Notes under the pieces: model-generated | What the model was told of the DNA's origin: nothing | Seen by the model: only the letters and a program-made list of their open reading frames with translations | The model's database searches: none | Source: a bacterium | Lineage (GTDB): Bacteria > Patescibacteriota > Minisyncoccia > Phycocordibacterales > UBA918 | Direction: 5' to 3' | Assembly (NCBI GenBank): GCA_043719295.1 | Contig: JAYSUD010000012.1 | Span: forward strand, 26,790-90,789 | DNA length: 64,000 nt | In this document: piece by piece, positions 1 to 64,000 of the stretch | How the letters are laid out: the number at the start of each line of letters is the position of its first letter | How positions within the stretch are numbered: the stretch's first letter is position 1 | Made by a program: the position numbers and the translations under genes

Positions 1-1094
1 ACTAGAAATGCAATACCCATACCCACCCAAGGAACCCAAACGTATCGCTCGGTCACCCTACTCTCTTCATTGTCACAGACGTCTCCAATACCATCACCAT
101 CTTCATCTTGTTGGTTCATGTTTGGATTATTTACGCAGTTGTCAACATTGTTTAATATTGCGTCCCGATCAAAATCATCACAAGCATCGCCTACACCATT
201 TTTATCTACATCTTCTTGTCCTGGATTTGATTCTGCGGGACAATTATCTCTGACATCTTTAACCCCATCATAATCAACATCAGCTTCAACATATAAGGTA
301 TTTTTCTCAATCTTTGAAGCCTGCACTATGCGCACGTTAGTATCATTGCGCAAATCACCACTTTCACCCGTTACTGCAGTGAATGCCTGATCGGGGTTAA
401 AAAATATATTGTATGACATGCCCTTTTGTGCGAGGAAGCGTAATGATTGTACTGCTTGTGTAGCCCTATCCTCTTGAACAAGATCTAATTCTGCAATGCG
501 TAATGGCTGGTTATATTCAAATGTCACATTCCAAAAACGTGCTGTTGTTTCTGGGAAAAGAATGGTATTAGACGTAACAGGTCTTCTTGCAACGACAGTT
601 TGATTACTACCTGAAATATACGCAGTAATTTGTACACTTAAGGGTAATGTCACATTTTTACCTAACTCTAATACCAACTTCGAAGAGGTTATTGTATTCT
701 GACTTGATAGCTCGATATCGATACTTTCTATTTCACCACCATTCTGTAAAGGAACAGATACCATGGTCGTAGAATTATTGTCTGCTAGTGACTGTGTTCT
801 TGAACCAAGAATACTTTGTGCAAATACTGGTTCTTCAGATTCAATACGGGATTCTTTAAAATATGAAGGAAGTAAATTCCCTGTTTGAATCTCTTGTACC
901 AGAAACCCAACACGGTCAATTGGTATTGAAGCAAAAGGCACCTCTACAACAGTTGGTACAGCAATTGCAGTATTTAAGACAGTGGCTTTTGATCTGAATA
1001 CTGAGAATGCCGCATCTTCAAACGCTTCTGTGTAAAGAGTGCAACTAGTAATCAGTACGAGAAAGAATATTGTTTTATAGATAGATATATTCAT
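1..1094 (-). CDS. Partial (C-terminus off window) secreted protein with thrombospondin type-3-like Ca-binding Asp-rich repeats
   Basis: Minus-strand ORF starts with ATG (revcomp of cat at 1092-1094) and translates MNISIYKTIFFLVLITSCTLY... (hydrophobic signal-like N-terminus). It stays open to the window edge. Its C-terminal part (coords ~1-300) has repeated DxDxDG / DNCP motifs (DVDYDGVKDVRDNCP, DVDKNGVGDACDD, DNCVNNPN). It is not in the ORF track because it runs off the edge. Confidence 0.5.
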   Translation of the reverse strand, partial: MNISIYKTIFFLVLITSCTLYTEAFEDAAFSVFRSKATVLNTAIAVPTVVEVPFASIPIDRVGFLVQEIQTGNLLPSYFKESRIESEEPVFAQSILGSRTQSLADNNSTTMVSVPLQNGGEIESIDIELSSQNTITSSKLVLELGKNVTLPLSVQITAYISGSNQTVVARRPVTSNTILFPETTARFWNVTFEYNQPLRIAELDLVQEDRATQAVQSLRFLAQKGMSYNIFFNPDQAFTAVTGESGDLRNDTNVRIVQASKIEKNTLYVEADVDYDGVKDVRDNCPAESNPGQEDVDKNGVGDACDDFDRDAILNNVDNCVNNPNMNQQDEDGDGIGDVCDNEESRVTERYVWVPWVGMGIAFL

Positions 1095-1107
1095 ATGTAT
1101 TAGAGAA

Positions 1108-2937
1108 TTATGAAACAGATTCATTCAAAGGAGTTTTTTGTGGTGGCTTAATAAACGCTGTTGAGATAAGAAGTGTGCCTATTGCTCCAAATGTGATAAT
1201 CCTTCCTGCAAGTTCCATTTGCCACACATCGATAATAAGCAAGTGCAACACAACAAATCCAAGGAGAACTCCTCCAACAATATTCATAATCTTTTGTGCT
1301 TGTACTCTGCCAATGATAAATAACGTAATTCCGATAATGGTGAAAGAAAAAAGTGAAAACATTGTTGCTACATCATCACTGTACAGCGAATGTAATACGA
1401 GCCAAATGATTGCGAGCATGTATACCGTACCAGAGATGGCAAGAGCATGAGCAATAGTTGCAAAATCTTTTCCCTGTCTTTCGACTTTTTCAAACAGTAA
1501 ACCACTCAGACCAAAAAGGGCTAACGCGAGTACTGAAAGAACAAAAAAGTCTCCATGTAAGAATCCGTTTTGCCATGATGGTGCGAAAAGACTTTCTAAA
1601 GAAAGTATCATAGGAATGAGCATCAGTGCATGGATACTTTTTGAGATTTGTTCTTCTACTACTAGTTTATGAGCGAGTGCGATTACAAGAGCAGCTTCTA
1701 TGGTATAGGCAATAGCAAGTACAGGACCTTCAAGCTCTGCTGCAGTAGCAGCACCAAGCAAACCAATACTCACTGCACTGTATATATAAAATGGAATACG
1801 GTTTGAAGAAGATCGATACACTACAAAGGTACCGAGTCCAAACACAAGCATCCACATTGCACATAAGAGACTTTGGAACACATCAGGTGCAGCAGCAAAG
1901 ATCCAGACTACAAGATACAAACCAGTACCAACTGCGACGCTCACATGCACCTGTGCGAGATTTTCATTTTTGGGGTGCACAATACTTATGATATTGGTGA
2001 CAAAGAAAATGGCAGTAAATATGAAGGAGAACAAAAGTGCAATATCACTCTCTCTTGAGGAAAGTGTATCAACTAAGAACGGGAGGCCGTAGAAAAAAGC
2101 TATAACCAATGCAGCAAATGTAAGAGCTCGAGCACCGGTTACATGAACAACCCAAAGTGTCCCAAGAATCACAACAAGTAAGTACGAGAAAAGCACAACG
2201 ATGTCTGGGTTTGGTGAGTTAGTCAGAAATGGTGCAATACTTGCAAGACACAAACTCGCAAATGCGAGTGCTGTGTTTTTGTATACGACACTTACATATG
2301 CAACAAATGAAACTGCCAAGAACATAATGAGAAGAGAGGTAGCAGGAGTAAAGAAGTCATAGATTTCACGAGCTCCAAATACAGTTAAAAGTACAATGGT
2401 TAAACCAAGTACGATGAAGACACTTCCCTGATGCAGATAGGTACGGATTCGATATGTACCAAAAATCATGATTCCTAAACCGGAAAGTAGTCCAAGTGTG
2501 ATGCGTCCAATGGGACCAATCCATTGATGTGCAAATGCATAACTCACAAACCAACCAAAACCAATAAGCAAAAGAAGTGCCCCGAGCTTTACAAAAAAAT
2601 CCTCTTTAATCCATTTTTCAAATGCACTCTCTTGCGGTGGCTGGTAGAGCATTTGGCGTGCAGGCACTGCATTAAGTATCTGGTCTTGTTGTGGCACCAT
2701 TACTGCTGAATGAAGAACACTCGGTGCTTCTGTTGAAGTTGTAACAAGACTGTCTTGTGACAAAGGTGTAGGTGCAGTTGACACAAACTTACCTCCTTTA
2801 AGTAATTCTATTTCCCGAGCTAAATTTGTAATTTTAGAAGAGAGAACAAAAAAGACGATGATTGCTGCAATAATGCCCATACATTTATGATAATTAAGTA
2901 ATACACTAAGTATACAGGCAAACAATATCCTCAGCAT
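1108..2937 (-). CDS. Multi-pass integral membrane protein, DUF2339-like
   Basis: 609-aa ORF with more than 12 hydrophobic helices. It has a coiled-coil N-terminus followed by FEKWIKEDFFVKLGALLLLIGFGWF, resembling the FE.WIG motif of DUF2339. Confidence 0.5.
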   Translation of the reverse strand: MLRILFACILSVLLNYHKCMGIIAAIIVFFVLSSKITNLAREIELLKGGKFVSTAPTPLSQDSLVTTSTEAPSVLHSAVMVPQQDQILNAVPARQMLYQPPQESAFEKWIKEDFFVKLGALLLLIGFGWFVSYAFAHQWIGPIGRITLGLLSGLGIMIFGTYRIRTYLHQGSVFIVLGLTIVLLTVFGAREIYDFFTPATSLLIMFLAVSFVAYVSVVYKNTALAFASLCLASIAPFLTNSPNPDIVVLFSYLLVVILGTLWVVHVTGARALTFAALVIAFFYGLPFLVDTLSSRESDIALLFSFIFTAIFFVTNIISIVHPKNENLAQVHVSVAVGTGLYLVVWIFAAAPDVFQSLLCAMWMLVFGLGTFVVYRSSSNRIPFYIYSAVSIGLLGAATAAELEGPVLAIAYTIEAALVIALAHKLVVEEQISKSIHALMLIPMILSLESLFAPSWQNGFLHGDFFVLSVLALALFGLSGLLFEKVERQGKDFATIAHALAISGTVYMLAIIWLVLHSLYSDDVATMFSLFSFTIIGITLFIIGRVQAQKIMNIVGGVLLGFVVLHLLIIDVWQMELAGRIITFGAIGTLLISTAFIKPPQKTPLNESVS

Positions 2938-2970
2938 TTGACATGTTTACAGCTAGTACGTTTTGAATAC

Positions 2971-3840
2971 TTAGATCTTGTATACCCTCCTCACATTTTC
3001 AAGCAATTGCATTCTGACTTTTTCTTCGTCTTCACCTTTAATCTCAGCTATCTTCTTGTAGACTTCCTGTACCATCCACGGTTCACAACGTTGTCCACGA
3101 TAGGGTTTTGGGGCGACATAGGGACAGTCAGTCTCTCCATGAATAAGATCTAAGGGTGCATTGCGGACAATCTCTTCATAATCCTTTGCAAACGTAATGA
3201 CTCCCGTAAAAGAAATAGTTCCTCCAATATCAAAAAAAGACTCTGCTTCTTCGTAGGTACCTGCATAGAAGTGCACATTAAACGGTACCTTTGCATATTG
3301 TTTTAAAACTGCCAGAACATCAGCATATACACTTCGTCCAGTAGGACTCTCCTTATCTTTTTGCGGACCTCGAGTGTGAATCATTAGTGGCAATCCTAAC
3401 TCGTTTGCCAATTCAATTTGCGCAATAAATGCTCTCTCTTGTACTTCATAGCTATCAGCGTTTGTGTGATAGTAATCAAATCCACATTCTCCAATACCAA
3501 CCACTTTTGGATTCAGTGCAAGCGCACGATAAAAGTCAGTGTCGAACACCTCACCTTTTGACTCAAAACCTTTACTCCCTTCCCCAATTTCGTCTTCGTC
3601 ATGAGTAGCAGGTACGGTCTGTATTGGATGTAACCCGACAATCGCATAGAGATGATCATGCTCTTGTGCGAGTTCAACTGCCTTGGCACTTGTTGATTGT
3701 TTAGTACCAATATTTATAACCGACACACTCTCATTCTTGCAACGCGCAATAACCTCTTTCACATCGTCATTGAAGGCGCTGAGGTTTAAGTGTGCATGTG
3801 TATCAATATAGTTTGTATCCATTATGCACGAGTATACCAT
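2971..3840 (-). CDS. tatD: TatD-family metal-dependent hydrolase / DNase
   Basis: Typical TatD N-terminus (M)DTNYIDTHAHL and later GECGFDYY...H.R motifs. The start is probably the internal Met at 3822. Confidence 0.8.
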   Translation of the reverse strand: MVYSCIMDTNYIDTHAHLNLSAFNDDVKEVIARCKNESVSVINIGTKQSTSAKAVELAQEHDHLYAIVGLHPIQTVPATHDEDEIGEGSKGFESKGEVFDTDFYRALALNPKVVGIGECGFDYYHTNADSYEVQERAFIAQIELANELGLPLMIHTRGPQKDKESPTGRSVYADVLAVLKQYAKVPFNVHFYAGTYEEAESFFDIGGTISFTGVITFAKDYEEIVRNAPLDLIHGETDCPYVAPKPYRGQRCEPWMVQEVYKKIAEIKGEDEEKVRMQLLENVRRVYKI

Positions 3841-3918
3841 GCTCGTTTTTTATTCAAATTTGTGTTCTAATACATTTTCAAACGAGCAAATATTTCTTAT
3901 AAACCTTACCTATATACC

Positions 3919-4644
3919 ATGGAAAATAGCATTACCGTTAGCAAACATGCAGGAATCACAAGCTGGATTGTAGGCGGTATTGAAGTACTCTATACAGAAC
4001 GGCAAGTAAAAGAAGAAATGCGCGGAGGAGCGCCGTTATGTGCTCCCTTGTTTAGTGTGCAACCACGACCTGTTCTTGGATCGCATCTTCCGATGCACGG
4101 GCTCACGCAAACACATATTGCAGATTTGCATGCGTTCAGTAATGAAACTAATTCTTGGTATACAGAAAGTCACTTCAAAGCGAACGAGGTATTTGCATGG
4201 GACTGGACACTTATTACTACAACTACCGTGACGGGAGGCACACTTGAACACACCATGACTATTACGCGCGAAGAGAAATGTACAAACCCTGATGAAATGC
4301 CACTGTCACTTTGTTTTCATCCTTACTTCAATACATTTGGAAATGATTTTTCTTTTTCAATTGGTGATGTTACTTACACAAAAGAAACACTCCCTTCAAA
4401 CATTATTGACTCTGCATTCGCACCACTACGTGAGGGTCAATCAGCAATTCTTACTACAGACAAGGGAGTGTTAACCATTACCCCAAAGAGATATGATGAA
4501 TATTGTTTGTGGAGTGATGACATACACAACTACTTCTGTATTGAACCAATCTACCAATACCGTGAGTTTGGCCTACCCAATACCGGCCTACAAAAAGGCG
4601 AAGTTCACAAATCTTCCTGCACATTAGTATTTGAACCTACTTAG
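3919..4644 (+). CDS. Aldose 1-epimerase / D-hexose-6-phosphate mutarotase-like protein
   Basis: RGGAPLCAPLFS resembles RGG(I/V)P.CFPWFG of glucose-6-phosphate 1-epimerase (YeaD) family. The size of 241 aa fits. Confidence 0.5.
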   Translation: MENSITVSKHAGITSWIVGGIEVLYTERQVKEEMRGGAPLCAPLFSVQPRPVLGSHLPMHGLTQTHIADLHAFSNETNSWYTESHFKANEVFAWDWTLITTTTVTGGTLEHTMTITREEKCTNPDEMPLSLCFHPYFNTFGNDFSFSIGDVTYTKETLPSNIIDSAFAPLREGQSAILTTDKGVLTITPKRYDEYCLWSDDIHNYFCIEPIYQYREFGLPNTGLQKGEVHKSSCTLVFEPT

Positions 4645-4748
4645 CATTTTTCTGTATCCACCAACGCTTGATAACGGGGAGACTGTCATCTACGATTATT
4701 AAATAAACTACTCTTACATACGTAATATCCGCAATAATACCATCCTTT

Positions 4749-4772
4749 AAGCTTTCGGTTAACCGAAAGCTT
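4749..4772. promoter_or_regulatory. Perfect 24-bp palindrome AAGCTTTCGGTTAACCGAAAGCTT, 16 bp upstream of the TrpR-like gene start; candidate operator
   Basis: Seen directly. It shares an 18-bp core, CTTTCGGTTAACCGAAAG, with the palindrome at 5189-5222. The GTTAAC centre resembles trp-operator half-site architecture. It is followed by a tgatatcataataatATG promoter-like stretch. Confidence 0.45.
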
Positions 4773-4787
4773 TGATATCATAATAAT

Positions 4788-5195
4788 ATGACGAATGTTT
4801 CAAAAATATCCCTTCCTCCCGAACAGCTCAATGCACTTTTTCACCAGCTAAGTTGTAGTTTGGGTGCACTTGAACCAAAACATATTAATTCCTTTCTCTC
4901 AGACTTACTCGGTACCGAGGAACGTATTATGATTGCAAAGCGACTTGCTGTAATCATAATGCTCATACAAGGACAATCTTTATATAAGATAGCAACAGTA
5001 CTTCAACTAAGTACTTCAACTGTAGACTCAATTCAAAAAAAGCTTAAGCTAGGTGAATACGATTTTATTGTTCGCACATTTAAAAAAGAGAGGAAGAAAT
5101 TTACAGGAATTCTGGATGTTATTGAAAATATACTCAGTGTTGGTGGGATAATGCCAAGTCGGGTTGGTCTAGATCGATATAAAGCACTGCGGTAA
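4788..5195 (+). CDS. TrpR/YerC-family small DNA-binding regulator
   Basis: LLGTEERIMIAKRLAVIIMLIQGQSLYKIATVLQLSTSTVDSIQKKLK matches the YerC/TrpR-related family (DLL.p.ER..la.R......L..g.s.reIa..lgvS.aTvtR). Confidence 0.6.
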   Translation: MTNVSKISLPPEQLNALFHQLSCSLGALEPKHINSFLSDLLGTEERIMIAKRLAVIIMLIQGQSLYKIATVLQLSTSTVDSIQKKLKLGEYDFIVRTFKKERKKFTGILDVIENILSVGGIMPSRVGLDRYKALR

Positions 5196-5222
5196 CCTTT
5201 CGGTTAACCGAAAGGTTACCGC
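5189..5222. promoter_or_regulatory. Perfect 34-bp palindrome GCGGTAACCTTTCGGTTAACCGAAAGGTTACCGC overlapping the stop codon of the TrpR-like gene
   Basis: Seen directly. It has the same 18-bp core as 4749-4772. No T-run follows, so it is not a canonical intrinsic terminator. It may be an operator or an RNA hairpin. Confidence 0.4.
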
Positions 5223-5261
5223 ATTAAAAACGTGAGGTTATTCTTTAGTTAAACTCAACCA

Positions 5262-5507
5262 CTACTTTTTGAAGTGTATAAACCACATCTTTTTGACTGT
5301 AGGAAGTGAAAGTGTTGAAAGAAAATATCCGCCAACAGGCACAAGCCCATTAATTAGTGGTGCTTCATTACTAATTAGTTTCAAAAAAGTTACTGCCGTA
5401 AGATATGTAATGCCCATAATGAAAAACCCTCGGGTGTAACTTGTTTCCCAAGCTTTATCAAGTTCAACGCGATTGTTCCTTTGTAAAATTTCTTCAATGC
5501 TTTGCAT
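5262..5507 (-). CDS. Small hypothetical membrane protein
   Basis: 81-aa ORF with two hydrophobic segments (FFIMGITYLTAVTFLKLI, LVPVGGYFLSTLSL). It lies directly upstream of the GDSL hydrolase on the same strand. Confidence 0.3.
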   Translation of the reverse strand: MQSIEEILQRNNRVELDKAWETSYTRGFFIMGITYLTAVTFLKLISNEAPLINGLVPVGGYFLSTLSLPTVKKMWFIHFKK

Positions 5508-5511
5508 ATAT

Positions 5512-6156
5512 TTATAATATTTTATTTTCTTCTAACATGCTCTTAATTTTCAGATACATATATTCATGACCGAGCTCATTTGGATGTATCCCGTCTGGAA
5601 GGCAAACTGATTCTTTCCCTTGGTATACATCTTGAATATTAAAGAATAATTGTCCGTGCGCTATTGCAAATTTTTGGAGAACAGCATTATATCTTGAAAT
5701 TTCTTTATTGCTATATCCATGTGTTGTTTTCCATGTCATTGGTTGAACCCTTTTATCAAAAACTGGTGCAATACCAACAATAATAATTTTTTTGAATAAA
5801 TCTGATATAGACTGATAAATCGATTCAAGATTTTTATTCATTTCTGCTACAGAAACACGATTCTGTCCTGTACCCATTTCATACTGAGAATCATTTACCC
5901 CAATAGCCAAAATCGCTACGTCAAAGTCTTCTGGAGGATATTTCAAGATACGTGCTTCCGATTCTGCTCTCACACGCTTCAGTAAATCGGAAGTATTATC
6001 TCCTGAAACTCCCAAGTTAAAAATAGTTCTATTATATTGATAATCCGAGACAACTTCCCTTTCAAAACATTCTTTAATAAGCCGATTACACCAACCGCCT
6101 CCAGACATGTCACAAAAACCTTGAGTGATACTATCTCCAAATACTAAAATACGCAT
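5512..6156 (-). CDS. SGNH/GDSL-family hydrolase (lipase/esterase-like)
   Basis: N-terminal ILVFGDSIT (GDS block) and C-terminal DGIHPN (catalytic D..H) are hallmarks of the SGNH fold. Confidence 0.8.
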   Translation of the reverse strand: MRILVFGDSITQGFCDMSGGGWCNRLIKECFEREVVSDYQYNRTIFNLGVSGDNTSDLLKRVRAESEARILKYPPEDFDVAILAIGVNDSQYEMGTGQNRVSVAEMNKNLESIYQSISDLFKKIIIVGIAPVFDKRVQPMTWKTTHGYSNKEISRYNAVLQKFAIAHGQLFFNIQDVYQGKESVCLPDGIHPNELGHEYMYLKIKSMLEENKIL

Positions 6157-6157
6157 T

Positions 6158-7600
6158 TTATGATTCTAACCTCTTAAACAAATTTTCAGGTTTTTTGTTG
6201 GAAAGGATTGCTTCTTTTATAATTACATTAGTTTCGGGCATAATTGGGTAGAGCAACCGAGCGATAGTATAGAGTTCAGTTACAAGTTCAATAATTATTT
6301 TTCGTGCAGCAGGCTTATCAACTTTTACCAACTTAAACGGCTCAGTCACAGCAATTTTTTCATCAAGCTCCCCCACCTTTTTCCATATATAATCACATGC
6401 CCCTTGGAAGTTGTATGTTTCAAGTGCATCACTATACTCTTTGGGAAAATCAGCTGATGCAGGTTTTAGAATTGGTTCATCAAGATGTGTCTCTGCCATC
6501 TGCATGATACGCGCAACTAAGTTCCCTAAACCGTTAACTAAGTTTGCGGTGTAGTACTCATCCATTTTTTCCCAAGTTAAATCGGAGTCGTCAAATGGAT
6601 GTACATGACGGAGAAATATGTAGCGCGTTGCGTCAGTGCCATATTTTGCCACAAGCGCATATGGTGAAATAACATTTCCTAACGACTTACTCATCTTGTG
6701 TCCATCACTATTGATGAAGCCGTGATATATCACTTTGTCTGTTGCTTTAATTTGCGCACTTTTCAACATCGCCTGCCACATCACTGACTGAAAACGCACT
6801 TGGTCTTTACCAGCAACCTGGAGTGTCTCTCCATCAACCCAGAACTTTTGAAAATTACCTTCGGTGTCCTCTGGCCAACCAAGTGCTGAGATGTAGCTTG
6901 TTAATGCGTCAAACCATACATACATTATTTGCTCGTCATCCCCAGGTACAGGAACACCCCAGTCCATCCGTGATTTTTCGCGTGAGATTGAAAAGTCTTC
7001 AAGTCCTGCCTGCACAAAATTGAGTGCCTCTTGTCGTCGCCACTCTGGTGCAATAACGTTTTCATTTGAGAGATACAACTCAAGGTAACTTTGGTACTTT
7101 GAAAGTCGGAAGAAATAATTTTCTTCTTCAACTTCTTCTGCATTTGTTAGATGGATGGCACACATCTTCCCTCCTTCAAGTTCCGATTCTTTATAAAATA
7201 ATTCGCACCCTACACAATACAACCCAGTATATTTCTTTTTGTAGATGTCACCTGCATTTACACACTTCTCCCAAATTGCTTGCGCCGCTTTCTTGTGTGC
7301 TTCATCAGTGGTGCGAATAAACTTATTGTATGACAAGTTAAATGCCCCTTTGAGCTTTTGAAACTCTGCCGCATAGTGGTCTACATACGCCTGTCGCGAC
7401 TGCCCTTTTTCATCAGCTTTTTGCGCAATCTTCTGTCCATGCTCATCAGTCCCCGTATTAAAAAACACCTCGTGACCCATGAGCCGCCAGTAGCGAGCGA
7501 GTGTATCTGCCTGTATAAAATCAAGCCCATGCCCCATGTGTGGGTCAGCGTTTACGTACGGAAGTGTAGTTGTTATGTAGCGTGCTTTTTTGTCAGACAT
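6158..7600 (-). CDS. metG: Methionyl-tRNA synthetase (short form)
   Basis: TTLPYVNADPHMGHG (HIGH region) and KMSKSLGN motifs. 480 aa, with no C-terminal dimerisation domain. Confidence 0.95.
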   Translation of the reverse strand: MSDKKARYITTTLPYVNADPHMGHGLDFIQADTLARYWRLMGHEVFFNTGTDEHGQKIAQKADEKGQSRQAYVDHYAAEFQKLKGAFNLSYNKFIRTTDEAHKKAAQAIWEKCVNAGDIYKKKYTGLYCVGCELFYKESELEGGKMCAIHLTNAEEVEEENYFFRLSKYQSYLELYLSNENVIAPEWRRQEALNFVQAGLEDFSISREKSRMDWGVPVPGDDEQIMYVWFDALTSYISALGWPEDTEGNFQKFWVDGETLQVAGKDQVRFQSVMWQAMLKSAQIKATDKVIYHGFINSDGHKMSKSLGNVISPYALVAKYGTDATRYIFLRHVHPFDDSDLTWEKMDEYYTANLVNGLGNLVARIMQMAETHLDEPILKPASADFPKEYSDALETYNFQGACDYIWKKVGELDEKIAVTEPFKLVKVDKPAARKIIIELVTELYTIARLLYPIMPETNVIIKEAILSNKKPENLFKRLES

Positions 7601-7669
7601 AATCTAAATACAGTACCATAGCCCTTAAATAAAAAAAGTGGCCGGTCCCATTAAGGACCGGATCCATCT

Positions 7670-8161
7670 TTACAACAACGAGCTGAAACGACTTGTCATA
7701 TCAGATTCCAGAGGAGGTTCTTTCATGAGCACATTTGCTAGCGCCGTCCTCATATTCGTGACCGACTTTTGGTTGCGCGTCTTTCCAATATCTTTTGGCC
7801 ACTCATTGCGAGAAAGTCTATGATACCAGAAGTATCCTGGGCCAAAGGGTTTAGCTTGAATAAGAACTGGGCCTCTGGATACTATTCCAATTGGCTTCAA
7901 ATCAAGTATCCAGCCGCTTTTCAGAGCAATCCAGGAGTGTTCGTTATCACAAACTTTTCCATCTTCGAAAAGAGTTATAAACGACCCCGATACAACACGA
8001 GCTTGAATCAATGGGGCAACAGCTCGAGCAATAATATGGCAGGTGCGTGGCTCCCCAAAGTAATCTTCCCGCAACAGAAGTTCCATAAGATATTCAGCGT
8101 ACACAAAACGATATCGATCTTTCGGGCTAATATCGTTTACCTGGTGATAGAACATCTCCAC
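7670..8161 (-). CDS. Hypothetical protein
   Basis: 163-aa ORF co-oriented with the flanking metG and glyQS. The overlapping plus-strand ORF 7769-8314 is judged spurious. No motif recognised. Confidence 0.35.
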   Translation of the reverse strand: MEMFYHQVNDISPKDRYRFVYAEYLMELLLREDYFGEPRTCHIIARAVAPLIQARVVSGSFITLFEDGKVCDNEHSWIALKSGWILDLKPIGIVSRGPVLIQAKPFGPGYFWYHRLSRNEWPKDIGKTRNQKSVTNMRTALANVLMKEPPLESDMTSRFSSLL

Positions 8162-8211
8162 ATCCTCCCCTGTCTGTCGGTTTCTGTATTCAGTCCGAGA
8201 GTACGGTACCT

Positions 8212-9606
8212 CTATTTCAAGAAAGAAACAAGGTCAGCGATTGCTACGCGCTCTTGCACTCCAGTATCACGGTTACGGACGGTGACGGTGTCTTTCAAAG
8301 AGGGGTCTTCTTGACCTAAGGTTTCAAAGTCAATGGTGACACATGCAGGGGTTCCAATTTCGTCTTGTCGGCGGTAGCGTTTTCCGACGTTGCCGTTGTC
8401 ATCAAATTCAGCGCGCATTTCTTTTGAGAGAAGAGCAAATACTTCTTCTGCTTTAGCAACCAGTTCTGGTTTGTTTTTAAGGAGTGGAAATACTGCTACT
8501 TTGATTGGTGCAAGATTCTTGGGGAGTCGTAACACAGTACGTGTTTCGCCACCAAGTTCATCTTCATCATAAAACTCAGTCATGACCGCTAAGAAAGTCC
8601 GGTCGAGTCCAGCAGAAGTTTCTACTACATGGGGAATATATTTCTCGTTGGTATATGGATCAGTGTATTCCATTGAAACTCCTGAAAATGTTTGATGTTG
8701 GGTAAGGTCATAGTTACCTCGTGCATGAATACCTTCAAGCTCTTTAAAACCAAATGGGAAATTGTATTCAATATCAAATGCTGCTTTTGCATAAAAGACC
8801 AGGTTTTCATGTTCATGAAAACGGAGGTTTTCTGGTTTGAAACCCATATCAATGTAGTACTGCATTCGTTTTGCTTTCCACACTTCGTAGATAGTCATTT
8901 CGTCAACCGGAGAAACGAACATCTGCATTTCCATTTGTTCAAACTCTCGCTTACGGAAGATGTACTGTCGTGGTGCAATTTCATTTCGGAATGCTTTACC
9001 AATTTGCGCAATTCCAAAAGGGACTTTAACCCGCGTACTATCGAGGACATTTTTAAAGTTTATATAGATACCCTGGCACGTTTCTCCTCGTAAGTACGCA
9101 GGTTCTTTTGTCCAATCTTCAGAGAAGTTTCCGAGGTTTGTTTGTGCGAGCAAGTTAAACTGTCGCACTTCACCAAAATTCTTTTGCCCGCACTTTGGAC
9201 ACACAAGCTTTTCACGATTAGCATCAAAAAGTTCATTAATTTCTTCAACTGACATTTTTTCGTCAGCAAATACATCAAGTTCTTCAAGTAAGTGGTCGGC
9301 TCGTGATCGAGTGTTACATTCTTTACATAAAACCATCGGGTCTGAAAAACCGCCAACGTGACCTGATGCTTCCCATACTTTTGGATGTGTCACAATTGCT
9401 GAATCAAGACCTACAATATTTCGCTCTCCTTGCACCATCGCCTTCCACCATGATGCTTTAATATTATTTGCGAGTTCAACACCATAGGGACCATAATCAA
9501 ACGACCCCACAAACCCGCCATAAATTTCACTGCCCTGAAACACAAATCCTCTTCGCTTACACAACGATACAATTTTCTCCATCTTTTCGGAATTATTTTC
9601 TGCCAT
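8212..9606 (-). CDS. glyQS: Glycyl-tRNA synthetase, dimeric alpha2 (class II) type
   Basis: MEKIVSLCKRRGFVFQGSEIYGGFVGSFDYGPYGVELANNIK is the canonical alpha2-GlyRS N-terminus. Class II motifs follow. Confidence 0.95.
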   Translation of the reverse strand: MAENNSEKMEKIVSLCKRRGFVFQGSEIYGGFVGSFDYGPYGVELANNIKASWWKAMVQGERNIVGLDSAIVTHPKVWEASGHVGGFSDPMVLCKECNTRSRADHLLEELDVFADEKMSVEEINELFDANREKLVCPKCGQKNFGEVRQFNLLAQTNLGNFSEDWTKEPAYLRGETCQGIYINFKNVLDSTRVKVPFGIAQIGKAFRNEIAPRQYIFRKREFEQMEMQMFVSPVDEMTIYEVWKAKRMQYYIDMGFKPENLRFHEHENLVFYAKAAFDIEYNFPFGFKELEGIHARGNYDLTQHQTFSGVSMEYTDPYTNEKYIPHVVETSAGLDRTFLAVMTEFYDEDELGGETRTVLRLPKNLAPIKVAVFPLLKNKPELVAKAEEVFALLSKEMRAEFDDNGNVGKRYRRQDEIGTPACVTIDFETLGQEDPSLKDTVTVRNRDTGVQERVAIADLVSFLK

Positions 9607-9630
9607 AATTTTCGTACAATATCATTAATT

Positions 9631-11583
9631 TCATTCTTTAGCACGGACTACCCCTGAAGCATCGTTATTTCCACTTTCAGATGGAATCTTTGTCGTAATC
9701 GCGGGACTGGTATCACGCACGGTGGTACTGGTGAATCGGTCTGTTGCTTCAATGCGTTGTTCACTAATAAGTGTTGGAGTGGTGCCGATTTGAAGTGAAC
9801 GAGGTAAGAGTGAGACTTGGAAAGAGGTGTATGTTTCTTTGTTAGATTCAATGTTGCCTGCTTTCCACGTGATAGCTCTTGTTGTCGGATTGTATGTCAC
9901 AGCTCCATTACCTTCAACAATATTAAGCCATGATATATACGCTGGTAAGCTTGCTGTAACTACAGCATTCGTGACATTGTTTGAACCATTTTGTACTACA
10001 AGCGAAACAGTATATGTTGTTGCCTTGTCTGATACAGGAGGTACAGGACCCGTATCTTTGAAAATGCCGTTGTTGTAACTCACAACACCTACCAAGTTTG
10101 GCGCACTGACGACTTTGATAACACTTGCGGCAGTTCCTGTTAACTGTTCGGCAACTTGGTTTTCAGATACACGTCGTGCTTTTGCATTGACGTTAATGTT
10201 GACCTGTGGAGTTTGTGACACTTCTCCTGTTGGTTCGATACTAAAAGAAAGTCGTTCTGATTCTCCTGGAGTCACCTGCTCTAAACCTTGCGTATTTGAA
10301 ACATCCCACACGATAGTATTTTTCGCTTCATCAAAATAACCTCCTGAAGGACTCACTTCAGAAACTGAAAAAGCGTTACCTCCAAGTTTTACTTCAACGA
10401 TAATATCGTAGAGTGTATCGTCAAGGGAATTAGTTAAAGCAAGCTGTACGTTTGCTCGTTTACCAGGAGCTATTGCAACTTCAGACTTATCTGAATTATC
10501 AATTTTCATATCGATGTCTAAAAATGGTTGCTCGATTTTAAACTCAGTTTGTGCGGTTGCGAAAATTGAAGCAAGACTTTGCGGATCTTTTTCATTTGGT
10601 ACACCGACGGTAAAGTTAATGGCGTTGTCGTCACTCTCTTTTCCAACGACAATTCCCGCTATAGTGATTTTTGTTTCTTTTTCGGGTTCAAGATTTTTAA
10701 TAAGCCACATACTTTCGGTATGTGTTGGTGGTGGAGTTGCTTTTGTGAAATCAAACCCTTCTGGATATTCCGCTTTAACCAATATCTCAGAAAGAGCTGT
10801 TGGTGAGTTTGAAATAATAGTGAGAGTAACCTCAGTCTCTTGCCCTGAAGAGATTTTCTTTAACGTGTCAGCTCTGACAATAATGGGTGATGAACTAATT
10901 TTAAATCGCAACGGTTCTGCTTCTTTAAAAAAAGTAGCATTTGAACCTTGGACGCGATATTCGATTTCTACTTTCACAATCTTCTCTTCATTCTCTTCGC
11001 CAAAAACCAGCGCACGCATGGGGATGTTGACGGTCTCACCTTGTTTAATTGTTTGTAAGGGTAAACGTTCAGTGAATAACTCTTTACCTTCCTCAGTTAC
11101 TGACTTGGTTCCTTTAGGGTACTCAACGATAAGTACTGCTGATTCAATCGAGACTGAGTTGTCATTTGTGATACCAATCTGCATTTGAAGTTCCGATCCT
11201 CCCCCTACGGTAAAAGGTCCTGTAGCTGAAAGGGTGATGTTTTCTCCAGAAATACTTTTACCGCCAAACAGTAAGAAGAGACTTGAAACCACAATCGCTA
11301 GCATGAAAAAACCTAAGCCTGCAAATAAAATTTTAGATCGATATCCTTTTTTTCTTTTTTGCATACCTATGTCTTCTCTAAAACTTTGTGTGCTTTCCTC
11401 TGTAGTATAAACCTCTTGTACAGGAGGTAATACAATAGGTTTAGGCGGTTCTTGCCAAGAAGTAGGAGCCGTATGTACGACATCACTAAGCGGGTGACTG
11501 ACTGAAGACACTTTTTTTGTTCCCCGCTCATAAAGCCGTTTTCGCACTTCTTCAATACTTTCTTGATCTTTAATACCACTCAT
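9631..11583 (-). CDS. Large membrane-anchored extracellular protein (single N-terminal TM helix, beta-rich Ser/Thr/Val ectodomain)
   Basis: 650 aa with a cytoplasmic basic N-terminus, a TM segment ILFAGLGFFMLAIVVSSLFLLF, then long low-hydrophobicity repeats of T/S/V/N-rich beta-strand-like sequence. This is typical of CPR surface proteins. No catalytic motif found. Confidence 0.6.
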   Translation of the reverse strand: MSGIKDQESIEEVRKRLYERGTKKVSSVSHPLSDVVHTAPTSWQEPPKPIVLPPVQEVYTTEESTQSFREDIGMQKRKKGYRSKILFAGLGFFMLAIVVSSLFLLFGGKSISGENITLSATGPFTVGGGSELQMQIGITNDNSVSIESAVLIVEYPKGTKSVTEEGKELFTERLPLQTIKQGETVNIPMRALVFGEENEEKIVKVEIEYRVQGSNATFFKEAEPLRFKISSSPIIVRADTLKKISSGQETEVTLTIISNSPTALSEILVKAEYPEGFDFTKATPPPTHTESMWLIKNLEPEKETKITIAGIVVGKESDDNAINFTVGVPNEKDPQSLASIFATAQTEFKIEQPFLDIDMKIDNSDKSEVAIAPGKRANVQLALTNSLDDTLYDIIVEVKLGGNAFSVSEVSPSGGYFDEAKNTIVWDVSNTQGLEQVTPGESERLSFSIEPTGEVSQTPQVNINVNAKARRVSENQVAEQLTGTAASVIKVVSAPNLVGVVSYNNGIFKDTGPVPPVSDKATTYTVSLVVQNGSNNVTNAVVTASLPAYISWLNIVEGNGAVTYNPTTRAITWKAGNIESNKETYTSFQVSLLPRSLQIGTTPTLISEQRIEATDRFTSTTVRDTSPAITTKIPSESGNNDASGVVRAKE

Positions 11584-11727
11584 ACATTATTTGATTGTAT
11601 CTAGTATACCGCACAAAGAGACCGTGGAGAACGATGGATTCTGTGTACTTTAGAACCCCTCCATTATCTCGTGGTACCCGTATTAAAAAGTCATATGTTT
11701 AATACGGGGAAGATTGTGGATGGGTTC

Positions 11728-12309
11728 TTATAGCTGACTTACGGTCACCCCTTCCTTAATTGCTTGGGTAATTGAAGATGACATATCAGTTGTATACGAA
11801 GAAAGAGCCTCTTCAATTGAAGGGGCATATATAACAGAAACCCAAGCAGGTGAAGGCGCCACATAGCCGAGCTCAGAGAGAAGTCGCAGAAGAAATAACT
11901 CACGTGCAAGCAAGGCAATCTCGGTATGTTTTTCCTCTAACGCAAGTAATTCAAAAGTATCGTCATATACTTTCGAAAGCTGCATTTCTCCATGTACATA
12001 TCGACGCAATTGGGTCACTACAAAATTTACCGTACCCCGCTTCTGCCGAGTATCTGCACTCATGAAGGGATTTCCAAGCGCTTCAACACTTCCAATGCGC
12101 CACCCACTTTTCCCTTTGATTAACGAAACACGTATGTGTGAAAAGTCTTGTAGTGCCGAACGTTGTTTACTTCGTTCTTCGCGAACCGACCGTGCGGTAC
12201 CCCACAGCATCCCTGCCTCTTTAGAAAAGAGTAAATAGTTTTTGTCAGAAGTGTTGTTATTAGTGCTGCCGCAAACCAAAGCTTCAGTGATGTACGTTTT
12301 ATAGCTCAC
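11728..12309 (-). CDS. recO: DNA repair protein RecO-like (short form)
   Basis: The N-terminal OB-fold pattern YITEALVCGS...DKNYLLFSKEAGMLWGTARSVRE..SKQRSALQDFSHIRVSLIKGKSGWRIGSVEAL parallels the RecO consensus (aiVL...ge.D.i..llT...G......A.Ga....s......LqpfsllelelyrGr...l.l.saE). Confidence 0.5.
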   Translation of the reverse strand: MSYKTYITEALVCGSTNNNTSDKNYLLFSKEAGMLWGTARSVREERSKQRSALQDFSHIRVSLIKGKSGWRIGSVEALGNPFMSADTRQKRGTVNFVVTQLRRYVHGEMQLSKVYDDTFELLALEEKHTEIALLARELFLLRLLSELGYVAPSPAWVSVIYAPSIEEALSSYTTDMSSSITQAIKEGVTVSQL

Positions 12310-12310
12310 A

Positions 12311-15300
12311 TTATTTCTTTATGATTTGTACTGTGAATGAATAATCTCCTGCTTTTATTTCTGAACCTTCTGCATTGCCAAAGTCGAGAGCATCTGCACC
12401 GACTACTTTCATAATCTCTGTTTTGAATTGAGATACGATTGCCTCCCCACCATCTGAGGTTTGAACAGTTAGCGTAATTCTATCTTTTGCCTCAAGCCCT
12501 GTTTGCTTTCGCAGGTCTTGTACTGCTCGAATAAATTCCCGCACATCCCCTTCAGCTTTAAGTTCTGGGGTGATATCAGTATTAAGGTCAAAAGTCAGAC
12601 CAAATTTATCATCATCAAATTTTTTATACTGAATTTTTTTAACATTTAGCTCATCAGCTAAAATCGGTTCAAGCTCTGACCAGTAACGTGACGCCTCTGC
12701 GCTATCAGAAATAGAAAACCCACTCAACGGCTGACGGACAGGAATTTTTTCTTTCGTTCGAATATTTAAGCCAAAAGTTGCAAAGCTTCTAATATTTGAC
12801 ATTCCTACAATTAAATCAGTATCAACTTCCCCTCCCTTTGGCCAATCTGCGAGATGCACACTTTCTGCATCAACCTCTCCTTTAACCCTCTGCCACAGAT
12901 ACTCAGCGTAAAACGGCATTGATGGGGCCATCACAAGCGCAAGTGTTCGAAGTGTGTGACGAAGTGTGCCGAGCGCGAGCGCCTTGTCTCTAGCATCGTC
13001 CGCTTTAAAGCGTTCACGTGAGCGTCGCAAATACCACACCGAAACATCGTCGATAAAATCAGTAATTGGACGGGTTGCTTTATCAAGTTCATAGTTTCTA
13101 AAGCCTGAAGTAGTTTCGGCCACCAGTTCATAAAGTCGTGCAACTATCCATCGATCAAGTACGTTCATCGACTCTCCACTCGCTTCTGTACCGTCAGCGA
13201 ACATCTCGTACATTGCAAGTACATTATGAAGTCGTCCAATATTTTTTCGCTCAAGTTCTTTAACTCCTTTCTCTGAAAAGTTTAAATCTTCACCTCTAAT
13301 AATTGACGAGGAGAGTAGGTAAAAGCGCATAGAATCGGCACCAATAGTGTTCGCAATCAACATAGGGTCAGGATAGTTTTGGAGTGACTTACTCATCTTC
13401 TTCCCGTCTTCAGCGAGCACCAGACCATTGGTAATAACATGTTCAAACGGTGACTTACCAAAGAGTGCTACACCTAACACCATCATTGAATAGAACCATC
13501 CACGTGTTTGATCAACACTCTCAGCAATAAACTGTGCCGGAAAACCAACATTATTTTTTCCATCAAAGATGTCGAGGTTTTCAAATGGATAGTGATTCTG
13601 TGCATAGGGCATTGCTCCTGATTCAAACCAGCAGTCAAACACATCTTTTACACGTTCAAGTTTTGTACCATCATTGTCATAGAGTTCCACGTCATCAATG
13701 TACGGTCTATGGAAATCAAGTGCATAGAAATCATTGTGAGGCATTTTAGTAAACGGAATTTGAAGTACCTCGGCATTGTCCATGTACCCTTCCTTTTTAA
13801 TCTCTAGTGACCGTTCAAGGTCAGCCCCTTCTGCTACACACCGTAACGCATACGTAGAACTTGCATGTCCCACAATCAAAATTGTTTTCCCTTTGTGTTT
13901 TCCATCAATGTCATACAAGAAACTCCCAACACGTGTTGCAACGTTGAATCGATTTTCTACATCGGGAACGTCTTTAGTAAATCGTTCCCGTTGACTTGCA
14001 TACAATGCTTCGTATTCATCCCACGTCTTTCCTTCTAAACTTGGACCTGTCTGAAGTTCGGTAATGCGATTGTCTTCAAGAACACAATTGGCATCAAGCC
14101 CAAGAACTCCTGCAACAGTCTCTGCGGTTTGTCGGGTGCGTTGCATCCCTGAATGGATAATAAGATCAATCCCTTTGTCTTTAAGTTTTAAAGCCGACGC
14201 TTCGCATTGCGCCTTACCATCTGTAGTTAATGGATTATGCTCATCTTTGATTGCATCAATTGATCCAGAAAGGTTACTCTCTGCTTCACCATGACGCATA
14301 ACAAAATACGTGTTCCCACTTTTTGGAACATACTCTTGGAGTTCTTTTAACGATGAAAAGACTTTATATTCTTTGGTTACTGGGTTACGCCAAATTGGAA
14401 GTGGGGCTCCCCAGTACCGTTGCCGTGACACCGCCCAGTCGCGCGCACCTTCAAGCCACTTACCGAAACGATTGGTTCCAATGTGTTCGGGTACCCATTT
14501 TACTTTGTTGTTCTCTGCCACAAGCTGATCTTTTATTTTAGTTACTTCAACAAACCATGAGGTAGTAGCGTAATTTAAAAGCGGCGTATCACAACGCCAA
14601 CAGTGCGGATAACTGTGGGTTATGTTTTCTTTTGCAAAAATTCGTGCTCCGTGATCATCTCTATTTGTTTGCAGTTTTTTCAACACTTCAATATCAGTAT
14701 CAAGGTGTGTTACTCCTGCTTTGTCGTCATCTTTTGGTTTTACCAACAGTCCTTTGAAGTCAGTAACAAAGTCCATGAAGTGTCCTGTATTATCTACATG
14801 ATGCACAATCGGGATGTTGTTTGCTTGTGCGAGCTTCATATCGTCATCTCCATACGCTGGTGCAATATGAACTGCTCCCGTTCCATCTTCACCTACTTCA
14901 ACATAGTCAGCATGCCAAATCTTCCACGCATTTGTTTTATCTATGTCTTGGCTTTCAAGATAGTTAAACGGCGGAAGATACGATTTCCCTACAAGGTCAG
15001 ACCCTTTCATTTCTTCAACTATTTCATAGGCAACGTCACCTAGTTGTGAGAGTCGTGCTTTTGCAAGAATCACAAATTCTTCTTTTGTACTTTCATCATT
15101 CTTGATTTTCGCCCGCACGTATTCAATATCATTATGGACCGCGGCAGCCATATTTCCTGGCAACGTCCACGGAGTTGTTGTCCAAACCAAAAGTGAGGTG
15201 TCGGACACCTTACTCTCATTATCAAGAAGTGGCAGTTTAACCGTAACCGCAATATCTTTAATATCCTTGTATCCTTGATTTACCTCAAAGTTTGAGAGCG

Positions 15301-15883
15301 TTGTTCCACAGCGTGGACACAGGTGCATGGTTTTAAATCCCTCATAGACGAGTCCCTTTTTATGAAGCTCCGCAAAGACCCACCACACACTTTCCGTGTA
15401 CGTTGAGTCCATAGTCTTATAGTCATCCTCCATATCAGCCCATCGTCCCATGCGAGGAATGATTCTCTTCCAATCGTCAGCGTATTCTAAAACAGCATCA
15501 CGAGCTTGTTCGTTAAAATTCTGTACTCCATATTCTTCAATGTCACGTTTGGTTGCAAGGCCAAGCTTTTTTTCAATGAGGTTTTCAAGCGGTAAGCCGT
15601 GACAGTCCCATCCCCACTTTCTAGGTACGCTATATCCATTCATTGTCCAAAAACGCGGAATCGCATCTTTGATTGATCCGGCTAAGATGTGCCCATAGTG
15701 TGGAAGCCCCGTTGCAAACGGAGGTCCATCGTAAAAAATAAATTCACCATTTGGTGCTTCTTTTTGTACACTTTTATTAAAAATATCATTCTCCTTCCAA
15801 AAGGCTAACATTGCTTCTTCTCGCAGTGCCACTTCACTTTTTGGCACTCCTTCTTCATCGTTTTTGTGTGTATGTGTATTCAT
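12311..15883 (-). CDS. ileS: Isoleucyl-tRNA synthetase, type 2 (eukaryote-like), with an inserted histidine-phosphatase (PGAM-like) domain
   Basis: PPFATGLPHYGHIL (HIGH region), KMSKS and DCWFESGAMPYAQNHYPFEN identify type-2 IleRS. The ORF is 1190 aa. About 180 aa (aa ~525-700, nt ~13784-14311) between 'WGAPLPIW' and 'HRPYID...DCWFESG' carry YFVMRHGEAESN ... ILIVGHASS, the RHG...H catalytic signature of the histidine phosphatase superfamily. Confidence 0.95.
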   Translation of the reverse strand: MNTHTHKNDEEGVPKSEVALREEAMLAFWKENDIFNKSVQKEAPNGEFIFYDGPPFATGLPHYGHILAGSIKDAIPRFWTMNGYSVPRKWGWDCHGLPLENLIEKKLGLATKRDIEEYGVQNFNEQARDAVLEYADDWKRIIPRMGRWADMEDDYKTMDSTYTESVWWVFAELHKKGLVYEGFKTMHLCPRCGTTLSNFEVNQGYKDIKDIAVTVKLPLLDNESKVSDTSLLVWTTTPWTLPGNMAAAVHNDIEYVRAKIKNDESTKEEFVILAKARLSQLGDVAYEIVEEMKGSDLVGKSYLPPFNYLESQDIDKTNAWKIWHADYVEVGEDGTGAVHIAPAYGDDDMKLAQANNIPIVHHVDNTGHFMDFVTDFKGLLVKPKDDDKAGVTHLDTDIEVLKKLQTNRDDHGARIFAKENITHSYPHCWRCDTPLLNYATTSWFVEVTKIKDQLVAENNKVKWVPEHIGTNRFGKWLEGARDWAVSRQRYWGAPLPIWRNPVTKEYKVFSSLKELQEYVPKSGNTYFVMRHGEAESNLSGSIDAIKDEHNPLTTDGKAQCEASALKLKDKGIDLIIHSGMQRTRQTAETVAGVLGLDANCVLEDNRITELQTGPSLEGKTWDEYEALYASQRERFTKDVPDVENRFNVATRVGSFLYDIDGKHKGKTILIVGHASSTYALRCVAEGADLERSLEIKKEGYMDNAEVLQIPFTKMPHNDFYALDFHRPYIDDVELYDNDGTKLERVKDVFDCWFESGAMPYAQNHYPFENLDIFDGKNNVGFPAQFIAESVDQTRGWFYSMMVLGVALFGKSPFEHVITNGLVLAEDGKKMSKSLQNYPDPMLIANTIGADSMRFYLLSSSIIRGEDLNFSEKGVKELERKNIGRLHNVLAMYEMFADGTEASGESMNVLDRWIVARLYELVAETTSGFRNYELDKATRPITDFIDDVSVWYLRRSRERFKADDARDKALALGTLRHTLRTLALVMAPSMPFYAEYLWQRVKGEVDAESVHLADWPKGGEVDTDLIVGMSNIRSFATFGLNIRTKEKIPVRQPLSGFSISDSAEASRYWSELEPILADELNVKKIQYKKFDDDKFGLTFDLNTDITPELKAEGDVREFIRAVQDLRKQTGLEAKDRITLTVQTSDGGEAIVSQFKTEIMKVVGADALDFGNAEGSEIKAGDYSFTVQIIKK

Positions 15884-16786
15884 AACAAGTGTTCTTATGT
15901 ATATCAGACATAAATAATAAAAGCATGTGTATCAGACATGCCCATGCATAGTACCACGATTTTTAAAAGCTAACAGATGTCTCGGTTGGGCCCATGCGTT
16001 TCCCTGCAGGGGCCCAATTGAATTTATCGAAACGCTACCACAACACTTGGTCCCACATGAATGTGGCGATTCGGTTGAGGTTTTAAAGTCACAACCTCTG
16101 CATCTTTGGGGCATAGAACCTCAGCCCAAAAGGCACAAGATGCGGCAAGTAATGCGAAGTATTGCTCCGGGAACATCGATGCCTCCTTTCGGTCATTGAT
16201 ACTTTTAGAATACTCCTTTCTTCTTGGGTCACAAGTACCTAAAGAGGAAAACACAAAAACAGCAAAACCGTGATTCCAAAAAGATGAATCACGGCTGTCC
16301 TCAGCATGGCACGCCCTCGCGCCATGGGTATTATTTATTGGGATGCATTTATGCAAATGGCAACCAACTTTTGAAAAAGTCAGATCGACATTCCCGCGCA
16401 GACTTGACTCCATCCCCCTTAACAAATGGGCGAACAGGTACCCAAATCAGTCTATCGATTAAGTTTCTGTCTTGCGCATCAACACGCACAACAAAAAAAT
16501 AAAAGAACAGACAAAATGGCACAACAGTAAGAGAACAAATCGCACCATACACAAACAAGCGCTCGAGATCCAAAGATTTTCCTCCCTCTTAAATTACATC
16601 CCGAATTCTTGGAGCATCTTACGATACTCCACTTCTTCTTTTTGGATATTTTGTTGATGTAACTGCTGGCGACGAACCCGTCTCCATACGCTAAACCAAC
16701 GATGAACATGATCTGATGACATTTCTTACCTCGCTTAAAAGCCCTCTACCCAAGAAAACTATATAACGAATAAACGTTACTGTCAA

Positions 16787-18478
16787 TTACAACCTTTCAG
16801 GTGCTTCCGTTCCTAAAACCCACAATCCATTTTTGATTGTTTGTTGTACCACCCCTGCTAGAAGTACTTTGTATGGCGCGAACTCATCTGCAGTATCAGC
16901 AATTTTTTCTTGCGCATAAAAGCCGTTAAACGCTCCTGCAAGTTCTGTAATGAAGGTAACGATATGATGAGGTGCTCGTTCTTCAAGTGAAGTAACAACA
17001 ACTTCAGGGAATCGATAGACCAACCGTTCAATCAAGTAGGGTGATAGAGGAACAGCAGTCGCACCTGCGTGTATACCAAGCTCTTGCGCTTTCATAATTG
17101 CTGAGCCAATACGTGCAGACGTATATTGTAAATAGGGTCCTGAGTCACCTTCAAACGAAAGAGCTTTTTCTTTGTCAAATACAATATTTGATCCAACGCC
17201 ACTTCTAAGTATCTGGTACTTAAGTGCAGCTACCGCAATCTGGTCTGTTAGTTCGTCTATATTCTCTGAACGTGTTTCAAGCGCTCTTACATGTGCAGCT
17301 TCTTTCATCTCTTCAAGGAGTGATTCTCCCGTGAGTACATTACCTTTTCGTGAAGACATCTTACCGGTAGTGAGTGTCAAAAAGCCCGTAGCAATATGTT
17401 CGAGACTTTTATTTGCGACCTCAGGGAATAGTTCCTCAATTGCAGTAAAGACTACTTTGAAATATTCAGACTGCTCGTTTGCTGTAACAATAAGCGACTG
17501 TGTCCAGTTTGGCGTGGTTGCTACTTTTAATGTAAAGTGCCCAATGTCTTTTGCTTCGTATGTAGGGAGGCCTTTTGAACTTATGAAAACTCGAGTGTGT
17601 AAACCAACTTTCACTCCTTTGTATACTGTTGCACCTTCACTTTCTTCAAACACATCTCCTACATGCTCTTTTACAATCTGTAATCCAGGAATACTTGCTT
17701 CACTTTCAAAAATTTCAACATCAAATTCTGTTCCAAGCATCAGACATAGATCTCGGAGGCGCGCTCTTGATGTAGCAATTCCTGCATTGCGAAGTGCCAT
17801 CAATGTGTCGTCCGTACCCGCATACAGGGCTTGATTGATTTTAATTATTTCTTCTTTCTCTTCTCCCTCTTTCTCGTATGCATCGTTTCCATTTCTATAG
17901 GCAAGACCGAGGTCTTGAATATCGTCTGGGTTTAAATTATTTTTCTGTAAACCCCACACGCCTTTTGCTACCGTAAGACCAATATCAGAGGGATAGTTAC
18001 ACCGGACAACCTTGGCACCTGAAAACACAAAAAGACGACTGATTGATTCGCCAATAATGTTTCCAACAAGGTTTCCAATATGGAGCGGTTTAAATAAATT
18101 GGGACTCGTATATTCAATGAGAACAACTTCATCTGTTTGCATCTTATTACTCCCCCATTGTGTCCCTTGTTTTTCTGCTCGTAAAATCTCTTGGGTGAAA
18201 AAATCTCGAACGAGATAAAAGTTTAAAAATCCTGGACCTGCAATCTCAATTTTTTCTACGTATTCAATTTGATCAGCAATTGTTGTCAGTATGAGTTCAG
18301 CAACTTCCCGCGGGGACTTTCCCGCTTCCTTTGCTACCACCATCGCCACGTTACACGCATAGTCTCCGTGCGACAGATCACTTGGATGCTCTACAGTAAA
18401 ATCAACCACAGGTAGCCCCAAGGTTTCAAGTGCATCACTAATTGCAGTTTTTAATACTTCTTCCATATACGCATACAA
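16787..18478 (-). CDS. argS: Arginyl-tRNA synthetase
   Basis: Class I HIGH variant (LHIGNLVGNIIGES) and KMSSRKG (KMSK-like) motif. 563 aa. Confidence 0.95.
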   Translation of the reverse strand: MYAYMEEVLKTAISDALETLGLPVVDFTVEHPSDLSHGDYACNVAMVVAKEAGKSPREVAELILTTIADQIEYVEKIEIAGPGFLNFYLVRDFFTQEILRAEKQGTQWGSNKMQTDEVVLIEYTSPNLFKPLHIGNLVGNIIGESISRLFVFSGAKVVRCNYPSDIGLTVAKGVWGLQKNNLNPDDIQDLGLAYRNGNDAYEKEGEEKEEIIKINQALYAGTDDTLMALRNAGIATSRARLRDLCLMLGTEFDVEIFESEASIPGLQIVKEHVGDVFEESEGATVYKGVKVGLHTRVFISSKGLPTYEAKDIGHFTLKVATTPNWTQSLIVTANEQSEYFKVVFTAIEELFPEVANKSLEHIATGFLTLTTGKMSSRKGNVLTGESLLEEMKEAAHVRALETRSENIDELTDQIAVAALKYQILRSGVGSNIVFDKEKALSFEGDSGPYLQYTSARIGSAIMKAQELGIHAGATAVPLSPYLIERLVYRFPEVVVTSLEERAPHHIVTFITELAGAFNGFYAQEKIADTADEFAPYKVLLAGVVQQTIKNGLWVLGTEAPERL

Positions 18479-18512
18479 TACACAAATAATCCAAATTCTG
18501 CGAACTTCTGCA

Positions 18513-19601
18513 CTATTCTCTTCGAGTGGTCATGGTCCCAGCCTTTGAACTGGTATCAATTGTAAAGTTTTCTCTTCCCAAAACCTGACCGCGCTCTGTC
18601 TCTACCGTACAGCGCCACTGTCCAGCTTTTGAACCTTGAATATACGTATATCCTCGATACCCTCCATCACGTCCTCCAACAATTGTGTATGACAAATGTG
18701 CATGCTCTGTCCATTTTTTTTCAGTTGGGTTGTAGTATTCCCACGTGTGGTAGATGTCAGTTTCAATTGAGGTTGGAGCAAACACTTTTGCGAAACAGAA
18801 CACGGTCGACCCTGAAGTACCATGGAAAACATCATCTGACTTTTTATAAAATTGCCACCCAGTTCCATCTTCATAACTCAACTGGTACGAACCGTCTTCG
18901 AATCGAACTACACTGTGAAAGATACCGACCTCTTTAAGTGACAAAGGAATTGGAGGGATGATGTTTGTGAAATATAGGAAATTAAAACCCGCGAAAATAA
19001 GCCCTACAACCAAAAAAATTGATCGTTGGTGTATGTAGATAAAACGAGGAACAATCCACGCAAGCACGCGGATGAACATCAGTATGATAATAAGTGCCAG
19101 AATACCGCTTCCGACAAATACCAATGCACCCATCTCTCCAAGTACAACCGGCACAATAAGTACAACGTATGAAAATAATCCAACAAACAACATGCCAATG
19201 TTGTAGAGCAACCGCTGGACACGGTCACGTATAGTTTCGTTGCCGTAGATAATGAGAAGAATCAAAAGAAGAAATGGCCAGCTTGATACCCAAGAACCAC
19301 TTCGTCCATAGAAAATAAGCATCCCCGAAAAAAGTCCTCCAAGCGCGTACTGCGTCACAAGCGGAGAAAAGTCACGTAAAGAAGCGTTGATGCGTTCAGG
19401 GAACTTTTCTGCTGTAGCTGCATAGAGCACCAACAAACTCAGCATCGCCAACGTGAGGTACGTTAAGATGACAATATTATCAAAAAGTTGATCAACCCGA
19501 TTGAGCGTGAAGTTATCTACAACAAAACCCAAGATAAAAGAGACGGTAAGAAAGTGCTCTTTGTTGCGAAGTATTTTTTCTTTAAAGGAGCGAGCTGACA
19601 T
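18513..19601 (-). CDS. Polytopic membrane protein with C-terminal extracytoplasmic domain (hypothetical)
   Basis: 362 aa. It has about 6 hydrophobic helices and then a soluble Trp/Tyr-rich domain. Confidence 0.5.
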   Translation of the reverse strand: MSARSFKEKILRNKEHFLTVSFILGFVVDNFTLNRVDQLFDNIVILTYLTLAMLSLLVLYAATAEKFPERINASLRDFSPLVTQYALGGLFSGMLIFYGRSGSWVSSWPFLLLILLIIYGNETIRDRVQRLLYNIGMLFVGLFSYVVLIVPVVLGEMGALVFVGSGILALIIILMFIRVLAWIVPRFIYIHQRSIFLVVGLIFAGFNFLYFTNIIPPIPLSLKEVGIFHSVVRFEDGSYQLSYEDGTGWQFYKKSDDVFHGTSGSTVFCFAKVFAPTSIETDIYHTWEYYNPTEKKWTEHAHLSYTIVGGRDGGYRGYTYIQGSKAGQWRCTVETERGQVLGRENFTIDTSSKAGTMTTRRE

Positions 19602-19842
19602 TGATTCTATTGTACCGTATATAGAAATATAAAAAAAAGAGGGAGATGTCCATCTTATTTATTAGCGGCTGCTCTAGAAGTTTTTTACCTCCTTTCTTGC
19701 GCTAACAAATATGACGATACATCTCCCCAGTGGGCGGAACCGGAATTTCAGGCAATCGATTCCGCCGGCAGTGCGCGAGAAGCTAGGACTAACTCAACTC
19801 ACGCAACACTATTATATCATGATTTTAAGGCTTTAGCAACAA

Positions 19843-19875
19843 AAAAACGAGAGGCCTGGACCTGCTCGTTTTTTT
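19843..19875 (-). terminator. Intrinsic terminator downstream of glyA (hairpin ACGAG..CTCGT flanked by A7/T7 runs; bidirectional)
   Basis: aaaaaaacgagaggcctggacctgctcgttttttt seen directly. It lies 20 nt after the glyA stop. Confidence 0.6.
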
Positions 19876-19894
19876 ATAACCTGTCCGTAGGTTA

Positions 19895-21163
19895 CTACAT
19901 AAATGATTCTGGCACAGGGAATCGTTCACAAAGTTCCTGTACTACTTTCTGAAGCTCTGCCTTTTTTGCTGTGTCGTCTTTATGTCGCATTGTTTCAATC
20001 ATGAGCTTTGCAAGCTGTGTTGCCTCCCCTTCTTTCATGCCTCTTGTTGTCATTGCCGGAGTTCCAAAGCGAATACCTGACGGATCCATTGCAGTACGTT
20101 TTTCGTCAGCAATCATGTTTTTATTAAGCGTAATCCCAACTTCATCAAGCACTCGTTCTGCATCACTTCCTGTGATACCAAGTGAACCGTATACGTCAGC
20201 AAGGAGCATATGGTTATCTGTCCCGCCACACAAAAGTCGAACGCCCTCTTCTTTGAACACAACTTCCATAGCTTTTGCATTCTTTAAAATCTGGGCTGCA
20301 TAGACTTTAAATTGCGGTGTAAGTGCCTCACCAAACGCAACTGCCTTAGCTGCAATCTGATGCATGTGTGGACCTCCTTGCATACCCGGGAAAACTGCCT
20401 TATTTATTTTCTTCGCAATTTCTTCATTATCTTTAACCAAAATCATCCCCCCTCGTGGCCCACGAAGTGACTTGTGAGTTGTCATAGTCATCACATCAAA
20501 CCCGAAGTCGAACGGATTTTTTGCAACCCCTCCTGCGATAAGTCCCGTGATGTGCGCAATGTCTGCTACTGCGTACGCACCAACCTCACGTGCAATTTCT
20601 ACAAACTTTGCATAATCAAGTTCACGTGTGTATGCAGAAAAACCAGCAAGGATAATTTTTGGCTTGTGTTCAAGTGCAGTTTGTCGGAGTGCCTCATAAT
20701 CAATTTCGCCAGTTTCCACATCCTTCATCTTGTACCGCACAAAGTTAAATACTTTGTTAATAGCGGTAGTTGGGTGCCCATGGGTTAAGTGCCCTCCGTG
20801 AGAAAGATCCATTCCAAGTACTGTGTCCCCTGGTTCCATCAACGCAAAGTACATCGCGACGTTTGCTGCCGCTCCTCCAAGTGGTTGCACATTCGCAAAC
20901 TTACAGTTAAACAATTCTTTTGCACGTTCTATTGCAAGTGTTTCAACAATGTCCGTGTACTCCTGCCCTCCATAATATCGCTTGCCTGGATATCCTTCTG
21001 AGTACTTGTTGGTAAAGATTGAACCATTTGCTTCTAAGACCGCCTTTGAAACATAGTTCTCACTTGGAATCAGTTCTATCCCCCGTGCTTCGCGTGCTTC
21101 TTCCCCAAGAAGCGCATCATACACTTCTTTGTCTTGATTCTTGATGTAGGTATATTCATTCAT
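19895..21163 (-). CDS. glyA: Serine hydroxymethyltransferase
   Basis: SENYVS, TNKYSEGYPGKRYYGG and TTHKSLRGPRGG (PLP-lysine region) motifs. Confidence 0.95.
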   Translation of the reverse strand: MNEYTYIKNQDKEVYDALLGEEAREARGIELIPSENYVSKAVLEANGSIFTNKYSEGYPGKRYYGGQEYTDIVETLAIERAKELFNCKFANVQPLGGAAANVAMYFALMEPGDTVLGMDLSHGGHLTHGHPTTAINKVFNFVRYKMKDVETGEIDYEALRQTALEHKPKIILAGFSAYTRELDYAKFVEIAREVGAYAVADIAHITGLIAGGVAKNPFDFGFDVMTMTTHKSLRGPRGGMILVKDNEEIAKKINKAVFPGMQGGPHMHQIAAKAVAFGEALTPQFKVYAAQILKNAKAMEVVFKEEGVRLLCGGTDNHMLLADVYGSLGITGSDAERVLDEVGITLNKNMIADEKRTAMDPSGIRFGTPAMTTRGMKEGEATQLAKLMIETMRHKDDTAKKAELQKVVQELCERFPVPESFM

Positions 21164-21239
21164 ATCTAAAAATAGTTACGTAATATATTTTGGTGTAATA
21201 AAATCAACTCAATTCTGAAAAAGGATTAGATCATAGGAA

Positions 21240-21641
21240 TTATCGATTATCTCCGCTTCCTCCTAGTTTAGCACGGTCCATTCTTGAGTACAGTTTTTCG
21301 ATATTCATCGTTGCCACCTCCTCTAACGTGAACCCAAGTTCTGTTGCTAGTTGCGAGATATACCAAAGGACGTCACCAAGTTCAACAGCAACTGGCATTT
21401 TTTGCTCAGAAGTTAAATCGGAAACCGACGTAAATTCAGTATCACGAATAAACTTCTTAATTTTATCTGCAACTTCTCCTGACTCCCCCGCAATCCCAAG
21501 TCCTAAGTACGGCAAGTTGTCGCCAACATTCGGATACTTTGCAGTCACGCGCGACTTTTTCTGATACTCATTAAAATCCATATAGAAAGAGTATAGCATT
21601 TCCAATTTTTGAAGGAAAAAGAGAGCTATTGCAAAGAGCAA
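21240..21641 (-). CDS. MazG-like nucleoside triphosphate pyrophosphohydrolase
   Basis: ELGDVLWYISQLATELGFTLEEVATMNIEKL matches the MazG/NTP-PPase EExxE...D core. The likely true start is the internal Met at 21581 (MDFNEYQKK). Confidence 0.7.
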   Translation of the reverse strand: MLFAIALFFLQKLEMLYSFYMDFNEYQKKSRVTAKYPNVGDNLPYLGLGIAGESGEVADKIKKFIRDTEFTSVSDLTSEQKMPVAVELGDVLWYISQLATELGFTLEEVATMNIEKLYSRMDRAKLGGSGDNR

Positions 21642-21715
21642 ATATATATGGTCTTATTATCGCAGACTAGCAGATCCCCGACCAATCCGAAACCCCTGCT
21701 TTGAAGGAGCATGAC

Positions 21716-22258
21716 ATGAAGGTGGTACGCAAGGGCGATGGTGGTATTCGTGAAGCGACGCCAGAGGAAGAGTTCTGCTCTACCCTCCCGTTTGACTTCG
21801 AATACTACTGCAAGCTTCGCACGAGTATTGAGGCTGAAGAGAACGACTTCGTGATTCTCGATCCAGTCCTCAATCCAATCCTGTTTCAGAACAAGTATTG
21901 GAAGCTGACTCCAAACAGATTTGCAAACACCCGTCCTTGCTCGGTGATGCTTTTGATCATCTCGAAAGAACCATGGCGCAGTCTCGGGGACGTCGACGAA
22001 AATGCCTGGCGGGCGTTTTGGAGGATGATGAAGTGGGTTAAAAGCCGCTATGATCTGCCAGGAGGTATACTTTTCGTACGTTTTGGCGACATGCGCCTGA
22101 ACGCTGGAACAATCATGCATCTTCACTGGAATCTCTGGGTTCCAAGTGGCGCAGGCCCCTTGTCCGTCCCCATCTTCAAGAGCAAAGCAGAGCGCGACAT
22201 CGACAATGCACGGGCTGAAGCCTTTGCATTGCGCTACGAAGCTGGCGAACGCGCCTGA
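21716..22258 (+). CDS. HIT-like superfamily protein (putative nucleotide transferase/phosphorylase), GC-rich gene
   Basis: Good SD (gaaggag) 6 nt before the ATG at 21716. The protein carries a MHLHWNLWVP His-phi-His motif. GC content is visibly higher than neighbouring genes. The overlapping minus ORF 21626-22273 is judged spurious. Confidence 0.4.
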   Translation: MKVVRKGDGGIREATPEEEFCSTLPFDFEYYCKLRTSIEAEENDFVILDPVLNPILFQNKYWKLTPNRFANTRPCSVMLLIISKEPWRSLGDVDENAWRAFWRMMKWVKSRYDLPGGILFVRFGDMRLNAGTIMHLHWNLWVPSGAGPLSVPIFKSKAERDIDNARAEAFALRYEAGERA

Positions 22259-22397
22259 ATCGCAGAAAACCACACCAATGAAAGGGGCACGCCATACGGC
22301 CTGCCCCTTTTCCTATTTTCCCTTTGTATTGTGTAATTTTCTTTCCCCTCCTTCTCTTCTATCCACTTTGTTATACTAGAGACATATTCAGCTTAAT

Positions 22398-23297
22398 TTG
22401 TTTCTCATGAAAGCATACGCAGATCGAACTGTAGACACGCAATACCACGACCTCCTTACCCGAATCCTTGAACAAGGACGTGACGTCCATCCTATTCAAG
22501 GAGAAAAGACACGAATGGTCATGGGGCACCAAATGCGATTTGATATGCGTAATGGATTTCCGCTCATTACTGAGCGAGACATGTCAGGACCATTTTTAAA
22601 AGCAGCACTTGGTGAACACATCGCATTCTTAAATGGTGCACGCACACAAGAACAACTGGAATCATTTGGTTGCAAGTTCTGGGACCGATGGGTTACTAAA
22701 GAAAAGTGTGACATTTTTGGATTACCCGAAGGTGACTTAGGAAACGGTTCGTATGGTGCCGCATGGACGAGCTTCCCAACGCTCGAAGGAACGCACTTCA
22801 ATCAAGTTGAACACCTTGTAAAACAAATCAAAGAACGACCCTACTTGCGTACCCACGTCATGACGCCGTGGATACCGCAGTACGTACTCCAACACAGTGA
22901 ACTCAAGCGAAGTACGGTAGTGGCTCCCTGCCACGGATGGATTCACGTTCTTTGTTTTCCTGAGACAAAAGAAATTGCCATTCACCACTTTCAACGAAGT
23001 GCTGACGCTCCCGTTGGACTACCCTTTAACATGGTGCAGTATGCCGCCTTTGGAATGATGGTTGGACAACTAATTGGCTACGAAATGGTTGAATACGTAC
23101 ACACGCTTTCTGACGCACACATCTACGAGAGTCAAATTGAAAAAGTAAAAGAACTTCTCACACGAGAACCCAAGAAACTTCCAACTATGAAACTTGTAGC
23201 GCCGGGAATTGAAAATATTACCGACTTCCGCCCAGAGCACTTTGTGATTGAGGATTATGAGCCTCATGCAAAAATGCTAATCCCAACCCCTGTCTAA
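22398..23297 (+). CDS. thyA: Thymidylate synthase (ThyA family)
   Basis: VAPCHG (catalytic Cys), FQRSAD, GLPFN (Asn of dUMP-specific type), DAHIY, REPKKLP, and DF....F.IEDYEPH all align with ThyA. Confidence 0.8.
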   Translation: MFLMKAYADRTVDTQYHDLLTRILEQGRDVHPIQGEKTRMVMGHQMRFDMRNGFPLITERDMSGPFLKAALGEHIAFLNGARTQEQLESFGCKFWDRWVTKEKCDIFGLPEGDLGNGSYGAAWTSFPTLEGTHFNQVEHLVKQIKERPYLRTHVMTPWIPQYVLQHSELKRSTVVAPCHGWIHVLCFPETKEIAIHHFQRSADAPVGLPFNMVQYAAFGMMVGQLIGYEMVEYVHTLSDAHIYESQIEKVKELLTREPKKLPTMKLVAPGIENITDFRPEHFVIEDYEPHAKMLIPTPV

Positions 23298-23314
23298 TTT
23301 TCTATACTCATTTT

Positions 23315-23752
23315 ATGGCTGATGAGCAACTACTCAACTTCGACAACGCACGCGACCCTGTCCAAGTTGCTAATATGAAAAAAATTGAGGCAGAGGGATT
23401 CTGTCCATTTTGTCCCGAACACATGAAGAAATATCACACACCGCCAATTCTAAAGACTGGTGCGTATTGGTATGTAACTCCAAACATGTACCCCTATGAA
23501 CACTCTCTTCATCACTTCCTCATTATCACCAACGAGCACGTGTCAAATTCTAAAGACCTTTCAAAAGAAGCGTGGTTAGAACTCCAAGAGCTCACCAATT
23601 GGATAATAGAAGAACACAAAATTGAAGCAGGTACATTTCTAATGCGTTCAGGTGACATGAGCAAAACAGGATCAAGTGTCCTCCATTTACACGGACAATT
23701 AGTTGTTGGTCCGGGGGATAATCAAAGACCCGTAATGACCCGAGTCGGATAG
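23315..23752 (+). CDS. HIT-family protein (GalT-like branch, HLHGQ motif)
   Basis: CPFCPE near the N-terminus and VLHLHGQLVVG near the C-terminus (H-phi-H-phi-Q) match the HIT superfamily. 145 aa. Confidence 0.6.
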   Translation: MADEQLLNFDNARDPVQVANMKKIEAEGFCPFCPEHMKKYHTPPILKTGAYWYVTPNMYPYEHSLHHFLIITNEHVSNSKDLSKEAWLELQELTNWIIEEHKIEAGTFLMRSGDMSKTGSSVLHLHGQLVVGPGDNQRPVMTRVG

Positions 23753-23894
23753 TAAAATCCAAAAACGGCACACTTCTTCGTTGTACTACGTAAAATATTC
23801 CTCACTGTACTAAAAGTACACCTCGTCTTATTTTACTTGCACGCCTCGAATTGCACTCGTTTATTGAATTTTGCATGCTTGAGCAAGAAAAAAA

Positions 23895-23931
23895 CAAAAA
23901 ATGTGCGACTTTGTAAGTCGCACATTTTTTA
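23895..23931. terminator. Bidirectional intrinsic terminator between convergent genes
   Basis: aaaaaatgtgcgactttgtaagtcgcacatttttt forms a perfect 11-bp stem with A- and T-runs. Confidence 0.7.
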
Positions 23932-24771
23932 TTCTCCTAGTTTCTCTTTAACGAGGATTATCTCAACTCCCGAACCTTTGAGAATCTCTTCTGCATCTAA
24001 AAGTGAGTAGCCTTTCTTGTAGAACACTCGTGCGACCCCTGCCTCTACAAGTGATCGGGCACACGTAGGACACGGAAACGTAGTGACAAATACATCAGCG
24101 CCTAAAACTGCAATACCTAATCGTGCTGCTTTTGCTAATACCGATGCTTCAGCATGAATAGAAGTATAGATTCCCGCTCCTTGTCCTGCATCAAAGTTAC
24201 TTCGCGGATCACCATTGATAGTAAGTGCATGTTGACTTGGAAAATGTGCGTTGTATGAAAGCGCCACAATCTCCCCTTCTTTCACAATTGCAGCTCCAAT
24301 CTGACGCCACCAATCAGGGCTTTTTTCTGCCTCTTTTTCAAGTAACGCAAGCGTTGTATTTTCAAAATCTCCATGTGAAACAGTTCTATCTTCAGGAACT
24401 GTATATTCTGTGGCTGAAAGTTTCTGAGTCCAACGTAAAAATGTATTTATTTTTTCTATTTGTACCTCTGGAGCATATCTCTCCAAGAAAAAATCTGTAA
24501 TCTCGTCTTCAGGAACAATGAGCGATTCGTACGATGAAAATGCTTCCACCATTTCTACTGGCTTCACGACAGTCACGTCTGTGTACCCATGCACCGCTAA
24601 TTCTTTCTGTATAAGATGCGCGTTAAGTGCGCGAGCATCACGTTCAAGGTACGCATTCTCTTTTTTAGCTTCTTCATTATCTAAAAGTAAAATCGGGAGA
24701 TCTTTATACGACTCCAGGAATGTGAGTGTATTTGAGTGTATGACTGGGATATATGCAAAAACCGCTTTCAT
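23929..24771 (-). CDS. dCMP/cytidine deaminase-domain protein with ~140-aa uncharacterised N-terminal extension
   Basis: C-terminal HAEASVLAKAARLG ... TTFPCPTCARSL is the zinc-binding H(A/C)E...PCxxC deaminase signature. The N-terminal half has no recognised motif. Confidence 0.75.
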   Translation of the reverse strand: MKAVFAYIPVIHSNTLTFLESYKDLPILLLDNEEAKKENAYLERDARALNAHLIQKELAVHGYTDVTVVKPVEMVEAFSSYESLIVPEDEITDFFLERYAPEVQIEKINTFLRWTQKLSATEYTVPEDRTVSHGDFENTTLALLEKEAEKSPDWWRQIGAAIVKEGEIVALSYNAHFPSQHALTINGDPRSNFDAGQGAGIYTSIHAEASVLAKAARLGIAVLGADVFVTTFPCPTCARSLVEAGVARVFYKKGYSLLDAEEILKGSGVEIILVKEKLGE

Positions 24772-24777
24772 ACCTTC

Positions 24778-25350
24778 TTACTTCGACTTAATTTTGTTAA
24801 GTACGTTTTTTACAATTTCTGGAATAGCGCTTGCGAGTTCATTTGCAAGCTGATCAGCGCCAAGCATACTCACCTCGTGTACTCGAGCGGTTGTTGAAGT
24901 AGTCGATTGTGGAGGTAATACCGTCACTTCCCCACAGTATGCTGCAAGTTCGGTACTTACCGCAAAGTCCTTGGTTGATTCAGACGCAATGTATACATCA
25001 GGCTCAATTGACTGAATAAGAGCTTCAAGTTCTTTATCAACATCGCGCAATACGACGTAATCAACGTGCCGTAAGTGCAATAACATTTTTATACGCTCGT
25101 CTTGTGGCACTACAGGACGTCCGTCTCCTTTACGCTTCCGCGTTAACGCATCAGAATCAACTCCGACAATTAAAACGTCTCCATGTTCTTTTGCTTTTTC
25201 TAAGTACTGTGCGTGTCCTACATGAAGCAGGTCGTACACCCCTTGGGTGAGTACAATTTTTTTGCCATCTCTTCGAAGCACATCCGCATGTACACGTAAC
25301 GCACTAAAATCTTTAAAATAACGCGGGTCTTTTTCTAGGTCAGTAATCAT
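24778..25350 (-). CDS. Cytidylyltransferase-like nucleotidyltransferase (TagD/RfaE-domain-II-like, HxGH)
   Basis: VLTQGVYDLLHVGHAQYLEKAKEHGDVLIVGVDSD matches the G.FD..H.GH nucleotidyltransferase core. Confidence 0.7.
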   Translation of the reverse strand: MITDLEKDPRYFKDFSALRVHADVLRRDGKKIVLTQGVYDLLHVGHAQYLEKAKEHGDVLIVGVDSDALTRKRKGDGRPVVPQDERIKMLLHLRHVDYVVLRDVDKELEALIQSIEPDVYIASESTKDFAVSTELAAYCGEVTVLPPQSTTSTTARVHEVSMLGADQLANELASAIPEIVKNVLNKIKSK

Positions 25351-25503
25351 TGAAATATCATTAGGACTTACAGAAACAAGTGCAATTCAAGACGTACAAG
25401 TAAAATATGACGAAGTGTACGCATAGTACAGTGAGGAATATTTTATGTGGCACAACGATGAAGTGTGCTGTTTATGTATGTCCTATAGTATACTGCATGA
25501 ACT

Positions 25504-26013
25504 ATGACAGACAAAATTCCGTTAGTAATTGTTGCTGCAATAAGCAGAAAAACGCGAGCCCTTGGTAACAAGAACGAGCTTTTGTGGCATATACCTGAGG
25601 ATTTGAAACGTTTTAAAGAAAAGACATTGGGACATCCCGTTATTATGGGACGCAAAACGTTTGAATCTATTGTCACCATACTTGGGAAACCGCTTCCAAA
25701 CCGAACCAATATTGTCGTAACTCGTAACCCAAACTTTACTTACGAGGGAGTACTCATTGCTTCTTCGCTTGAAGACGCCCTCACAAAAGCTCGAGCACTT
25801 TCCCCTTCACAAATACATATCGGTGGAGGAGCCGAATTATACAAACAAGCACTTCCTTATGTTGACGAACTCTATCTCACGTTAGTTGATGATGAAAAAG
25901 ATGCAGATACTTTTTTCCCAGAGTTTGAAAATTTATTCAAAAAAAAATCAGAGCATGAACTACAAACTCATAACGGCATCACCTACCAGTTTGTAGACTA
26001 CATACTAAAATAA
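25504..26013 (+). CDS. folA: Dihydrofolate reductase
   Basis: IPLVIVAAISRKTRALGNKNELLWHIPEDLKRFKEKTLGHPVIMGRKTFESI matches the DHFR N-terminal consensus. 169 aa. Confidence 0.9.
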   Translation: MTDKIPLVIVAAISRKTRALGNKNELLWHIPEDLKRFKEKTLGHPVIMGRKTFESIVTILGKPLPNRTNIVVTRNPNFTYEGVLIASSLEDALTKARALSPSQIHIGGGAELYKQALPYVDELYLTLVDDEKDADTFFPEFENLFKKKSEHELQTHNGITYQFVDYILK

Positions 26014-26070
26014 AACTAACGATGAGGGCGAATCGCTTTCGCAATCGCCCTCATTTCCATTCCCCTCCAA

Positions 26071-26586
26071 CTATATCTTCCACTTCTTGAGCTTTGCGAG
26101 CTTTCGAAGTGCTGCAACATAAAACTTACGCGAGACAAGCGGAGTGTCAACATGTCCTTCTATATAAGCAATTGCATCAGCAATCTGGCGCACTTGAAAA
26201 TCATAATGACTCACATCTTTTTCTGTTACCTCGTGCAATTCTTTTAGATATACAGCGAGGACATACACGCGTTTACCTTTCCAGAAAGGTTTAGTTGTAG
26301 GAAGTATGCCGATTTTTAGTATAGGTGATTCGCGTACCTTTCGGACTTTGAGCACTACGCCATGGAGTTCCTCACACACCTCCCTTACAAATGCCTCATG
26401 CAGTTTTTCATCTTCATCAACACCACCACCAGGGAGAGATGCTCTTCCTTCACGATGGAAAAAGAAGATTTCTCGTTTCTTATTATAGAAGAATCCTTTG
26501 ATAGTAACCCTAAGGTTTTTCCGCTGTGAATCTTTAATTTCTGAACGTGTAATGTTGCTTGGTCTTTTCATCTGCCCCTCCCTCAC
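26071..26586 (-). CDS. Nudix hydrolase
   Basis: Nudix box GGGVDEDEKLHEAFVREVCEELHG (GX5EX7REUXEEXGU). Confidence 0.8.
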   Translation of the reverse strand: MREGQMKRPSNITRSEIKDSQRKNLRVTIKGFFYNKKREIFFFHREGRASLPGGGVDEDEKLHEAFVREVCEELHGVVLKVRKVRESPILKIGILPTTKPFWKGKRVYVLAVYLKELHEVTEKDVSHYDFQVRQIADAIAYIEGHVDTPLVSRKFYVAALRKLAKLKKWKI

Positions 26587-26719
26587 TATCTGTTCTCTTG
26601 CTTCAGGAATTCCATGACTGTTATAGCATAAGCTACTTAAAAAACAAAAACCCCCATATCGACTTTCGATACGAAGGGAGTCATAGGAGGGCGCAACGCG
26701 CCCTCCATATTGTTATTGA

Positions 26720-27166
26720 TTAAATTAATCCGATTACCTGTAGCTGAAGCAACACATGACGAGGATCATTCTCAAGAACCTTCTTGAGAGCTTGTTTGAC
26801 CTCTCTTTGCTGTGGAGCATCACTCAAGGGCTGTAGCCATGGGCCATTCATCTTTTCTGGAATGCTCATATCTTGAGGTATCACAACATAGAAGACATGA
26901 AGGTCTTTGTATTCAGAACCTCCTTTGAGCTTAAATTTTTTCAGATAGATAAGCTCCAGTCCAGACTCTAGCCTAAGACAACTTCCTAGTCTTAGTGCTG
27001 TATTTGTTAGACCTCTTTTAGAGAGTTGATCTTCTCCTGGGCAGTATTTTTTGAAGTAATCCGGAGAAAGCAGGAGTGGTCCGTTTTCATCGATGAAAAC
27101 AACCCATACTCGATTCCGACGCGCTTCACGTACACTACGCAGTTTTTGTACAAACTTTTTAATCAT
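26720..27166 (-). CDS. Hypothetical protein
   Basis: 148-aa ORF, basic N-terminus, no motif recognised. It lies last in the nucleotide-metabolism neighbourhood. Confidence 0.4.
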   Translation of the reverse strand: MIKKFVQKLRSVREARRNRVWVVFIDENGPLLLSPDYFKKYCPGEDQLSKRGLTNTALRLGSCLRLESGLELIYLKKFKLKGGSEYKDLHVFYVVIPQDMSIPEKMNGPWLQPLSDAPQQREVKQALKKVLENDPRHVLLQLQVIGLI

Positions 27167-27565
27167 TTGAAGGTTCCTTTGGTTGTTTTGTTATTACAAT
27201 AAACCGTGCGCCTCAGGCACATATACTCGTAAAGATCTTGAACTATTCCCTAAGACGACTGAACTCGTCTTTTCTTACCAAAAGAGCGATATATACAAAA
27301 AGCAGGCATATGCCTGCTTTTTGTATATCTTAGTCTAAATGTACTCAGACGTTAATTTACTTCACTCTAAAAACTTACAGTTTCAGTACACCTTGTCAGG
27401 ATTCTGTCCGACATTCGTCTCTAGAATCCTAGGCAAGGTCGGTAAGAGTGATATTAAATCACTCTTACCTCATACAGAGGCTGTATACCTTTTGGCTATT
27501 CTATTTCGGTTTCACCTCATAGAATTGCTCAAAAGCTCGGTGAAAGTGCATCAAAGCACCTTCAC

Positions 27566-27593
27566 TCCTTACAGGAGCAGTACACCTTTTGGA
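27566..27593. repeat. Copy of dispersed motif CTCCTTACAGGAGC(A/T)GTACACCTTT(T/C)G (also at 57336-57360; a related gtacaccttttgg motif lies at 59324-59338)
   Basis: Seen directly. It contains the CTCCTtacAGGAG mini-palindrome. It lies in the 475-bp non-coding gap after rplK. Confidence 0.5.
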
Positions 27594-27645
27594 TAGATTA
27601 TTTCGCAAAGCTCATAATCTACCTCAAAAGCTTCGTTAAAGTAAT

Positions 27646-28071
27646 TTAGATTACTTTAACGCCCATGCTTCGACAAGTACCCTCGATGATCTTCATAGCA
27701 GCTTCGATTGTCGCTGCGTTGAGGTCGGGCATTTTTATTTCTGCGATAGCTCGGATTTGGTCTTGTGTGATGTCCCCTACTTTAGAAGTAGCATTCTTTC
27801 CTGACCCTTTCTCCTTTCCAATAGCCTTAAGAATAAGACGTGATGCTGGAGAAGTCTTAAGGATAAATGAGAATGATCGGTCGTCAAATACAGTCAGTTC
27901 AACTGGCACCACCTCACCCATACGAGACTCACGAGTTTGCTCGTTGAATTGATTTACGAACTCACCAATGTTGATTCCCGCTTGTCCGAGTACTGGCCCT
28001 AACGGTGGAGCTGGTGTAGCTTTACCTCCTGTTGCCTGTACTTTAATCTTTTTTAATATCTTTTTTGCCAT
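27646..28071 (-). CDS. rplK: 50S ribosomal protein L11
   Basis: [35 protein letters not shown]... is the canonical L11 sequence. Confidence 0.95.
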
Positions 28072-28335
28072 GTTTTTTAATTATTTTTGTTGGTACACCA
28101 TTGCTCCATATGCAATGTTAACGTATACCTTGAAGCGTCGCTATACTACATAATATAAGGGCTTTTAGCAAGGATACGCGAATTTAGAATGTCTAATATT
28201 GGAATGAGGATGCTTAAAACTTTTTAAATTGGATGAATCGCGCGAAGCCTAGGTATTTTGAGAAAGAGCCGTAGTAGCCTACGGTGATTGAGCAAAATGC
28301 CGTAGCGACAAAGCGAGTCGCCGATTTTAAGAGCT

Positions 28336-28881
28336 TTACACCTTTCGGATTTGAAGAAAGTCTAATTCAACGGGTGTCTCCCTCCCAAAAATAGAAACCA
28401 GCACTTTAACTCGTCCACTTGCTTCATCAACTTCTCCTACCTTCCCTTCTACATCCTTAAACGGACCATCTGTAATAATGACTACATCATCTTGTGCAAA
28501 GTCGAGCTGATGTTTAACCAAACCATCGTTCATTCGTTTCATGAGTGCTTCGTACTCGGATTGAGCTAGCGGCACTGGTTGCGTTCCACTTCCAACGAAC
28601 CCTGTAACACGAGGAGTGTTTCGAACAATGTACCAAGACTCGTCATTTACAATCATGTCTACAAGTACGTATCCTGGATAGATTCGTTCTTCTTCAGTAA
28701 TACGCTTTCCTCCTTTAACGCGAATCTTTTTTTCAGTTGGAACAACTACGTCAAAAATCTGTGTCTCCATTCCAAGAGAATCAATACGTTGCTTGAGGTT
28801 ACGTGCAACTGCATTTTCGTACCCTGAGTAGGTGTGAATTGCATACCAGTGACGCTCACCGTCTGTTTGTTGTTTAGCCAT
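28336..28881 (-). CDS. nusG: Transcription termination/antitermination factor NusG
   Basis: NGN domain (HWYAIHTYSGYENAV) and C-terminal KOW (FKDVEGKVGEVDEASGRVKVLVSIFGRETPVEL). Confidence 0.95.
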   Translation of the reverse strand: MAKQQTDGERHWYAIHTYSGYENAVARNLKQRIDSLGMETQIFDVVVPTEKKIRVKGGKRITEEERIYPGYVLVDMIVNDESWYIVRNTPRVTGFVGSGTQPVPLAQSEYEALMKRMNDGLVKHQLDFAQDDVVIITDGPFKDVEGKVGEVDEASGRVKVLVSIFGRETPVELDFLQIRKV

Positions 28882-28892
28882 ACGGTATTAAA

Positions 28893-29075
28893 TTAACGAA
28901 CAATGTAGTTTAGAAGTTGTGTAAAAAGGTGATCAAATCCACCCAAGAAAAGAGCAGTGAATGCTGATACACCGATAACCAGTACCGTGTACGTAATTGC
29001 CTGCATTTGTGTTGGCCATGTTACGTGCTTCATTTCTGCTGCAGTATCACGGAGATAGTTTCCTAGTCGACTCAT
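28893..29075 (-). CDS. secE: Preprotein translocase subunit SecE
   Basis: 60 aa with a single TM helix. It lies immediately upstream of nusG-rplK in the universal gene order. Confidence 0.8.
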   Translation of the reverse strand: MSRLGNYLRDTAAEMKHVTWPTQMQAITYTVLVIGVSAFTALFLGGFDHLFTQLLNYIVR

Positions 29076-29228
29076 GAAATTGTAATTAATTGAATAAAAT
29101 TGTTGGTTTAAAAAAACACCCTTTCGGGAGATTTATTCTATTATACCATGCATTATAAAAATACACAAAGGGCGACATGTTGTCGCCCTTTGGGGTTTTT
29201 ATAGTCGCTTCAGATGTGTGGAGTTAAC

Positions 29229-38239: not shown

Positions 38240-38419
38240 AACGTTCGAGAGTTTGCTGTGTCGATATAAACTGAGTTAACAGAGCGTTCGGGACGTCCAG
38301 CAGTTTTTGTTGAACATAATGTTGCACACGGCTAGCGCCGAGGTGCAACATTATGTTCTTGGTCAGCAGCAGAAACTGGGAACGAAATTCGCCATTGTCG
38401 CTACGCTCTGTGGCTCATT
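38240..38419 (-). ncRNA. Structured intergenic element copy E2 (directly abuts the TGA stop of nrdB)
   Basis: Outer arms are the same as E1 (ACGTCCAGCAGTTT...GAAACTGGGAACG). The inner 16-bp perfect stem GAACATAATGTTGCAC/GTGCAACATTATGTTC surrounds loop ACGGCTAGCGCCGAG. It ends ...GTCGCTACGCTCTGTGGCTCATT-TCA(stop). It has a 38-nt partial duplication at its 5' side. Confidence 0.45.
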
Positions 38420-39427
38420 TCACCACTCAAGTGACCCTCCAGTCTTATACTCCGTCACTTTTGTTTCGAAGAAGTTTTTTTCTTTTGGCATATCGATTAC
38501 TTCGGCCATCCATGGGAATGGGGATGCGGTGTTGTATTGCAATGGCAATCCAAGTCGTTCAAAACGACGATCTGCGATGTACTCAATGTACTCTTTTACA
38601 CTCTTTGGATTAAGACCTAAGATTCCCTTTGGCATTGCGTCATCAACGTATGTTTGTTCAAGTACCACAGCCTGCATAATCTTGGCAGTAATGTCAGCTT
38701 TGAATTCTTCAGACCAAATTTCAGGATTCTCTGCTTTGATTGTATTAATGAGGTCAATTCCAAACGCCAAGTGAATGGATTCATCTCGCAAGATGTACTG
38801 GAACTGGTCTGAGATACCTGGCATTTTGTTTTGACGCTTAAGTGACAGCATCATTGCAAAACCAGCATAGAAGAAGATTCCTTCCATGATGACATAGAAT
38901 CCAATGAGATCGTGGACAAACTTCTGAATATTTTCTGCAGAGTCAGTCTTGAAATTTGGATCAAATACTGACTTCGTGAAATCAACTACAAAATCGTCTT
39001 TTGCTTTAATTGATGGAATAGTCTCATACATGTTGTATATCTCATCTGGGTCAAGACCAAGTGAATCACAACAATAAATGAACGTATCTGTATGGATTGC
39101 TTCTTCGTATGCTTGTCGCAATAAAAACTGTCGTGATTCTGGGTTGGTTACATGACTGTATACTGCAAGCACTAAGTTGTTTGCCGTGAGTGATTCTGCA
39201 GTTGAGAAGAATCCCAAGTTCCACAAAATCATTCGTCGTTCGTCTTCTGAGAGTCCATCAGGACCTTGTTTCTTCCAGAGTTCGATATCAAGTTGCATTG
39301 AAATCTCATCGGGAGTCCAGTTGTTTGCAACTCCTGCTTTATAGTGTTCACGTGCCCACTTGTACTTCATGGGAAGTATTTTGTTCGGGTCGGTTGATGA
39401 ATTATTGATGATTCCTTTTTTTTCCAT
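38420..39427 (-). CDS. nrdB: Ribonucleotide reductase class Ia small subunit (R2)
   Basis: EEAIHTD...ESIHLAFG iron ligands and the overall R2 pattern. 335 aa. Confidence 0.9.
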   Translation of the reverse strand: MEKKGIINNSSTDPNKILPMKYKWAREHYKAGVANNWTPDEISMQLDIELWKKQGPDGLSEDERRMILWNLGFFSTAESLTANNLVLAVYSHVTNPESRQFLLRQAYEEAIHTDTFIYCCDSLGLDPDEIYNMYETIPSIKAKDDFVVDFTKSVFDPNFKTDSAENIQKFVHDLIGFYVIMEGIFFYAGFAMMLSLKRQNKMPGISDQFQYILRDESIHLAFGIDLINTIKAENPEIWSEEFKADITAKIMQAVVLEQTYVDDAMPKGILGLNPKSVKEYIEYIADRRFERLGLPLQYNTASPFPWMAEVIDMPKEKNFFETKVTEYKTGGSLEW

Positions 39428-39842
39428 GGTAATACTTTAATTTAGTGATTTTGCTAATTATACGTTGAATAGTTTTATAATCCAGTGGTCAAAAAACACA
39501 CGCGCGAGATATCACAAGCGTGTATGTTAATTGAATTGTCACTGCTGCATAGGCACCGCACAAAGCGGGTAAGGGGCGTCGTGCGGGGACTGCATATCGC
39601 GTTACACAATCCCGGCACGGCGCCTCTTCTCTATGACTTACAGTATACCCCACCCTTCTCTTTGTTCACATCTTTCCCCTGTAGATTGCTCGTCGTCATC
39701 GTTGTTTCTACCCAACAGGGAGGGGCTTTCAGAAACGAGTAAGATTCGCGAAGCACAAGGAATTTTTTGCGAGCCCTACATGGCGTAGGGTGAGTAAAAA
39801 ATTCTGCAGTGCGACAAAGAAGCTTGCCGTTTATGGAAGTCC

Positions 39843-42725
39843 CTATTGGCAGGCTTCGCAGGTGGCATCCTCAGCCACATGCAACCTAATCTCTCCTTTA
39901 AACGTTGGCTTTTTTTCTATACTTACCTTAGCTGCGTCTAATTCTGCATGCTGAATTGGTGAGACTGTTGCAAGTGGAGATAAAATTGGTTCTGCTGTAG
40001 GTACAACAACTTCAGGAGCTATCACATCAACTGGTCCTTCGCCATTTCCTTCTTGCTTCTTTCGAATCTGAGTTCCCGCTGCATTAATTGATGATTTTTC
40101 AACCTGTGATGCACCAAGTGACCGGAGGTAATAGGTTGTTTTTACTCCCATCTCCCATGCGTATATATAGAGGTCACTTACCTCTTTTCCTGATGTACCA
40201 GAATAGAAAATGTTCAATGACTGCGCTTGGTCAATCCACTTCCCTCGTTGAGCTGCAGCTTTAACAAGCCACTTCATATCAATCTCAAACGTCTCTTTGT
40301 ATTTGTCTTTCAAATCTTGCGGTACATTGTCAAGATACTGAATTGACCCATCGTTGTACTTAATAGCATCAAGCATCTCTTTGCTCCATAGCCCTAGTTT
40401 TTTTAAGTCAGCCACAAGAGCGTTGTTAACAATAATGAAGTCTCCTGAAATATTACTTTTTACATAAATATTTTTGTAGATTGGTTCAATACCTGGAATA
40501 GAACCTGCAATATTTGAGATTGTTGCCGTTGGCGCAATTGCCATACAGTTACTATTTCGCATACCATACTTCGCGATTGATTCTCGAACGGGTGCCCAAT
40601 TGAGACTTTCAGTTGCATCAACACCTGTACTTAAGCCTCTGTTTTCTTCAAGGATTTTAATCGTATCTACCGGCAAGATTCCTCTGTCCCACTTACTACC
40701 TGCAAAACTTTCATAAGCTCCTCGCTCTCGTGCTAACTCACTTGAAGCAGCTATTGCAGCATGTGACACCACTTCCATTGAAGTATCGGCAAATGCAACA
40801 CATCGGTCTGATGCGAATGGAATACCAAGCTCATATAACGCATCTTGGAATCCCATCACCCCAAGTCCAACCGGTCGATGCTTCATGTTTGAATGCTGTG
40901 CTTCTTTTGTAGGATAGAAGTTAAGGTCAATCACGTTATCAAGCATTCGCATTGCAGTAGTTACTGTTGCAGTTACTTTAGCTCCGTCAAACTCGCCCTT
41001 AGTTATGTGTTCTGCAAAGTTTACTGATCCCAGGTTACAAACCGCTGTCTCTGTAGCAGACGTATTAAGTGTGATTTCAGTACAAAGGTTTGAGTTGTGA
41101 ACAACCCCTGCATGGTCTTGCGGCGAACGAAGGTTTGACGGATCTTTAAACGTAACCCATGGATGCCCTGTTTCGAAAAGCGAACTAATGTGTTTCTTCC
41201 ACAGGTCACGAGCCTTCATTTTCTTAAAGAGATGAATCTCTCCATTGTCCGCCATTTTTTCATACTTAATGTATAGCGTTTCAAATTCTTTTCCGTATGT
41301 CTCCGTTAAGTCGACAGCTTCATCAGGCGACAAGAGTGTCCAGTCTCCATCTTCTTTTACTCGCTTCATAAAGAGGTCTGATACCCATGAGGCAGTGTTC
41401 ATGTCGTGAGCTCTGCGTCGTTCGTCTCCCGTATTTTTCTTAAGCTCCATGAAATCCAAAAAGTCATAGTGCCAGTTCTCCATATACACACACGTCGCAC
41501 CACGCCGACGTCCTGAACGGTTAATAGCAACCGTTACATCATTTGCAATTTTTAAGAACGGGATAGTTCCTTGTGAGGTAATCCCTGCAGTTTTAATTAA
41601 CGCACCCGTTGCACGAAGCTTTGTCCATGCGGTACCAATTCCTCCCGCCCACTTTGAAAGTTGGGCATTGTCTCCAAATACTTTAAAGATATGATTGAGG
41701 TCATCTTCTACCACATTGAGGTAACAAGAAGAGAGCTGCGGATGGGGTGTTCCTGCATGGAACAAGGTTGGTGTTGAAGGTACAAACCGTAGCGTTGACA
41801 TCACTTCATAAAACTCTATTGCCTTTGCTTCTTTTTCTTTTTCTCCAAGTGCAAGACCCATCGCAACGCGCATCCACATGAACTGTGGTGTCTCAAGGAT
41901 ATGACCATCTGAGGCGCGAATAAAATATCGGTCATTAAGTGTTTCAACACCAAGATAACGGAACAAATCGTCTCGTTCTGGCATAATTGCATCGGCAATT
42001 TTCTTGAAGTCAAACTCAAGCATGTTTGAAGCCAACTTTTTATCAGCTACTGCGATAGTGATGTTGCGAGAAAATGCATCACGGTACTTCTGTACAAAAT
42101 CGGCATTAGTAATTGCAATATCATCTGCAATTGCTTCTTCATACAGGCGTGCACAGAGTTGTCGCGCTGCAATTTGTGAGTACGCAGGATCAAGTTCAAT
42201 TTTCGCACGCAACACTAACGTTACAAGTTTAGAAAGTTCTTTGGTTGAAATACCATCGTACACTTCTCTTTCTAGTTGCGTAATGATGCTATCAAGATCA
42301 ATTTCTGCTTCAATTCCCTTTGTAAATTGTGCTATGTATGCACGCATTGATTCACGAGAAAACTGTTCTTCACCCTGCCCTGTTGTAATCATCAACCTGT
42401 TTTCTTCGATAGCTTCAATGACTTCGTCCTTTCGAACTTCCGTCTGCATGAACCGGTACAAAATGTAGTGTTTTGCAACCACAAAGTACCCTCGCTCCAT
42501 AAGGGTCTGTTCTACCAAGTCCTGAACATGCTCAACAGTTGGTATTTCTTCTTTTCCTTCAAACAACGCTTGTAGTTTTGTAACTACACGATCTGCCATC
42601 TGACGGAGTGTTCCATCATCTACAGGTGTGTTTTCTGCAGCAAATGCTTTGCGCATTGCAATAACAATTTTTTCTGAGTTAAAAGGAACTTTTTCCCCAT
42701 TTCTTTTTGTGACTTCGGTAAACAT
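39843..42725 (-). CDS. nrdA: Ribonucleotide reductase class Ia large subunit with N-terminal ATP-cone
   Basis: ATP-cone (VTKRNGEKVPFNSEKIV), NLCTEITL active-site loop, and a C-terminal CEACQ Cys pair. 960 aa, longer than E. coli NrdA. Confidence 0.95.
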   Translation of the reverse strand: MFTEVTKRNGEKVPFNSEKIVIAMRKAFAAENTPVDDGTLRQMADRVVTKLQALFEGKEEIPTVEHVQDLVEQTLMERGYFVVAKHYILYRFMQTEVRKDEVIEAIEENRLMITTGQGEEQFSRESMRAYIAQFTKGIEAEIDLDSIITQLEREVYDGISTKELSKLVTLVLRAKIELDPAYSQIAARQLCARLYEEAIADDIAITNADFVQKYRDAFSRNITIAVADKKLASNMLEFDFKKIADAIMPERDDLFRYLGVETLNDRYFIRASDGHILETPQFMWMRVAMGLALGEKEKEAKAIEFYEVMSTLRFVPSTPTLFHAGTPHPQLSSCYLNVVEDDLNHIFKVFGDNAQLSKWAGGIGTAWTKLRATGALIKTAGITSQGTIPFLKIANDVTVAINRSGRRRGATCVYMENWHYDFLDFMELKKNTGDERRRAHDMNTASWVSDLFMKRVKEDGDWTLLSPDEAVDLTETYGKEFETLYIKYEKMADNGEIHLFKKMKARDLWKKHISSLFETGHPWVTFKDPSNLRSPQDHAGVVHNSNLCTEITLNTSATETAVCNLGSVNFAEHITKGEFDGAKVTATVTTAMRMLDNVIDLNFYPTKEAQHSNMKHRPVGLGVMGFQDALYELGIPFASDRCVAFADTSMEVVSHAAIAASSELARERGAYESFAGSKWDRGILPVDTIKILEENRGLSTGVDATESLNWAPVRESIAKYGMRNSNCMAIAPTATISNIAGSIPGIEPIYKNIYVKSNISGDFIIVNNALVADLKKLGLWSKEMLDAIKYNDGSIQYLDNVPQDLKDKYKETFEIDMKWLVKAAAQRGKWIDQAQSLNIFYSGTSGKEVSDLYIYAWEMGVKTTYYLRSLGASQVEKSSINAAGTQIRKKQEGNGEGPVDVIAPEVVVPTAEPILSPLATVSPIQHAELDAAKVSIEKKPTFKGEIRLHVAEDATCEACQ

Positions 42726-43247
42726 GATGAATTGGTGAGGGTTAGTAAAGTGCTTCTGGGGTTATACAGAAGCTGTATGGGTGATCTCTCACAAAAATAA
42801 TTGGTGGTGTTGTATAACGTGCACATTTGGAGATGTATGCACGCCCAATTATTTTTAAGAAAGATCCATTTTTAGAGAGTTAAAGACAACCCCATGTGGC
42901 TATACATGGTGTGTGCAAGCGTGTGACTTGCATAGTTGCGTGTCGTACCTCTCTTTTGACACACTCGGTTTGGAGACCCGAAGTGGTTACCTATGATAAT
43001 AAGTCACTCGTAAACAATTGCCAAATATGCCTACAAACATATGTATTGTGTATAAAAAAATATACTCAAAAAATTATCTGTTGCAAAATATACACGCTTT
43101 GGCGAAGCAATTTAGTTTTGAGATTGAAGCCCTTGTGGATAACAATTAAAGTCTGTATTGCGCAAGTAGAAGTGTGTGTGTTGTGATATTTTTTGACATT
43201 AAAAAGTGGAGCAAATGCTCCACTTTTTACTTCATCTTGTATCTCTT

Positions 43248-43634
43248 TTATCTATTTCGCAATGAATCACGAATTTCTCGCAACAAGAGCACATCTTCTG
43301 GAGTTGGTTTAGGTACTTCAGGTTTTAGATCTTCTTTTGGACCCTTCATGTGGTTAATACCTTTTACCACTAAGAAAATAACAAACGCTACAATCGCAAA
43401 ATCAACCATACTTTGAATAAAGACACCGTATCCAATGGTTGCCTCTCCAATTTTGAAGCCCATAGTACTAAAGTTGATACCTCCAAGTAAAATTCCGATA
43501 GCGGGCATAATCACACTATCTACAAGTGAGGAAACAATCTTCCCAAACGCGGTACCAATAACTACCGCTACTGCTAAATCAACTACGTTTCCCTTAATTG
43601 CAAAAGCCTTAAATTCTTCAACAGTCTTGTTCAT
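43248..43634 (-). CDS. mscL: Large-conductance mechanosensitive channel
   Basis: FKAFAIKGNVVDLAVAVVIGTAFGKIVSSLVDSVIMP is the canonical MscL TM1. Confidence 0.9.
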   Translation of the reverse strand: MNKTVEEFKAFAIKGNVVDLAVAVVIGTAFGKIVSSLVDSVIMPAIGILLGGINFSTMGFKIGEATIGYGVFIQSMVDFAIVAFVIFLVVKGINHMKGPKEDLKPEVPKPTPEDVLLLREIRDSLRNR

Positions 43635-43689
43635 ACAAATTAATTACCGTCATATTAAACTAATAGTACCTCTAGTATACCCTTTATTA

Positions 43690-44862
43690 TTACGGGTGGG
43701 TGTGCCCATGGTCGTGCACGTGTATATCTTTCTTACCCACACCATGCTTCCCAAAGTACCAAGCTGCAACCAAGGTTGTTAACGGTACCGCTAAAATGAG
43801 GCCAATGCTACCGACAATAATACGTACAAGCTCTGAGGCAACCACCTCTTGGTTGAGGGTTAATCCAATTCCTGCATCTGCATTCGCAAACAAAAGTACC
43901 AATGGCAACGACACTCCCACATACGCAAGCGCAAGTGTATTCACGAGTGATCCAATATGGTCTTTCCCAACAATAATCGCCCGTTTATAGAGTTCTAAAC
44001 GACCAAACGAAGTGTTTGCGTGTTTAAGTTGTTGCACTACCGAAACTTGTGTAATGGACACATCATCGAGTATTCCTAAGATACCAATAATAATACTCCC
44101 AAGGAGTAACCCGGCAAAATCAAGGGTGCCACGTGTTGCAAAGTTAAGTGATACCGAAGCATCACTTCCAAAACCAGTTAATCGCATTGAAGACACGCAA
44201 AGCCACGCAATTATGCATGTGACTAAGACAGCTCCAAACGTCCCACAAAACGCAATTGCGGAGCGGGCATTCCATCCGTGGGTGAGAAAAAGTACAAAGC
44301 CTAAAATTAATGCAGAGACACCCAAACTTACCAAGACAGGATCGTACCCCTTAAGCATCAGTGGTACCAATATAAAAATAATAGCTCCAACACTTAATCC
44401 AAGTGATACTAGCGCCCGCGCGCCGTGCCATCCTGAAAACAGAAGTAGCAATACAACAAAAAAACCTACCAGTAATAACAACTGCGTATGGCGCTTAAAG
44501 TCTTTAAATACAAAATATTCAGTATCATCAATCAAGACGACGTGATTAAGGTAAATACTATCCCCTGCCTTAAGGAGCACCATTTCGTTCTCAAACATCA
44601 CCACTTTACCAACAGTTTTTCCTGAAGTAAGGGTTGCCTTAATCTGTTGTACGGTAGCAAATGTGTCAGTCCCCACAATCTCACGTTCTTCTACACTCAT
44701 GACCTCTGTTACCTCTGCAGTAACAATTTCTTTAAGGTCTTGATACACCTCTTGAGCGTTTGCTACACCAAAACTACCGCAAAAAACAAAAGCTAGTACT
44801 AGTAGTCCATAATATTTCATCACAACAGTATAAAGGCTATGTACACTTTGTACATGTACCAT
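43690..44862 (-). CDS. YibE/F-family integral membrane protein
   Basis: N-terminal signal/anchor, a soluble domain, then multiple TM helices with the Gly-rich pattern typical of YibE/F. The likely start is the internal Met (MKYYGLLVLAF). Confidence 0.65.
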   Translation of the reverse strand: MVHVQSVHSLYTVVMKYYGLLVLAFVFCGSFGVANAQEVYQDLKEIVTAEVTEVMSVEEREIVGTDTFATVQQIKATLTSGKTVGKVVMFENEMVLLKAGDSIYLNHVVLIDDTEYFVFKDFKRHTQLLLLVGFFVVLLLLFSGWHGARALVSLGLSVGAIIFILVPLMLKGYDPVLVSLGVSALILGFVLFLTHGWNARSAIAFCGTFGAVLVTCIIAWLCVSSMRLTGFGSDASVSLNFATRGTLDFAGLLLGSIIIGILGILDDVSITQVSVVQQLKHANTSFGRLELYKRAIIVGKDHIGSLVNTLALAYVGVSLPLVLLFANADAGIGLTLNQEVVASELVRIIVGSIGLILAVPLTTLVAAWYFGKHGVGKKDIHVHDHGHTHP

Positions 44863-45235
44863 AATAGGTCAACTCATGGGAATTAATAGAAGTGAATCCT
44901 GGAACATGCACTTGTTTAGTTGGCTCAACATCACACGGCAAGTGCACCAAAAGATTGCAAGAAACACAGACTACATGATGATGGTGCCCATGCGAAATTT
45001 CATATCGAGAAGCTTCCCCTTGCGTTGTGACCTCTTCAATCAACTGTTCATTTTTAAGCATTGCGATAGTCCGGTACACACTCACTGTGTCAACAGTAAC
45101 TGCCTCAGTGATAGCTTGAATACTTAATGGTGCATGCGTCTTTGCGAGCGTCTCAAGAACTTCTATGCGCGCCTTTGTAATACGGTATCCACGTGTAGTT
45201 AATTCTTCAATAATTTTTTTGCTTGCGTCTTTCAT
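44837..45235 (-). CDS. zur: Fur-family metalloregulator (likely Zur)
   Basis: DNA-binding helix (LSIQAITEAV...DTVSVYRTIAMLKNEQLI) and metal-site HHHHVVCVSC...C. The ORF-track start at 45355 would overlap the divergent ZIP gene, so Met at 45235 (MKDASKK) is preferred. Confidence 0.8.
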   Translation of the reverse strand: MKDASKKIIEELTTRGYRITKARIEVLETLAKTHAPLSIQAITEAVTVDTVSVYRTIAMLKNEQLIEEVTTQGEASRYEISHGHHHHVVCVSCNLLVHLPCDVEPTKQVHVPGFTSINSHELTYYGTCTKCT

Positions 45236-45249
45236 AAGCACATGATACC

Positions 45250-45272
45250 TTATTGCAACAAGTTTGCAATAA
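45250..45272. promoter_or_regulatory. Palindromic operator TTATTGCAA-n5-TTGCAATAA between divergent zur and ZIP-transporter genes (candidate Zur box)
   Basis: 9-bp inverted repeat seen directly, 22 bp upstream of the ZIP ATG. Confidence 0.5.
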
Positions 45273-45293
45273 TAAATAATCAACAATATCAAT

Positions 45294-46100
45294 ATGTTTG
45301 AAGCAAGTATCGCCGCAGCCCTCATCGCCCTTCTCTCTTTTTCAGGAGTTCTCATCTTCGGGAAAAAAGGTCACCTCCATGGAGCACACGGCTTTATTGT
45401 TCCAGTAGCTATTGGTGTGTTTCTTGGAGTTGTATTCTTCGAGCTTATTCCTGAAACACTTGAGGGATCAGAGTTTTATGGAGCAATTGCAATCGCAATT
45501 GGATTTTTAAGTTTTTATGCACTCTCCCACTACCTCCGCACGTACCACTATCACCACGAAGATGAAGACAAAGACGATGCTTGTCAAAATAAAAAAGGAG
45601 CATCAATGCTTTTAATTGGGGATGCCATACACAACATTGCGGATGGTGTTGTCATCGCATCTGCATTTTTACTTAATCCGGTAGTTGGAATTGCAACAAC
45701 AGTCGGAATTGCGCTTCACGAAATTCCCCAAGAAATTGCTGAGTATGGGGTACTTATAAAAGCTGGCTATACAAAACAAAAAGCACTGTTTTACAATTTC
45801 CTTTCTGCATCATCGATATTCATTGGAGTCTTACTAAGCGCACTTTTCATAAGTCTCGGTAATTTTATTTGGATACTTACGGGACTTGCAGCAGGAAACC
45901 TTCTCTATATTGCTGCTTCAGACATGATTCCAGAACTCAATCATCATAACCACGGTGACCACTTTATGAAGACGTTCCTGTCGACTGTTTTTGGATTGGT
46001 ACTTATTGTCTCATTACTCACCTGGTCACATGAGCGTTTTGGTCTTCATGGAGAAGAAACATACCACGACGAAGCTGAAGCTACAGCTACAGGAGTATAG
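45294..46100 (+). CDS. zupT: ZIP-family zinc transporter
   Basis: HEIPQEIAEYGVLIKAGYTKQKAL and HxxxDG motifs, plus a His-rich cytoplasmic loop (YHYHHEDEDKDD). Confidence 0.85.
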   Translation: MFEASIAAALIALLSFSGVLIFGKKGHLHGAHGFIVPVAIGVFLGVVFFELIPETLEGSEFYGAIAIAIGFLSFYALSHYLRTYHYHHEDEDKDDACQNKKGASMLLIGDAIHNIADGVVIASAFLLNPVVGIATTVGIALHEIPQEIAEYGVLIKAGYTKQKALFYNFLSASSIFIGVLLSALFISLGNFIWILTGLAAGNLLYIAASDMIPELNHHNHGDHFMKTFLSTVFGLVLIVSLLTWSHERFGLHGEETYHDEAEATATGV

Positions 46101-46453
46101 ATGATTTCTATAGGATCTACGCAAATGAGTGCAATTCGAGGCACACAAACAAAATAGTGCGAAGCGTACATTGAGTACGGTGAGTATTATTTTGTGCAGT
46201 GTAACGAAGAAGTGTGCCGTTTTCGTAGATTCTATTCTAAAAAAGAAACCGAGCGAGCACGAATCCTAATCCTGCTCCCAGAAAAAAAATAAAGAATACA
46301 GCAACTTGAAGTGGTTCTTTTCCCATATCAGGTATAGTAATGGAAAACATGAGGAAAATACAGCAATGGAGCTGTACATAGAGCGTCTTTACTTGGTAAT
46401 GTACTCACATACCACAAAACTATCTGTCACCTTTTCTGGTATACTGTTTTGAT

Positions 46454-46947
46454 ATGGTCGAAGTTACTTGCAAACAGTGCTCAAAGTTATTTAATGCTAA
46501 ACCATCTTGGATTAAAAATGGGTATGGTAAATTTTGTTCTCGTGAGTGTGGCCATAAAGCAAATCGTACAGGTAAAGTAGTGACCTGTTTTATCTGCAGT
46601 AAGGAGGTTTATAAACAAGGTAAAGCCTTAAAAGGTTCTAAGAGTGGTAAATTTTTTGTTCAAAATCATGTCAGACAAAATGGAGAAATACTGAGTTTAT
46701 TGCAGAAAAACATGCTAATTGGAAAGGTGGTTTGCACGCATATCGAAGAATAAAAACGCAAAGTGGTGACATACAAATTTGTACCATATGCAAAATTACC
46801 GACAAGAGAGTGCTCGCTGTACACCACATCGATCAGAATAGAAAAAACAATACCATTGAAAATCTTGCCTGGTTGTGCCACAATTGCCACCACCTTGTCC
46901 ATCACTACAAAGAAGGGCAAGATTCACTTATGGCGGCTATGGTATAA
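46454..46947 (+). pseudogene. HNH endonuclease disrupted by a frameshift in a T6 homopolymer (46652-46657); 3' end overlaps tRNA-His
   Basis: Frame A (46454-46753) encodes FCSRECGHKANRTGK zinc-ribbon-like repeats. Frame B, from ~46651 to the TAA at 46945-46947, encodes FCSKSCQTKWRNTEFIAEKHANWKGG...AVHHIDQNRKNN...LCHNCHHLVH (HNH motif). The two frames join if the T6 run were T7. Confidence 0.6.
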
Positions 46948-47004
46948 TGGCTATTACTGGAGCTTGTGGAGCTCTCAATCCGAGTTCAATCCTCGGTAGC
47001 CGCC
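46931..47004 (+). tRNA. tRNA-His (GTG) with encoded G-1 and C73
   Basis: Cloverleaf folds. Acceptor gGCGGCTA/TAGCCGCc, anticodon stem GGAGC/GCTCT with loop TTGTGGA, T-arm CCGAG-TTCAATC-CTCGG. Confidence 0.85.
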
Positions 47005-47008
47005 CACG

Positions 47009-47035
47009 AGAAAAAGTCCCTTCGGGGATTTTTTT
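47009..47035 (+). terminator. Intrinsic terminator after tRNA-His (AAAAAGTCCCTTCGGGGATTTTTTT)
   Basis: Seen directly. Confidence 0.7.
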
Positions 47036-47036
47036 G

Positions 47037-47196
47037 TGGGCGGTTAAGAAACTGCCCTACGGCAGTTTCGTCCGGGAATTGAAAGGCGGAGTCATGTCGC
47101 TTGCGACAGACGAGTCAGGGTCGTGAGCGATATTGAAACAAGGAGACTTGCGACTATGTTTCAAATCGACTCCTGACCAATTCCCGGTAGCCGCCC
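47037..47196 (+). ncRNA. ~160-nt structured element closed by an acceptor-like helix GGGCGG/CCGCCC and ending with a 13-nt copy of the tRNA-His 3' end (CGGTAGCCGCCCA); candidate small RNA or att-site scar
   Basis: Nested helices are seen directly: CCGGGAATTG(47071-80)/CAATTCCCGG(47177-86), AAACTGCC/GGCAGTTT, GGAGTC/GACTCC, TTGAAACA/TGTTTCAA. A T-rich run follows at 47197-47215. Confidence 0.3.
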
Positions 47197-47341
47197 AATT
47201 TTTTGAGATTTTTTTACAGCGCATTTTAGATCTCTTTTTTGTATCTATTGTACTCAGTTGAACCCTGTGCAATTTCTATAAATAACCAGTGACCGTGATC
47301 TTCCTGTCATACGCATAAAGCTATTTACAATACTTGTGTTG

Positions 47342-47359
47342 ATACCCCCCTAGGGGTAT
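47342..47359. promoter_or_regulatory. GC-rich inverted repeat ATACCCCCCTAGGGGTAT overlapping the -10 (TATAAT) of the csoR promoter; candidate CsoR operator
   Basis: Seen directly. It resembles known CsoR operators (TACCC-n-GGGTA type). Confidence 0.5.
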
Positions 47360-47370
47360 AATAATTAGCG

Positions 47371-47634
47371 ATGATACAAGATACAAAAAAAATAATTCGT
47401 CGATTAAAAATAATTGAGGGGCAGGTACGTGGTCTACAGACAATGGTTGAAAATAAAACTTACTGTATCGACGTAATCACCCAAACCTCTGCTATCAAAC
47501 AGGCGCTTTCTAATGTGGAAGACATTTTGCTTGAAGAGCACTTAAAAGGCTGTGTTGTTAACCAAATTAAAGCAGGTAAAACTACCAAAGCAACTGCAGA
47601 AATTTTGCAGGTTTACCAACTTAAACGAAAATAG
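47371..47634 (+). CDS. csoR: CsoR/RcnR-family metal-sensing repressor
   Basis: RLKIIEGQVRGLQTMVENKTYCIDVITQTSAIKQAL...EEHLKGCV shows the conserved C..H..C metal-ligand arrangement of DUF156. Confidence 0.8.
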   Translation: MIQDTKKIIRRLKIIEGQVRGLQTMVENKTYCIDVITQTSAIKQALSNVEDILLEEHLKGCVVNQIKAGKTTKATAEILQVYQLKRK

Positions 47635-48184
47635 TATGGAGCATTCATCCCCAACTCACCACGAAGTTCACGTACACAACTCGAGTAAAGTGACAGTCTG
47701 GTCATACTGGCCGATTGCTGGCATCTATCTTTTGTCTTTACTATTCGCACTCTACACGATTCAATTTCATGTATACCCTGACTATATGTCGCACCTCATG
47801 GGATTTGTTTTGGTATTGTTTGGGATTATCAAAATATCAGATATCGCAGGTTTTGCAAAAGGATTTGCTCTGTATGATCCACTTGCTAAGCGAAGTGATA
47901 CGTACGCGCAAGTGTATCCATTTCTCGAAATCGCCCTAGGCATACTATTTATCTTACAGCTTCTTATTATACCCGCCACACTCATCACTCTCTTTATATA
48001 CAGCGCGAGCTTATATGGAGCACTCCAGTCACTTCGTAAAAAGGAGGCTCTCCATTGCGTCTGTCTAGGTACATATTTTAAACTCCCGCTCTCTACGGTA
48101 ACCATTCTCGAAGCTGGCTTTATGATTGCAATGTGTGCGTGGATGCTCTTAATGATTAACACGATGGCTGGAATGGCCATGTAA
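47552..48184 (+). CDS. DoxX/MauE-like 4-TM membrane protein (start probably at 47636)
   Basis: The Met at 47636 follows the csoR stop. There are four hydrophobic helices and an HCVCLG Cys pair. Confidence 0.45.
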   Translation: MLLTKLKQVKLPKQLQKFCRFTNLNENSMEHSSPTHHEVHVHNSSKVTVWSYWPIAGIYLLSLLFALYTIQFHVYPDYMSHLMGFVLVLFGIIKISDIAGFAKGFALYDPLAKRSDTYAQVYPFLEIALGILFILQLLIIPATLITLFIYSASLYGALQSLRKKEALHCVCLGTYFKLPLSTVTILEAGFMIAMCAWMLLMINTMAGMAM

Positions 48185-48196
48185 TAAAAAATATTT

Positions 48197-48859
48197 ATGA
48201 AAAATCAATCAATTATCACAATTTGTTTTCTCGCTGTGGGGATTGGATTAGCTATCGGCTACGCTCTATGGGGAGGAGCTGATGGAAAGTATACATTCTC
48301 AAGCCGAACCGATACAACAAGCGTCCCTGCAGGAATGCACAAAATGCCCGATGGCTCAATGATGGATAATGGAAATACCCAAAGTGAAATGGGTATGATG
48401 AATGGAATGGATCACAGTATAATGATGGTTAAAAGTGAGCGTGAGTTTTTAGATGGTATGATCCCCCACCACCAAGAAGCGGTAGACACAGCAAAAGAAG
48501 TAATCGAACGAGGGGGTTCAACTCCAGAAATTAAAAAGTTGGCACAAGATATTGTCGTAGCACAAGAGAAAGAAATTGGCATGATGAAAGAGTGGTATCA
48601 ACGTTGGTATGGTGAAGTGTATGTAACTAACGCTAAAGTCTACAAGCCAATGATGCGCGAACTGTCATCACTTAGCGGGGCTTCACTTGATACAATATTT
48701 TTAGAAGATATGGTTATGCACCACATGGGAGCGATTATGATGGCGCAAAGCGTTCAACCGTATGTAAAACACCAAGAAATAACTGACCTAACCAAAGCAA
48801 TCGTTGAAACTCAAATGGAAGAGATGCAACTAATGCGTCGTATAATTAATGATCTGTAA
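48197..48859 (+). CDS. DUF305-family protein (copper-resistance-associated)
   Basis: EREFLDGMIPHHQEAVDTAK and a second MVMHHMGAIMMAQ repeat are characteristic of DUF305. There is an N-terminal TM anchor and a Met-rich linker. Confidence 0.7.
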   Translation: MKNQSIITICFLAVGIGLAIGYALWGGADGKYTFSSRTDTTSVPAGMHKMPDGSMMDNGNTQSEMGMMNGMDHSIMMVKSEREFLDGMIPHHQEAVDTAKEVIERGGSTPEIKKLAQDIVVAQEKEIGMMKEWYQRWYGEVYVTNAKVYKPMMRELSSLSGASLDTIFLEDMVMHHMGAIMMAQSVQPYVKHQEITDLTKAIVETQMEEMQLMRRIINDL

Positions 48860-49098
48860 TGGTAGGAGTAAGGAACGACATACACACTTTTACCAAAGAA
48901 CACTGAGCTGAAGCCAAATGATCCAAAATTTCTAAACTGAATCCAGTCGACGGATGGTCGTGCCGAGAGTAAAAAGACACCTTTGGGAGTTTTTCTAAAT
49001 ACGCTTTTAAACTTACCTTTGACACTTTTACTATTCCCTAACTTGACAAGTTATTGATTATGTAGCATTTTAGTGGATGGGAAACACGGGAGGTTCCA

Positions 49099-49770
49099 AT
49101 GACGAATAATGATGAATCGGTACAGTACCGTGATACAGTTTTTTGGCAAGAAATATTGGCCCACAAAAAGTACCTTATGGCAGAAGCTGTGACACTCACA
49201 CACGATGTTGATACAGCTAAGGATCTTGTACAGACCACGATGGTACATGCATTCAACCGAAAGAATGAGTTCTCGGTTGGAGCAAATGCAAGTGGATGGC
49301 TTTCGACAATCATGAGAAATCACTTTTACAGTGGTTGGAGAAAAATCCATTCAACAGCGGCCTACTTGCAATTCCAAAATATGCTGCAAGATACAGGTTG
49401 CAATACATTTATGGAGTACTACAACAAAGTCTGTCATGATTTTGAAATAGTTTTGTTCGCTCTAGCGGCTTTACCCTATCGTGAATGCTCTTCACTTATT
49501 ATGTGTCATTTTGGAGGTTATACTTATGAGGAAGTTGCCGAAGAAATGAGTCTGATAGTGGGTACTGCTAAAGCCTGTATCAACAGAGCAATCACTATTG
49601 TTGCTACTCAGATTTCAAACGGTGACATTGTTATCTGTGACATCAACCTGTGGATTAAGGAAAAAATTGTTTTCGCTCAGGGAGAAAAACAAATGCTTCT
49701 GGCTCAGTCGTACCAAGAGCTTTTGTCCTCATACAATGCAATTAGAACCCAGTCACTATCAATTGCATGA
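49099..49770 (+). CDS. ECF-type sigma-70 family RNA polymerase sigma factor with ~50-aa C-terminal extension
   Basis: Region 2 (DLVQTTMVHAF...WLSTIMRNHFYSGWRK) and region 4 HTH (LPYRECSSLIMCHFGGYTYEEVAEEMSLIVGTAKACINRA). Confidence 0.7.
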   Translation: MTNNDESVQYRDTVFWQEILAHKKYLMAEAVTLTHDVDTAKDLVQTTMVHAFNRKNEFSVGANASGWLSTIMRNHFYSGWRKIHSTAAYLQFQNMLQDTGCNTFMEYYNKVCHDFEIVLFALAALPYRECSSLIMCHFGGYTYEEVAEEMSLIVGTAKACINRAITIVATQISNGDIVICDINLWIKEKIVFAQGEKQMLLAQSYQELLSSYNAIRTQSLSIA

Positions 49771-49938
49771 AACTTGAAAAAAAGAAATGCCTATTTGAGA
49801 AGTAACGAGTTGACCAGGTAATCATTAGTCTTCAAGAAGGCAACTTGAACCAAGCATGTGCTTGGTTCTTTTTTATATTAGTGACGGTATAGCTTCAAAA
49901 AATAAAGTTGCTATTCATTTCCAAAAAAAATCCTTGGC

Positions 49939-51402
49939 TTAGCTTCCCTCTAAATACGTTTTTGCGAGAGATTCGTATGAAGCTTTTTTATCTGGGTCCA
50001 TTTTCGCAAGAAGTCTTGGCATCATTGATAGACGGTGATTTTTTAAGAAAAAGATTTGATGGGTTGCAATAAAATTCCAATACAAAGCTGTCCAAACTTC
50101 TTCCCATTCCCCTTTAGGGTACGACGACATTTTTTTAATATAATTACTTCCTGAGATGTATGGTTTAGTAGCAAACAGTCCCCCATCGGCAAATTGACTC
50201 ATACCATATACATTGGGGACCATTACCCAGTCATATGCATCAACGTACATGGCCATAAACCATGTATACACTTCGTTTGGGTCAATTTGTGAAAGGAGCA
50301 TGACATTTCCAAGTACCATCAGTCGTTCAATATGGTGATTGTACCCATAGGCAAGAGCACTTTTAATTGCCGTATCAACAGGAAGTAATCCTGTCTTTCC
50401 TGTCCAAAACTTTTTTGGTAAAGGTTTTGTATGATTCCAAAAATTCTTCGTGCGCATTGTATTCCCATCACACTCGTAAGAAGCTCTAATGAACTCGCGC
50501 CATCCAAGAATCTGTCGAATAAAACCTTCAAGAGAATTAAACGGAATTTTATGAAGCTTGGCATATGCAATTGTTTCATCAATAACATACTGTGGGGTAA
50601 GTAAGCCAATATTGAGTAACGGCGAAAGTGCTGAATGGAATAAGAGCGTGTGTGACGTTGAGAGTGCATCCTCATAGGTTCCGAAATTTTGAAATCGCTC
50701 GGTAAGAAAGGTTTTAAACCAAACTACAGATGCTTCGTGTGTATAGGGTAACCACTGTGTTACTTCACCATACATTTCTCCAGAAAGTGTACTAAGCCAT
50801 TTTTTTGCATCACGTACTTCATCATTCTCAAGTGAACAAGGGTCCGATGGCAGGACAATATCTTTTGGTAACTTTTGTCGATTTTCAGCATCAAAACTCC
50901 ACTGTCCTCCTATGGGTTCTTTAGTTTTCGTGACTAAAATATTTTTATCAACCCGAAGTTTTTGATAGAACTTGGTGAGATATTTTTTTGAAGCTTTGTA
51001 GCGTTCAACAGATTCTGCTTTAGGTAAAAGAAAAAGTCCCGACTCGTACCAATGCATAGTGATGCCCTCCTTTGCACAGTTTTCTTGTATACGTTTATAA
51101 AGCCAATAATCGGTAACATCAGCTATGTGCACTGACGTTATTTTGTTTTTAGTAAGTTGTTTAAAAACACCTGCGGTTGATGTAACTTTAGTAACTTCTA
51201 GATACGTCACGTTGTATCCAGCTTTTTTGAGGCTTTTACAATACGCCTGCATTGAGAGCCTGTGGAGCAGCAACTTTTGTCGATGCATAGGAAATTCAAC
51301 AAAAAACAAAGGTTCTTCTACGAGATAGACAGGACGATCTGTAGTAAGCGCTTGGTGTGCAGTATACAGTTGATGCGGATAGATAAGGGTAGCTTCTTTC
51401 AT
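49939..51402 (-). CDS. Cryptochrome/photolyase-family protein, DPRP (deoxyribodipyrimidine photolyase-related) type
   Basis: N-terminal alpha/beta domain (IYPHQLY...PVYLVEE), then a C-terminal FAD-binding-like helical region. 487 aa. Confidence 0.65.
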   Translation of the reverse strand: MKEATLIYPHQLYTAHQALTTDRPVYLVEEPLFFVEFPMHRQKLLLHRLSMQAYCKSLKKAGYNVTYLEVTKVTSTAGVFKQLTKNKITSVHIADVTDYWLYKRIQENCAKEGITMHWYESGLFLLPKAESVERYKASKKYLTKFYQKLRVDKNILVTKTKEPIGGQWSFDAENRQKLPKDIVLPSDPCSLENDEVRDAKKWLSTLSGEMYGEVTQWLPYTHEASVVWFKTFLTERFQNFGTYEDALSTSHTLLFHSALSPLLNIGLLTPQYVIDETIAYAKLHKIPFNSLEGFIRQILGWREFIRASYECDGNTMRTKNFWNHTKPLPKKFWTGKTGLLPVDTAIKSALAYGYNHHIERLMVLGNVMLLSQIDPNEVYTWFMAMYVDAYDWVMVPNVYGMSQFADGGLFATKPYISGSNYIKKMSSYPKGEWEEVWTALYWNFIATHQIFFLKNHRLSMMPRLLAKMDPDKKASYESLAKTYLEGS

Positions 51403-51471
51403 GTGCTTGAGTATACTATTATTTCATGAAGATAAAAGAATCCAAAATATGTCCTTTCTGCAAGCGTTCGT

Positions 51472-52644
51472 TTGATAATCGTAAGCGATGGTCATCGCGA
51501 GGTATTTGGAGCGAAATTGTCTACTGTTCTGACCGTTGTCGAAAAAAAACTACTCATGAATCCTAATTTGTCGTACGAAGAAATCATAAAGCTTGTCGAC
51601 GCATTTGACGTGCGTTCCTATGCAAAGACACGTAACCACCTTGAAGGTACCGTTTCTTTCCTGTCGCCATACGTTACCCATGGAGTGATTGATCTACCAA
51701 CTATCAGAAACCATGTTCTTCAAAAATATTCCCCAAAAGAGGCAGAGAAGTTTATTCAAGAGCTCGCTTGGCGTGAATATTTCCAAAAAGTTTGGTATGC
51801 AAAAAAAGATGCAATTTTTTCTGACCTTCGATTTCCACGTACCCATTGGGAACACCAGGAACTAGTAACATCAATTGTTGAAGCACAAACAGGTATAGAA
51901 TCCATTGATGCCGAATTAGCCACACTCTATCAAACTGGCTATATGCACAATCATGCGCGTATGTGGACTGCCATGCTTGCGTGTAATGTTGCTAAAGCTC
52001 ACTGGTACAATATGGGACGTTTTCTCTATTATCACTTGCTTGATGGTGACCTCGCCTCTAACTTTCTTTCCTGGCAGTGGGTTTCGGGAACAAGCGCAAG
52101 CAAAGAGTACGTAGCAAATCAAAGTCTTATAAATGGTTGTTCAAAAGAACAACAGCGCGACACGTACCTTTCTATTCCAATTGAACAAATTGGTATTGGG
52201 GTAATTCCGTCTGTACTTACTCCGTACTCACCGTTTACTGCTACAACAAAATATCCAGAAAGTGATGTCATTTTGAATCTTAAGGGTGAAAAAGTATTTT
52301 TATACCATCCTTGGAGTATTGATCCGTTATGGCGAAAAAATGAACCTGGTGTCCGTATACTCGTAATTGAGCCAAAATGGTTTGACCGTTTCCCGGTCTC
52401 TCCAAAGGTTCTCGACTTTATTATTTCTCTTGCACACACACATATTCCTCATTGCAAAATCTTTGTAGGAAATGTTGAGATGCTTACAGATTTAGAACAT
52501 GCAACTGAAGTCTACAGTAAACGCTACCCTGCAACTCTCCATTGGCCAGGAACAATCGATTCCTCAACTGAACTGTTTCCATCTGTACAAGGATATTTCC
52601 CAAGCTTCTTCAAGTTCTGGCAAGAGTGCCTCAAGAAAAACTAG
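51472..52644 (+). CDS. Photolyase FAD-binding-domain protein with atypical order (FAD domain N-terminal, alpha/beta-like region C-terminal)
   Basis: ELAWREYFQ, TGYMHNHARMW and LLDGDLASNFLSWQWVSG are FAD_binding_7 signatures. They occur in the first 230 aa, which is unusual. Confidence 0.6.
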   Translation: MIIVSDGHREVFGAKLSTVLTVVEKKLLMNPNLSYEEIIKLVDAFDVRSYAKTRNHLEGTVSFLSPYVTHGVIDLPTIRNHVLQKYSPKEAEKFIQELAWREYFQKVWYAKKDAIFSDLRFPRTHWEHQELVTSIVEAQTGIESIDAELATLYQTGYMHNHARMWTAMLACNVAKAHWYNMGRFLYYHLLDGDLASNFLSWQWVSGTSASKEYVANQSLINGCSKEQQRDTYLSIPIEQIGIGVIPSVLTPYSPFTATTKYPESDVILNLKGEKVFLYHPWSIDPLWRKNEPGVRILVIEPKWFDRFPVSPKVLDFIISLAHTHIPHCKIFVGNVEMLTDLEHATEVYSKRYPATLHWPGTIDSSTELFPSVQGYFPSFFKFWQECLKKN

Positions 52645-52877
52645 TATTTCACACGTGCAGACGAGAGAATTTTAAGAGATTCATGTTTCCCTTCTCTTCC
52701 GTGCACTCTTTTTCGCCAACGAATAAATGTCTTTTCTGTTTGATGTGCACGCATGAGTTTTTTTACTTCACCTTCATTTAAACCATACTCACGCATAATA
52801 ACTTCAAAAGGAATGGTGTCTGCCCACGCCATCAAAATAATCTGTTCGATATCAATTAAACTGAGTTCTTTTTTCAT
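52641..52877 (-). CDS. Small DUF2805/TIGR03643-like protein (family commonly adjacent to photolyase genes)
   Basis: 78 aa, LIDIEQIILMAWADTIPFEVIMREYGLNEGEVKKLMR. The family assignment is from memory of the photolyase-neighbour family and is unverified. Confidence 0.4.
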   Translation of the reverse strand: MKKELSLIDIEQIILMAWADTIPFEVIMREYGLNEGEVKKLMRAHQTEKTFIRWRKRVHGREGKHESLKILSSARVKY

Positions 52878-52956
52878 ACACTATTTCGGATAGATTGGAT
52901 ATGTATAGAGTATATATCGTAGTGCTACTAAGTGGAAAGCAAAAAATTTAAAAAAG

Positions 52957-53748
52957 TTAGTATTCACCAAAGGGATAAAAGTGTGTATCTTTATTTGTTA
53001 TTTTTCCTTGAGTTAAAAGTTGTGCCATTATCAGTGGATGTTTGAAAATCCACAAATAACCATATTTTTGGTATCTACGTGTAGATACTTTAATGGGGAC
53101 GCTGAAGATTTTGGACTTTCCTTTCTTTGAAGCACGTTTTGAATAATCTACATCTTCACTGATACGGAGACTTTCATCAAAACCTCCAATGCCATTAAAG
53201 ACTTTTTTTGTTGTGAGCATATAGGCACCACCAAAGTAATACCTCCTGGCTTGAGCAAGTATTTTTTGTACAGCATACGCAACACGGTGTAAGAGTATGG
53301 AGCGTATTGTTTTTTCAAGTGGAACAATTTTTGAAGTAGCTACAGCATATTCATTTTTAAAAAACTCAGAAACTATATACTCATGCTCTAAAGCAGAGGG
53401 TGCGATGATATCGGCATCGCAAAATAATAAAATTTCATTTGTGGCGTAAGTCACTCCTATATTTCTTTGTAAACCAATTCCCTTTTTCTGTACTGAGATA
53501 AACTGTAGTCTTGTGTCTCCTGAAAAAAGTTGTTTTGCTCTTTCTACAGCTTTTGCAGTACCATCAGTTGATCCGCCATCAACAACAATAATTTCAAGTG
53601 GGGAGTTAATTTTACTTAGCGACTTAAGGAGTATCGGCAAATACCTCTCTTCGTTTAGAGTTGGAATAATAACACTTACCGATGGTATCTTTTTCATCAA
53701 GCTTAATGGTACCTCACAGAGACACTTTGTATACCAAAACTGACACAA
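52957..53748 (-). CDS. Family 2 glycosyltransferase
   Basis: VSVIIPTLNEERYLP and VVDGGSTDGT (DxD-type) motifs. The probable start is the Met at ~53697. Confidence 0.8.
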   Translation of the reverse strand: MCQFWYTKCLCEVPLSLMKKIPSVSVIIPTLNEERYLPILLKSLSKINSPLEIIVVDGGSTDGTAKAVERAKQLFSGDTRLQFISVQKKGIGLQRNIGVTYATNEILLFCDADIIAPSALEHEYIVSEFFKNEYAVATSKIVPLEKTIRSILLHRVAYAVQKILAQARRYYFGGAYMLTTKKVFNGIGGFDESLRISEDVDYSKRASKKGKSKIFSVPIKVSTRRYQKYGYLWIFKHPLIMAQLLTQGKITNKDTHFYPFGEY

Positions 53749-53781
53749 TCTGTACGTCCCTCTCTGATATACTTCTCCACT

Positions 53782-54780
53782 ATGAAATCAAAAACATTTG
53801 GACACTATTTTTTATGGCCGACTATAACTGCACTTATTCTCTTTTTTGCTGTCTGGTATCAAGCTGGTGTATCTGCATTTTTTTTAGTTATTATCCTTTC
53901 AATTCTTGAAGTAACTTTGTCATTTGACAATGCTGTAGTAAACGCACGTATTTTAAAAAAGATGACTCCCCTATGGCAACAGCGTTTCCTTACCTGGGGT
54001 ATTTTACTCGCTGTTTTTGGAACAAGGTTTCTACTTCCAATTATTATTGTCAGTGTCGCAGTACTTGCCTCACCCATGTACATCACTAAACTTGCATTTT
54101 CTGATCCACTGGCATACAGCCACCTACTTGAGGGTGTACACGGTTCAATTACCGCTTTTGGAGGAATGTTTCTCTTAATGGTTTCACTAAAATATTTTTT
54201 TGATAAAGGAAAAGATTTCCACTGGATACAAAGTATTGAACGGCACTTAGTTAAGTGGGGGCATATTGAGGCAATTGAAATAGCACTGGCACTACTTTTA
54301 CTTATTCTCGTTTCCTTTATGACCACCTATGCACAAGCGGAAATTTTAGTTGCAGGTCTTATTGGGCTTCTTCTCTTTATCATCATGGAGGGGGTTGCCG
54401 GATCACTCTCTATTGAGTCAGAACAGATTACAGGTGCGGGACTTACATTGTTCATTTACCTCAATATCCTTGATTCTGCATTTTCACTTGATGGTGTTAT
54501 CGGTGCATTTGCACTGACAACCAACCTCCTTATCATTATGGTTGGTTTAGGTATTGGTGCCTATTTTGTGCGTTCGATGACCATCTATTTTGTGCGAGAA
54601 AATACACTTGCTGAACTTGTATACCTTGAACATGGTGCTCATTGGGCAATTTTTGGACTGTCTATTGCTATGCTCCTGAATCTTGTGGTGCATATACCTG
54701 AAACGATTACAGGCCTAATAGGGTTAGTATTTGTGCTCTTTGCGTACGTTTCGTCACGTCGTGCACGACATAAAAACTAA
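53782..54780 (+). CDS. TerC/DUF475-like integral membrane protein
   Basis: EVTLSFDNAVVNA resembles the E.sLS.DN motif of the TerC family. It has about 8 TM helices. Confidence 0.5.
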   Translation: MKSKTFGHYFLWPTITALILFFAVWYQAGVSAFFLVIILSILEVTLSFDNAVVNARILKKMTPLWQQRFLTWGILLAVFGTRFLLPIIIVSVAVLASPMYITKLAFSDPLAYSHLLEGVHGSITAFGGMFLLMVSLKYFFDKGKDFHWIQSIERHLVKWGHIEAIEIALALLLLILVSFMTTYAQAEILVAGLIGLLLFIIMEGVAGSLSIESEQITGAGLTLFIYLNILDSAFSLDGVIGAFALTTNLLIIMVGLGIGAYFVRSMTIYFVRENTLAELVYLEHGAHWAIFGLSIAMLLNLVVHIPETITGLIGLVFVLFAYVSSRRARHKN

Positions 54781-54822
54781 TCACCCCTACTCAAATACAC
54801 ACTTCAGTGATATGCTTTTTTT

Positions 54823-55437
54823 ATGAAATACGTAAAAATGACATACATTGTCCCATTGCTGCTTGGACTCATTATCGGCTCACTTGCAACTTTTTCAGCT
54901 AGCACGCTTTCTGTACCCACCGATGAAGACCGAATTGCTGAATTCTATAAGACTGAAACTGCAGTGCATGTGAGCCCGCACTCACTTCGTAAGCATATGG
55001 CTAAAGGAGAAATGGACGAATTTATACTTGTTGATCTTCGAAGTAGTGAGGAGTATGAAAAAGAACACATCATTTCTGCCATCAATATTCCTACATACTC
55101 TGACGCAAACACTTCAGCATATGGAGACGTTGAGCGAATCGTTGAAGCTTTTGAAGTGCTCATAAGAGAGAACCCGTCAAAAGATATTATCGTCTATTGT
55201 TACAGTACTCCTTGCATGACGGGACGTAAGATTGGAAATCTACTTGTTGAACATGACATTTACGTACAGCATCTCGGCATCGGATGGAATGAATGGCGGT
55301 ATGACTGGAACATGTGGAATCATGATGGTGAACTACCAAGTGTGGTTGAAGATTATGTCTTTAGTGGAAAGGAACCAGGTGTACCAAAGAAACAAGAACT
55401 CATCTCTCCTTGTAGTGAAGGAAGTTTGAGTTGCTAA
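54823..55437 (+). CDS. Rhodanese-domain protein with N-terminal signal/anchor
   Basis: FILVDLRSSEEYEKEHIISAINIP and active-site loop YCYSTPCMTGRKIG. Confidence 0.75.
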   Translation: MKYVKMTYIVPLLLGLIIGSLATFSASTLSVPTDEDRIAEFYKTETAVHVSPHSLRKHMAKGEMDEFILVDLRSSEEYEKEHIISAINIPTYSDANTSAYGDVERIVEAFEVLIRENPSKDIIVYCYSTPCMTGRKIGNLLVEHDIYVQHLGIGWNEWRYDWNMWNHDGELPSVVEDYVFSGKEPGVPKKQELISPCSEGSLSC

Positions 55438-55460
55438 ATTATACTTTTGTACTTTATACA

Positions 55461-55490
55461 AAAAATCCCCCAAGTCTTGGGGGATTTTTT
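55461..55490. terminator. Bidirectional intrinsic terminator (AAAAAATCCCCCAAGTCTTGGGGGATTTTTT)
   Basis: Seen directly between convergent genes. Confidence 0.75.
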
Positions 55491-55506
55491 ATGTATAGGT
55501 GTCTAC

Positions 55507-56649
55507 CTAATTTGTACATGAACCTTGTGTATATGAATCTACATTACCTTGTCCACATGCAGTACATCCATTACTAAACGTCTCAGGTATCGGGGGACAG
55601 GGGGCTTTAATACATTGCACGACAACTTGCCCACATACCGGTGCATACTCTTTTGTGCATGCTTGCATCTTTTTCTCTATAGGGGTACAGATGTGTTCTT
55701 TTGGATTTGTAGAGATGGTTGGGCATGGTGCAAAGGCACAACTTGGACCACTTCTCCCGACATAACTTCCATCAGGACACAATTTTGCATCCATCGTACA
55801 CATGACCATGTCATCACTAACTGGTGGCGTAGTATCAGTTGGAGATAGCGGCACTGGTAGTACTTCCTCATTCACCTCTTCTTCTTGCGGGTACAAAACC
55901 AAAGCTTCCATAATTTCAGTGAGTGTTCCCTCTTTAGTGAGATCAACATTTAGACGCACAGCAACATTTGAAAGGAGTGTATCTAATCCTCTATCAGTAA
56001 TTGCTTGTGCAGCACTATGGATAAGTTTGGAATCATCAGTTTTATGAACAAGCTTTCCGTCTTCAATTGTATAAAATCCGATACTTGCCTCTACCCCCTC
56101 AAAGTCAGTCACTGCTAAACCTTTAAAGGCCTTTAAAAACATTGATGGTTCAAATCCTTCAATGGGTACTCCTTGTGTGTTTTGTACTTCGGTTTTTAAG
56201 GTTGTTTTAAATGCGTACAACACAGAAAGAGGAATCTCCGTACTCACATCAAACGCAACCGGGTCAGCACTAAACGGAAGCAATCGACTTATAGCGTCTT
56301 TTGTCTCTACTATAGTTAAAGCTAGGGCAACAAGTACTGCACAAACCCATAGTGCCAAGATGAAAAATACTTGTCTTTTTGTTGCGTACTTTTTTTGAGT
56401 AAAAAGATGTGCCCCATACAGCACAAGTCCTACTAGTGGAAGTGCAATAGCAATAAAGATTGCATACATAACAACTATCCCTTCTGCGATCGAAAAGAGT
56501 ATTCTGAAGATATCGTACAAGGGTTGTAATCCTGGCCATTTTTCTGAGAAAAGTACTACCGTATAGAAAAAGAGTAAACCCGCAATGAGAAACGAACCTA
56601 TCGTCATAAGCACCAAACCAATACTTTTCTGTATATTCATATAATTCAT
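55507..56649 (-). CDS. Membrane protein with C-terminal Cys-rich extracellular domain (hypothetical)
   Basis: Four or five N-terminal TM helices. The C-terminal ~90 aa contain 14 Cys residues in a C..C / CP..P pattern. Confidence 0.45.
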   Translation of the reverse strand: MNYMNIQKSIGLVLMTIGSFLIAGLLFFYTVVLFSEKWPGLQPLYDIFRILFSIAEGIVVMYAIFIAIALPLVGLVLYGAHLFTQKKYATKRQVFFILALWVCAVLVALALTIVETKDAISRLLPFSADPVAFDVSTEIPLSVLYAFKTTLKTEVQNTQGVPIEGFEPSMFLKAFKGLAVTDFEGVEASIGFYTIEDGKLVHKTDDSKLIHSAAQAITDRGLDTLLSNVAVRLNVDLTKEGTLTEIMEALVLYPQEEEVNEEVLPVPLSPTDTTPPVSDDMVMCTMDAKLCPDGSYVGRSGPSCAFAPCPTISTNPKEHICTPIEKKMQACTKEYAPVCGQVVVQCIKAPCPPIPETFSNGCTACGQGNVDSYTQGSCTN

Positions 56650-56733
56650 ACTAATACACCTATTCTAGCTTGAATTTGCGGAAGATGTAATAGGAACAGA
56701 AAGCTCACAAGCCCTTACTTTATTTCAGAGATT

Positions 56734-57165
56734 CTACTCAATATCTGACTGTACTTGTAATAACATCGCTTTTGCCCTGTCGTGCGACAGACGTTCAGAA
56801 GCCTCTCTAAAAGTAAACCACCCTGCTTCTTTAACTTCTTCTTCTTGAATGACAAAGTTCGCGTCAGTAATTATCCCAATATAGTAAAGAACTTTTTTAT
56901 GAATTATTGTCCCTTCATAGGGAAATGTATATTCTTGGGTATACACAACGTCAGTTTTAAGTTCTTTTGGTACCAAACCTGTTTCTTCAAATAATTCCCG
57001 CAAAGCCCCCTCTTCTTGTGTCTCCCCTACTTCAGGATGACCCTTAGGGAAGGTCCAATATATATCGTTAGCAAGACCGTGTTGATGAATTAGAAAAACT
57101 TTCCATTGAACTTGGTCTTTTAAAAGCGGAATGACTCCGAAAGAAATATCCTCTTTGTGTTCCAT
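56734..57165 (-). CDS. Nudix hydrolase
   Basis: Nudix box GHPEVGETQEEGALRELFEETGL. Confidence 0.8.
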   Translation of the reverse strand: MEHKEDISFGVIPLLKDQVQWKVFLIHQHGLANDIYWTFPKGHPEVGETQEEGALRELFEETGLVPKELKTDVVYTQEYTFPYEGTIIHKKVLYYIGIITDANFVIQEEEVKEAGWFTFREASERLSHDRAKAMLLQVQSDIE

Positions 57166-57232
57166 TAGTATGCAGTATACAGGTTAGAATAGTTTAGACT
57201 ATAGGACTCACATAAACGGCACACTTCTTCCA

Positions 57233-57314
57233 TACAGGAACTGTTCAGGTTGTAAGATATTTCTACAAAATATCGACAACCTTTTAAACAATGACACTGC
57301 GTCATTGTTTAACG
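57233..57314. repeat. Hairpin repeat family A, copy 1 (ACAGGAACTGTTCAGGTTGTAAGATATTT-loop-AAAATATCGACAACCT plus a TTAAACAATGAC/GTCATTGTTTAA hairpin)
   Basis: Seen directly. It has 14-16-bp inverted arms, AGGTTGT(a/c)(a/g)GATATTT / AAATATC(g/a)ACAACCT. Confidence 0.55.
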
Positions 57315-57452
57315 TTGTGCTACACAAAAATACTCCTCCTTACAGGAGCTGTACACCTTTCGCATAGACATGCTCAAGGTCTTGCGAAACTCCAAGTATT
57401 CGTTTCTCACACCGTACTATGCGTACGACTCGTCCTATTTTGTTTGCCTTTC

Positions 57453-57538
57453 TTACAGGAACTGTTCAGGTTGTATGATATTTTTCCAAAAAATCGACAA
57501 CCTCTTGAACAGTGACATCAAGTCACCGTTCAACCTTG
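57453..57538. repeat. Hairpin repeat family A, copy 2
   Basis: ttacaggaactgttcaggttgtatgatatttttccaaaaaatcgacaacctcttgaacagtgacatcaagtcaccgttcaaccttg. Confidence 0.55.
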
Positions 57539-57584
57539 AATTGCACTCGATTATGTGAGCCCTATGCAGCGTGAGTGATATACT

Positions 57585-58313
57585 TTGACTATGAAAAAGA
57601 AGCGTCCAAAAATGCATCCGTTTGTAGATGCTCTTGAAAACCCAAAGTCAAAATACTTTGTCCTTTCAAACGACGTACTTGCACTCGCTACAGTAGTTTC
57701 AGTATTTGCTATTGTGCTTGAGACCGTGCCCTCACTCTCTTCGTATCACACTGTCTACATCACCATTGAATATATTGCGACCGTTCTGTTTACTCTAGAA
57801 TACAGCGCCCGTTTTATTGGTGCCAAGCATAAACTCAAGTATATTTTCAGTTTCTTTGGACTCATTGATCTTCTCGCAATTGCGCCTACATACCTTGGTT
57901 TTGGAAATTACACATTCTTAAAAACAGTTCGTTCATTACGCATCGTTCGGCTTCTTCGAATCATTCGACTCACCCGAATGTCTAAGCTTAAAAAGAAAGA
58001 AGGAACTTCTTCTCTGTACGCACTTAACATCCAAATATATGCAATTACCCTCGGTACTGCTGTGCTGATTCTTGGAACACTGTTTTACATCTTTGAGGGT
58101 GATTACTCTTATGCACAGGACATCCCTTCAGGTATGTATTGGGTATTTAAAGCAATTATCGGTGGGGTCTCTTACCCACAACCAATAACAACGGGGGGTA
58201 CGGTAGTACTTATCCTCGCACGCTTCTCAAGCATGATTCTCTTAGGACTTATGATGAGCCTCGTTGCAACTATGATGCGCAAAATATTAATTGGTTCAGA
58301 GAAGGATTCTTAG
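57585..58313 (+). CDS. Voltage-gated-like ion channel family protein (ion_trans fold)
   Basis: S4-like segment RSLRIVRLLRIIRLTRMSKL with Arg at every third position. A pore-like region follows. Confidence 0.65.
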   Translation: MTMKKKRPKMHPFVDALENPKSKYFVLSNDVLALATVVSVFAIVLETVPSLSSYHTVYITIEYIATVLFTLEYSARFIGAKHKLKYIFSFFGLIDLLAIAPTYLGFGNYTFLKTVRSLRIVRLLRIIRLTRMSKLKKKEGTSSLYALNIQIYAITLGTAVLILGTLFYIFEGDYSYAQDIPSGMYWVFKAIIGGVSYPQPITTGGTVVLILARFSSMILLGLMMSLVATMMRKILIGSEKDS

Positions 58314-58493
58314 AAAACAACAATCACATCCGTACAGATGCGATTGTTATTTTTGTGCCCCTAGTCGGTACCGAAAAAATACCCAGAAAGCCCCACAAGG
58401 GTTTCCGAGTGACTCAGGTCGCTCTTTCTTGACCCCTCTTGGTAGTGTATAGATTTCCTCAATTAGCATATTTAGAATGGTATTATTAATAGG

Positions 58494-59291
58494 ATGGAAA
58501 CAGAATCTGACACCACAGAATTAGAACAAGAAAAGCAAAGGAATTTTGCAATTTTATATAAAAGCACACGATTTTCGAAATATCTCGCAATAGTATTATT
58601 TATCTCATCGCCATTTGCTGGTGGGTGGATTGGGTATACCTACGCACCAGAGAGAGTGATGGAGATAGGGAGGGCTGTTGAGCAGGCAGTGGAGACAGAT
58701 CTGAGCAGTGATGAAAGAAATAAGATTCTGATTAGAGAGAATTTGGCTAATGATTTAAAAATTAATCAAGGACAGGAACAATTTCCTCGTGTACTTGATG
58801 AACCTAATGGGTTTGACCCCTATGCTAATGACCCCAAAGCCAGAAACTTGAATATAAACGGCCTCTCATTTACCAATATTAGCAGAAGTCGTGCACTCAC
58901 GACTATCGATTTTGGTCTAAATAGATTTACAGACGAACAAGTTAATGTATCTGGAAACTTTGAATTATGGTTTGATCAGATGTTTGGAAAACTGGTTTTA
59001 CGATTTCTGCCAGATGATGAAACGCAGAGAATATTGCCTTGGCCTAGTACAAATTCTGACCCCTACGACAAGTATTTAGTCGTTATTAATGACACAGATT
59101 ATTCACTTGCAGACCTATGCGACAGTACTTGCGAGATTGAATTATCCAATTCTGAGGATCAAAGATTGATAACATATTCTGGGTCAGCAATGATTGAGTC
59201 TGTTACCCTAGAAATTCAGAATATAGGTGTAGATTCTTTTGGCTCAAGCATCAAGTTATACGAGATGGTTTTGGTTAAGAAGGAGATATAG
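58494..59291 (+). CDS. Hypothetical membrane-anchored protein
   Basis: N-terminal TM (YLAIVLFISSPFAGGWIGYTY) followed by a soluble domain. No motif recognised. Confidence 0.45.
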   Translation: METESDTTELEQEKQRNFAILYKSTRFSKYLAIVLFISSPFAGGWIGYTYAPERVMEIGRAVEQAVETDLSSDERNKILIRENLANDLKINQGQEQFPRVLDEPNGFDPYANDPKARNLNINGLSFTNISRSRALTTIDFGLNRFTDEQVNVSGNFELWFDQMFGKLVLRFLPDDETQRILPWPSTNSDPYDKYLVVINDTDYSLADLCDSTCEIELSNSEDQRLITYSGSAMIESVTLEIQNIGVDSFGSSIKLYEMVLVKKEI

Positions 59292-59369
59292 TGCCCTCGT
59301 TAGGACTTGAACATTACATGTTCAGTACACCTTTTGGATATTTTTCCTTCGTCAAAATATCTCAAAAGG

Positions 59370-59420
59370 TTTTCAAGTCCTGACGTAAAGCATAGAAATG
59401 CTTTACTTCCCGGGACAGGA
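59370..59420. repeat. Repeat B copy 1: inverted tRNA-Leu 3'-end-derived motif (TTCAAGTCCTG-[hairpin insert]-CCCGGGACAGG)
   Basis: On the plus strand it reads like the tRNA-Leu T-arm/acceptor 3' side with a 26-nt hairpin inserted. The second copy is at 59483-59530. Confidence 0.45.
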
Positions 59421-59435
59421 ATCTTTTTCTCTACG

Positions 59436-59484
59436 AGAACTGTACAGGTTGTCGATATTTTCTTTAAAAATATCAGACAACCTT
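59436..59484. repeat. Hairpin repeat family A, copy 3
   Basis: gagaactgtacaggttgtcgatattttctttaaaaatatcagacaacctt. Confidence 0.55.
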
Positions 59485-59530
59485 TTCAAGTCCTGACGTG
59501 ATGTGTCCCACACATCACTTCCCGGGCACA
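59483..59530. repeat. Repeat B copy 2
   Basis: ttttcaagtcctgacgtgatgtgtcccacacatcacttcccgggcaca. Confidence 0.45.
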
Positions 59531-59556
59531 AAAAAATCCCCGTAGGGATTTTATTT
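59530..59556 (-). terminator. Intrinsic terminator immediately after tRNA-Leu (minus strand)
   Basis: AAAAAAATCCCCGTAGGGATTTTATTT on plus. The minus-strand reading gives a hairpin and then a T-run. Confidence 0.55.
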
Positions 59557-59557
59557 G

Positions 59558-59639
59558 TGCCCGGGACAGGACTTGAACCTGCACACCTTTCGGCTTATCC
59601 ACCTCAAGGATAAATGTCTACCAATTTCAACACCCGGGC
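59558..59639 (-). tRNA. tRNA-Leu (GAG), long variable arm
   Basis: The revcomp gives GCCCGGGTGTTGAAATTGGTAGACA-TTTATCC-TTGAGGT-GGATAAG-(long var arm)-GCAGGTTCAAGTCCTGT-CCCGGGCA. The anticodon loop TTGAGGT gives GAG. 82 nt. Confidence 0.85.
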
Positions 59640-59695
59640 AATTACTCTTACGAGTTGAGCTATTATGCATTAAACTCTTCCAGTATTCAAGGAAA

Positions 59696-59728
59696 AGAAA
59701 AAATCCCCTTTCGGGGATTTTTCTTGTG
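59696..59728 (-). terminator. Intrinsic terminator after rplS (AAAAAATCCCCTTTCGGGGATTTTTC)
   Basis: Seen directly. Confidence 0.65.
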
Positions 59729-59745
59729 CTTTTTAAATTGTAGTA

Positions 59746-60381
59746 TTACGCTTCTTTCTTTTCATCTACTGCTTCAGTAACTTCTGCAACTTCACTTACT
59801 ACTTCTCCTTCTGGAGTTGCTTCCGTGACTTCTGCTTCTGTAGGAGCTTCTACAACTTCTGATTCAGCTACACTCACCTCAGCCTCTGCAATAGCCTTCT
59901 CAGCTTGAACTTTTGCTTCGAGCTCAGCTTGAATTGTTGCCTCAACTTCAGCTGCAATTTTTGCTTCTTCTGCAGCCTTAACTGCCTCTTCAGCTTGTGA
60001 CGTTGTAGAAAGTGAAACCAAACTCATTCGTCGCATTTGTCGCTTGATTTCTCGAGCCACCTTCTCTCGGATGTAATAGAGTTTTGCTCGACGTACCTTT
60101 GCTCGCTTAACAATTTCAATCTTGTCGATGTTTGGAGAATAGAGTGGATAGATTTTTTCAACTCCAACACCACTTGCCATCTTTCGAACCGTGAATGTAG
60201 CTCCGGGCTCGCTCCCGTGTTTACGAGCCAAAACTACTCCTTCAAAAATCTGAATACGAGTTTTACCCTTATCTTGAATCTTCTGGTGCACTTTAACCGT
60301 ATCTCCAGCTCTGATGCCAAGATTCTTTCGGTCGTCCATGTTTACTGGAGATATAACAATCCCCGTTAGTGTTGTGTTCAT
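59746..60381 (-). CDS. rplS: 50S ribosomal protein L19 with ~85-aa acidic Ala/Glu-rich C-terminal tail
   Basis: GDTVKVHQKIQDKGKTRIQIFEGVVLARKHG...PLYSPNIDKIEIV is the L19 core. The tail is EAVKAAEEAKIAAEVEATIQAELEAKVQAEKAIAEAEV... low complexity. Confidence 0.9.
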   Translation of the reverse strand: MNTTLTGIVISPVNMDDRKNLGIRAGDTVKVHQKIQDKGKTRIQIFEGVVLARKHGSEPGATFTVRKMASGVGVEKIYPLYSPNIDKIEIVKRAKVRRAKLYYIREKVAREIKRQMRRMSLVSLSTTSQAEEAVKAAEEAKIAAEVEATIQAELEAKVQAEKAIAEAEVSVAESEVVEAPTEAEVTEATPEGEVVSEVAEVTEAVDEKKEA

Positions 60382-60427
60382 ATAATTAAAAATAGCCCTT
60401 TAAAGCTCGGGTACTTTACCATAGGTA

Positions 60428-61168
60428 TCATCCCTCTGCAATACGTTCAGCAGCCTCTTCAAACGATTGTGGCAATGGCGCTATAAAACGCTCTGTCTGC
60501 CCTTCTCTAACTTCAAGCTCGAGTACATGGGCATGGAGCGCAAGTCTTTTAAATCCAAGATTATTTGAGCCCTCTACTTCATGTTTTGCGTAAAAGCTGT
60601 CCCCCACAATAGGTCGTCCTATCGCTTGTAAGTGGACACGAATCTGATGAGTACGGCCTGTTTGTGGCATGAGCTTCATGTACGAAAACGCTTCATCTTC
60701 ATAGCGACCTTCTCCAATACATTCCCAAAGCGTTATTGAGGGACGTAAAAGGCCTCGAGCACCATGTTGTGCTGAACGCATCCGATAGTCTTTTTTACTC
60801 CTCCCAATTGCTCTATCAATGGTTCCCCATCGTTCTCGAACCGCTCCATATACAAAAGCTCGATACTCTTTTTTTGCTAACCGATCGTGAAATTGCTTTT
60901 TAAGATGGGTAAATGAATCTTGATTCTTTGCCATGAGCATAATTCCTGAAGTATCTTTATCAAGTCGATGCACAACCCCCGACCGCTCAAGTTGCTCCCC
61001 TTTTTGTGAAAGCTGTACTTCTCCAACTCCTTTTGCTTCTGGAAGATACTGTAAAAACCAATCAACGACTGTTGGCTCAACTATGTGTCCCGTATTATGC
61101 ACCATCAAACCTTCTGGTTTGTTGATAACCAATACGTCCTTATCTTCAAAGAGAATTTCTATATCCAT
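60428..61168 (-). CDS. RluA-family pseudouridine synthase
   Basis: VLVINKPEGLMVH and catalytic HRLDKDTSGIMLMAK motifs. Confidence 0.85.
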   Translation of the reverse strand: MDIEILFEDKDVLVINKPEGLMVHNTGHIVEPTVVDWFLQYLPEAKGVGEVQLSQKGEQLERSGVVHRLDKDTSGIMLMAKNQDSFTHLKKQFHDRLAKKEYRAFVYGAVRERWGTIDRAIGRSKKDYRMRSAQHGARGLLRPSITLWECIGEGRYEDEAFSYMKLMPQTGRTHQIRVHLQAIGRPIVGDSFYAKHEVEGSNNLGFKRLALHAHVLELEVREGQTERFIAPLPQSFEEAAERIAEG

Positions 61169-61181
61169 ATATATTTACGTA

Positions 61182-61454
61182 TTAAAACTTGATTGAAAAA
61201 TCATCACCTATTTTCTTTGTGGTACGCCAGTCTACCGACACTCCTTCAACTTTTGCCTGTAATGAACCTTCACAGAGATATTCAACAAAGTCTTTAAGTT
61301 GATCTGGCAGTCCTTGTGCACACACTGCAACAGTCCCATCAGGTAGGTTTTGTACGTACCCAGTGATACCAAGAGTTGTGGCCGAAACTTGTACATAATC
61401 TCGATATCGAACATTCTGCACTTTCCCAGTCACAATGCAATAGATTTCAGTCAT
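61182..61454 (-). CDS. acyP: Acylphosphatase
   Basis: IVTGKVQNVRYRDYV and GYVQNLPDGTVAV motifs. 90 aa. Confidence 0.8.
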   Translation of the reverse strand: MTEIYCIVTGKVQNVRYRDYVQVSATTLGITGYVQNLPDGTVAVCAQGLPDQLKDFVEYLCEGSLQAKVEGVSVDWRTTKKIGDDFSIKF

Positions 61455-62113
61455 ATATTTTGTATTTCTTTTACTTTATCAAGCCAACCCATAAGTCGAA
61501 AGAAAAATTTTGTGTCATGAACATATATTTGTACAGTGCCATTGGGTAATGTATTCCTCTTATTTTTACTTGCACTACTTTTTTTCGAGTATGTCTTATA
61601 AAAATAATTTCTTGATATGCCAGATACCCCAGACCAATATGCTTCTGCTTTTTCGATATTACGATGCGAAAAAGTATGTACCTGACCACGAAATTTTTCT
61701 TCTGTTATTCCACCACATTCTCTAAAGAAACGCATCATCGTAGTAATTACTGCAGGATCACTGTTAGACAAACGAGCAGTCTGTTGAGTTTTTCCTCCTT
61801 CACCCCAATACAAAGCAACACCTATGCACCATAACATATTTTGTGAAAGCAGGGGCACTTCCAAAGAAGCTTCAGTCATTATTTTTTCTCTGCGCTTCTG
61901 CGTATTTGCAACTTTTGAAATTCGGCGTTTTTCAATAGCATCTATACTATGTCCATTTTTATTAAGTTTTGTGCGTTGTTTAGAAGTAAGTACAACATCA
62001 CGAACCCAACAACTAACACTACTTTTCGCAACACCTAAAATAGATGCAATCTCACCCATAGATTTACCACTCTTACGTAACATAATCGCATCATGTTGTT
62101 CTTTTGTCTTCAT
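61451..62113 (-). CDS. HTH-domain protein with C-terminal LAGLIDADG-like endonuclease-like region; 92 bp upstream of tRNA-Val
   Basis: N-terminal KSGKSMGEIASILGVAKSSVSCWVRDV (HTH). The central LWCIGVALYWGEGGKT resembles a single LAGLIDADG motif (L.G...GDG). The C-terminal Lys-rich region is typical of that fold's DNA-binding saddle. Confidence 0.4.
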   Translation of the reverse strand: MKTKEQHDAIMLRKSGKSMGEIASILGVAKSSVSCWVRDVVLTSKQRTKLNKNGHSIDAIEKRRISKVANTQKRREKIMTEASLEVPLLSQNMLWCIGVALYWGEGGKTQQTARLSNSDPAVITTMMRFFRECGGITEEKFRGQVHTFSHRNIEKAEAYWSGVSGISRNYFYKTYSKKSSASKNKRNTLPNGTVQIYVHDTKFFFRLMGWLDKVKEIQNI

Positions 62114-62205
62114 AACAGAAATTGTACTGTATATGTATTATATAGTCGTTCTGTTTTATAGACAACAGAGCACAAAGTGTATATACTGTCGGTCACAGAA
62201 GTTAC

Positions 62206-62278
62206 GCGCGATTAGCTCAGTTGGTAGAGCAATTCGTTTACACCGAAAAGGTCGGGGGTTCAAGTCCCTCATCGCGCA
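62206..62278 (+). tRNA. tRNA-Val (TAC)
   Basis: GCGCGAT-TA-GCTCAGTTGGTAGAGC-A-ATTCG-TTTACAC-CGAAA-AGGTC-GGGGGTTCAAGTCCCTC-ATCGCGC-A. Anticodon TAC. Confidence 0.85.
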
Positions 62279-62286
62279 CTTTTATG

Positions 62287-62317
62287 AAAAAGCTAAGCCT
62301 CGTGCTTAGTTTTTTTA
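62287..62317 (+). terminator. Intrinsic terminator after tRNA-Val (AAAAAGCTAAGCCTCGTGCTTAGTTTTTTT)
   Basis: Seen directly. A second terminator-like hairpin lies at 62446-62472 (AAAAACAGTCCCTGCGGACTGTTTTTT). Confidence 0.65.
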
Positions 62318-62410
62318 TAAACAGTCGCAAGAGACTTGAAAAGCTTTTGTGGAATTTTATGAGTGAAGCGAAATAAAATACCCAAAAGGTATACCGATTC
62401 AGTATGAATC

Positions 62411-62430
62411 AAGTCCCTCATCGCGCACAA
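62411..62430 (+). repeat. 20-nt direct copy of the tRNA-Val 3' end (TCAAGTCCCTCATCGCGCAC), 133 bp downstream of the tRNA
   Basis: Identical to 62260-62279, seen directly. A terminator-like hairpin follows it, as one follows the tRNA. Confidence 0.6.
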
Positions 62431-62661
62431 AACGTCAAGAAAAACAGTCCCTGCGGACTGTTTTTTAGTTTTGTGAAGCGGAGACATGTTTTGCTCTTTT
62501 CCAGAGCAAAACAGTCGAGCTGGGGCAGCTAAGTTCTTATGAACGTAGTGAATTAGAAACTTGCGCCAAAAGAAAATACTTTCGGTTCTTACCGAAGGTT
62601 TTTTTATGTAAGCAGAGAGGCGAGAAAAGGTTGACTGATACTTTCTGGATTTTACAAACAG

Positions 62662-62700
62662 AAATATCGACAACCTGTACTGAACATGTAATGTTCAGCT
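62662..62700. repeat. Hairpin repeat family A, partial copy 4, fused to the GTACTGAACATGTAATGTTCAGC hairpin (inverse copy at 59308-59334)
   Basis: aaatatcgacaacctgtactgaacatgtaatgttcagc. Plus-strand 59308-59336 reads gaacattacatgttcagtacacctttt. Confidence 0.5.
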
Positions 62701-62730
62701 CCCCTGTCCAATACATAAATCTTATACAAA

Positions 62731-63507
62731 TCACCCTCCCCCATTTACCAGCTTCGCAAAGTTCTTTAAAATTTTATTAGCTTCGAAACTTTCTTCAAAT
62801 ACATCTTGAGCCGAAACTCCTTCTGGTAAATACCCTGGAAATAATTCTGTACGTTCTGCTAAATCAGACAAGTTTAGCTCGGGGTGAAATTGGGTGCTGT
62901 AAATATTATTTTTGTATCGTAATGCTGATATGCAACAAGAATCTCCTCCTTCAACTAGAAGTACCGCACCCTTAGGGACTGAACTTAAGACATCTTTATG
63001 TACGTATTGTGCCTTGAATGTTTGAGGCACGTCATTAAAAAGGGGTGAGTTACATGCTTCCTCACAAAGCAATACTTCATGCGACTTTATTTTTTTCTGT
63101 TTACTATCACTGTGTACAACAACTCCAGCAAAAGCACCTAAAATTTGATGTCCAAAACAGATACCAAGCGTTGGCACATCATGAGTAAATATATAAAAAA
63201 AAAGTGGTCGTAATTGCTCAAGCAACACATACGAAGCATCACGAGCAGGATCATCTTTTGTACGACTCCCATCAAAATCAAAATCGCCCGAACCACCTAA
63301 AATAACTCCTCGATAAGGTGTCATAAGTTCTTCAGGCCTACCCCACTCTAGTGTTGTATCAAGAGCACTTACAAAAACTACTGCGACTTTAGTTCCAATT
63401 TCACGTGTGATACTCTTTTGCTCTAGCAAAGATGCGGTATTGCTCTTACGAAACTGTATACAGAGAATAGAAACCTTCATATTCTTGCAGTATACAATAG
63501 AACCCAC
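62731..63507 (-). CDS. Class I glutamine amidotransferase-like protein
   Basis: GICFGHQ (nucleophile Cys elbow) and FHPE (His/Glu) motifs. The likely start is the internal Met near 63480 (MKVSILCIQF). Confidence 0.7.
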   Translation of the reverse strand: MGSIVYCKNMKVSILCIQFRKSNTASLLEQKSITREIGTKVAVVFVSALDTTLEWGRPEELMTPYRGVILGGSGDFDFDGSRTKDDPARDASYVLLEQLRPLFFYIFTHDVPTLGICFGHQILGAFAGVVVHSDSKQKKIKSHEVLLCEEACNSPLFNDVPQTFKAQYVHKDVLSSVPKGAVLLVEGGDSCCISALRYKNNIYSTQFHPELNLSDLAERTELFPGYLPEGVSAQDVFEESFEANKILKNFAKLVNGGG

Positions 63508-63617
63508 ATAATCGTATCTGTGCTTTGCTTCAAACTAACGCTTCTACATACGGCATGTCTTGTTCCCACTTGTGGCTTTTTTTGCTATGCTACAGCACAA
63601 ATGAGAGCGCTCATTTT

Positions 63618-63689
63618 GCTTCGATAGTTAAATGGATATAACTGCGGACTTCTAAGCCGTTATTCTAGGTTCGATTCCTAGTCGAAGCA
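63618..63689 (+). tRNA. tRNA-Arg (TCT), probable
   Basis: GCTTCGA-TA-GTTAAATGGATATAAC-T-GCGGA-CTTCTAA-GCCGT-TATT-CTAGGTTCGATTCCTAG-TCGAAGC-A. The anticodon loop CTTCTAA is identical to canonical tRNA-Arg(UCU). There is one A31/G39 mismatch in the anticodon stem. Confidence 0.8.
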
Positions 63690-63702
63690 CAACATAATTA
63701 AA

Positions 63703-63993
63703 CTAATTTGCAAGTTGCGTTCCTTGTCCATTGAAATCAATCTTTGTAGTTGTAGCTTTATCAGTAACTTCATCAAGGATTAAGGTGCTATTGAGTGTTG
63801 ACGACGAGACGTCAAACACTACTGGCACACTCGTACTTTCGGTATTTTTAAGTGTAGTAAATGCCTCATTGCGAGACTGGTACAGTTTCAGCGCTTTTAG
63901 CACCAAGACTTGATTATAGAGTACATGCGTTTGACTAGCATTTGCTTCTTGTACAACAATGTTGGTGTATCGCAAAAATGTATACGTGCTCAA
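63703..63993 (-). CDS. Hypothetical protein (N-terminus may extend beyond the window edge)
   Basis: 96-aa Thr/Ser/Val-rich ORF. No motif recognised. Confidence 0.3.
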   Translation of the reverse strand: MSTYTFLRYTNIVVQEANASQTHVLYNQVLVLKALKLYQSRNEAFTTLKNTESTSVPVVFDVSSSTLNSTLILDEVTDKATTTKIDFNGQGTQLAN

Positions 63994-64000
63994 AGCTCCA

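Follow-up and report, generated by a model that had tools for sequence, protein, structure and literature searches.

Aminoacyl-tRNA synthetases are among the best-studied enzymes, and catalytic domains nested within their core are rare. The classic case is the CP1 editing domain of IleRS, ValRS, and LeuRS, which is universal and ancient and acts on mischarged tRNA. Another IleRS with an extra enzyme domain, in this case of the GNAT kind, is curated as NCBIfam NF040702 (isoleucine--tRNA ligase, N-acetyltransferase domain-containing); we found no paper on it. Among histidine phosphatases, the known branch-1 enzymes of the PhoE, PspA, GpgP, and CobC type (1h2e, 4ij5, 4pz9, and 9mmh) are free-standing, and a PhoE/CobC-like phosphatase joined to a nucleic-acid enzyme is found in the RNase H/CobC-type acid phosphatases (M. 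tuberculosis Rv2228c type; NF005567).

The ileS gene described here lies in a 64-kb window (i.e., the whole stretch of DNA that was analysed), and its product carries a histidine phosphatase domain within the CP3 subdomain. A second, unrelated hydrolase-family domain is thus nested in an essential synthetase, and the linkage to ileS takes two genomic forms. In contrast to CP1, the insert is confined to certain lineages, sits in CP3, has an unrelated fold and chemistry (predicted phosphomonoester hydrolysis), and is not known to be linked to the synthetase reaction. NF040702 matches our query protein through its IleRS parts only (300.8 bits against a cutoff of 1999). Both the insert and its stand-alone relatives have NF005567 as one of their best NCBIfam matches, although the score of the insert, 51.9 to 55.8 bits, is far below the cutoff of 326; the Rv2228c type is an end-to-end fusion with a different partner, whereas the domain in the query is nested. 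In open-access papers and preprints, we found no account of a histidine phosphatase inserted in IleRS or ValRS or encoded beside them, an absence which is not proof.

The host enzyme and the site of insertion

A preliminary description of this DNA had read the single 1190-aa ORF as a type-2 IleRS with no frameshift or stop interrupting the fusion, and both points hold. Despite the insert, the full protein scores 865 bits against the NCBIfam model TIGR00392 (ileS), for which the cutoff is 621.4. Its best solved relative is the P. megaterium IleRS2 (8c8u; E 3.5e-208, 697 bits), and yeast or Candida IleRS yield 658-691 bits. In contrast, the type-1 IleRS of S. aureus reaches 311 bits (E 1.8e-91) and the P. 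megaterium IleRS1 285 bits. By these scores, the ileS product is closer to type-2 than to type-1 enzymes. When the query is set beside the type-2 (eukaryote-like, mupirocin-resistant) enzymes 8c8u and S. cerevisiae 7d5c and 8wnd, all domains and motifs are present and collinear; the query differs in that a 201-aa enzyme domain replaces a 6-residue CP3 turn, and in that the CP3 zinc-knuckle cysteines are missing in its lineage.

The part of the enzyme ahead of the insert holds the first Rossmann half with HYGH, the CP core, the CP1 editing domain, CP2, and the first part of CP3. In the alignments, the CP1 editing motifs do not vary (WTTTPWT at aa 234-240, together with G334/G336/H339/D348), and structures of the editing domain on its own (1wk8 and 1ue0) match aa 204-382. 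The part after the insert holds the rest of CP3 (LDFHRPYID...), the second Rossmann half with DCWFESG and KMSKS, the anticodon-binding domain (Pfam Anticodon_1, aa 910-1054), and DUF5915 (aa 1095-1189). The IleRS catalytic parts have dN/dS values of 0.05-0.06. With its motifs intact and under purifying selection, the query would be expected to aminoacylate tRNA-Ile. The full-length AlphaFold (AF2) model has a pLDDT of 83.4 and 8c8v as its best PDB fold match (TMt 0.72).

In the alignment with the P. megaterium IleRS2, query aa 520-720 replace chain residues 479-484 of 8c8u (6 residues), and 259 residues separate WG.P.P.W from DCWFESG in the query, compared with 58 in an insert-less CPR IleRS. 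Along the protein, the motifs start at aa 491 (WGAPLPIW), 526 (YFVMRHG), 530 (RHGEAESN), 577 (HSGMQRT), 670 (IVGHASS), and 750 (DCWFESG). The insertion site is the CP3 subdomain, a variable excursion between the "RYWG.P.P.W" linker and "DCWFESG". CP3 topology varies among the solved IleRS structures, being different in each, which suggests that CP3 is structurally permissive. The preliminary description had placed the insertion in the catalytic core and called for its position relative to CP1 and CP2 to be determined; the core location stands, and the site is CP3 rather than CP1 or CP2. The span first given for the domain, 13780-14315 (aa 523-702), is right as to location and slightly short at the C-terminal side, the full extent being 13724-14326 (aa 520-720). 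The coordinates of all features are collected in Table 1. A link between the insertion and the loss of the CP3 zinc-knuckle cysteines was considered and rejected, as both states occur among insert-bearing enzymes.

Table 1. Features of the ileS gene and its nested domain, in coordinates of the window.
Feature	Residues (aa)	Position	Strand	Remarks
ileS ORF	1-1190	12311..15883	minus	1190 aa + stop, uninterrupted; type-2 IleRS with nested phosphatase domain (ORF listing)
IleRS N-part	1-519	14327..15883	minus	aligns to 8c8u residues 12-478
HIGH signature HYGH	62-65	15689..15700	minus	H62, G64, H65 invariant in 121 sequences
Histidine phosphatase insert with linkers	520-720 (201 aa)	13724..14326	minus	from PF00300, AF2, and alignment to 8c8u
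RHG motif (R530 and phospho-acceptor H531)	530-532	14288..14296	minus	invariant in 121/121 close homologues and 26 divergent inserts
R582, second phosphate-binding arginine	582	14138..14140	minus	invariant in 121 close homologues and 26 divergent inserts
E609, presumed general acid/base	609	14057..14059	minus	invariant in IleRS inserts; putative role taken from the family mechanism
H673, second catalytic histidine (GHASS)	673	13865..13867	minus	invariant in 121 close homologues and 26 divergent inserts
Fusion-specific C-terminal linker F-x-x-x-P-H-N	711-717	13733..13753	minus	F711, P715, N717 invariant and H716 99% in close homologues
IleRS C-part	721-1190	12314..13723	minus	aligns to 8c8u residues 485-909
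KMSKS signature	829-833	13385..13399	minus	K829, S831, K832 invariant

The 120 closest homologues (63-88% identical; from NCBI, JGI, ENA, and Logan assemblies) all carry PF00300 in the same architecture. IleRS flanks are also found on a further 103 divergent cluster representatives or fragments, the insert is present in at least 8 GTDB species genomes, GC content is even over the insert borders, and the insert has a dN/dS of 0.08. One Logan contig, which shares 9.6 kb with the window at 100% identity and hence comes from the same population, was not counted as independent evidence. Because 120/120 nearest homologues from many assemblies share the architecture, the alternative that an assembly chimera or a sequencing frameshift fused two genes, the former already raised in the preliminary description, deserves practically no credence.

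Fold, family, and conservation of the insert

The PF00300 search, which had been set beforehand as a refutation test of the claimed domain, was strongly positive, well past anything that chance would yield. The Pfam tRNA-synt_1 match of the protein is split, and His_Phos_1 (PF00300) matches aa 527-706 with 92.5 bits (E 3.5e-26, cutoff 21.7); the excised insert gives 96.7 bits (E 1.8e-27). Modelled alone by AF2, the insert reaches a pLDDT of 96.1 and a pTM of 0.92. In the full-length model, R530-H531-G532 come after strand 525-530. Foldseek retrieved 313 PDB matches at E <= 0.001, the best 50 of which are all histidine phosphatase family members, 4ij6 among them at E 9e-14 and TM 0.78; for PspA, GpgP, PhoE, and 9mmh, a histidine phosphatase of the riboflavin pathway, TM is 0.75-0.79. 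In sequence and model alike, the insert is a complete, self-contained branch-1 histidine phosphatase fold of ~190 aa. The module is acidic (pI 5.3, net charge -8), and median pI values are 6.0 for IleRS inserts and 5.6 for the ValRS inserts described below.

With the PhoE / PspA / GpgP / CobC phosphatases the insert shares the fold (rmsd 2.5-3.3 Å, TM 0.75-0.79), the size (~190-200 aa), the catalytic set (RHG His, two Arg, Glu, and second His), and presumably the phospho-histidine mechanism. Sequence identity to these enzymes is only 22-26%, and in contrast to them, the query family is nested in a synthetase or encoded by a gene abutting ileS. The initial label of "PGAM-like" is borne out at the level of fold but not of the dPGM equivalog. 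The dPGM/GpmA model TIGR01258 gives 18.3 bits against a cutoff of 81.7, and the second histidine of the insert lies in GHASS, whereas dPGMs have HGNS after the second His. The insert likewise stays below the cutoffs of NF038349 dPGM_arch (51.4-53.1 bits, cutoff 225), GpmB (41-45 bits, cutoff 261), CobC TIGR03162 (59.7-63.6 bits, cutoff 162.9), and PspA (48.9-53.1 bits, cutoff 350), and SixA matches the N-terminal ~70 residues of the insert only, at 34-37 bits against a cutoff of 74.5. As its scores fall short of every NCBIfam equivalog cutoff, homology does not assign a substrate to the insert.

The RHG histidine and the downstream catalytic histidine, on which the reading of a complete, in-frame domain had been based, are both found where the preliminary description put them. 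The conservation listed in Table 1 extends to a divergent set of 26 inserts that are 29-55% identical; N537 is also invariant in 121/121 sequences, and in the multi-copy IleRS variants every complete copy retains the R, H, R, E, H core. The F-x-x-x-P-H-N linker is a feature of the nested insert and not of the PhoE / PspA / GpgP / CobC enzymes; the stand-alone proteins of the family also do not have it and end in ...GELRKLN. The insert has a dN/dS of 0.083, compared with 0.064 in the catalytic core and 0.25 in the C-terminal domain, and is thus under strong purifying selection. As judged from its residues, the insert is probably catalytically active.

The possibility of an intein or self-splicing insertion was also considered and rejected. 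All Pfam matches of the protein are to synthetase and His_Phos families, with no Hint-fold domain. At the downstream junction, Asp rather than Cys, Ser, or Thr comes after the conserved ...PHN, and the whole insert folds as a phosphatase in the model. The preliminary description had offered a "domesticated mobile insertion" as one possible origin; in the intein/mobile-element sense this did not hold up, the insert family being otherwise the gene immediately upstream of ileS. The PADLOC anti-phage defence models gave no match at E <= 0.01 to the insert or to two stand-alone relatives.

Linkage to ileS and distribution

The phosphatase family is physically tied to ileS in 75/77 informative metagenome loci. 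Of 80 sampled metagenome loci, 46 have the phosphatase as a gene of its own directly upstream of ileS, 27 have it as a CP3 insert, and 2 have it one gene away. For the stand-alone set, only proteins with natural-looking termini were kept and their contexts checked, as the raw class proved to contain contaminants, among them P0147, a contig fragment of 636 bp, and several proteins with the IleRS junction motif at their end. In 6/6 genuine stand-alone relatives, ileS starts -13 to +10 bp after the phosphatase stop; in the stand-alone form, stop and start codons often overlap. The IleRS subtypes beside the stand-alone phosphatase are only 31-39% identical, and the IleRS inserts resemble one another (33.2%) no more than they resemble the stand-alone family (32.7%). 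We therefore do not regard the phosphatase module as a random passenger; in CPR it is almost always tied to ileS.

Stand-alone members lie in translation clusters of the order smpB-infC-rpmI-rplT-argS-phosphatase-ileS. In relatives, the gene order is argS, phosphatase, ileS, recO, which matches the window, where the synteny with relatives comprises argS, ileS, a recO-like gene, and a DUF11 protein. The argS-ileS gap in the window (15884-16786, 900 bp) is ORF-poor and is the slot of the stand-alone phosphatase gene in relatives. A six-frame hmmsearch of this gap with all filters off found no decayed phosphatase gene (best E 0.2), and no second His_Phos copy is present anywhere in the 64-kb window. 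As for RNA in the gap, the Rfam gathering scan gave only four tRNAs in the whole window, and a permissive scan added a single hit at chance level. The neighbourhoods examined have no conserved kinase.

The survey of CPR relatives for the same insert, called for at the outset, found it in Patescibacteria, and the named insert-bearing genomes among the matches listed belong to this group. The insert is absent from sampled Saccharibacteria and from sampled non-CPR type-2 IleRS. This taxonomic picture reflects sampling rather than a census; it comes from a genome scan with the full-length alignment, which was used because an alignment of the insert only is too divergent for search patterns. IleRS variants carry one or two phosphatase copies, some at other IleRS sites. 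In ValRS, the homologous loop contains one to four copies of a distinct phosphatase branch; here, Glu is lost in 25/84 copies and the second His in 9/84, with the phosphate-binding R-H-R kept. Not every copy in the wider phenomenon need therefore be catalytic.

Possible roles of the nested phosphatase

The reading that we consider somewhat better than even is that the protein is bifunctional, combining a working type-2 IleRS with a CP3-nested histidine phosphatase of a family that is kept with ileS and acts on a small phosphorylated substrate. Most likely, as in the family at large, H531 would attack a phosphomonoester and become phosphorylated while R530, R582, and H673 hold the phosphate; E609 would protonate the leaving group and then activate water. 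The substrate would be a small phosphorylated metabolite or nucleotide, rather than protein or RNA, whose turnover matters where IleRS works, and selection would keep the phosphatase co-expressed and co-located with the synthetase. The nearest structural neighbours, namely the phosphoserine phosphatase PspA, a riboflavin-pathway enzyme, the glucosyl-3-phosphoglycerate phosphatase GpgP, and PhoE, and the charge of the domain hint at such a small-molecule preference. CPR genomes are minimal, and the keeping of a 200-aa addition in hundreds of lineages points to a real need.

We also entertain, at fairly low odds, a more specific form of partnership, in which the phosphatase would serve the branched-chain class Ia synthetases as a dedicated partner and carry out a new step of translation maintenance, clearing a 3'-end phosphate or pyrophosphate from tRNA or destroying a phosphorylated by-product or inhibitor at the synthetase. 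If this were true, it would constitute a second, CPR-specific "proofreading or repair" domain beside CP1, either nested or as an operon-coupled subunit.

The alternative of tRNA-end repair as such, in which the tethered phosphatase would strip a 3'-phosphate, a 2',3'-cyclic-derived phosphate, or a 3'-pyrophosphate, left for instance by damage or a toxin, and so enable charging, seems unlikely to us. The tRNA 3' end is bound in a pocket lined by the ends of CP3, and a tRNA-directed role is therefore geometrically conceivable; residues flanking CP3 form the tRNA 3'-end / reveromycin pocket. The tRNA CCA end can be pyrophosphorylated by toxins. The family's place in translation gene clusters, its near-constant linkage to ileS, and the related branch in the corresponding loop of ValRS, which is likewise a class Ia enzyme with editing, would also fit. 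Nevertheless, the close structural neighbours all act on small molecules, the domain is acidic in IleRS and ValRS alike, and we know of no RNA-end phosphatase in the histidine phosphatase superfamily. Nor is there an obvious reason for a restriction to Ile and Val, and the defence models searched gave no match.

A housekeeping phosphatase of the operon could instead have been captured, as a passenger unconnected in function with aminoacylation, in a permissive CP3 loop of large genes that are expressed constitutively, the only gain being co-expression or a smaller genome, which we rate as decidedly unlikely. The differing CP3 topologies of solved IleRS structures, together with inserts that occur with or without the zinc-knuckle cysteines, in one to four copies, and at several sites, do describe a tolerant scaffold, and CPR genomes are small. 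However, the stand-alone form also nearly always abuts ileS, and does so across IleRS subtypes as divergent as those given above, which is hard to explain by capture; an internal insertion cannot come from simple read-through of neighbouring genes, and the fusion-specific F..PHN linker is strongly conserved.

It is quite improbable that the domain is a regulatory sensor which binds a phosphorylated metabolite and signals via CP3 to tune IleRS, with catalysis slow or secondary. Residues on either side of the insertion point make up the active-site and tRNA pocket, and the ValRS copies that lost Glu or the second His while keeping R-H-R look as binders would. In contrast, the IleRS inserts keep the full catalytic set invariant, including the proton-donor Glu, which a binder would not need, at 29-55% identity, and the stand-alone operon form cannot signal through CP3.

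Very improbable is a protein phosphatase that removes inhibitory phosphates from IleRS or a partner, for instance after a HipA-type kinase such as phosphorylates other synthetases; the superfamily includes SixA and tight physical coupling to the synthetase fits, but the SixA match is weak (34 bits against 74.5) and limited to the N-terminal 70 residues, the insert shares a cap region with the small-molecule enzymes, which are also its nearest neighbours in fold, and no conserved kinase accompanies it.

The bifunctional reading bears on translation or metabolite-handling biology in a very large, largely uncultured bacterial branch, and it offers a testable handle, i.e., a single protein in which five point mutants suggest themselves and of which a natural split version exists for complementation. 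The architecture is also relevant to annotation, as NCBI often gives such proteins no more specific name than "class I tRNA ligase family protein" or "histidine phosphatase family protein, partial".

A histidine-phosphatase domain within a type-2 IleRS

By its sequence, the window protein is clearly a type-2 IleRS. As a whole it scores 865 bits against the NCBIfam ileS model (cutoff 621), and among solved structures it matches P. megaterium IleRS2 at 697 bits versus 311 bits for the type 1 enzyme of S. aureus. The Pfam class I synthetase match is divided in two around a His_Phos_1 domain (PF00300, residues 527-706; 92.5 bits, E 3.5e-26), and a profile check of the excised segment by itself was likewise positive, at 96.7 bits against a gathering score of 21.7. 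In the alignment to P. megaterium IleRS2, residues 20-519 correspond to chain positions 12-478 and residues 721-1148 to 485-909. The preliminary description, a reading of the sequence that had proposed a type-2 IleRS with an in-frame histidine-phosphatase insertion, is thus confirmed by the single ORF, by Pfam and by the structure alignment. All the motifs it quoted are present (HYGH 62, WGAPLPIW 491, YFVMRHG 526, HSGMQRT 577, IVGHASS 670, DCWFESG 750 and KMSKS 829), and it located the insertion correctly at 13780-14315 while stopping slightly short at the C-terminal end.

The insert is genuine and not an artefact. Base composition is even across its borders, and the same Pfam architecture recurs in 120 of the 120 best full-length homologues (63-88% identical, 1153-1233 aa), which were drawn from NCBI, JGI, ENA and Logan assemblies and whose named sources are Kaiserbacteria, Nomurabacteria, Parcubacteria, Paceibacterota or Patescibacteria. 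Another assembly contains a contig identical to the window; as it represents the same population, it was left out as independent support. An exhaustive search of 1.84 billion cluster representatives with the insert only gave 4149 matches at E <= 0.001, 331 of them at E <= 1e-10. When the best 150 of these matches and 13 proteins from an earlier search were surveyed, IleRS sequence flanked the phosphatase domain on one or both sides in 103 of the 163, with IleRS parts whose identity to the query went down to about 32-45%. An intein was also considered and rejected, no intein features being found by Pfam or in junction conservation.

The insert lies in CP3: in yeast IleRS, what follows the 'SRNRYWG' linker up to 'D527/W529' is assigned to this subdomain, residues 459-526 (PMC7955072). 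The insertion point in an insert-less CPR relative reads '...GSIKELKAKIK|DLHRPYID...' and is flanked by CxxC...CxxC; these CP3 cysteines are gone in the window enzyme and its close relatives and kept in other insert-bearing enzymes.

Stand-alone relatives, additional copies and spread

The nearest free-standing relatives of the insert are proteins of about 190 aa of the form 'MKLNNKYFLLRHG ... GELRKLN'. In all six cases examined, the end of the stand-alone gene and the start of an insert-less ileS are -13 to +10 bp apart, and contigs that are long enough carry the order argS, phosphatase, ileS (931-991 aa), a small ORF, recO and a large DUF11/CLIPPER protein. This same order is found in the window, except that the phosphatase lies within ileS. 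When metagenomes were scanned with the stand-alone family, at least 80 loci were returned, which are a sample. Among the 80 listed, the phosphatase gene lies directly upstream of ileS in 46 (39 of them with argS upstream; the first aligned IleRS residue follows at a median of 9 nt), is a domain within ileS in 27, and sits between argS and ileS together with an additional ORF in two; two more have a short downstream stretch without IleRS, and in three the downstream sequence is absent. The family is therefore tied to ileS in 75 of the 77 informative loci listed. IleRS inserts resemble the stand-alone proteins as closely (32.7%) as they resemble one another (33.2%).

The phosphatase gene is also directly upstream of ileS in a divergent IleRS subtype from CPR metagenomes (loci L087, 5570-8545, and L089, 2709-5663), 30-39% identical to the query and to the best fetched matches. 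The two share a distinctive N-terminus, and the L087 enzyme has 'DVGNPWLDAG' where 'DVFDCWFESG' is expected. At another locus (L114, 755-1057), the ORF 3' of the stand-alone phosphatase, in the expected place of ileS, contains 'YVYVLRSEKDKNLYIGY', which by eye resembles a GIY-YIG nuclease. P0013, from a Patescibacteria genome (L082, 3983-5567), is a stand-alone histidine phosphatase that is more distantly related. Its gene shares 8 bp with the end of a gene for an APH/choline-kinase-like kinase; its setting, unlike that of the ileS-linked family, is a GH57/glycosyltransferase (glycogen-type) cluster.

Some IleRS carry two phosphatase copies in tandem, or copies outside CP3, one such site being just ahead of the anticodon-binding domain. 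Both arrangements occur among the two-domain enzymes P0221 and P0232 (1419 aa), P0244, P0268 and P0239; the CP3 site of P0232 is apparently empty. The R, H, R, E and H core is kept in every complete copy of these multi-copy variants.

A parallel exists in ValRS. P0139, a ValRS with four tandem copies, was used as query, and 71 of its 120 best ValRS matches contain one to four copies (ValRS with phosphatase domains: P0139 and P0281-P0398); named carriers are Gracilibacteria and Peregrinibacteria. Among the matches listed, at least one copy is nearly always in the IleRS-homologous loop, 'WG..IP' to 'DVLDTWFSS', which spans about 211 residues or more with an insert versus about 38 without, and a few have a copy, or their sole copy, upstream of the WG..IP motif. 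By sequence, the ValRS inserts group apart from those of IleRS, to which they are 25.5% identical; the Glu is lost in 25/84 of them and the second His in 9/84.

Among sampled GTDB species genomes, the insert was present in 8 of the 80 type-2 IleRS loci listed (Peregrinibacteria, Peribacteria with two copies, Yanofskybacteria, Spechtbacterales, Paceibacterota, a Patescibacteria-group MAG and two 'bacterium' MAGs). It was absent from five Saccharibacteria, one Magasanikiibacteriota and two other Peribacteria among these loci, and from all that were clearly non-CPR.

Predicted activity of the insert

Residues R530, H531, N537, R582, E609 and H673 are invariant in a 121-sequence alignment, and all except N537 are also invariant in 26 divergent-cluster inserts (29-55% identity). 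The predicted model of the insert alone is very confident (pLDDT 96.1, pTM 0.92) and matches small histidine phosphatases at TM 0.75-0.79, its neighbours being phosphoserine phosphatase PspA, a riboflavin-pathway phosphatase, mycobacterial glucosyl-3-phosphoglycerate phosphatase and PhoE. Comparison of the window gene with a relative at 81% identity gave dN/dS values of 0.083 (insert), 0.053 (N-terminal part), 0.064 (catalytic core) and 0.25 (C-terminal domain), which are rough because dS is saturated (>1). The alignments also show conservation of the IleRS signatures and the editing-site motifs. Because of the invariant catalytic residues, the confident fold model, the low dN/dS and the retained IleRS motifs, we read the window protein as bifunctional, an IleRS with a predicted phosphatase.

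Histidine-phosphatase chemistry is predicted, with fair confidence, from the mechanism of the family. The insert reaches none of the NCBIfam equivalog cutoffs, scoring 60/163 for CobC, 49/350 for PspA, 51/225 for archaeal dPGM and 34/74.5 for SixA, so the term 'PGAM-like' in the preliminary description holds for the fold and fails for mutase membership. Given the small-molecule substrates of the nearest folds and the acidity of the module (pI 5.3, net charge -8), we lean towards a small phosphorylated metabolite or nucleotide as the predicted substrate. The strong genomic linkage to ileS we take as evidence of selection for a phosphatase expressed with IleRS and placed at it.

The pocket that binds the tRNA 3' end and reveromycin is lined by residues at both feet of CP3 (PMC7955072); that the domain is a tRNA 3'-end phosphatase nevertheless seems unlikely to us. 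CP3 topology differs in every solved IleRS, with a zinc motif in the Thermus enzyme only (PMC7191050), and a passenger domain in a permissive loop appears slightly less probable again. We doubt strongly that the domain is a ligand sensor, and a protein phosphatase is the least credible of these four readings. Known defence proteins gave no match to the phosphatase.

Public databases already hold these sequences with automatic Pfam labels, often under the NCBI name 'class I tRNA ligase family protein', and in the open-access full-text literature searched we found no account of a histidine phosphatase inside IleRS or ValRS or adjacent to them. Enzyme domains nested in, or added to, synthetases are already known, examples being the CP1 editing domain and the GNAT-bearing IleRS of NCBIfam; the present case adds breadth, two genomic forms, multiple copies and the ValRS parallel.

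Surroundings of ileS in the window

Our view of the source genome is the 64-kb window. Its run of synthetase genes is broken by a DUF11/CLIPPER-type surface protein of 650 aa and by a recO-like gene, which is short; relatives keep this order.

Coordinates of ileS, its insert and neighbouring features in the window
Feature	Position	Strand	Remarks
metG	6158-7600	minus
glyS	8212-9606	minus	dimeric-type
ileS	12311..15883	minus	single ORF, 1190 codons
Phosphatase insert	13724-14326	minus	residues 520-720 (201 aa); replaces six reference residues in the IleRS2 alignment
Spacer, argS stop to ileS start	15884-16786		about 900 bp; slot of the stand-alone phosphatase gene in relatives
Conserved spacer part	~15889-15964	minus	just upstream of the ileS ATG; 93-100% identity to relative L094
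argS	16787-18478	minus
Synthetase run	6158-18478	minus	four genes on one strand within 12 kb

The spacer was searched for an ORF of >=150 aa, an Rfam family and a phosphatase remnant, and none was found; in the 81%-identical relative the spacer measures 634 bp and includes a 108-aa ORF unconserved in the window. In the only spacer portion conserved with L094, a 15-nt motif that is partly palindromic, ATGTCTGATA[C/T]ACAT, occurs twice in direct orientation; it is also duplicated in L094 and may be an operator or promoter element of ileS. Elsewhere in the window, no NCBIfam model matched the ORFs at 1108-2937 and 33896-35719 (minus; 609 and 607 aa) at E <= 1e-10, and 39843-42725 encodes the alpha subunit of a class I ribonucleotide reductase.

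Follow-up and report, generated by a model that had tools for sequence, protein, structure and literature searches.

The minus strand of the DNA analysed here (64,000 nucleotides, below called the window) carries a structured sequence, E2, at the end of the ribonucleotide reductase gene nrdB, which resembles a second sequence, E1, in the same DNA. This locus raises the question whether E2 is a copy of a mobile repeat, an RNA device that serves the gene in front of it, or one of two intergenic hairpins that are alike by chance. The initial annotation had described E2 as the second copy of a covarying structured element that abuts the nrdB stop codon. An element was found at this place, although its extent is wider than proposed, and it does not only abut the stop codon but contains it, together with a second copy of its own 3′ tail (Table 1).

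Table 1. Features of E2, E1 and their surroundings; positions are those of the window.
Feature	Position	Strand	Basis or remark
E2, whole copy: hairpin 1, extended hairpin 2, tail, spacer, re-duplicated tail	38229-38424	minus	covariance-model match and alignment with E1 and L125
TGA stop codon of nrdB; pairing in hairpin 1 starts with its G and A	38420-38422	minus	ORF 38420-39427
E2 hairpin 1: GAAAU/AUUUC base, tandem G.A, variable 4-bp stem (GCCA/UGGC), internal loop	38384-38421	minus	fold and family covariation
E2 hairpin 1, upper part: second tandem G.A, G-C pairs, GUA triloop	within 38384-38421	minus	apex stem from off-pattern variants
E2 apex block GAGCGUAGCGAC: tandem G.A, two G-C pairs, G-N-A triloop	38397-38408	minus	same in E1 (29345-29356)
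E2 hairpin 2, long variant: P2 clamp, P3, nested hairpin	38294-38383	minus	alignment and fold
E2 third hairpin nested in the hairpin-2 loop: 14-bp stem, apex CUC-CGGC-GCUA-GCCG-UG	38313-38356	minus	-27.6 kcal/mol
E2 3′ tail, copy 1, TCCCGAACGCTCTGTTAACTCA	38272-38293	minus	17/22 identity to E1 tail
E2 spacer GTTTATATCGACACAGCAAAC	38251-38271	minus	sequence
E2 3′ tail, copy 2, TCTCGAACGTTTAAATAACTTC (re-duplicated arm)	38229-38250	minus	18/22 identity to E1 tail
Terminator-like hairpin and U-run after E2, AAAAAGACCC...GGGTCTTTTTT	38171-38215	minus	sequence; outside the repeat unit
Host gene nrdB (ribonucleotide reductase beta)	38420-39427	minus	PF00268 homologues, up to 93% identity
E1, sister copy	29220-29372	minus	covariance-model match 29285-29372, 64 bits, E 7e-13
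SIMPL stop codon in E1	29368-29370	minus	
E1 hairpin 1	29332-29369	minus	
E1 hairpin 2	29242-29331	minus	
E1 tail	29220-29241	minus	

The genes of the window, which include rplK (L11), nusG, secE, nrdA and nrdB, are chromosomal, and a phage origin was rejected, there being no megablast match in the phage collection either. The exact NrdB sequence of the window is not on record; the closest relatives of NrdB are labelled Paceibacterota, Parcubacteria and Buchananbacteria, which makes the organism a Patescibacterium. Placement of E2 between tandem genes, as had been proposed, was confirmed: nrdB lies upstream and a co-directional gene for a HEPN-domain protein downstream. The latter is the start of a block of ~6.4 kb that is missing in relatives with 88-89% identical NrdB. 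These relatives show the synteny nrdA-nrdB-M10 peptidase-SIMPL-secE-nusG-rplK, and E1 is found behind the SIMPL gene and ahead of secE. In the syntenic relatives L060-L063 no copy was detected after nrdB or after SIMPL, while the relative L064 contained a short canonical copy ~120 nt past nrdB, beyond the nrdB terminator. The NrdB C-terminus (...GGSLEW*) is the same here as in relatives without the element, and the SIMPL protein ends in ...YEVK* compared to ...YEVR* in relatives without it.

Comparison of E1 and E2 showed 76% identity over ~150 nt, with conserved blocks between stretches that carry compensatory substitutions, in agreement with the common covarying architecture that had been proposed for the two. 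A repeat search tied the E2 region to positions ~29221-29370, 9,052 nt away (families D5 and D10). Conserved blocks of the GAAACTGGGANNGAAATTCG type were present in the window only at E1 and E2, compared to 0.08 matches expected by chance. As a probe for the family this block was rejected: in a scan of public genomes all 58 of 58 matches were unrelated coding sequence, and the block is specific to the long variant represented by E1 and E2. A covariance model, R1, built exclusively from copies in other genomes, gave only two significant matches in the 64-kb window, both on the minus strand, namely E1 (64 bits; Table 1) and E2 (38336-38424, 61 bits, E 3e-12). The next match had an E-value of 0.5. 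On the strength of these scores, the similarity is due neither to low-complexity sequence nor to chance.

Further searches showed that E2 belongs to a large family in Patescibacteria of the Parcubacteria/Paceibacteria type and is not peculiar to one genome. Three copies had the pattern GAGCGTAGCGAC-N6-GAATTT in common when read in the sense of the gene, and at least 120 metagenome loci matched this pattern; among the viral contigs scanned with it no match was found. Model and profile searches of 820 kb of fetched loci (numbered with L here) detected 146 copies, ~30 of them off-pattern. Since the retrieval pattern fixed 18 positions, the conservation seen in these copies is biased, and the off-pattern copies offset this only partly. 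Several copies were present on some contigs, with up to 3-5 in stretches of ~10 kb, compared to two in the 64-kb window. Host proteins at a distant copy pointed to Kaiserbacteria, Nomurabacteria and Paceibacteria. Neither the window nor 12 loci that carry canonical copies gave a match to Rfam 15 at gathering score, and nothing covered the element at E-values up to 10 on either strand. No relevant description came from full-text searches of the literature, whether with the element sequence or on the subject of Patescibacteria repeats and structured RNAs.

The family unit consists of hairpin 1 followed by hairpin 2 and is ~87 nt long, compared to ~150 nt in E1 and E2. Its structure was derived from an alignment (A3) of 71 canonical copies using RNAalifold and explicit pair counts. 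At the base of hairpin 1, five base pairs (N-AAAU with AUUU-N) include the host stop codon. They are followed by a tandem G.A, a 4-bp mid-stem of free sequence with GC, AU, UA and CG pairs at three of the four positions, and an internal loop. Above this loop lie another tandem G.A and two G-C pairs, capped by a G-N-A triloop (GAGC-GUA-GCGAC). The outermost pair, formed by columns 4 and 41, neither of which was fixed by the search pattern, was UA in 37, AU in 18, GC in 13 and GU in two copies; at columns 5-40 AU was found in 45 and GU in 25 of the 71 copies. Pairing cells amounted to 90.4% compared to 70.1% in shuffles, and the covariation score of 0.545 (0.184 in shuffles) was reached by none of 500 shuffles. 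When partners were slid by 1-3 columns, covariation was at most 0.152. The 12-nt apex sequence is invariant in most copies, across many contigs, while off-pattern copies carry GUAGC-GAA-GCUAC, UGCCC-GAA-GGGCA, UGCCU-GAA-AGGCA, GGAGU-GUA-ACGAC or GGAAC-GUA-GUGAC instead of C-GA-GC-GUA-GC-GA-C. Because these replacements are compensated, the apex was assigned as a short stem with the second tandem G.A and a G-N-A triloop. Hairpin 2 has a GC clamp of 4-5 bp, which is either GUCC...GGAC with a bulged CU or CGCG-AG...UC-CGCG. Its A/U-rich stem shows compensatory change at every pair, and its pyrimidine-rich loop usually contains CUAG. A third hairpin nested in this loop was found only in E1, E2 and two copies of L125, and among these four long copies 13 pairs are kept through double changes.

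Hairpin 1 was more stable on the gene-sense strand in 63 of the 71 copies, and hairpin 2 showed no strand preference (30/71). The tandem G.A, the G-N-A triloop, the G.U pairs and the gene-sense orientation identify the minus strand of the window as the functional strand. The insertion described by the initial annotation at the 5′ side of E2 is thus a re-duplication, as stated there, but of the 3′ tail. The two 22-nt tails lie 43 nt apart; an 18/22 match within 120 positions is expected by chance with a probability of ~4e-6, so that the internal partial duplication is well founded. The exact 11-mer AACGTTCGAGA occurs only in the E1 arm and in tail copy 2 of E2. The spacer between the tails begins with CGAC-N6, which seems to resemble the start of 5′-truncated units at other loci (GCGAC-N6-GAAUUU). 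Between tail copy 1 and the 5′ half of hairpin 1 pairing is possible (ACAGAGCGU:ACGCUCUGU), and with -18.9 kcal/mol this duplex was the strongest among 76 copies, that of E1 being weaker (-10.9 kcal/mol). Such complementarity is no family trait: only 5 of 73 tails contained ACGCT, and a permutation test of duplex energies was null (73/300). A pseudoknot or outer helix between tail and hairpin-1 loop was rejected as a family feature on these grounds, and the shared outer arms proposed before are not the conserved helix of the family; that helix is hairpin 1, which encloses the stop codon.

On the sense strand, P3 of E2 contains two C.A mismatches and the P2 clamp is weakened. Hairpin 2 of E2 folded with -38.3 kcal/mol in sense and -44.0 kcal/mol in antisense, and the whole of E2 with -60.0 kcal/mol on the minus (sense) strand compared to -69.3 kcal/mol on the plus strand. 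No such advantage of the plus strand was found for E1 (-59.2 compared to -61.1 kcal/mol in sense). Based on the mismatches, the weak clamp and the better fold on the plus strand, we read E2 as a partly decayed copy that is otherwise an ordinary member of the family.

Where an ORF of 50 codons or more lies upstream, its stop was found at -16 to -9 from the invariant apex block in 46 of 59 cases, which places the stop codon within the first bases of hairpin 1. Among 90 non-redundant copies, 36 were flush with the stop of a sense ORF and 36 more lay within 150 nt past the end of one (72/90 in total); the remaining 18 had no sense ORF within 150 nt, seven of them with only a convergent ORF nearby. 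The genes in front of the copies are housekeeping genes without relation to each other, among them those for V/A-ATPase subunits, GyrA, RNase J, RNase R, ArgRS, ThyA, S7, L2, L20, SMC and SIMPL, and the next gene was co-directional in 34 and convergent in 32 cases. UAA, UGA and UAG were all found at the junction of gene and element, in three registers. Very often the first triplet of the unit (UGA or UAA) occupies the position of the native stop, so the host protein is left unchanged. Hairpin 2 is followed by tails of the type GUCYC.. or CAYC.. and not by a U-run, and a canonical terminator was present within ~120 nt in only ~8 of 74 copies. E1 and E2 each have a separate terminator further downstream, and these terminators are therefore not part of the unit. 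Two coding possibilities were rejected. A mini-ORF 1-2 nt past the host stop (ATG-AGY-AAA-CGA-GCG-TAG, MSKRA*) has AUA in ~10% of the copies, and off-pattern copies keep the structure and not the frame; a readthrough extension to the loop CUAG is in frame in some copies and closed immediately in E1.

Comparison of orthologous sites showed that the element varies in presence, position and orientation. Five states were found among relatives at a locus where a gene for a surface protein ending in ...FNWTG* is followed by an HSP20 gene: the element was flush with the stop in L153, 60 nt downstream in L077 and L184, inverted and flanked by a 33-nt duplication of the gene end in L161, fragmentary in L156 and L184, and absent in L073, L107 and L136. 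Several pairs of filled and empty sites were detected, the closest being L099 and L103 with 90-94% identical flanks. These differ by hairpin 1 and hairpin 2, ~87 nt from TTGAATGA... to ...CCTGGG(C), with a stop-like triplet as part of the inserted unit. Comparison of flanks for target-site duplications, which had been suggested, yielded none: the L099/L103 insert showed no inverted termini and no clear duplication, and a family-wide test against permuted controls was null. Besides, 16 copies were 5′-truncated, with breaks in the apex or the 3′ half of hairpin 1, and 13 of these lay at most 250 nt downstream of another copy on the same strand. Tandem full units with a period of 77 were found in L172, and the complete long copy of L125 has partial repeats of its 3′ end behind it. 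In the light of these truncated, tandem and partially repeated derivatives, the re-duplicated tail of E2 is a family habit, and the propagation by slippage or in a transposition-like manner that had been suspected for E2 fits the duplicative dynamics and the presence/absence polymorphism of the family. No transposase-like family was found among the protein clusters that recur near copies in the 820 kb of loci, and no mobilising enzyme among the 25 of 70 Pfam families listed for the window.

Besides this negative result, two observations were counted against a mobile reading. Active REPINs or MITEs form swarms of nearly identical copies, while the window contains two copies with 76% identity, and the invariant 12-nt apex and the 40% of copies flush with a stop suggest more constraint than a purely selfish element needs.

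The explanation that we prefer, with a probability of roughly 0.65, is that E2, partly decayed and with a re-duplicated 3′ tail, belongs to an interspersed, multi-copy repeat with two hairpins and strand specificity, which would be mobile or duplicative without being autonomous. This reading is supported by the multiple interspersed copies behind diverse host genes, the sharp insertion boundaries, the polymorphism at orthologous sites, the truncated and tandem derivatives and the presence of other repeats nested inside. The hairpins would be the selected feature, being either recognised as single-stranded DNA by the copying machinery or useful, or at least harmless, in mRNA. From its position and orientation the element is predicted to be transcribed as the first part of the 3′ UTR of the upstream gene. 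A terminating ribosome would then have to melt hairpin 1, and the element, hairpin 2 in particular, could protect or define the 3′ end of the mRNA. For the extra tail of E2 a local re-duplication is the probable origin, with slippage or template switching at stable hairpins as the mechanism, much as in other members of the family. The high share of copies in stop register may be due to insertion junctions that share or regenerate a stop triplet, with purifying selection acting afterwards in these very compact genomes, or to a function linked with termination.

Such a function is central to the reading of the element as a cis-acting RNA device that benefits the host, which we regard as possible at well under even odds. 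Hairpin 1 would sequester the stop codon until the terminating ribosome opens it, and both hairpins jointly would tune termination or ribosome release or protect the mRNA 3′ end, possibly via an apex-binding protein; spread by duplication would be secondary, and the reading is compatible with a mobile repeat. The stop codon paired in the stem, the compensatory changes between columns 4 and 41, the shares of copies that are flush with a stop (40%) and in sense orientation (80%), the apex invariant in most copies, the sense-specific motifs of hairpin 1 and the mostly core, presumably highly expressed host genes all argue for it. However, the element is dispensable, displaced or inverted at an orthologous locus and missing after nrdB and SIMPL in close relatives, some copies lie behind terminators or 60-120 nt from the stop, and hairpin 2 is strand-neutral, which was counted against an RNA role. 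Strand specificity of the hairpin fold makes a single-stranded-DNA (HUH) mechanism attractive. As a full account, mobility of the IS200/IS605 or REP-RAYT type, in which a Y1 HUH transposase acts in trans on a non-autonomous derivative and recognises the hairpins of one strand, is nevertheless rather unlikely. It would explain the two hairpins without inverted termini or target duplication and the strand-specific fold, and an orientation co-linear with the gene would usually place the element on the lagging-strand template. d(GCGNAGC) sequences form exceptionally stable DNA mini-hairpins, and the hairpin-1 apex, which contains GTAG, is of this type, a further point in favour. But hairpins 1 and 2 are unlike each other, GTAG lies in the loop and not in an unpaired 5′ tag as for REPs (PMC3733652), and no Y1 transposase was found among the recurrent neighbours. 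Convergent gene pairs, moreover, each carry a copy in their own sense, which shows that orientation follows the gene and not one direction of replication.

The better fold of E2 on the plus strand, where the P3 mismatches become G.U pairs, would be expected for an independent small-RNA gene or an antisense RNA read from that strand. This is very improbable, since the plus-strand reading would start right past the terminator and run into nrdB in antisense, the hairpin-1 motifs of the family (tandem G.A, G-N-A, G.U) work only on the minus strand, and E1 has no plus-strand advantage; there is no Rfam match on either strand. A structured hairpin that starts at a stop codon is also the typical geometry of a recoding signal, either SECIS-like or stimulating readthrough, and the idea that the enclosed stop codon is recoded has only a slight chance of being right: three stop codons occur in three registers behind native host C-termini, the downstream frames close fast and inconsistently (E1 reads TGA AAT GAG TAA), and many copies adjoin no ORF. 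That two intergenic hairpins, one beside nrdB and one beside SIMPL, are alike by chance or through low complexity can be practically dismissed given the R1 E-values of ~1e-12 from a model of other genomes, the conserved blocks of 12-20 nt, of which none is expected by chance, and the 13 pairs compensated within the group of long variants.

The genomes of Patescibacteria are among the smallest and most streamlined in bacteria, and to our knowledge almost nothing is known about the non-coding DNA, mobile elements and post-transcriptional control of these organisms. The interesting result is the family behind E2 rather than E2 itself: it is widespread, has an unusually clear structural signature and no Rfam match, and is found repeatedly exactly where the coding sequence of core genes gives way to the 3′ UTR. 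Should it be no more than a REP-like parasite, it would be the first family of this kind to be defined for the Patescibacteria radiation and a useful marker for strain-level genome dynamics and for the annotation of gene ends. If the stop register is functional or mechanistic, translation termination or mRNA decay, or else a new mode of insertion, would become accessible to tests in organisms that cannot yet be grown on their own. More far-reaching, and in our estimate improbable, would be either a new mobile class that uses stop codons as landing pads and regenerates the stop, which keeps host proteins intact, or an RNA device used throughout the Patescibacteria, where a conserved tandem-G.A/G-N-A hairpin sequesters the stop codons of dozens of core genes and couples termination to mRNA fate via a lineage-specific factor. 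The covariance model R1 is directly usable for a census of genomes.

The element is set apart from REPs, MITEs, TIGR arrays, terminators, attC sites and recoding signals by the defining features of these systems. It shares with REP, BIME and REPIN sequences that it is short, structured, multi-copy and extragenic and varies in presence between relatives. REPs are located mostly downstream of ORFs, between co-directional or convergent genes, and are plausibly transcribed into RNA hairpins, and the REP palindrome has an unpaired GTAG (or CGTC) tag at one end (PMC3733652). The placement found here is similar (72/90 copies at most 150 nt past a sense ORF; next gene co-directional in 34 and convergent in 32 cases). 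A REP is one palindrome of 20-40 bp, whereas the element is a two-hairpin composite of ~87 nt in which GTAG is the triloop and closing G of the hairpin-1 apex, and in which a CGTC at the foot of hairpin 2, present in some copies, is paired and variable. Its copies form direct tandem or truncated series instead of inverted doublets, its stop codon lies in a stem, and it occurs in Patescibacteria, a group missing from the phyla listed for REPs. No gene for a RAYT, the Y1 transposase that mobilises REPs and is typically flanked by them, was detected in the recurrent clusters of the 820 kb of loci or among the 25 of 70 window Pfam families listed. REPs near a stop codon reportedly affect the translation of the upstream gene.

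Non-autonomous IS200/IS605 derivatives likewise have hairpins near both ends, no terminal inverted repeats or target duplication and a strand-specific structure, in the element that of hairpin 1. The IS hairpins bound by TnpA are alike, while the left and right hairpins of the element are unrelated in sequence; no conserved flanking target of four or five nucleotides could be defined, the 5′ flank being variable beyond the stop-like triplet, and neither TnpA nor TnpB was found near copies in the fetched loci. The terminal inverted repeats and target-site duplications of MITEs were not found. TIGR arrays, which belong to RNA-guided systems with Tas/Nop-domain proteins, some of them in CPR bacteria, consist of 5-15 units of ~36 nt beside a tas gene, with two alternating repeats of 8-12 nt and variable spacers of 9 nt (PMC12045711). 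The element resembles them as a short structured, tandem-capable repeat in Patescibacteria with G.A motifs like those of box C/D. Its architecture does not fit such an array, with units of 87 nt, covarying stems, no variable spacers and mostly single copies after housekeeping genes, and no Nop-domain neighbour was seen near copies. An intrinsic terminator was rejected because hairpin 2 has no U-run and few copies (~8/74) have a terminator within ~120 nt, and an integron attC site because the alignment contains no RYYYAAC ... GTTRRRY cores and the hosts are core housekeeping genes. A bacterial SECIS or readthrough signal does not agree with the three stop types and registers, the native C-termini and the closed downstream frame. 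For a hammerhead-like UGA-stem-GAA arrangement the core CUGA and the arrangement of a cleavage site are missing, and no Rfam ribozyme matched.

Pneumococcal BOX and enterobacterial ERIC/IRU elements are intergenic, transcribed, strongly folding and non-coding, with modules that are repeated or lost and an uncertain mechanism of mobilisation. They occur in other phyla, and they are not known to share sequence with the element or to have its stop-codon register and tandem-G.A/G-N-A apex. The element is a small structured interspersed repeat, closest in lifestyle to REP/BIME or modular intergenic repeats, and its distinctive traits are the stop codon in the first stem, the apex with double tandem G.A and G-N-A, and the Patescibacteria hosts.

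In the window, a block of ~6.4 kb that was absent from the syntenic relatives (genomes with an 88–89% identical NrdB, in which nrdB, the M10 peptidase gene, the SIMPL gene and secE lie together) was found to start directly after E2, the copy of the stop-codon element following nrdB, and E2 is thus located at a junction with lineage-specific DNA. The block contains a HEPN-domain gene and genes for a 143-aa unknown protein, a short-chain dehydrogenase, an M3-like peptidase and two further unknown proteins. Compared to the same relatives, an additional insertion carrying an N6/N4 DNA methylase gene was found between the M10 peptidase and SIMPL genes. A motif reading ...GCGAAGCACAAGAAA on the plus strand and TTTCTTGTGCTTCGCG in gene sense was present at two places in the window, immediately 5′ of nrdB and just 3′ of the terminator of E2, upstream of the HEPN gene. 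It was found again 3′ of a terminator in the unrelated contig L074, and may represent a promoter- or operator-like sequence.

Features of the window and of comparison contigs (L numbers)
Feature	Location	Strand	Source
Lineage-specific genes	32088-38057 and 30301-31095	-	Window, comparison with syntenic relatives
Shared motif GCGAAGCACAAGAAA/TTTCTTGTGCTTCGCG	38137-38173 and 39726-39762; ~6700-6760		Window; L074
Second repeat family, copy	27556-27680	+	Window
Second repeat family, copy	57227-57317	+	Window
Second repeat family, copy	57336-57440	+	Window
Second repeat family, copy	57448-57565	+	Window
Second repeat family, partial inverted matches	59303-59343, 62366-62407, 62662-62702		Window
Long inverted repeats (106 nt, 101 nt)	23757-23862, 25374-25479, 46123-46223		Window repeat pairs
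Shorter arms related to these	57410-57446, 57201-57236		Window repeat pairs
Variant architecture of stop-codon element	6687-6770; 12512-12595; 3029-3114		L096; L124; L133

A second structured repeat family of ~100–110 nt, unrelated to the stop-codon element, was also observed in the window, with a tandem run of three copies at 57.2–57.6 kb. It runs from YYCUUACAGRRRCUGUYCA through a long covarying hairpin to UCUUGCGAA, followed by a short hairpin and UUCUCAC, and the first small hairpin showed covariation (CUUC/GAAG, UUCC/GGAA, CUCC/GGAG); no Rfam family matched at gathering score. In six contigs of other genomes (L066, L093, L138, L160, L184 and L151) this repeat was found inside the stop-codon element, in the loop of hairpin 2 immediately 5′ of CCUAG, and in four others (L072, L097, L167 and L074) 20–40 nt 3′ of the element. 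Separately, inverted repeats of 106 and 101 nt, 79–85% complementary, connect three far-apart sites of the window.

In three contigs the stop-codon element showed a variant architecture, in which the apex module of hairpin 1 (AC-RAGCGUAGCGAY-UA) was retained, the basal stem was replaced by a 9-bp helix (CCUAAAUCA/UGAUUUAGG) and the AAAUGA/GAAUUU arms were lacking. Retention of the apex with an exchanged basal stem suggests that this module forms the family's core. Contig L172 (~2770-3014) contained three full head-to-tail units of the element with a period of 77 nt, the third of which carried a different insertion in hairpin 2. In L161 (~5330-5650) the element was inverted and flanked on either side by diverged direct repeats of ~33 nt, each being the 3′-terminal part of the surface-protein gene located upstream (...FSIMVFNWTG*); usual target-site duplications are much shorter than this one.

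What the first reader, a model, noticed from the sequence alone, without database searches (positions are those of the whole stretch)
46931..47215. tRNA-His is followed by a 160-nt highly structured element whose ends mimic the tRNA-His acceptor stem and that terminates with a 13-nt copy of the tRNA 3' end
After tRNA-His and its terminator, nt 47037-47196 begin GGGCGG and end CGGTAGCCGCCCA. The last 13 nt are identical to the tRNA-His 3' end. The 5' GGGCGG pairs with CCGCCC plus a discriminator A, giving a tRNA-like acceptor closure. Inside are nested perfect helices (CCGGGAATTG/CAATTCCCGG, AAACTGCC/GGCAGTTT, GGAGTC/GACTCC, TTGAAACA/TGTTTCAA). Two readings are possible. (a) It is an attL/attR-type scar of an integrase-mediated event at tRNA-His, with almost all cargo since lost. 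(b) It is a tRNA-derived structured small RNA. The adjacent frameshifted HNH endonuclease supports a mobile-element history.
Basis: seen in the sequence. Interest (0 to 1): 0.6.

Follow-up and report, generated by a model that had tools for sequence, protein, structure and literature searches.

The report
tRNA-end-matched structured mini-element family
The 160-nt block after tRNA-His is an intact copy of a previously undescribed family of small, strongly folded elements that sit right behind tRNA genes in CPR (Patescibacteria) bacteria, each carrying both a copy and a reverse-complement copy of a tRNA gene's last ~20 bases, and that behave like tiny site-specific insertions.

Summary
tRNA-His (46933-47005) is followed by a terminator-like hairpin and a 161-nt block (47037-47197) whose last 13 nt repeat the tRNA 3' end (chance expectation 0.01).

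It is not a decayed att scar. I found about 15 homologues in Parcubacteria and Saccharibacteria contigs. On their alignment 96% of cells in predicted pairs form a standard pair, and 32 of 47 pairs change on both sides. G-U pairs outnumber A-C 39 to 6, so the tRNA-sense strand folds. No Rfam family matches, and ARAGORN calls no tRNA or tmRNA.

The 5' part is the reverse complement of a tRNA-His 3' end, split by a variable hairpin. The 3' part is a direct copy. In four other genomes these arms follow the local tRNA variant. In this window they match each other and another lineage's tRNA-His. Similarly built units with tRNA-Leu- and tRNA-Val-matched arms lie behind those genes in this window.

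Close relatives lack the unit. Junctions are exact (…CGCCCA|unit|TTTTT…). Copies occur in tandem, as mosaics and at secondary CGCCCA sites.

Best reading, with confidence 0.45: a miniature non-autonomous integrative element whose single strand folds to rebuild its attachment site. Whether the fold acts as RNA or as DNA is open.

The parts
46932..47006 (+). tRNA-His(GTG) gene with encoded G-1. Its last 13 nt (46994-47006, CGGTAGCCGCCCA) are the left copy of the repeat.
   Evidence: ARAGORN; Rfam tRNA at 54.3 bits; repeat search.
47007..47036 (+). Start of the inserted unit: CGAG, then a terminator-like hairpin (AAAAAGTCCC-TTCG-GGGATTTTTTT).
   Evidence: Sequence. Hairpins of the same kind precede every homologue, directly after …CGCCC(A/C/T). 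Loci L051 and L053 have identical tRNA-His genes but different hairpins and cores, so the hairpin belongs to the unit.
47037..47197 (+). The structured element, 161 nt.
   Evidence: Covariance model R1 scores it 154.5 bits, E = 4e-40. RNA fold z = -7.8. Family covariation.
47037..47046 (+). P1 5' strand, TGGGCGGTTA. It is the reverse complement of the tRNA-His acceptor 3' strand plus C73, C and A, with one G-U. It pairs with 47188-47197.
   Evidence: I17.
47048..47069 (+). P2 hairpin (GAAACTGCC-CTAC-GGCAGTTTC), flanked by the conserved linkers AG and CGT.
   Evidence: 8 of its 9 pairs change on both sides across the family (helix 2). Two otherwise identical Saccharibacteria copies differ only here.
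47072..47083 (+). P3 5' strand, CCGGGAATTG, plus AA. This is the reverse complement of the T loop and T-stem 3' strand (TTCAATTCCCGG) of the tRNA-His variant found in L004, L041 and L047. It pairs with 47178-47187.
   Evidence: I12.
47085..47116 (+). Inner hairpin domain (family helices 4-6).
47119..47178 (+). Second inner domain. GGTCG/TGACC carries a G-U pair in 12 of 15 sequences. GAGCGAT pairs with ATCG-ACTC. An apical A/T-rich hairpin (47133-47164) carries the loop motif GAG…GCGA.
   Evidence: helices 7-9.
47178..47197 (+). 3' arm, CAATTCCCGGTAGCCGCCCA: a direct copy of a tRNA-His 3' end. The last 13 nt equal the resident tRNA. Bases 1-19 of the arm equal the tRNA-His 3' end of another lineage (L003/L004).
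   Evidence: 19 of 19 nt identical to L003/L004.
47198..47216 (+). Right flank, ATTTTTTGAGATTTTTTTA. The same kind of T-rich motif directly follows …CGCCCA at unoccupied sites elsewhere.
   Evidence: L045 tRNA-His; unoccupied repeat sites in L026, L041 and L045.
59291..59556 (-). Similarly built units behind tRNA-Leu(GAG) (59557-59639, minus strand). In order: hairpin; TGTGCCCGGGA (reverse complement of the tRNA-Leu 3' end); AG; hairpin; CGT; CAGGACTTGAA (reverse complement of its T loop and T stem); core; TCCTGTCCCGGG copy. A second unit follows, fused through the palindromic CCCGGG.
   Evidence: Sequence. Inverted blocks of 12 and 11 nt and a direct block of 12 nt, against a shuffled-control maximum of 9-10. 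Fold -94.7 kcal/mol, z = -8.8.
62280..62710 (+). Related units behind tRNA-Val(TAC) (62206-62279). The first has a hairpin, GAGACTTGAA, an apical hairpin with a GAGTGAAGCGAA loop, and a 20-nt exact copy of the tRNA-Val 3' end (62409-62428). Two further units of other subtypes follow.
   Evidence: Sequence. 20-nt direct copy. The first unit folds only weakly (z = -2.6).

Best explanation
The hairpin plus the 161-nt block (47007-47197) is one intact copy of a family of roughly 190-bp non-autonomous insertion units. The units integrate immediately after the 3' end of a tRNA gene, here tRNA-His, at a short core (…CGCCCA).

Each unit carries its own copy of a tRNA 3' end as its 3' arm. Joined to the hairpin, this arm would be the attP-like site of a circular form. 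Each unit also carries the reverse complement of that sequence as its 5' arm, interrupted by a variable hairpin (P2).

On the tRNA-sense strand the two arms pair (P1 and P3). The single strand thereby rebuilds a duplex copy of the attachment site on top of a conserved two-domain core.

I infer that this fold is what a trans-acting recombinase recognises. Integron attC sites and the folded CTX-phage attP work this way.

Shown: the fold and its covariation; the arm-to-tRNA matches; presence/absence between relatives; the exact junctions; tandem, mosaic and secondary-site copies.

Inferred: recombination as the mechanism; the folded strand as the substrate; whether that strand is DNA or RNA. No recombinase was identified.
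For: 1. It is a conserved family, not debris. True homologues occur in a Patescibacteria genome with the same gene order (L025), in Saccharibacteria (L021, L026) and in metagenome contigs (L028, L033, L035, L040, L041, L045, L049, L053).

2. Covariation. On 15 sequences, 96.3% of cells in predicted pairs form a standard pair, against 78.9% when partners are shuffled and 29-44% when partners are slid. 32 of 47 pairs change on both sides. Counts of 39 G-U against 6 A-C pairs point to the tRNA-sense strand.

3. Arms match tRNA genes. Across 11 tRNA genes that have a unit directly behind them (7 His, 3 Leu, 1 Val), the unit carries a direct copy of 10-20 nt of that tRNA's 3' end, plus at least one inverted block of 8-16 nt. 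tRNA genes without an adjacent unit give only chance-length matches of 4-9 nt. In L051 and L053 the tRNA-His has the T-stem variant CCCGA, and both arms follow it (TCGGG… and …CCCGATAGCC).

4. The arms were brought in, not copied locally. In this window the arms (CAATTCCCGG) match each other and the tRNA-His of other lineages. They do not match the resident T stem (CAATCCTCGG). This fits a crossover inside the shared 13 nt.

5. Insertion. L001 has an identical tRNA-His but no unit, and diverges exactly after GCCGCCCA. L047 and L048 are also empty. L051 and L053 have identical tRNAs but different units. Ten occupied sites begin directly after …CGCCC(A/C/T), most with CG. Seven copies end in GCCGCCC(A/C/T), and T-rich flank follows in four of them (window, L053, L041, L033). 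Uninterrupted sites read CGCCCA|ATTTTT….

6. Saccharibacteria copies keep tRNA-His-type arms even though they sit behind an unrelated repeat that shares only …CGCCCA.

7. Tandem, degenerate, nested and mosaic copies exist. The same tRNA arms occur with different cores. This copy is 89% identical to a second copy on L040, whose first copy has the Saccharibacteria-type core (63% identical).

8. The fold is equally exceptional with DNA parameters (z = -8.5). A terminator-like hairpin sits between the tRNA and the element, and the simple scan reports no promoter-like site between the tRNA and the element's 5' end.
Against: No integrase, transposase or reverse transcriptase was found among 46 ORFs of the window or next to the other copies examined.

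No circular form, empty allele of this very genome, or single-stranded stage can be observed with these data.

G-U pairs kept at fixed positions and conserved loop motifs are more typical of RNA than of folded DNA.

In L025 and L053 the T-loop part of the 5' arm is conserved although its partner in the 3' arm has diverged. The fold alone does not explain this.

One recombinase serving three different tRNA ends would have to read a shared feature, such as the T-loop box, and that is untested.

The alignment used for the pair counts was fitted to the model, which leans towards the structure. An independent MAFFT/RNAalifold run gave 21 of 47 pairs with changes on both sides.

The upstream hairpins are generic A-tract/GGGG terminators. 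L048 has one without an element. The unit boundary on that side is therefore less secure than on the 3' side.
Confidence: 0.45

Rival explanations
1. A functional small RNA of the tRNA transcription unit. It would be read through from the tRNA promoter and released by tRNA-processing enzymes. P1 stacked on P3 reproduces the sequence of the tRNA's acceptor and T stems, including G-1:C73 for His. It would then act as a mimic of the tRNA top half: a decoy, a competitor for processing or charging enzymes, or an antisense partner of the precursor tRNA 3' end. Its spread would be secondary.
For: Strand-specific G-U pairs (39 against 6) and G-U pairs kept at fixed positions. Conserved junction nucleotides (AG, CGU, GAAARG) and a conserved loop motif, GAGC-GAA-GCGA. 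The element always has the same orientation as the tRNA. T runs or terminators follow the 3' arm. The three-way junction has tRNA-like topology, with a continuous 3' strand. In L025 and L053 the 5' arm stays perfectly complementary to the tRNA T loop although its internal partner has diverged.
Against: A terminator-like hairpin with 5-7 T lies directly upstream of the element. There is no room for a promoter, and the scan finds no promoter-like site between the tRNA and the element's 5' end.

The element is dispensable, since it is absent in L001, L047 and L048.

The complementarity covers T-loop bases and trailer bases rather than the mature CCA end. That fits the gene or the precursor, not the folded mature tRNA.

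Saccharibacteria copies are not next to a tRNA.

The model does not by itself explain the exact junctions, the secondary sites or the mosaics.
Confidence: 0.3
2. A programmable guide-type element. The conserved scaffold would carry exchangeable segments (the two arm blocks) that select the target tRNA gene by base pairing, for a nucleic-acid-guided recombinase or nuclease encoded elsewhere. This would be analogous in logic to IS110 bridge RNAs or to transposon homing guides.
For: The same linkers and cores occur with His-, Leu- or Val-matched arms, and the same arms occur with different cores. Several arms follow single-base variants of the host tRNA. The size of about 160 nt is similar to known guide scaffolds (my own knowledge).
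Against: No associated protein gene lies next to any copy. The presumed guide segments are base-paired to an internal copy rather than exposed in loops. Both arms address the same target stretch, not adjacent half-sites. No Rfam family matches.
Confidence: 0.1
3. An inert att scar. It would be the residue of an integrated island whose cargo was deleted, with hairpins that are only terminators and chance palindromes.
For: The direct repeat of the tRNA 3' end is the classic signature of integration at tRNA genes. The tRNA-His flank is a hot spot: a prophage with a large serine recombinase sits at the same tRNA in L003, L004 and L055, and gene content downstream varies in every relative.
Against: The interior is conserved at 55-89% identity across two CPR lineages, with compensatory changes in most helices. 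Closely related copies differ by double compensatory swaps (L041 against L033). A decaying remnant would not behave so.
Confidence: 0.03
4. A by-product of palindrome dynamics. Template switching at the terminator hairpin would have copied the tRNA 3' end in inverted form and kept the arms homogenised. There would be no function and no dedicated mobility.
For: tRNA 3' end, hairpin and 5' arm together form a long inverted repeat. It is a perfect 25-bp palindrome in L025 and at least 19 bp in L033.
Against: It does not explain the conserved linkers AG/CGT and P2 inserted at the same place in His and Leu units. It does not explain the conserved cores, the copies at non-tRNA sites that keep His-type arms, or arms in this window that differ from the resident tRNA.
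Confidence: 0.05

Closest known systems
Integron attC sites and the folded single-stranded attP of CTX phage (my own knowledge of these systems)
   Same: An imperfect palindrome whose two arms pair within one strand to rebuild a duplex recombination site. Structure is conserved more than sequence. There is an extra-helical feature on one arm (here P2) and a variable distal structure (here the core). Units occur in tandem arrays next to an anchor site. The observed order (anchor site, cargo, inverted arm, loop, direct arm) is what such an insertion would give.
   Different: The anchor is the 3' end of a tRNA gene, and the arms copy about 20 nt of it. There is no GTTRRRY core. No IntI or Xer-type gene was found nearby. 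The 'cargo' is only a hairpin. The core is sequence-conserved. A single-stranded DNA stage is not shown.
tRNA-gene-targeting integrative elements and their cis-mobilisable remnants (attL-attR units without an integrase)
   Same: Insertion at a tRNA 3' end. A direct repeat running from the T loop to the 3' end. No recombinase inside. Tandem accretion at the same tRNA.
   Different: Only about 190 bp. An inverted copy of the att block is also present. The interior is a conserved, covarying fold shared across lineages and across three tRNA identities.
tRNA-like RNAs (the tmRNA tRNA-like domain, viral tRNA-like structures)
   Same: The ends pair into a helix with the sequence of a tRNA acceptor stem, here including G-1:C73 of tRNA-His. 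The 3' strand runs on into a T-stem-like helix.
   Different: There is no T loop, D arm or anticodon arm. ARAGORN finds no tRNA or tmRNA, and the Rfam tRNA model does not match. The T-loop bases are paired. The arms match the gene and its trailer, not the CCA end.
MITEs and palindrome-rich miniature transposable elements
   Same: Small, non-coding, with terminal inverted-repeat-like arms, a strong fold, multiple copies and mosaics.
   Different: Strict site specificity behind tRNA genes. The arms equal the target sequence. There is no true target-site duplication: at secondary sites the flank and the 3' arm share only CGCCCA. The structure covaries across phyla.
IS110 bridge RNAs (my own knowledge)
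   Same: A scaffold of about 160-180 nt with exchangeable segments that match a genomic target.
   Different: No adjacent recombinase gene. The matching segments are paired to each other rather than lying in internal loops. Both address the same stretch of the target.

Membership tests
tRNA (Rfam RF00005 / ARAGORN) | Cloverleaf with a D arm, an anticodon arm with a 7-nt loop, and a T arm with a T loop. | tested here: not met
   ARAGORN and the Rfam tRNA model hit only 46933-47005. Nothing is reported in 47037-47197 even at E up to 10. P2 has a 4-5-nt loop, and the T-loop bases are paired.
tmRNA | tRNA-like domain with a T arm, a tag reading frame with a resume codon, and pseudoknots. | tested here: not met
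   ARAGORN, which also finds permuted tmRNA, reports none. There is no Rfam hit. The tiny frames in the apical loop are not conserved between subtypes (sequence comparison).
Any Rfam 15 family | A score at or near the family's gathering threshold. | tested here: not met
   Only the tRNA genes reach threshold in the window. The best other hits are miRNA or snoRNA models far below threshold, both for this copy and for homologues.
Att scar / cis-mobilisable remnant at a tRNA gene | A direct repeat of the tRNA 3' end flanking the inserted DNA, with empty alleles in relatives. | tested here: met
   13 of 13 nt (18 of 20) repeated. L001, L047 and L048 are empty.
Att scar / cis-mobilisable remnant at a tRNA gene | An interior that is residual DNA under no constraint of its own. 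| tested here: not met
   The interior is conserved and covarying.
Folded-strand recombination site (attC / CTX attP type) | The two arms of one strand pair to reproduce the duplex target site. Structure is conserved with covariation, and one strand is favoured. | tested here: met
   P1 and P3 reproduce a tRNA-gene 3' end. Covariation. G-U/G-T asymmetry. The fold is stable with DNA parameters.
Folded-strand recombination site (attC / CTX attP type) | A dedicated tyrosine recombinase acting on the site, and a single-stranded DNA intermediate. | not testable with these tools
   No recombinase domain was found in 46 window ORFs or in the neighbours examined. A recombinase acting in trans cannot be excluded. 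No data bear on single-stranded DNA.
MITE | Terminal inverted repeats plus a duplication of the target site created on insertion. | tested here: inconclusive
   Inverted arms are present. At secondary sites the left flank (…ACGACGTCGCCCA) is not duplicated at the right end (…GGTAGCCGCCCA). The repeat is therefore core identity, not a target-site duplication.
IS110-type bridge RNA | Encoded beside a DEDD/Tnp recombinase gene, with target and donor guides in two internal loops. | tested here: not met
   Neighbouring genes are CsoR, glycosyltransferase, NUDIX and PemK. The matching segments are helical.
Retroelement primer-binding site | Complementarity to the mature 3' end of the tRNA, including CCA. 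| tested here: not met
   The Leu unit reads TTGTGCCC, complementary to the gene flank CAA rather than to CCA. In L025 the complementarity runs 25 nt into the trailer. No reverse transcriptase was found.

The most novel reading that the evidence does not exclude
These units are a new class of nucleic-acid-programmed mobile element (or mobile RNA gene) of CPR bacteria. A conserved scaffold carries exchangeable arms that specify, by complementarity, the 3' end of a particular tRNA gene as landing site. The same scaffold can therefore be retargeted to tRNA-His, tRNA-Leu or tRNA-Val. It may also nucleate the gene-cassette arrays seen downstream of tRNA-His in Saccharibacteria.
Probability: 0.2. 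Interest if true: 0.9.

Novelty: new variant of a known kind. Interest (0 to 1): 0.72.

Why it matters
CPR/Patescibacteria have tiny genomes with little spare DNA. Yet three of the four tRNA genes in this window carry one or more of these units, and they recur in distant CPR lineages.

If they are mobile, they are a compact, protein-free module that finds tRNA gene ends. They would be a new handle on how islands and cassettes (here a CsoR-MauE-DUF305 metal module) accumulate at tRNA genes in these organisms. They could also be a retargetable integration module.

If they act as RNA, they would be a new class of tRNA-end mimic made from the tRNA transcription unit.

Either way the family is a well-supported structured motif absent from Rfam. 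It can now be modelled and searched. It also explains a class of 'tRNA fragment' hits in CPR genome annotation.

Tried and rejected
**Searches that found no real match**
- Viral contig scans with an end pattern, a core motif and a 14-mer of the second core type returned only chance hits in coding DNA, or nothing.
- blastn of the unit against phage and plasmid records found no match.
- Four of 7 genome hits and about 12 of 20 metagenome hits to my patterns were chance matches in genes and were discarded by eye.
- Literature searches for a described equivalent found none among the returned titles and abstracts. The nearest were group I introns in Patescibacteria tRNA genes (PMC13011429, anticodon-loop position 35/36, unrelated) and tRNA-fragment annotation (PMC9897764, seen only as a title and abstract start in a search result).

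**Ideas tested and dropped**
- I first read the roughly 75-nt repeat that precedes the Saccharibacteria copies as a decayed tRNA-His 3' half. Local alignment scores are at the level of shuffled controls, so I dropped that. Its reverse complement reads as a small conserved ORF (MGDVVEDVRTVFE…).
- A distant partner att site: there is no third copy of the 13-mer, no tRNA-His-like remnant in 40-64 kb, and no other CGCCC[AC] in 46-53 kb.
- A link to the HNH gene is rejected. HNH occurs without the element (L001), and the element occurs without HNH (L025, L053).
- The other end of the serine-recombinase prophage at tRNA-His (L055) lies beyond the 10 kb I could fetch.

**Ideas considered by eye only, not computed**
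- Resemblance of CGTCCGGG…CCCGG to the RNase P P4 helix, and hammerhead or HDV-like topologies. The arrangement does not fit, and Rfam gives no hit.
- A tmRNA-like tag or leader peptide in the apical loop (AAGGAG…ATG). The frames are 4-7 codons long, shift between copies, and are absent in the Saccharibacteria type.
Full report

Yes. ARAGORN and Rfam place tRNA-His(GTG) at 46933-47005, with the encoded G-1 at 46932. It is followed by CGAG and a terminator-like hairpin (AAAAAGTCCC-TTCG-GGGATTTTTTT, 47011-47035). A 161-nt block follows at 47037-47197.

The last 13 nt of the block (CGGTAGCCGCCCA, 47185-47197) equal 46994-47006. The 13-mer occurs only twice in the window, against 0.01 expected. 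The similarity extends to 18 of 20 nt (D1).

The block's first 10 nt (TGGGCGGTTA) pair with its last 10 (TAGCCGCCCA).

The + strand folds at -81.1 kcal/mol as RNA (z = -7.8). The - strand folds at -73.7 (z = -7.1). With DNA parameters the values are -46.6 (z = -8.5) and -42.8 (z = -7.7).

**2. Context**

The window is a CPR/Patescibacteria chromosome of about 40% G+C. A ZIP homologue at 64% identity is labelled Candidatus Parcubacteria. A Patescibacteria genome shares the gene order.

The local order is RNR, MscL, YibE/F, Fur, ZIP, a frameshifted HNH gene, tRNA-His, hairpin plus element, CsoR, MauE, DUF305, a sigma factor, then a photolyase-related gene.

None of 46 ORFs examined in the window carries a recombinase, transposase or reverse-transcriptase domain.

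**3. It is a family, not a scar**

No Rfam 15 model matches the block or its relatives, even at permissive thresholds.

A pattern built from the two ends found true homologues in the species-representative genomes. L025 (Patescibacteria UBA6201) has the same gene order, with tRNA-His, hairpin and element. L021 and L026 are two copies on one Saccharibacteria contig.

A conserved internal motif (CGTCCGGGAATYGAAARGCG) then found L028/L030, L033/L034, L035, L040, L041 and L045 in metagenomes. A covariance model (R1) recovered further copies in L040, L045, L049 and L053.

RNAalifold on a structure-blind MAFFT alignment of 9 copies predicts 47 pairs, of which 21 have changes on both sides.

On 15 model-aligned copies:
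- 96.3% of cells in predicted pairs form a standard pair. The figure is 78.9% when partners are shuffled and 29-44% when partners are slid by 1-3 columns.
- 32 of 47 pairs change on both sides.
- This alignment was fitted to the model, so it leans towards the structure.

The fold has these parts:
- P1, formed by the two ends.
- P2, a hairpin flanked by invariant AG and CGU. Eight of its 9 pairs covary.
- P3 (CCGGG/CCCGG, plus an extension).
- Two inner domains. The second is closed by GGUCG/UGACC with a G-U pair in 12 of 15 sequences, and ends in an A/U-rich hairpin with the loop motif GAGC-GAA-GCGA.

For this window's copy the family fold costs -78.8 kcal/mol, against -80.3 for the free minimum.

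G-U pairs outnumber A-C pairs 39 to 6. The folding strand is therefore the tRNA-sense strand. These data cannot tell RNA from single-stranded DNA.

L041 and L033 are close relatives. They differ by a double compensatory swap (AG…CU to GA…UC). L021 and L026 are identical except for the tip of P2 and the last base.

**4. Relation to the tRNA**

The 5' part of the element is the reverse complement of a tRNA-gene 3' end, split into two blocks by AG-P2-CGU:
- TGGGCGGYTA is complementary to TAGCCGCCCA (acceptor 3' strand, C73 and two more bases).
- CCGGGAATYGAA is complementary to TTCRATTCCCGG (T loop and T-stem 3' strand).

The 3' part is a direct copy of the same stretch.

Across 11 tRNA genes that have a unit directly behind them, the downstream unit holds a direct copy of 10-20 nt. 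It also holds at least one inverted block of 8-16 nt of that tRNA's own 3' end. tRNA genes without an adjacent unit give only chance-length matches of 4-9 nt.

The arms follow host variants. In L051 and L053 the tRNA-His T stem is TCGGG/CCCGA. The arms there read TCGGG… and …CCCGATAGCC.

In this window the arms do not follow the resident tRNA. They read CAATTCCCGG, while the resident T stem is CAATCCTCGG. They match each other and the tRNA-His of other lineages, with 19 of 19 nt identical to L003/L004. The arms therefore came with the element. Only the shared 13 nt can have been the site of exchange.

The complementarity covers T-loop bases. In L025 it runs 25 bp into the trailer. In the tRNA-Leu unit it matches the gene flank CAA rather than CCA. 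The arms thus mirror the gene or the precursor, not the mature folded tRNA.

**5. Similarly built units at other tRNAs in this window**

This was not part of the finding but decides its reading.

Behind tRNA-Leu(GAG) (59557-59639, minus strand) the order is: hairpin, TGTGCCCGGGA, AG, hairpin, CGT, CAGGACTTGAA, core, TCCTGTCCCGGG. A second fused unit follows. All arms match tRNA-Leu. The region folds at -94.7 kcal/mol (z = -8.8).

Behind tRNA-Val(TAC) lies a unit ending in a 20-nt exact copy of the tRNA-Val 3' end. Two more units of other subtypes follow.

tRNA-Arg has none.

L025 and L051 also carry tRNA-Leu-matched units. L051 combines tRNA-His arms with the core type seen at tRNA-Leu. Arms and cores are separable modules.

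**6. Evidence for insertion**

Presence and absence among relatives:
- L001 (ZIP 78% identical) has an identical tRNA-His and the HNH gene but no unit. Its sequence departs from the window exactly after GCCGCCCA.
- L047 has no unit. L048 has only a hairpin.
- L003, L004 and L055 carry a prophage of more than 10 kb, with a large serine recombinase, at the same tRNA.
- L051 and L053 have identical tRNA-His genes but different hairpins and cores. This places the hairpin inside the unit.

Junctions:
- In 10 occupied sites the unit begins directly after …CGCCC(A/C/T), in most with CG followed by the hairpin.
- Seven copies end in GCCGCCC(A/C/T). T-rich flank follows directly in four of them: the window, L053, L041 and L033.
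- Uninterrupted sites read CGCCCA|ATTTTTAGAGGTA…. These are the tRNA-His of L045 and several copies of a Saccharibacteria repeat.
- The window's right flank (ATTTTTTGAGAT…) is of that kind.

Secondary sites: in Saccharibacteria the units sit behind a roughly 75-nt repeat that is not detectably tRNA-like. Yet the units keep tRNA-His arms. Flank and 3' arm share only CGCCCA. The repeat is therefore core identity, as between attB and attP, and not a target-site duplication.

Copy behaviour:
- Units occur in tandem with degenerate or partial copies (L025, L026), nested and as mosaics (L045).
- The window copy is 89% identical to a second copy on L040. The first copy on L040 has the Saccharibacteria-type core and is 63% identical.

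Compared with L048, the window has about 2.9 kb inserted between tRNA-His and the photolyase-related gene. The insertion holds the unit plus CsoR, MauE, DUF305 and a sigma factor.

**7. Explanation**

I commit to the following, with confidence 0.45. It is a miniature, non-autonomous, site-specific insertion unit. Its 3' arm, together with the following hairpin, forms the attachment site. Its inverted 5' arm lets the single strand fold so as to present that site as a duplex on a conserved scaffold. This is the logic of integron attC sites and of the folded CTX-phage attP.

The observed order is what such an insertion would leave: anchor site, hairpin, inverted arm with an extra-helical hairpin, variable core, direct arm, original flank.

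Steps shown: the family, the fold, the strand, the arm matches, the junctions and the polymorphism. Steps inferred: recombination, the folded strand as substrate, and a recombinase acting in trans.

The main rival (0.3) is an RNA of the tRNA transcription unit that mimics or pairs with the tRNA's top half. For it speak the G-U pairs kept at fixed positions, the conserved loops and junctions, and the fixed orientation. Against it stand the upstream terminator, the lack of a promoter, the element's dispensability and the copies away from tRNAs.

Other rivals:
- A guide-type programmable element: 0.1.
- Palindrome dynamics: 0.05.
- An inert scar: 0.03.

About 0.07 remains for explanations not listed here.

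**8. Comparison and novelty**

It works most like a folded att site or a cis-mobilisable att unit. It fails or cannot be tested on defining features of each known family (see the membership table).

I rate it a new variant of a known kind (elements that insert at tRNA genes). Three features are unusual:
- Paired inverted and direct copies of the target.
- A covarying scaffold shared across CPR lineages.
- Exchangeable arms for three tRNA identities.

I found no description of it in Rfam 15 or in the literature searches I ran.

**9. Limits**

- All homologues come from metagenome assemblies.
- The helices P1 and P3, which carry the tRNA match, vary little, so their pairing rests mainly on complementarity.
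- No expression data, no read-level data and no complete genomes were available.
- The collection scans were capped, so the family's true range is unknown.

Noticed in passing
window 59291-59556 (minus strand), behind tRNA-Leu 59557-59639: Two fused structured units whose arms are the reverse complement and a direct copy of the tRNA-Leu 3' end. They use the same AG-hairpin-CGT linker as the tRNA-His element. The fold is -94.7 kcal/mol (z = -8.8).
   Followed up: partly
window 62280-62710, behind tRNA-Val 62206-62279: Three successive units of different core subtypes, separated by terminator-like hairpins. The first ends in a 20-nt exact copy of the tRNA-Val 3' end (62409-62428). The second resembles L025 6808-6979.
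   Followed up: partly
L021 (3990, 6375); L026 (2433, 3345, 4189); L041 (2105, 3199); L045 (5958 and 8844 on the minus strand): A roughly 75-nt repeat ending …CTCTACGACGTCGCCCA recurs between genes in these contigs (L021 and L026 are from a Saccharibacteria genome; the others are unlabelled metagenome contigs). Its reverse complement reads as a conserved small ORF (MGDVVEDVRTVFE…IP..). In L033 this ORF overlaps the start of a PemK/MazF-like gene. It is usually followed by ATTTTTAGAGGTA…GATACCCTAC…GAGACGTTCGAACT. The pattern looks like boundaries of a gene-cassette array downstream of tRNA-His. The repeat is not significantly tRNA-like.
   Followed up: partly
L003 / L004 / L055, about 1100-10900: A prophage-like element of more than 10 kb is integrated at the same tRNA-His in a relative. 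It carries a large serine recombinase, a helicase and a DNA methylase. The recombinase reading frame ends inside the antisense of the tRNA 3' end.
   Followed up: partly
window 47340-47362: An inverted repeat, ATACCCC-CCTA-GGGGTAT, overlaps a TATAAT box just upstream of the CsoR-family repressor gene (47371-47634). It looks like that repressor's operator, which would make it the separate promoter of the CsoR-MauE-DUF305 module. This reading rests on my own knowledge of CsoR operators.
   Followed up: no
window 46454-46947; L001 7016-7490; L025 7233-7913: Free-standing homing-endonuclease-type genes sit directly upstream of tRNA genes: a frameshifted HNH before tRNA-His in the window and in L001, and a LAGLIDADG-type ORF before tRNA-Leu in L025. 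Their presence does not correlate with the downstream elements.
   Followed up: partly
L005 (same organism, another sample), contig end at 4847, equal to window 47140: An independent assembly of the same sequence breaks inside the element. This would fit a repeat or a polymorphism at that point.
   Followed up: no
window 47371-48859 and L021 2386-3919: MauE and DUF305 genes lie next to an element copy both in this Parcubacteria-like window and in a Saccharibacteria contig. This may indicate that the metal module and the element travel together.
   Followed up: no
L035 738-945: An outlier copy on a contig of 54% G+C. Its core is conserved, but its 5' strand pairs only with an upstream strand across the hairpin (GGGTCATGATATGAAAATG…CATTTTCATATCATGACCC). 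There is no matching 3' arm and no tRNA nearby.
   Followed up: no

Follow-up and report, generated by a model that had tools for sequence, protein, structure and literature searches.

A strand-specific three-hairpin repeat of Parcubacteria that usually trails tRNA genes and most likely behaves as a non-autonomous insertion repeat

The window analysed here comprises 64,000 nt of a patescibacterial contig (JAYSUD010000012.1, positions 26,790 to 90,789). Spread over four of its intergenic gaps, located after rplK, between divergent ion-channel and NUDIX genes, behind tRNA-Leu(gag) and behind tRNA-Val(tac), are 10-11 copies of a modular unit of ~85-110 nt with the layout (G)GUGAG-P3-CGCAAGA-P2-GUACWG-P1 and a GUA loop in P1. 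Read along the plus strand, the same parts run from the P1 hairpin (loop TTACA) through CWGTWCA and the long P2 hairpin to the P3 hairpin. A preliminary description of this DNA had reported a dispersed composite of stem-loops, present in several copies in non-coding gaps and clustering near tRNAs, and this was borne out, with the quoted motifs found where they had been placed. It had counted at least four copies and had treated the hairpin repeat and its companion motifs as separate families; the repeat is real, but the count was too low and the families proved to be successive parts of one unit. Nine of the units were found by a covariance model, R1, trained solely on other genomes and run on the window (E-values 7e-16 to 1e-5), and a tenth, missed whole by R1, was seen by eye and with a hairpin scan. 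The motif AAATATCGACAACCT occurs exactly at 57268, 59446 (minus strand) and 62662 and with one mismatch at 57489, while ACAGGAGCWGTACACCTTT has four matches at up to three mismatches in the window compared with none in 100 shuffles.

Three units stand in tandem on the minus strand after rplK. In U3 (27562..27665; R1 54.9 bits) the last rplK codons form the 5' strand of P3, whose loop contains the rplK stop codon (27646-27648). A stop codon in this loop is not a general rule, being found in 13 of 45 cases, mainly rplK orthologues with a few others. U2 (27466..27563), the unit missed by R1, is divergent, with the core GUAUACAG and a P1 of CCUC-UGUAU-GAGG identified by the hairpin scan and folding. 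U1 (27368..27472; R1 47.6 bits, E 7e-11) folded as P3-P2-GUACUG-P1; it is the last of the three, and a bidirectional terminator then follows near 27300-27330. Positionally matching units with compensatory changes are present after rplK in four of five relatives, and the rplK-U3 type of arrangement recurs in at least eight further loci. That the post-rplK unit keeps its place in many genomes, and changes in a compensatory manner opposite the coding strand, speaks more for a host function than for selfish spread. The absence of rplA had been tentatively put down to the repeats; five syntenic relatives also have no rplA after rplK, among them one (L256) that has no unit there, and loss of rplA driven by the repeat is therefore not supported.

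The array between the divergent ion-channel and NUDIX genes, likewise on the minus strand, opens with U6 (57446..57536; R1 53.0 bits), and a CATAAT box was read by eye in the sequence ~8 nt upstream of it. U5 (57333..57413; R1 66.6 bits, E 7e-16) has the canonical form, laid out as GGUGUGAG-P3(GAAUACUUGGA loop)-CGCAAGACC...GGUGUACAG-CUCCUGUAAGGAG. U4 (57225..57315; R1 46.3 bits), with a P2 of the type GGUUGU...ACAACC, is of all units the closest to the NUDIX gene start (57165). U4 and U6 correspond to a 91-nt direct repeat (57227-57317 and 57448-57538) of 81% identity, a level reached by this adjacent pair alone; elsewhere in the window the dispersed copies have diverged too far from near-identity to suggest a recent burst. 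A promoter reading of the plus strand (TTACAG, 17 nt, GATATT) was discarded, because in relatives the supposed -10 box has not been kept and the stem next to it co-varies.

The remaining units trail two tRNA genes. Behind tRNA-Leu(gag) (59557..59639, minus strand) and its terminator, an inverted copy, GUGCCCGGGA, of the tRNA acceptor 3' strand (59520..59529) directly follows the terminator and forms with it a long palindrome reaching into tRNA-Leu. Immediately behind the tRNA and terminator is U8 (59424..59525; R1 48.3 bits), in which an insertion, GGACUUGAA, separates P3 from P2. A direct copy of the tRNA-Leu 3' end, UCCUGUCCCGGG (59409..59420), lies between U8 and U7 (59307..59413; R1 44.9 bits, folded), whose outer helix AGGACUUGAA/UUCAAGUCCU mimics the tRNA-Leu T-arm, and a degenerate copy, GUUCAAGUCCUaaCgaGGGCAC (59291..59312), overlaps the 3' end of the U7 model match (59307). 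All of these are on the minus strand, and the 3'-end copies behind tRNA-Leu are serial and progressively decayed. On the plus strand, tRNA-Val(tac) (62206..62279) is trailed by U10 (62321..62412; R1 28.1 bits, E 1e-5), which has the tRNA terminator in place of P3, and by U9 (62605..62698; R1 29.7 bits, E 4e-6), which is convergent with an amidotransferase gene. The tRNA-end duplication noticed in the preliminary description is present, although the duplicated tRNA-Val 3' end, an exact 20-nt direct copy of 62260-62279, is actually at 62409..62428, where it overlaps the last 4 nt of the U10 model match and runs 16 nt beyond; U10 thereby lies between the tRNA and its duplicated end. A second type of tRNA-trailing element is located behind tRNA-His (47038..47196, plus strand). 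Its inner module, GGCGGAGUC...GGGUCGUGAGC...CUCCUGACC, differs from the three-hairpin unit, its clamp architecture of an inverted and a direct copy of the tRNA 3' end is the same, and it had no Rfam match (46900-47300, E up to 10). In three other loci (L133, L071 and L089), three-hairpin units are nested inside this second type.

Copies of the unit share their fold and junction bases and not their overall sequence. Within alignment A2, 94.1% of cells were paired versus 71.5% in shuffles, and double (compensatory) changes were present in all 23 consensus pairs, the pairing counts being somewhat inflated because A2 was fitted to the structure of the model; the covariation score was 0.567 against 0.149 for shuffles and at most 0.106 for slid controls. 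Approximately 25 unpaired bases are conserved at a small multi-helix junction and the stems vary freely. The GUA-loop hairpin was present in 101 of 113 units, on at least 40 different stems, in a sample whose selection made no use of P1. Only one strand carries the fold. It is the complement of the strand written out in the preliminary description, the complement being the more stable in 8 of 9 window units, and the corresponding sense strand is the more stable in 105 of 116 relatives from genomes and 103 of 118 from metagenomes. G-U outnumbers A-C by 63 to 25, a moderate asymmetry of ~2.5 to 1. A closing helix joining the 5' and 3' flanks of canonical units was also considered and set aside as weak (-10.3 vs -9.1 kcal/mol, ~2.8 sd) and restricted to some units.

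The fold extends well beyond this genome. A 24-nt degenerate pattern, estimated in this work to yield fewer than one chance match, located at least 120 loci in a genome collection, and a metagenome scan with a pattern leaving out P1 located at least 120 more, giving at least 240 loci besides the window. The proviso in the preliminary description, that copies might be confined to this locus, consequently does not apply. Among the matches listed, those that carry a name are nearly all from Patescibacteria (Paceibacterota/Parcubacteria); the three-hairpin element is specific to Paceibacteria/Parcubacteria, at about one copy per 6-30 kb, and is conserved over a class-level clade as opposed to being confined to one genome. 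Unit positions after rplK, SIMPL and msrA are kept across genera. A phage origin was rejected, as a scan of viral_contigs gave 10 matches, none with the hairpins; several of these matches repeat identical flanking sequence, and they were taken as coding or chance matches.

The element matches no described RNA or transposon family. Across the whole window four tRNAs and nothing else passed the gathering thresholds of the 4227 Rfam families, a search of 57100-59700 (five units) at E up to 10 returned nothing relevant, no ribozyme family included, and ARAGORN called no unit a tRNA or tmRNA. The literature searched likewise yielded no relevant account of a repeat in Patescibacteria or of an RNA that trails tRNAs. 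The small junction with its conserved unpaired bases and freely varying stems, the many copies and tandem arrays conserved over a phylum-level group, and the siting at gene ends and behind tRNAs would all suit a self-cleaving ribozyme, its catalysis putative, or an RNA-processing signal that defines tRNA and mRNA 3' ends in enzyme-poor organisms. A many-copy, tandem and widely conserved distribution is typical of hammerhead and twister ribozymes. Given the empty Rfam ribozyme search and the independence of unit orientation from flanking protein genes described below, we regard this as quite improbable. Two systems described from these bacteria were set aside as identities. TIGR-Tas arrays of CPR bacteria and phages consist of 36-nt box C/D-type units (PMC12045711) and are unrelated to the three-hairpin unit; group I introns in Patescibacteria tRNAs lie in the anticodon loop and are detectable with Rfam (PMC13011429), both of which set them apart from the element.

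Units follow tRNA genes in a directional manner, and many sit immediately behind the tRNA, clamped between copies of its 3' end. Relative to tRNA genes, 72 units are on the same strand and 11 on the opposite (87% same), typically beginning 10-50 nt past the tRNA, and at least 15 tRNA species are used by the family. Neighbouring units also agree with one another (31 same strand, 2 opposite). With respect to flanking pairs of co-directional ORFs, orientation is independent (31 same, 26 opposite). A replication-oriented single-stranded DNA element was rejected as the cause of the co-orientation with tRNAs, since the agreement with GC skew is no more than 63%, for units as well as for tRNAs. Downstream of the unit, neither an A-tail nor a U-tract follows P1, with T making up 6-25% at positions +1 to +5. 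Hairpin-rich units at gene ends, with U4 and U6 as adjacent duplicates, might suggest ordinary intrinsic terminators, or chance or a purely local duplication. The missing U-tract, the conventional terminators that adjoin the units, the indifference to the direction of co-directional genes and the at least 240 other loci refute this.

The main rival to an insertion repeat is that the units are small structured RNA genes forming a multi-copy family, which would be transcribed together with tRNAs or in the same manner; the junction would bind a conserved protein, tRNA or ligand and the flank duplications would be by-products of tRNA gene duplication. Its tRNA-linked copies would sit in a tRNA-minihelix-like scaffold of acceptor and T-stem mimics, from which tRNA-processing enzymes could release the RNA. 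Strong covariation, class-wide conservation of unpaired junction bases, the strand-specific fold, the co-directional placement shortly after tRNAs and the positions held after rplK, SIMPL and msrA all speak for such genes, as does the CATAAT box upstream of U6. So do the clamp helices, in which changes in the inverted copy of the tRNA 3' end are matched in the direct copy, independently of the tRNA (L101 and the window tRNA-His). Against them, approximately half of the units between co-directional genes are antisense, with gaps of only ~40 nt on each side that leave no room for a promoter, and no promoter motif was found at a fixed distance upstream of units. Moreover, tRNA-linked copies mostly lie behind a strong terminator, dozens of old, locus-kept paralogues are not expected for a trans-acting RNA, and the insertion signatures described next, namely an empty/filled pair and units within gene fragments, would need a separate explanation. 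An RNA gene family is thus possible, though on balance unlikely.

Several loci retain signatures of insertion. An empty/filled pair was found in L118, A-B beside A-[unit]-B, with TGAG and the last base of P1 as the unit boundaries. The nesting of units in the second element type likewise marks a discrete insertion. Direct repeats of 10 nt or more flank 27% of units compared with 2% of mismatched controls; in the automated scan, capped at 40 nt, they range from 10 nt up to the cap, and one repeat of 87 nt was found by inspection. Examples include an 87-nt repeat (L146, by inspection), 35 nt of the msrA start (L107), 26 nt of the start of an apparent RNase HII gene recognised by eye from its N-terminal sequence (L213) and 21 nt of a 5S rRNA end (L161), and in L015 and L053 units lie within tRNA-Phe and tRNA-Thr fragments adjoining the intact genes. 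The targets include protein-gene starts, a 5S rRNA end and sites distant from tRNAs. Around the unit, positions -3 to -1 are 70-84% purine and +1 is 88% purine. The duplications differ in length and layout (D-U-D, A-B-A-U-B, or a unit inside a pseudo-copy), such that they cannot all be explained by one known transposition chemistry. The preliminary description had likened the repeats to MITE/REP elements. This likeness is upheld by the empty/filled pair, the excess of flanking repeats and the duplicated tRNA, 5S rRNA and gene ends, and fails in other respects. Terminal inverted repeats are absent (best 12-nt identity 0.39 versus 0.44 for shuffled ends, n=162); of the target-site duplications it had proposed to look for, flanking direct repeats exist but range from 10 to 87 nt with no fixed length; and similarity is at the level of the fold and the junction bases, in contrast to a young MITE or REP, with conservation at the level of the class.

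An enzyme partner was sought near the units. The 150 flanking and 51 window ORFs look like housekeeping genes, with no transposase among the 25 most frequent families per scan, and no reverse transcriptase was identified as a partner. According to a published survey, group II introns are absent from Patescibacteria (PMC13011429), which removes one obvious source of reverse transcriptase. No integrase was found in the 25 most frequent of 124 flanking-gene families or in the ORFs of three 2-3 kb islands. These islands, each bounded by a tRNA and a remote copy of its 3' end (L012, L077 and L101), hold ordinary genes; L012 includes one Y1 gene, bracketed by duplicated tRNA-Ser.

An IS200/IS605 Y1 enzyme had been proposed as the cognate transposase, and a REP/RAYT or IS200/IS605 derivation would have a Y1 HUH transposase read the hairpins as single-stranded DNA and spread them. 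Such an enzyme would fit the strand-specific hairpins near both unit ends, the conserved GUAC on the 5' side of P1 and the lack of terminal inverted repeats. The family itself is conserved and widespread in Parcubacteria: over 2000 homologues reach E <= 1e-10, the best 120 listed being 68-80% identical, and it scores 73 bits against NCBIfam REP_Tyr_transpos. However, each of these Y1/RAYT-like genes is flanked by its own repeat, AATGGGGACAGYCACSATT, and not by units. That repeat occurs solely beside Y1 genes (5 of 260 loci), with one poor three-mismatch match in the window, and no three-hairpin unit was present in 82.7 kb around four Y1 genes. A Y1 gene is present in only one of ~250 loci with units. 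Insertion of IS200/IS605 elements leaves the target unduplicated, unlike the duplicated flanks at units, and unit orientation follows GC skew only weakly. A Y1-driven origin is accordingly very unlikely.

Downstream copies of tRNA 3' ends also recall tyrosine-integrase islands, which leave an intact tRNA with a duplicate of its 3' end further downstream and with serial copies, and the units might be leftover element ends, or att-site remnants, from integrase elements that repeatedly entered tRNA 3' ends and were later deleted. An exact 16-nt direct copy of the tRNA 3' end was found downstream of 27 of 156 tRNAs, mostly 90-280 nt off, and the decaying series behind tRNA-Leu is of this kind. The 'island' is only ~130 nt, though, and a single element family uses at least 15 tRNA species, with the same units also at protein-gene starts, at a 5S rRNA end and far from tRNAs. 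Given in addition that RNA-type covariation is not expected of integrase arm sites and that no integrase was found among the most frequent flanking-gene families or in the three islands, we see scarcely any likelihood in this origin.

Among described repeats, the REP/BIME elements and RAYT of Proteobacteria resemble the unit as many-copy extragenic hairpins at gene ends with tandem clusters and no terminal inverted repeats, which are probably read as a folded single strand and of which some copies are fixed and plausibly useful to the host. A REP is a single imperfect palindrome of 20-40 nt with a conserved 5' tetranucleotide, species- or genus-specific and without a link to tRNA 3' ends or long flank duplications, whereas the unit has both of the latter and consists of three hairpins over 85-110 nt with junction bases conserved class-wide; a RAYT gene, moreover, is flanked by its dispersed repeats, a place taken in Parcubacteria by AATGGGGACAGYCACSATT. 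MITEs and structured repeats such as Correia/CREE, pneumococcal BOX and RUP and the Rickettsia palindromic elements (RPEs) are likewise ~100-150 nt, non-coding, dispersed and RNA-foldable, and BOX is also modular and RPEs also land in genes. In contrast to the unit, Correia, BOX, RUP and RPE elements are marked by terminal inverted repeats, by a short target duplication of fixed length or by high overall identity within one genus; the unit shows flank duplications of 10-87 nt, similarity largely of fold and junctions, and phylum-level spread. Orphan structured RNA motifs now in Rfam (e.g. Weinberg et al. 2017, PMC5737381) are also covariation-defined and taxon-restricted with conserved junction bases; the unit differs in having no Rfam match, far more copies per genome than most, and insertion signatures.

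Taken with its flank duplications and defined ends, the element most likely behaves as a non-autonomous insertion repeat, and in that sense is REP- or MITE-like. More specifically, the reading we prefer, and hold tentatively, is that the repeats are copies of one new, structure-defined and strand-specific insertion repeat, partly fixed and possibly co-opted. In place of terminal inverted repeats, the three-hairpin fold on one strand would be recognised and copied, by way of a single-stranded form of the element that may be RNA from tRNA-linked copies or single-stranded DNA. Insertion would take place just past purine-rich sites, in the 3' part or T-loop of tRNAs, in 5S rRNA or in the first codons of protein genes, and insertion at the end of P1 of another unit would generate the tandem arrays. 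The surviving insertions would be those in which the gene end that was hit became duplicated, so that an intact gene remains beside the unit-bearing fragment. Fixed copies would then persist for long periods with their stems kept by compensatory change, which suggests that some were co-opted as local RNA 3'-end or tRNA-trailer structures.

A bolder version of the insertion-repeat reading, speculative and in our view improbable, makes the unit a bacterial counterpart of a tRNA-linked SINE, copied via RNA. Behind tRNA genes, master copies within the tRNA-minihelix scaffold would be transcribed, and their transcripts processed to a defined RNA of ~95 nt, which would be copied back into DNA at purine-rich nicks and so leave variable target duplications. 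In a variant, the processed RNA would itself represent a new class of functional RNA or ribozyme that mimics tRNA and belongs to the Candidate Phyla Radiation. The tRNA-derived SINEs of eukaryotes are also short, non-autonomous and tied to tRNA genes or tRNA-like folds. They share with the unit a conserved stem-loop on the 3' side, well-defined ends like those of an RNA, target duplications of variable length and an orientation that is random with respect to genes. They differ in having an A-rich tail and a reverse transcriptase partner, with no such tail and no known partner for the unit. We know of no SINE described from bacteria.

The genomes of Parcubacteria are among the smallest and most streamlined in bacteria, yet carry tens of copies of this element, ten in the window alone. 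The element explains duplicated fragments of tRNA, 5S rRNA and gene starts, which could confuse the annotation of these metagenome-assembled genomes, and its covariance model provides a taxon-specific marker. With the ends of the unit well defined, direct experiments would be possible. Should the element be an RNA gene family, it would be one of the most abundant uncharacterised structured RNAs in a large part of the bacterial tree, and its mimicry of the tRNA acceptor and T-arm would suggest a role in tRNA metabolism. If it is mobile, it would represent a new type of prokaryotic repeat, one that is defined by a fold on one strand, targets tRNA genes and the ends of other genes, and has no known enzyme. 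This would suggest that the Candidate Phyla Radiation possesses a copying mechanism still to be discovered.

All sequences quoted in the preliminary description were found in the window, but the hairpins and companion motifs it treated as several families proved to be parts of one repeated unit. On the + strand this unit comprises, in order, a hairpin of 4–5 bp with the loop (T/A)TACA and a stem that varies among copies, the string CWGTWCA, a long hairpin beginning CCTTTTGG or GGTTGT, and a third hairpin of 8–12 bp. Units are arranged head to tail in four gaps of the window: three between rplK and the next gene (27368–27665), three between the divergent NUDIX and ion-channel genes (57225–57536), two behind tRNA-Leu (59307–59525) and two behind tRNA-Val (62321–62698). 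The only Rfam matches in the window were tRNAs, with nothing relevant at E values up to 10 in 57100–59700, which holds five units, and neither Rfam nor the searchable literature yielded a description of the element. Two further sequences were not called by the covariance model: a fragment resembling the core (GAGCTTTACACCTTTCGGAT), at the stop codon of nusG (28331–28350), and an isolated palindrome, TACAGAAGCTGTA (42761–42781). They could be one decayed unit and one chance match.

The complement of the strand originally described has the lower RNAfold energy in eight of nine window units, 105 of 116 units of other genomes (by a mean of 4.7 kcal/mol) and 103 of 118 metagenome units; among the consensus pairs of the latter, G-U outnumbers A-C by 63 to 25. 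The folding strand reads 5'-(G)GUGAG-P3-CGCAAGA-P2-GUACWG-P1-3', with P1–P3 denoting hairpins. P1 is a 4–6-bp stem with a GUA (UGUAA) loop and the base of P2 is ACCUU/AAGGU or AGGUU/AACCU, while GUGAG, CGCAAGA, GUACWG and the GUA loop are unpaired and nearly invariant. Across the 118 metagenome units, in an alignment whose fitting to the model favours structure, standard pairs filled 94.1% of cells against 71.5% in shuffles (0 of 500 as high), all 23 consensus pairs had changes on both sides, and the covariation score was 0.567, compared with 0.149 for shuffles and at most 0.106 for slid partners. P1 lay outside the metagenome search pattern, and the GUA-loop hairpin was present in 101 of 113 units of this P1-free sample, with at least 40 different stems. 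The fold of the unit is under selection.

Scanning one genome per species with the pattern YTCCWTACAGGARCWGTWCASSTT, which carries about 43 bits so that less than one chance match is expected, gave at least 120 loci. Nearly all named matches listed were Patescibacteria, the taxa among them being Paceibacterota, Nomura-, Zambryski-, Kaiser-, Taylor-, Lloyd- and Azambacteria and 'uncultured Ca. Saccharibacteria' MAGs. The metagenome pattern, CGCAAGACCTT N20–50 AAGGTGTAC with P1 left free, likewise matched at least 120 loci, and a viral scan returned only matches that were taken to be chance. The repeats thus form a dispersed family, as first proposed, rather than a local duplication. Nine window units were recovered, with E values of 7e-16 to 1e-5, by a covariance model trained on 48 foreign units. 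The 64-kb window has 10–11 units and 92.5 kb of five syntenic relatives has 8–11, while the seeded genome loci contain roughly one further unit every 30 kb. A contig labelled Acidimicrobiales (L024, JBLIMJ010000002.1) carries two units at 37–43% G+C and is probably patescibacterial, mis-binned into an actinobacterial MAG. Short forms consisting only of ...AAAAGGUGUACWG and P1 lie 10–45 nt from tRNA genes in five foreign loci (L060:1444–1585, L114:480–620, L115:888–1029, L065:4918–4985 and L096:7599–7691), on the opposite strand where they adjoin tRNA-Ile(gat).

Within the genome loci, 51 of 148 core motifs lie no more than 400 nt from a tRNA, which may be of any isoacceptor; 43 of the 51 share its strand and 34 have it directly upstream. 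Taking all loci together, the direction of a unit matches that of the adjacent tRNA in 72 cases and opposes it in 11; for adjacent units the counts are 31 and 2. Between co-directional ORFs (at least 120 codons on both sides) 31 units are sense and 26 antisense, often with gaps of only ~40 nt on each side. Unit direction matches local GC skew in 63%, exactly as for tRNAs, so that a common orientation to replication cannot account for the link with tRNAs.

In the tRNA-linked layout, the tRNA is followed by a palindromic terminator, an inverted copy of the acceptor 3' strand, P3, an inverted copy of the T-loop and T-stem 3' strand, P2, GUACWG, P1 and finally a direct copy (10–30 nt) of the tRNA 3' end. 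Pairing between the inverted and direct copies can form a helix that clamps the unit and imitates an acceptor/T-arm minihelix. Where copies differ from the tRNA they have changed jointly, as in one foreign locus (L101) and in the window's tRNA-His element, which indicates that the clamp itself is maintained. An exact 16-nt copy of the tRNA's own 3' end lies downstream of 27 of 156 tRNAs; of those with no recognised unit, 35% still bear an inverted copy of 9 nt or more, in many cases along with a second kind of inner module. The tRNA terminator hairpins reach into the tRNA (window 59528–59566 and 47006–47046, and many loci); the acceptor 3' strand and trailer recur inverted directly after the terminator, forming near-perfect palindromes with arms of ~20–35 nt that compete with the acceptor stem.

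A second element type, built on the second inner module, occupies 47038–47196 (+), behind tRNA-His (46933–47005). Its clamp is as in the units (inverted GGGCGGTTA and TCCGGGAATTG, direct AATTCCCGGTAGCCGCCC), around its own module of ~95 nt, GGCGGAGUC...GGGUCGUGAGC...CUCCUGACC, which is without an Rfam match. The module also stands behind tRNAs in seven foreign loci (L050, L053, L093, L048, L126, L034 and L069), and 1.7 Mb yielded 41 loose matches to it, of which 11 closely follow a tRNA on the same strand.

Retention was compared among five syntenic relatives with L11 identities of 86–94%. In four of them a unit stands at the corresponding position after rplK, its P3 loop containing the stop codon; the P3 3' strand tracks coding-strand changes and the P2 base alternates between CC/GG, GG/CC and CU/AG. 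The rplK arrangement was found in at least eight further loci, and units recur after SIMPL and beside msrA. This long-term conservation of position, the maintenance of tRNA-like clamps and the phylum-wide conservation of the junction would suit a tRNA-linked family of small-RNA genes, and on these grounds that reading is kept as a real, if rather unlikely, alternative. Loss of rplA had earlier been put forward as a possible effect of the repeats. The gene is absent after rplK in the window (27166–27646) and in all five relatives (L252–L256), one of which, L256, has neither the unit nor rplA, so the repeats did not cause its absence; Parcubacteria lacking L1 were reportedly described by Brown et al. 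in 2015, which fits. A third structured repeat, without an Rfam match, is present at 29150–29380 (–) and 38200–38432 (–) as two copies of ~150 nt, 80% identical and differing by nine compensatory pairs, directly after the SIMPL and ribonucleotide-reductase small-subunit genes; similar sequence adjoins units in L056 and L057.

Traces of insertion are visible at several loci. Two tandem copies of a 58-nt segment stand in L118, one empty and the other containing a unit that begins exactly at TGAG and finishes with P1. Direct repeats of at least 10 nt flank 27% of units compared with 2% of mismatched controls. The repeated sequences are ends of genes: an 87-nt stretch from the start of a P-loop kinase gene (L146), 35 nt from msrA (L107, with an older, diverged version in L082), a 26-nt gene start, RNase HII-like by its N-terminal sequence (L213), 21 nt of a putative 5S rRNA 3' end (L161), tRNA 5' parts (L216, L053) and, in L015, a tRNA-Phe pseudo-copy in which the unit follows GAGG. 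In every such duplication an intact gene adjoins the unit-bearing fragment. In L133, L071 and L089 units are nested within the second element type. Purines make up 70–84% at the three bases 5' of GUGAG and 88% at the base after P1, which also fits units placed directly after the GGAG end of the preceding unit's P1 in tandem arrays. The MITE-like character first suggested did not extend to terminal inverted repeats, which the units lack, as they lack an A-tail after P1 and a U-tract. At msrA (L107:3280–3450, –; L082:245–480, +) the P1 3' strand AAGGAG lies 11–14 nt before the regenerated start codon and, from this spacing, could be the msrA ribosome-binding site.

An IS200/IS605 Y1 enzyme had been proposed as partner. 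A single unit-bearing locus, L012 (6122–6894), encodes a 224-aa Y1 protein, between two tRNA-Ser copies (Pfam Y1_Tnp, E 2e-15; NCBIfam REP_Tyr_transpos, 73 bits). This highly conserved Y1/RAYT-like family of 223–225 aa is widespread in Parcubacteria, with 2132 homologues at E ≤ 1e-10, the best 120 of which are 68–80% identical. In all four loci fetched (L257–L260, around 10001–10672) the genes are bracketed by their own inverted repeats, AATGGGGACAGYCACSATT, sometimes in clusters of 3–5. These repeats occur only beside Y1 genes (5 of 260 loci), the window has one poor, chance-level match with three mismatches, and the model found no units in 82.7 kb around the four genes. Neither adjacency nor shared repeats thus support the link, although Y1 may act on units in trans. 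In L258 and L260 the Y1 genes are embedded in RHS/YD-shell toxin loci; two copies are present in each of L259 and L260. The 150 ORFs flanking units encode ordinary housekeeping functions; no transposase, integrase or reverse transcriptase recurs among the families displayed, and the window's own proteins are housekeeping too. Adjoining the tRNA-Val cluster, a 220-aa protein (61451–62113, –) matches HTH_23 weakly at its N terminus (E 2e-4) and has a faint likeness to the HTH of IS630 and IS3 transposases, far below cut-offs (E ~0.003–0.008), but no detected catalytic domain.

The empty and filled pair, the duplication of gene ends, the nested units and an orientation unrelated to that of protein genes are left unaccounted for by a small-RNA gene family and are explained only by a structure-defined, strand-specific insertion repeat, which is tentatively favoured at somewhat under even probability. 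Such a unit would be copied via a single-stranded intermediate, whether RNA, single-stranded DNA or replication template switching, and would lodge preferentially in or behind tRNA genes, and some inserted copies may become fixed and co-opted.
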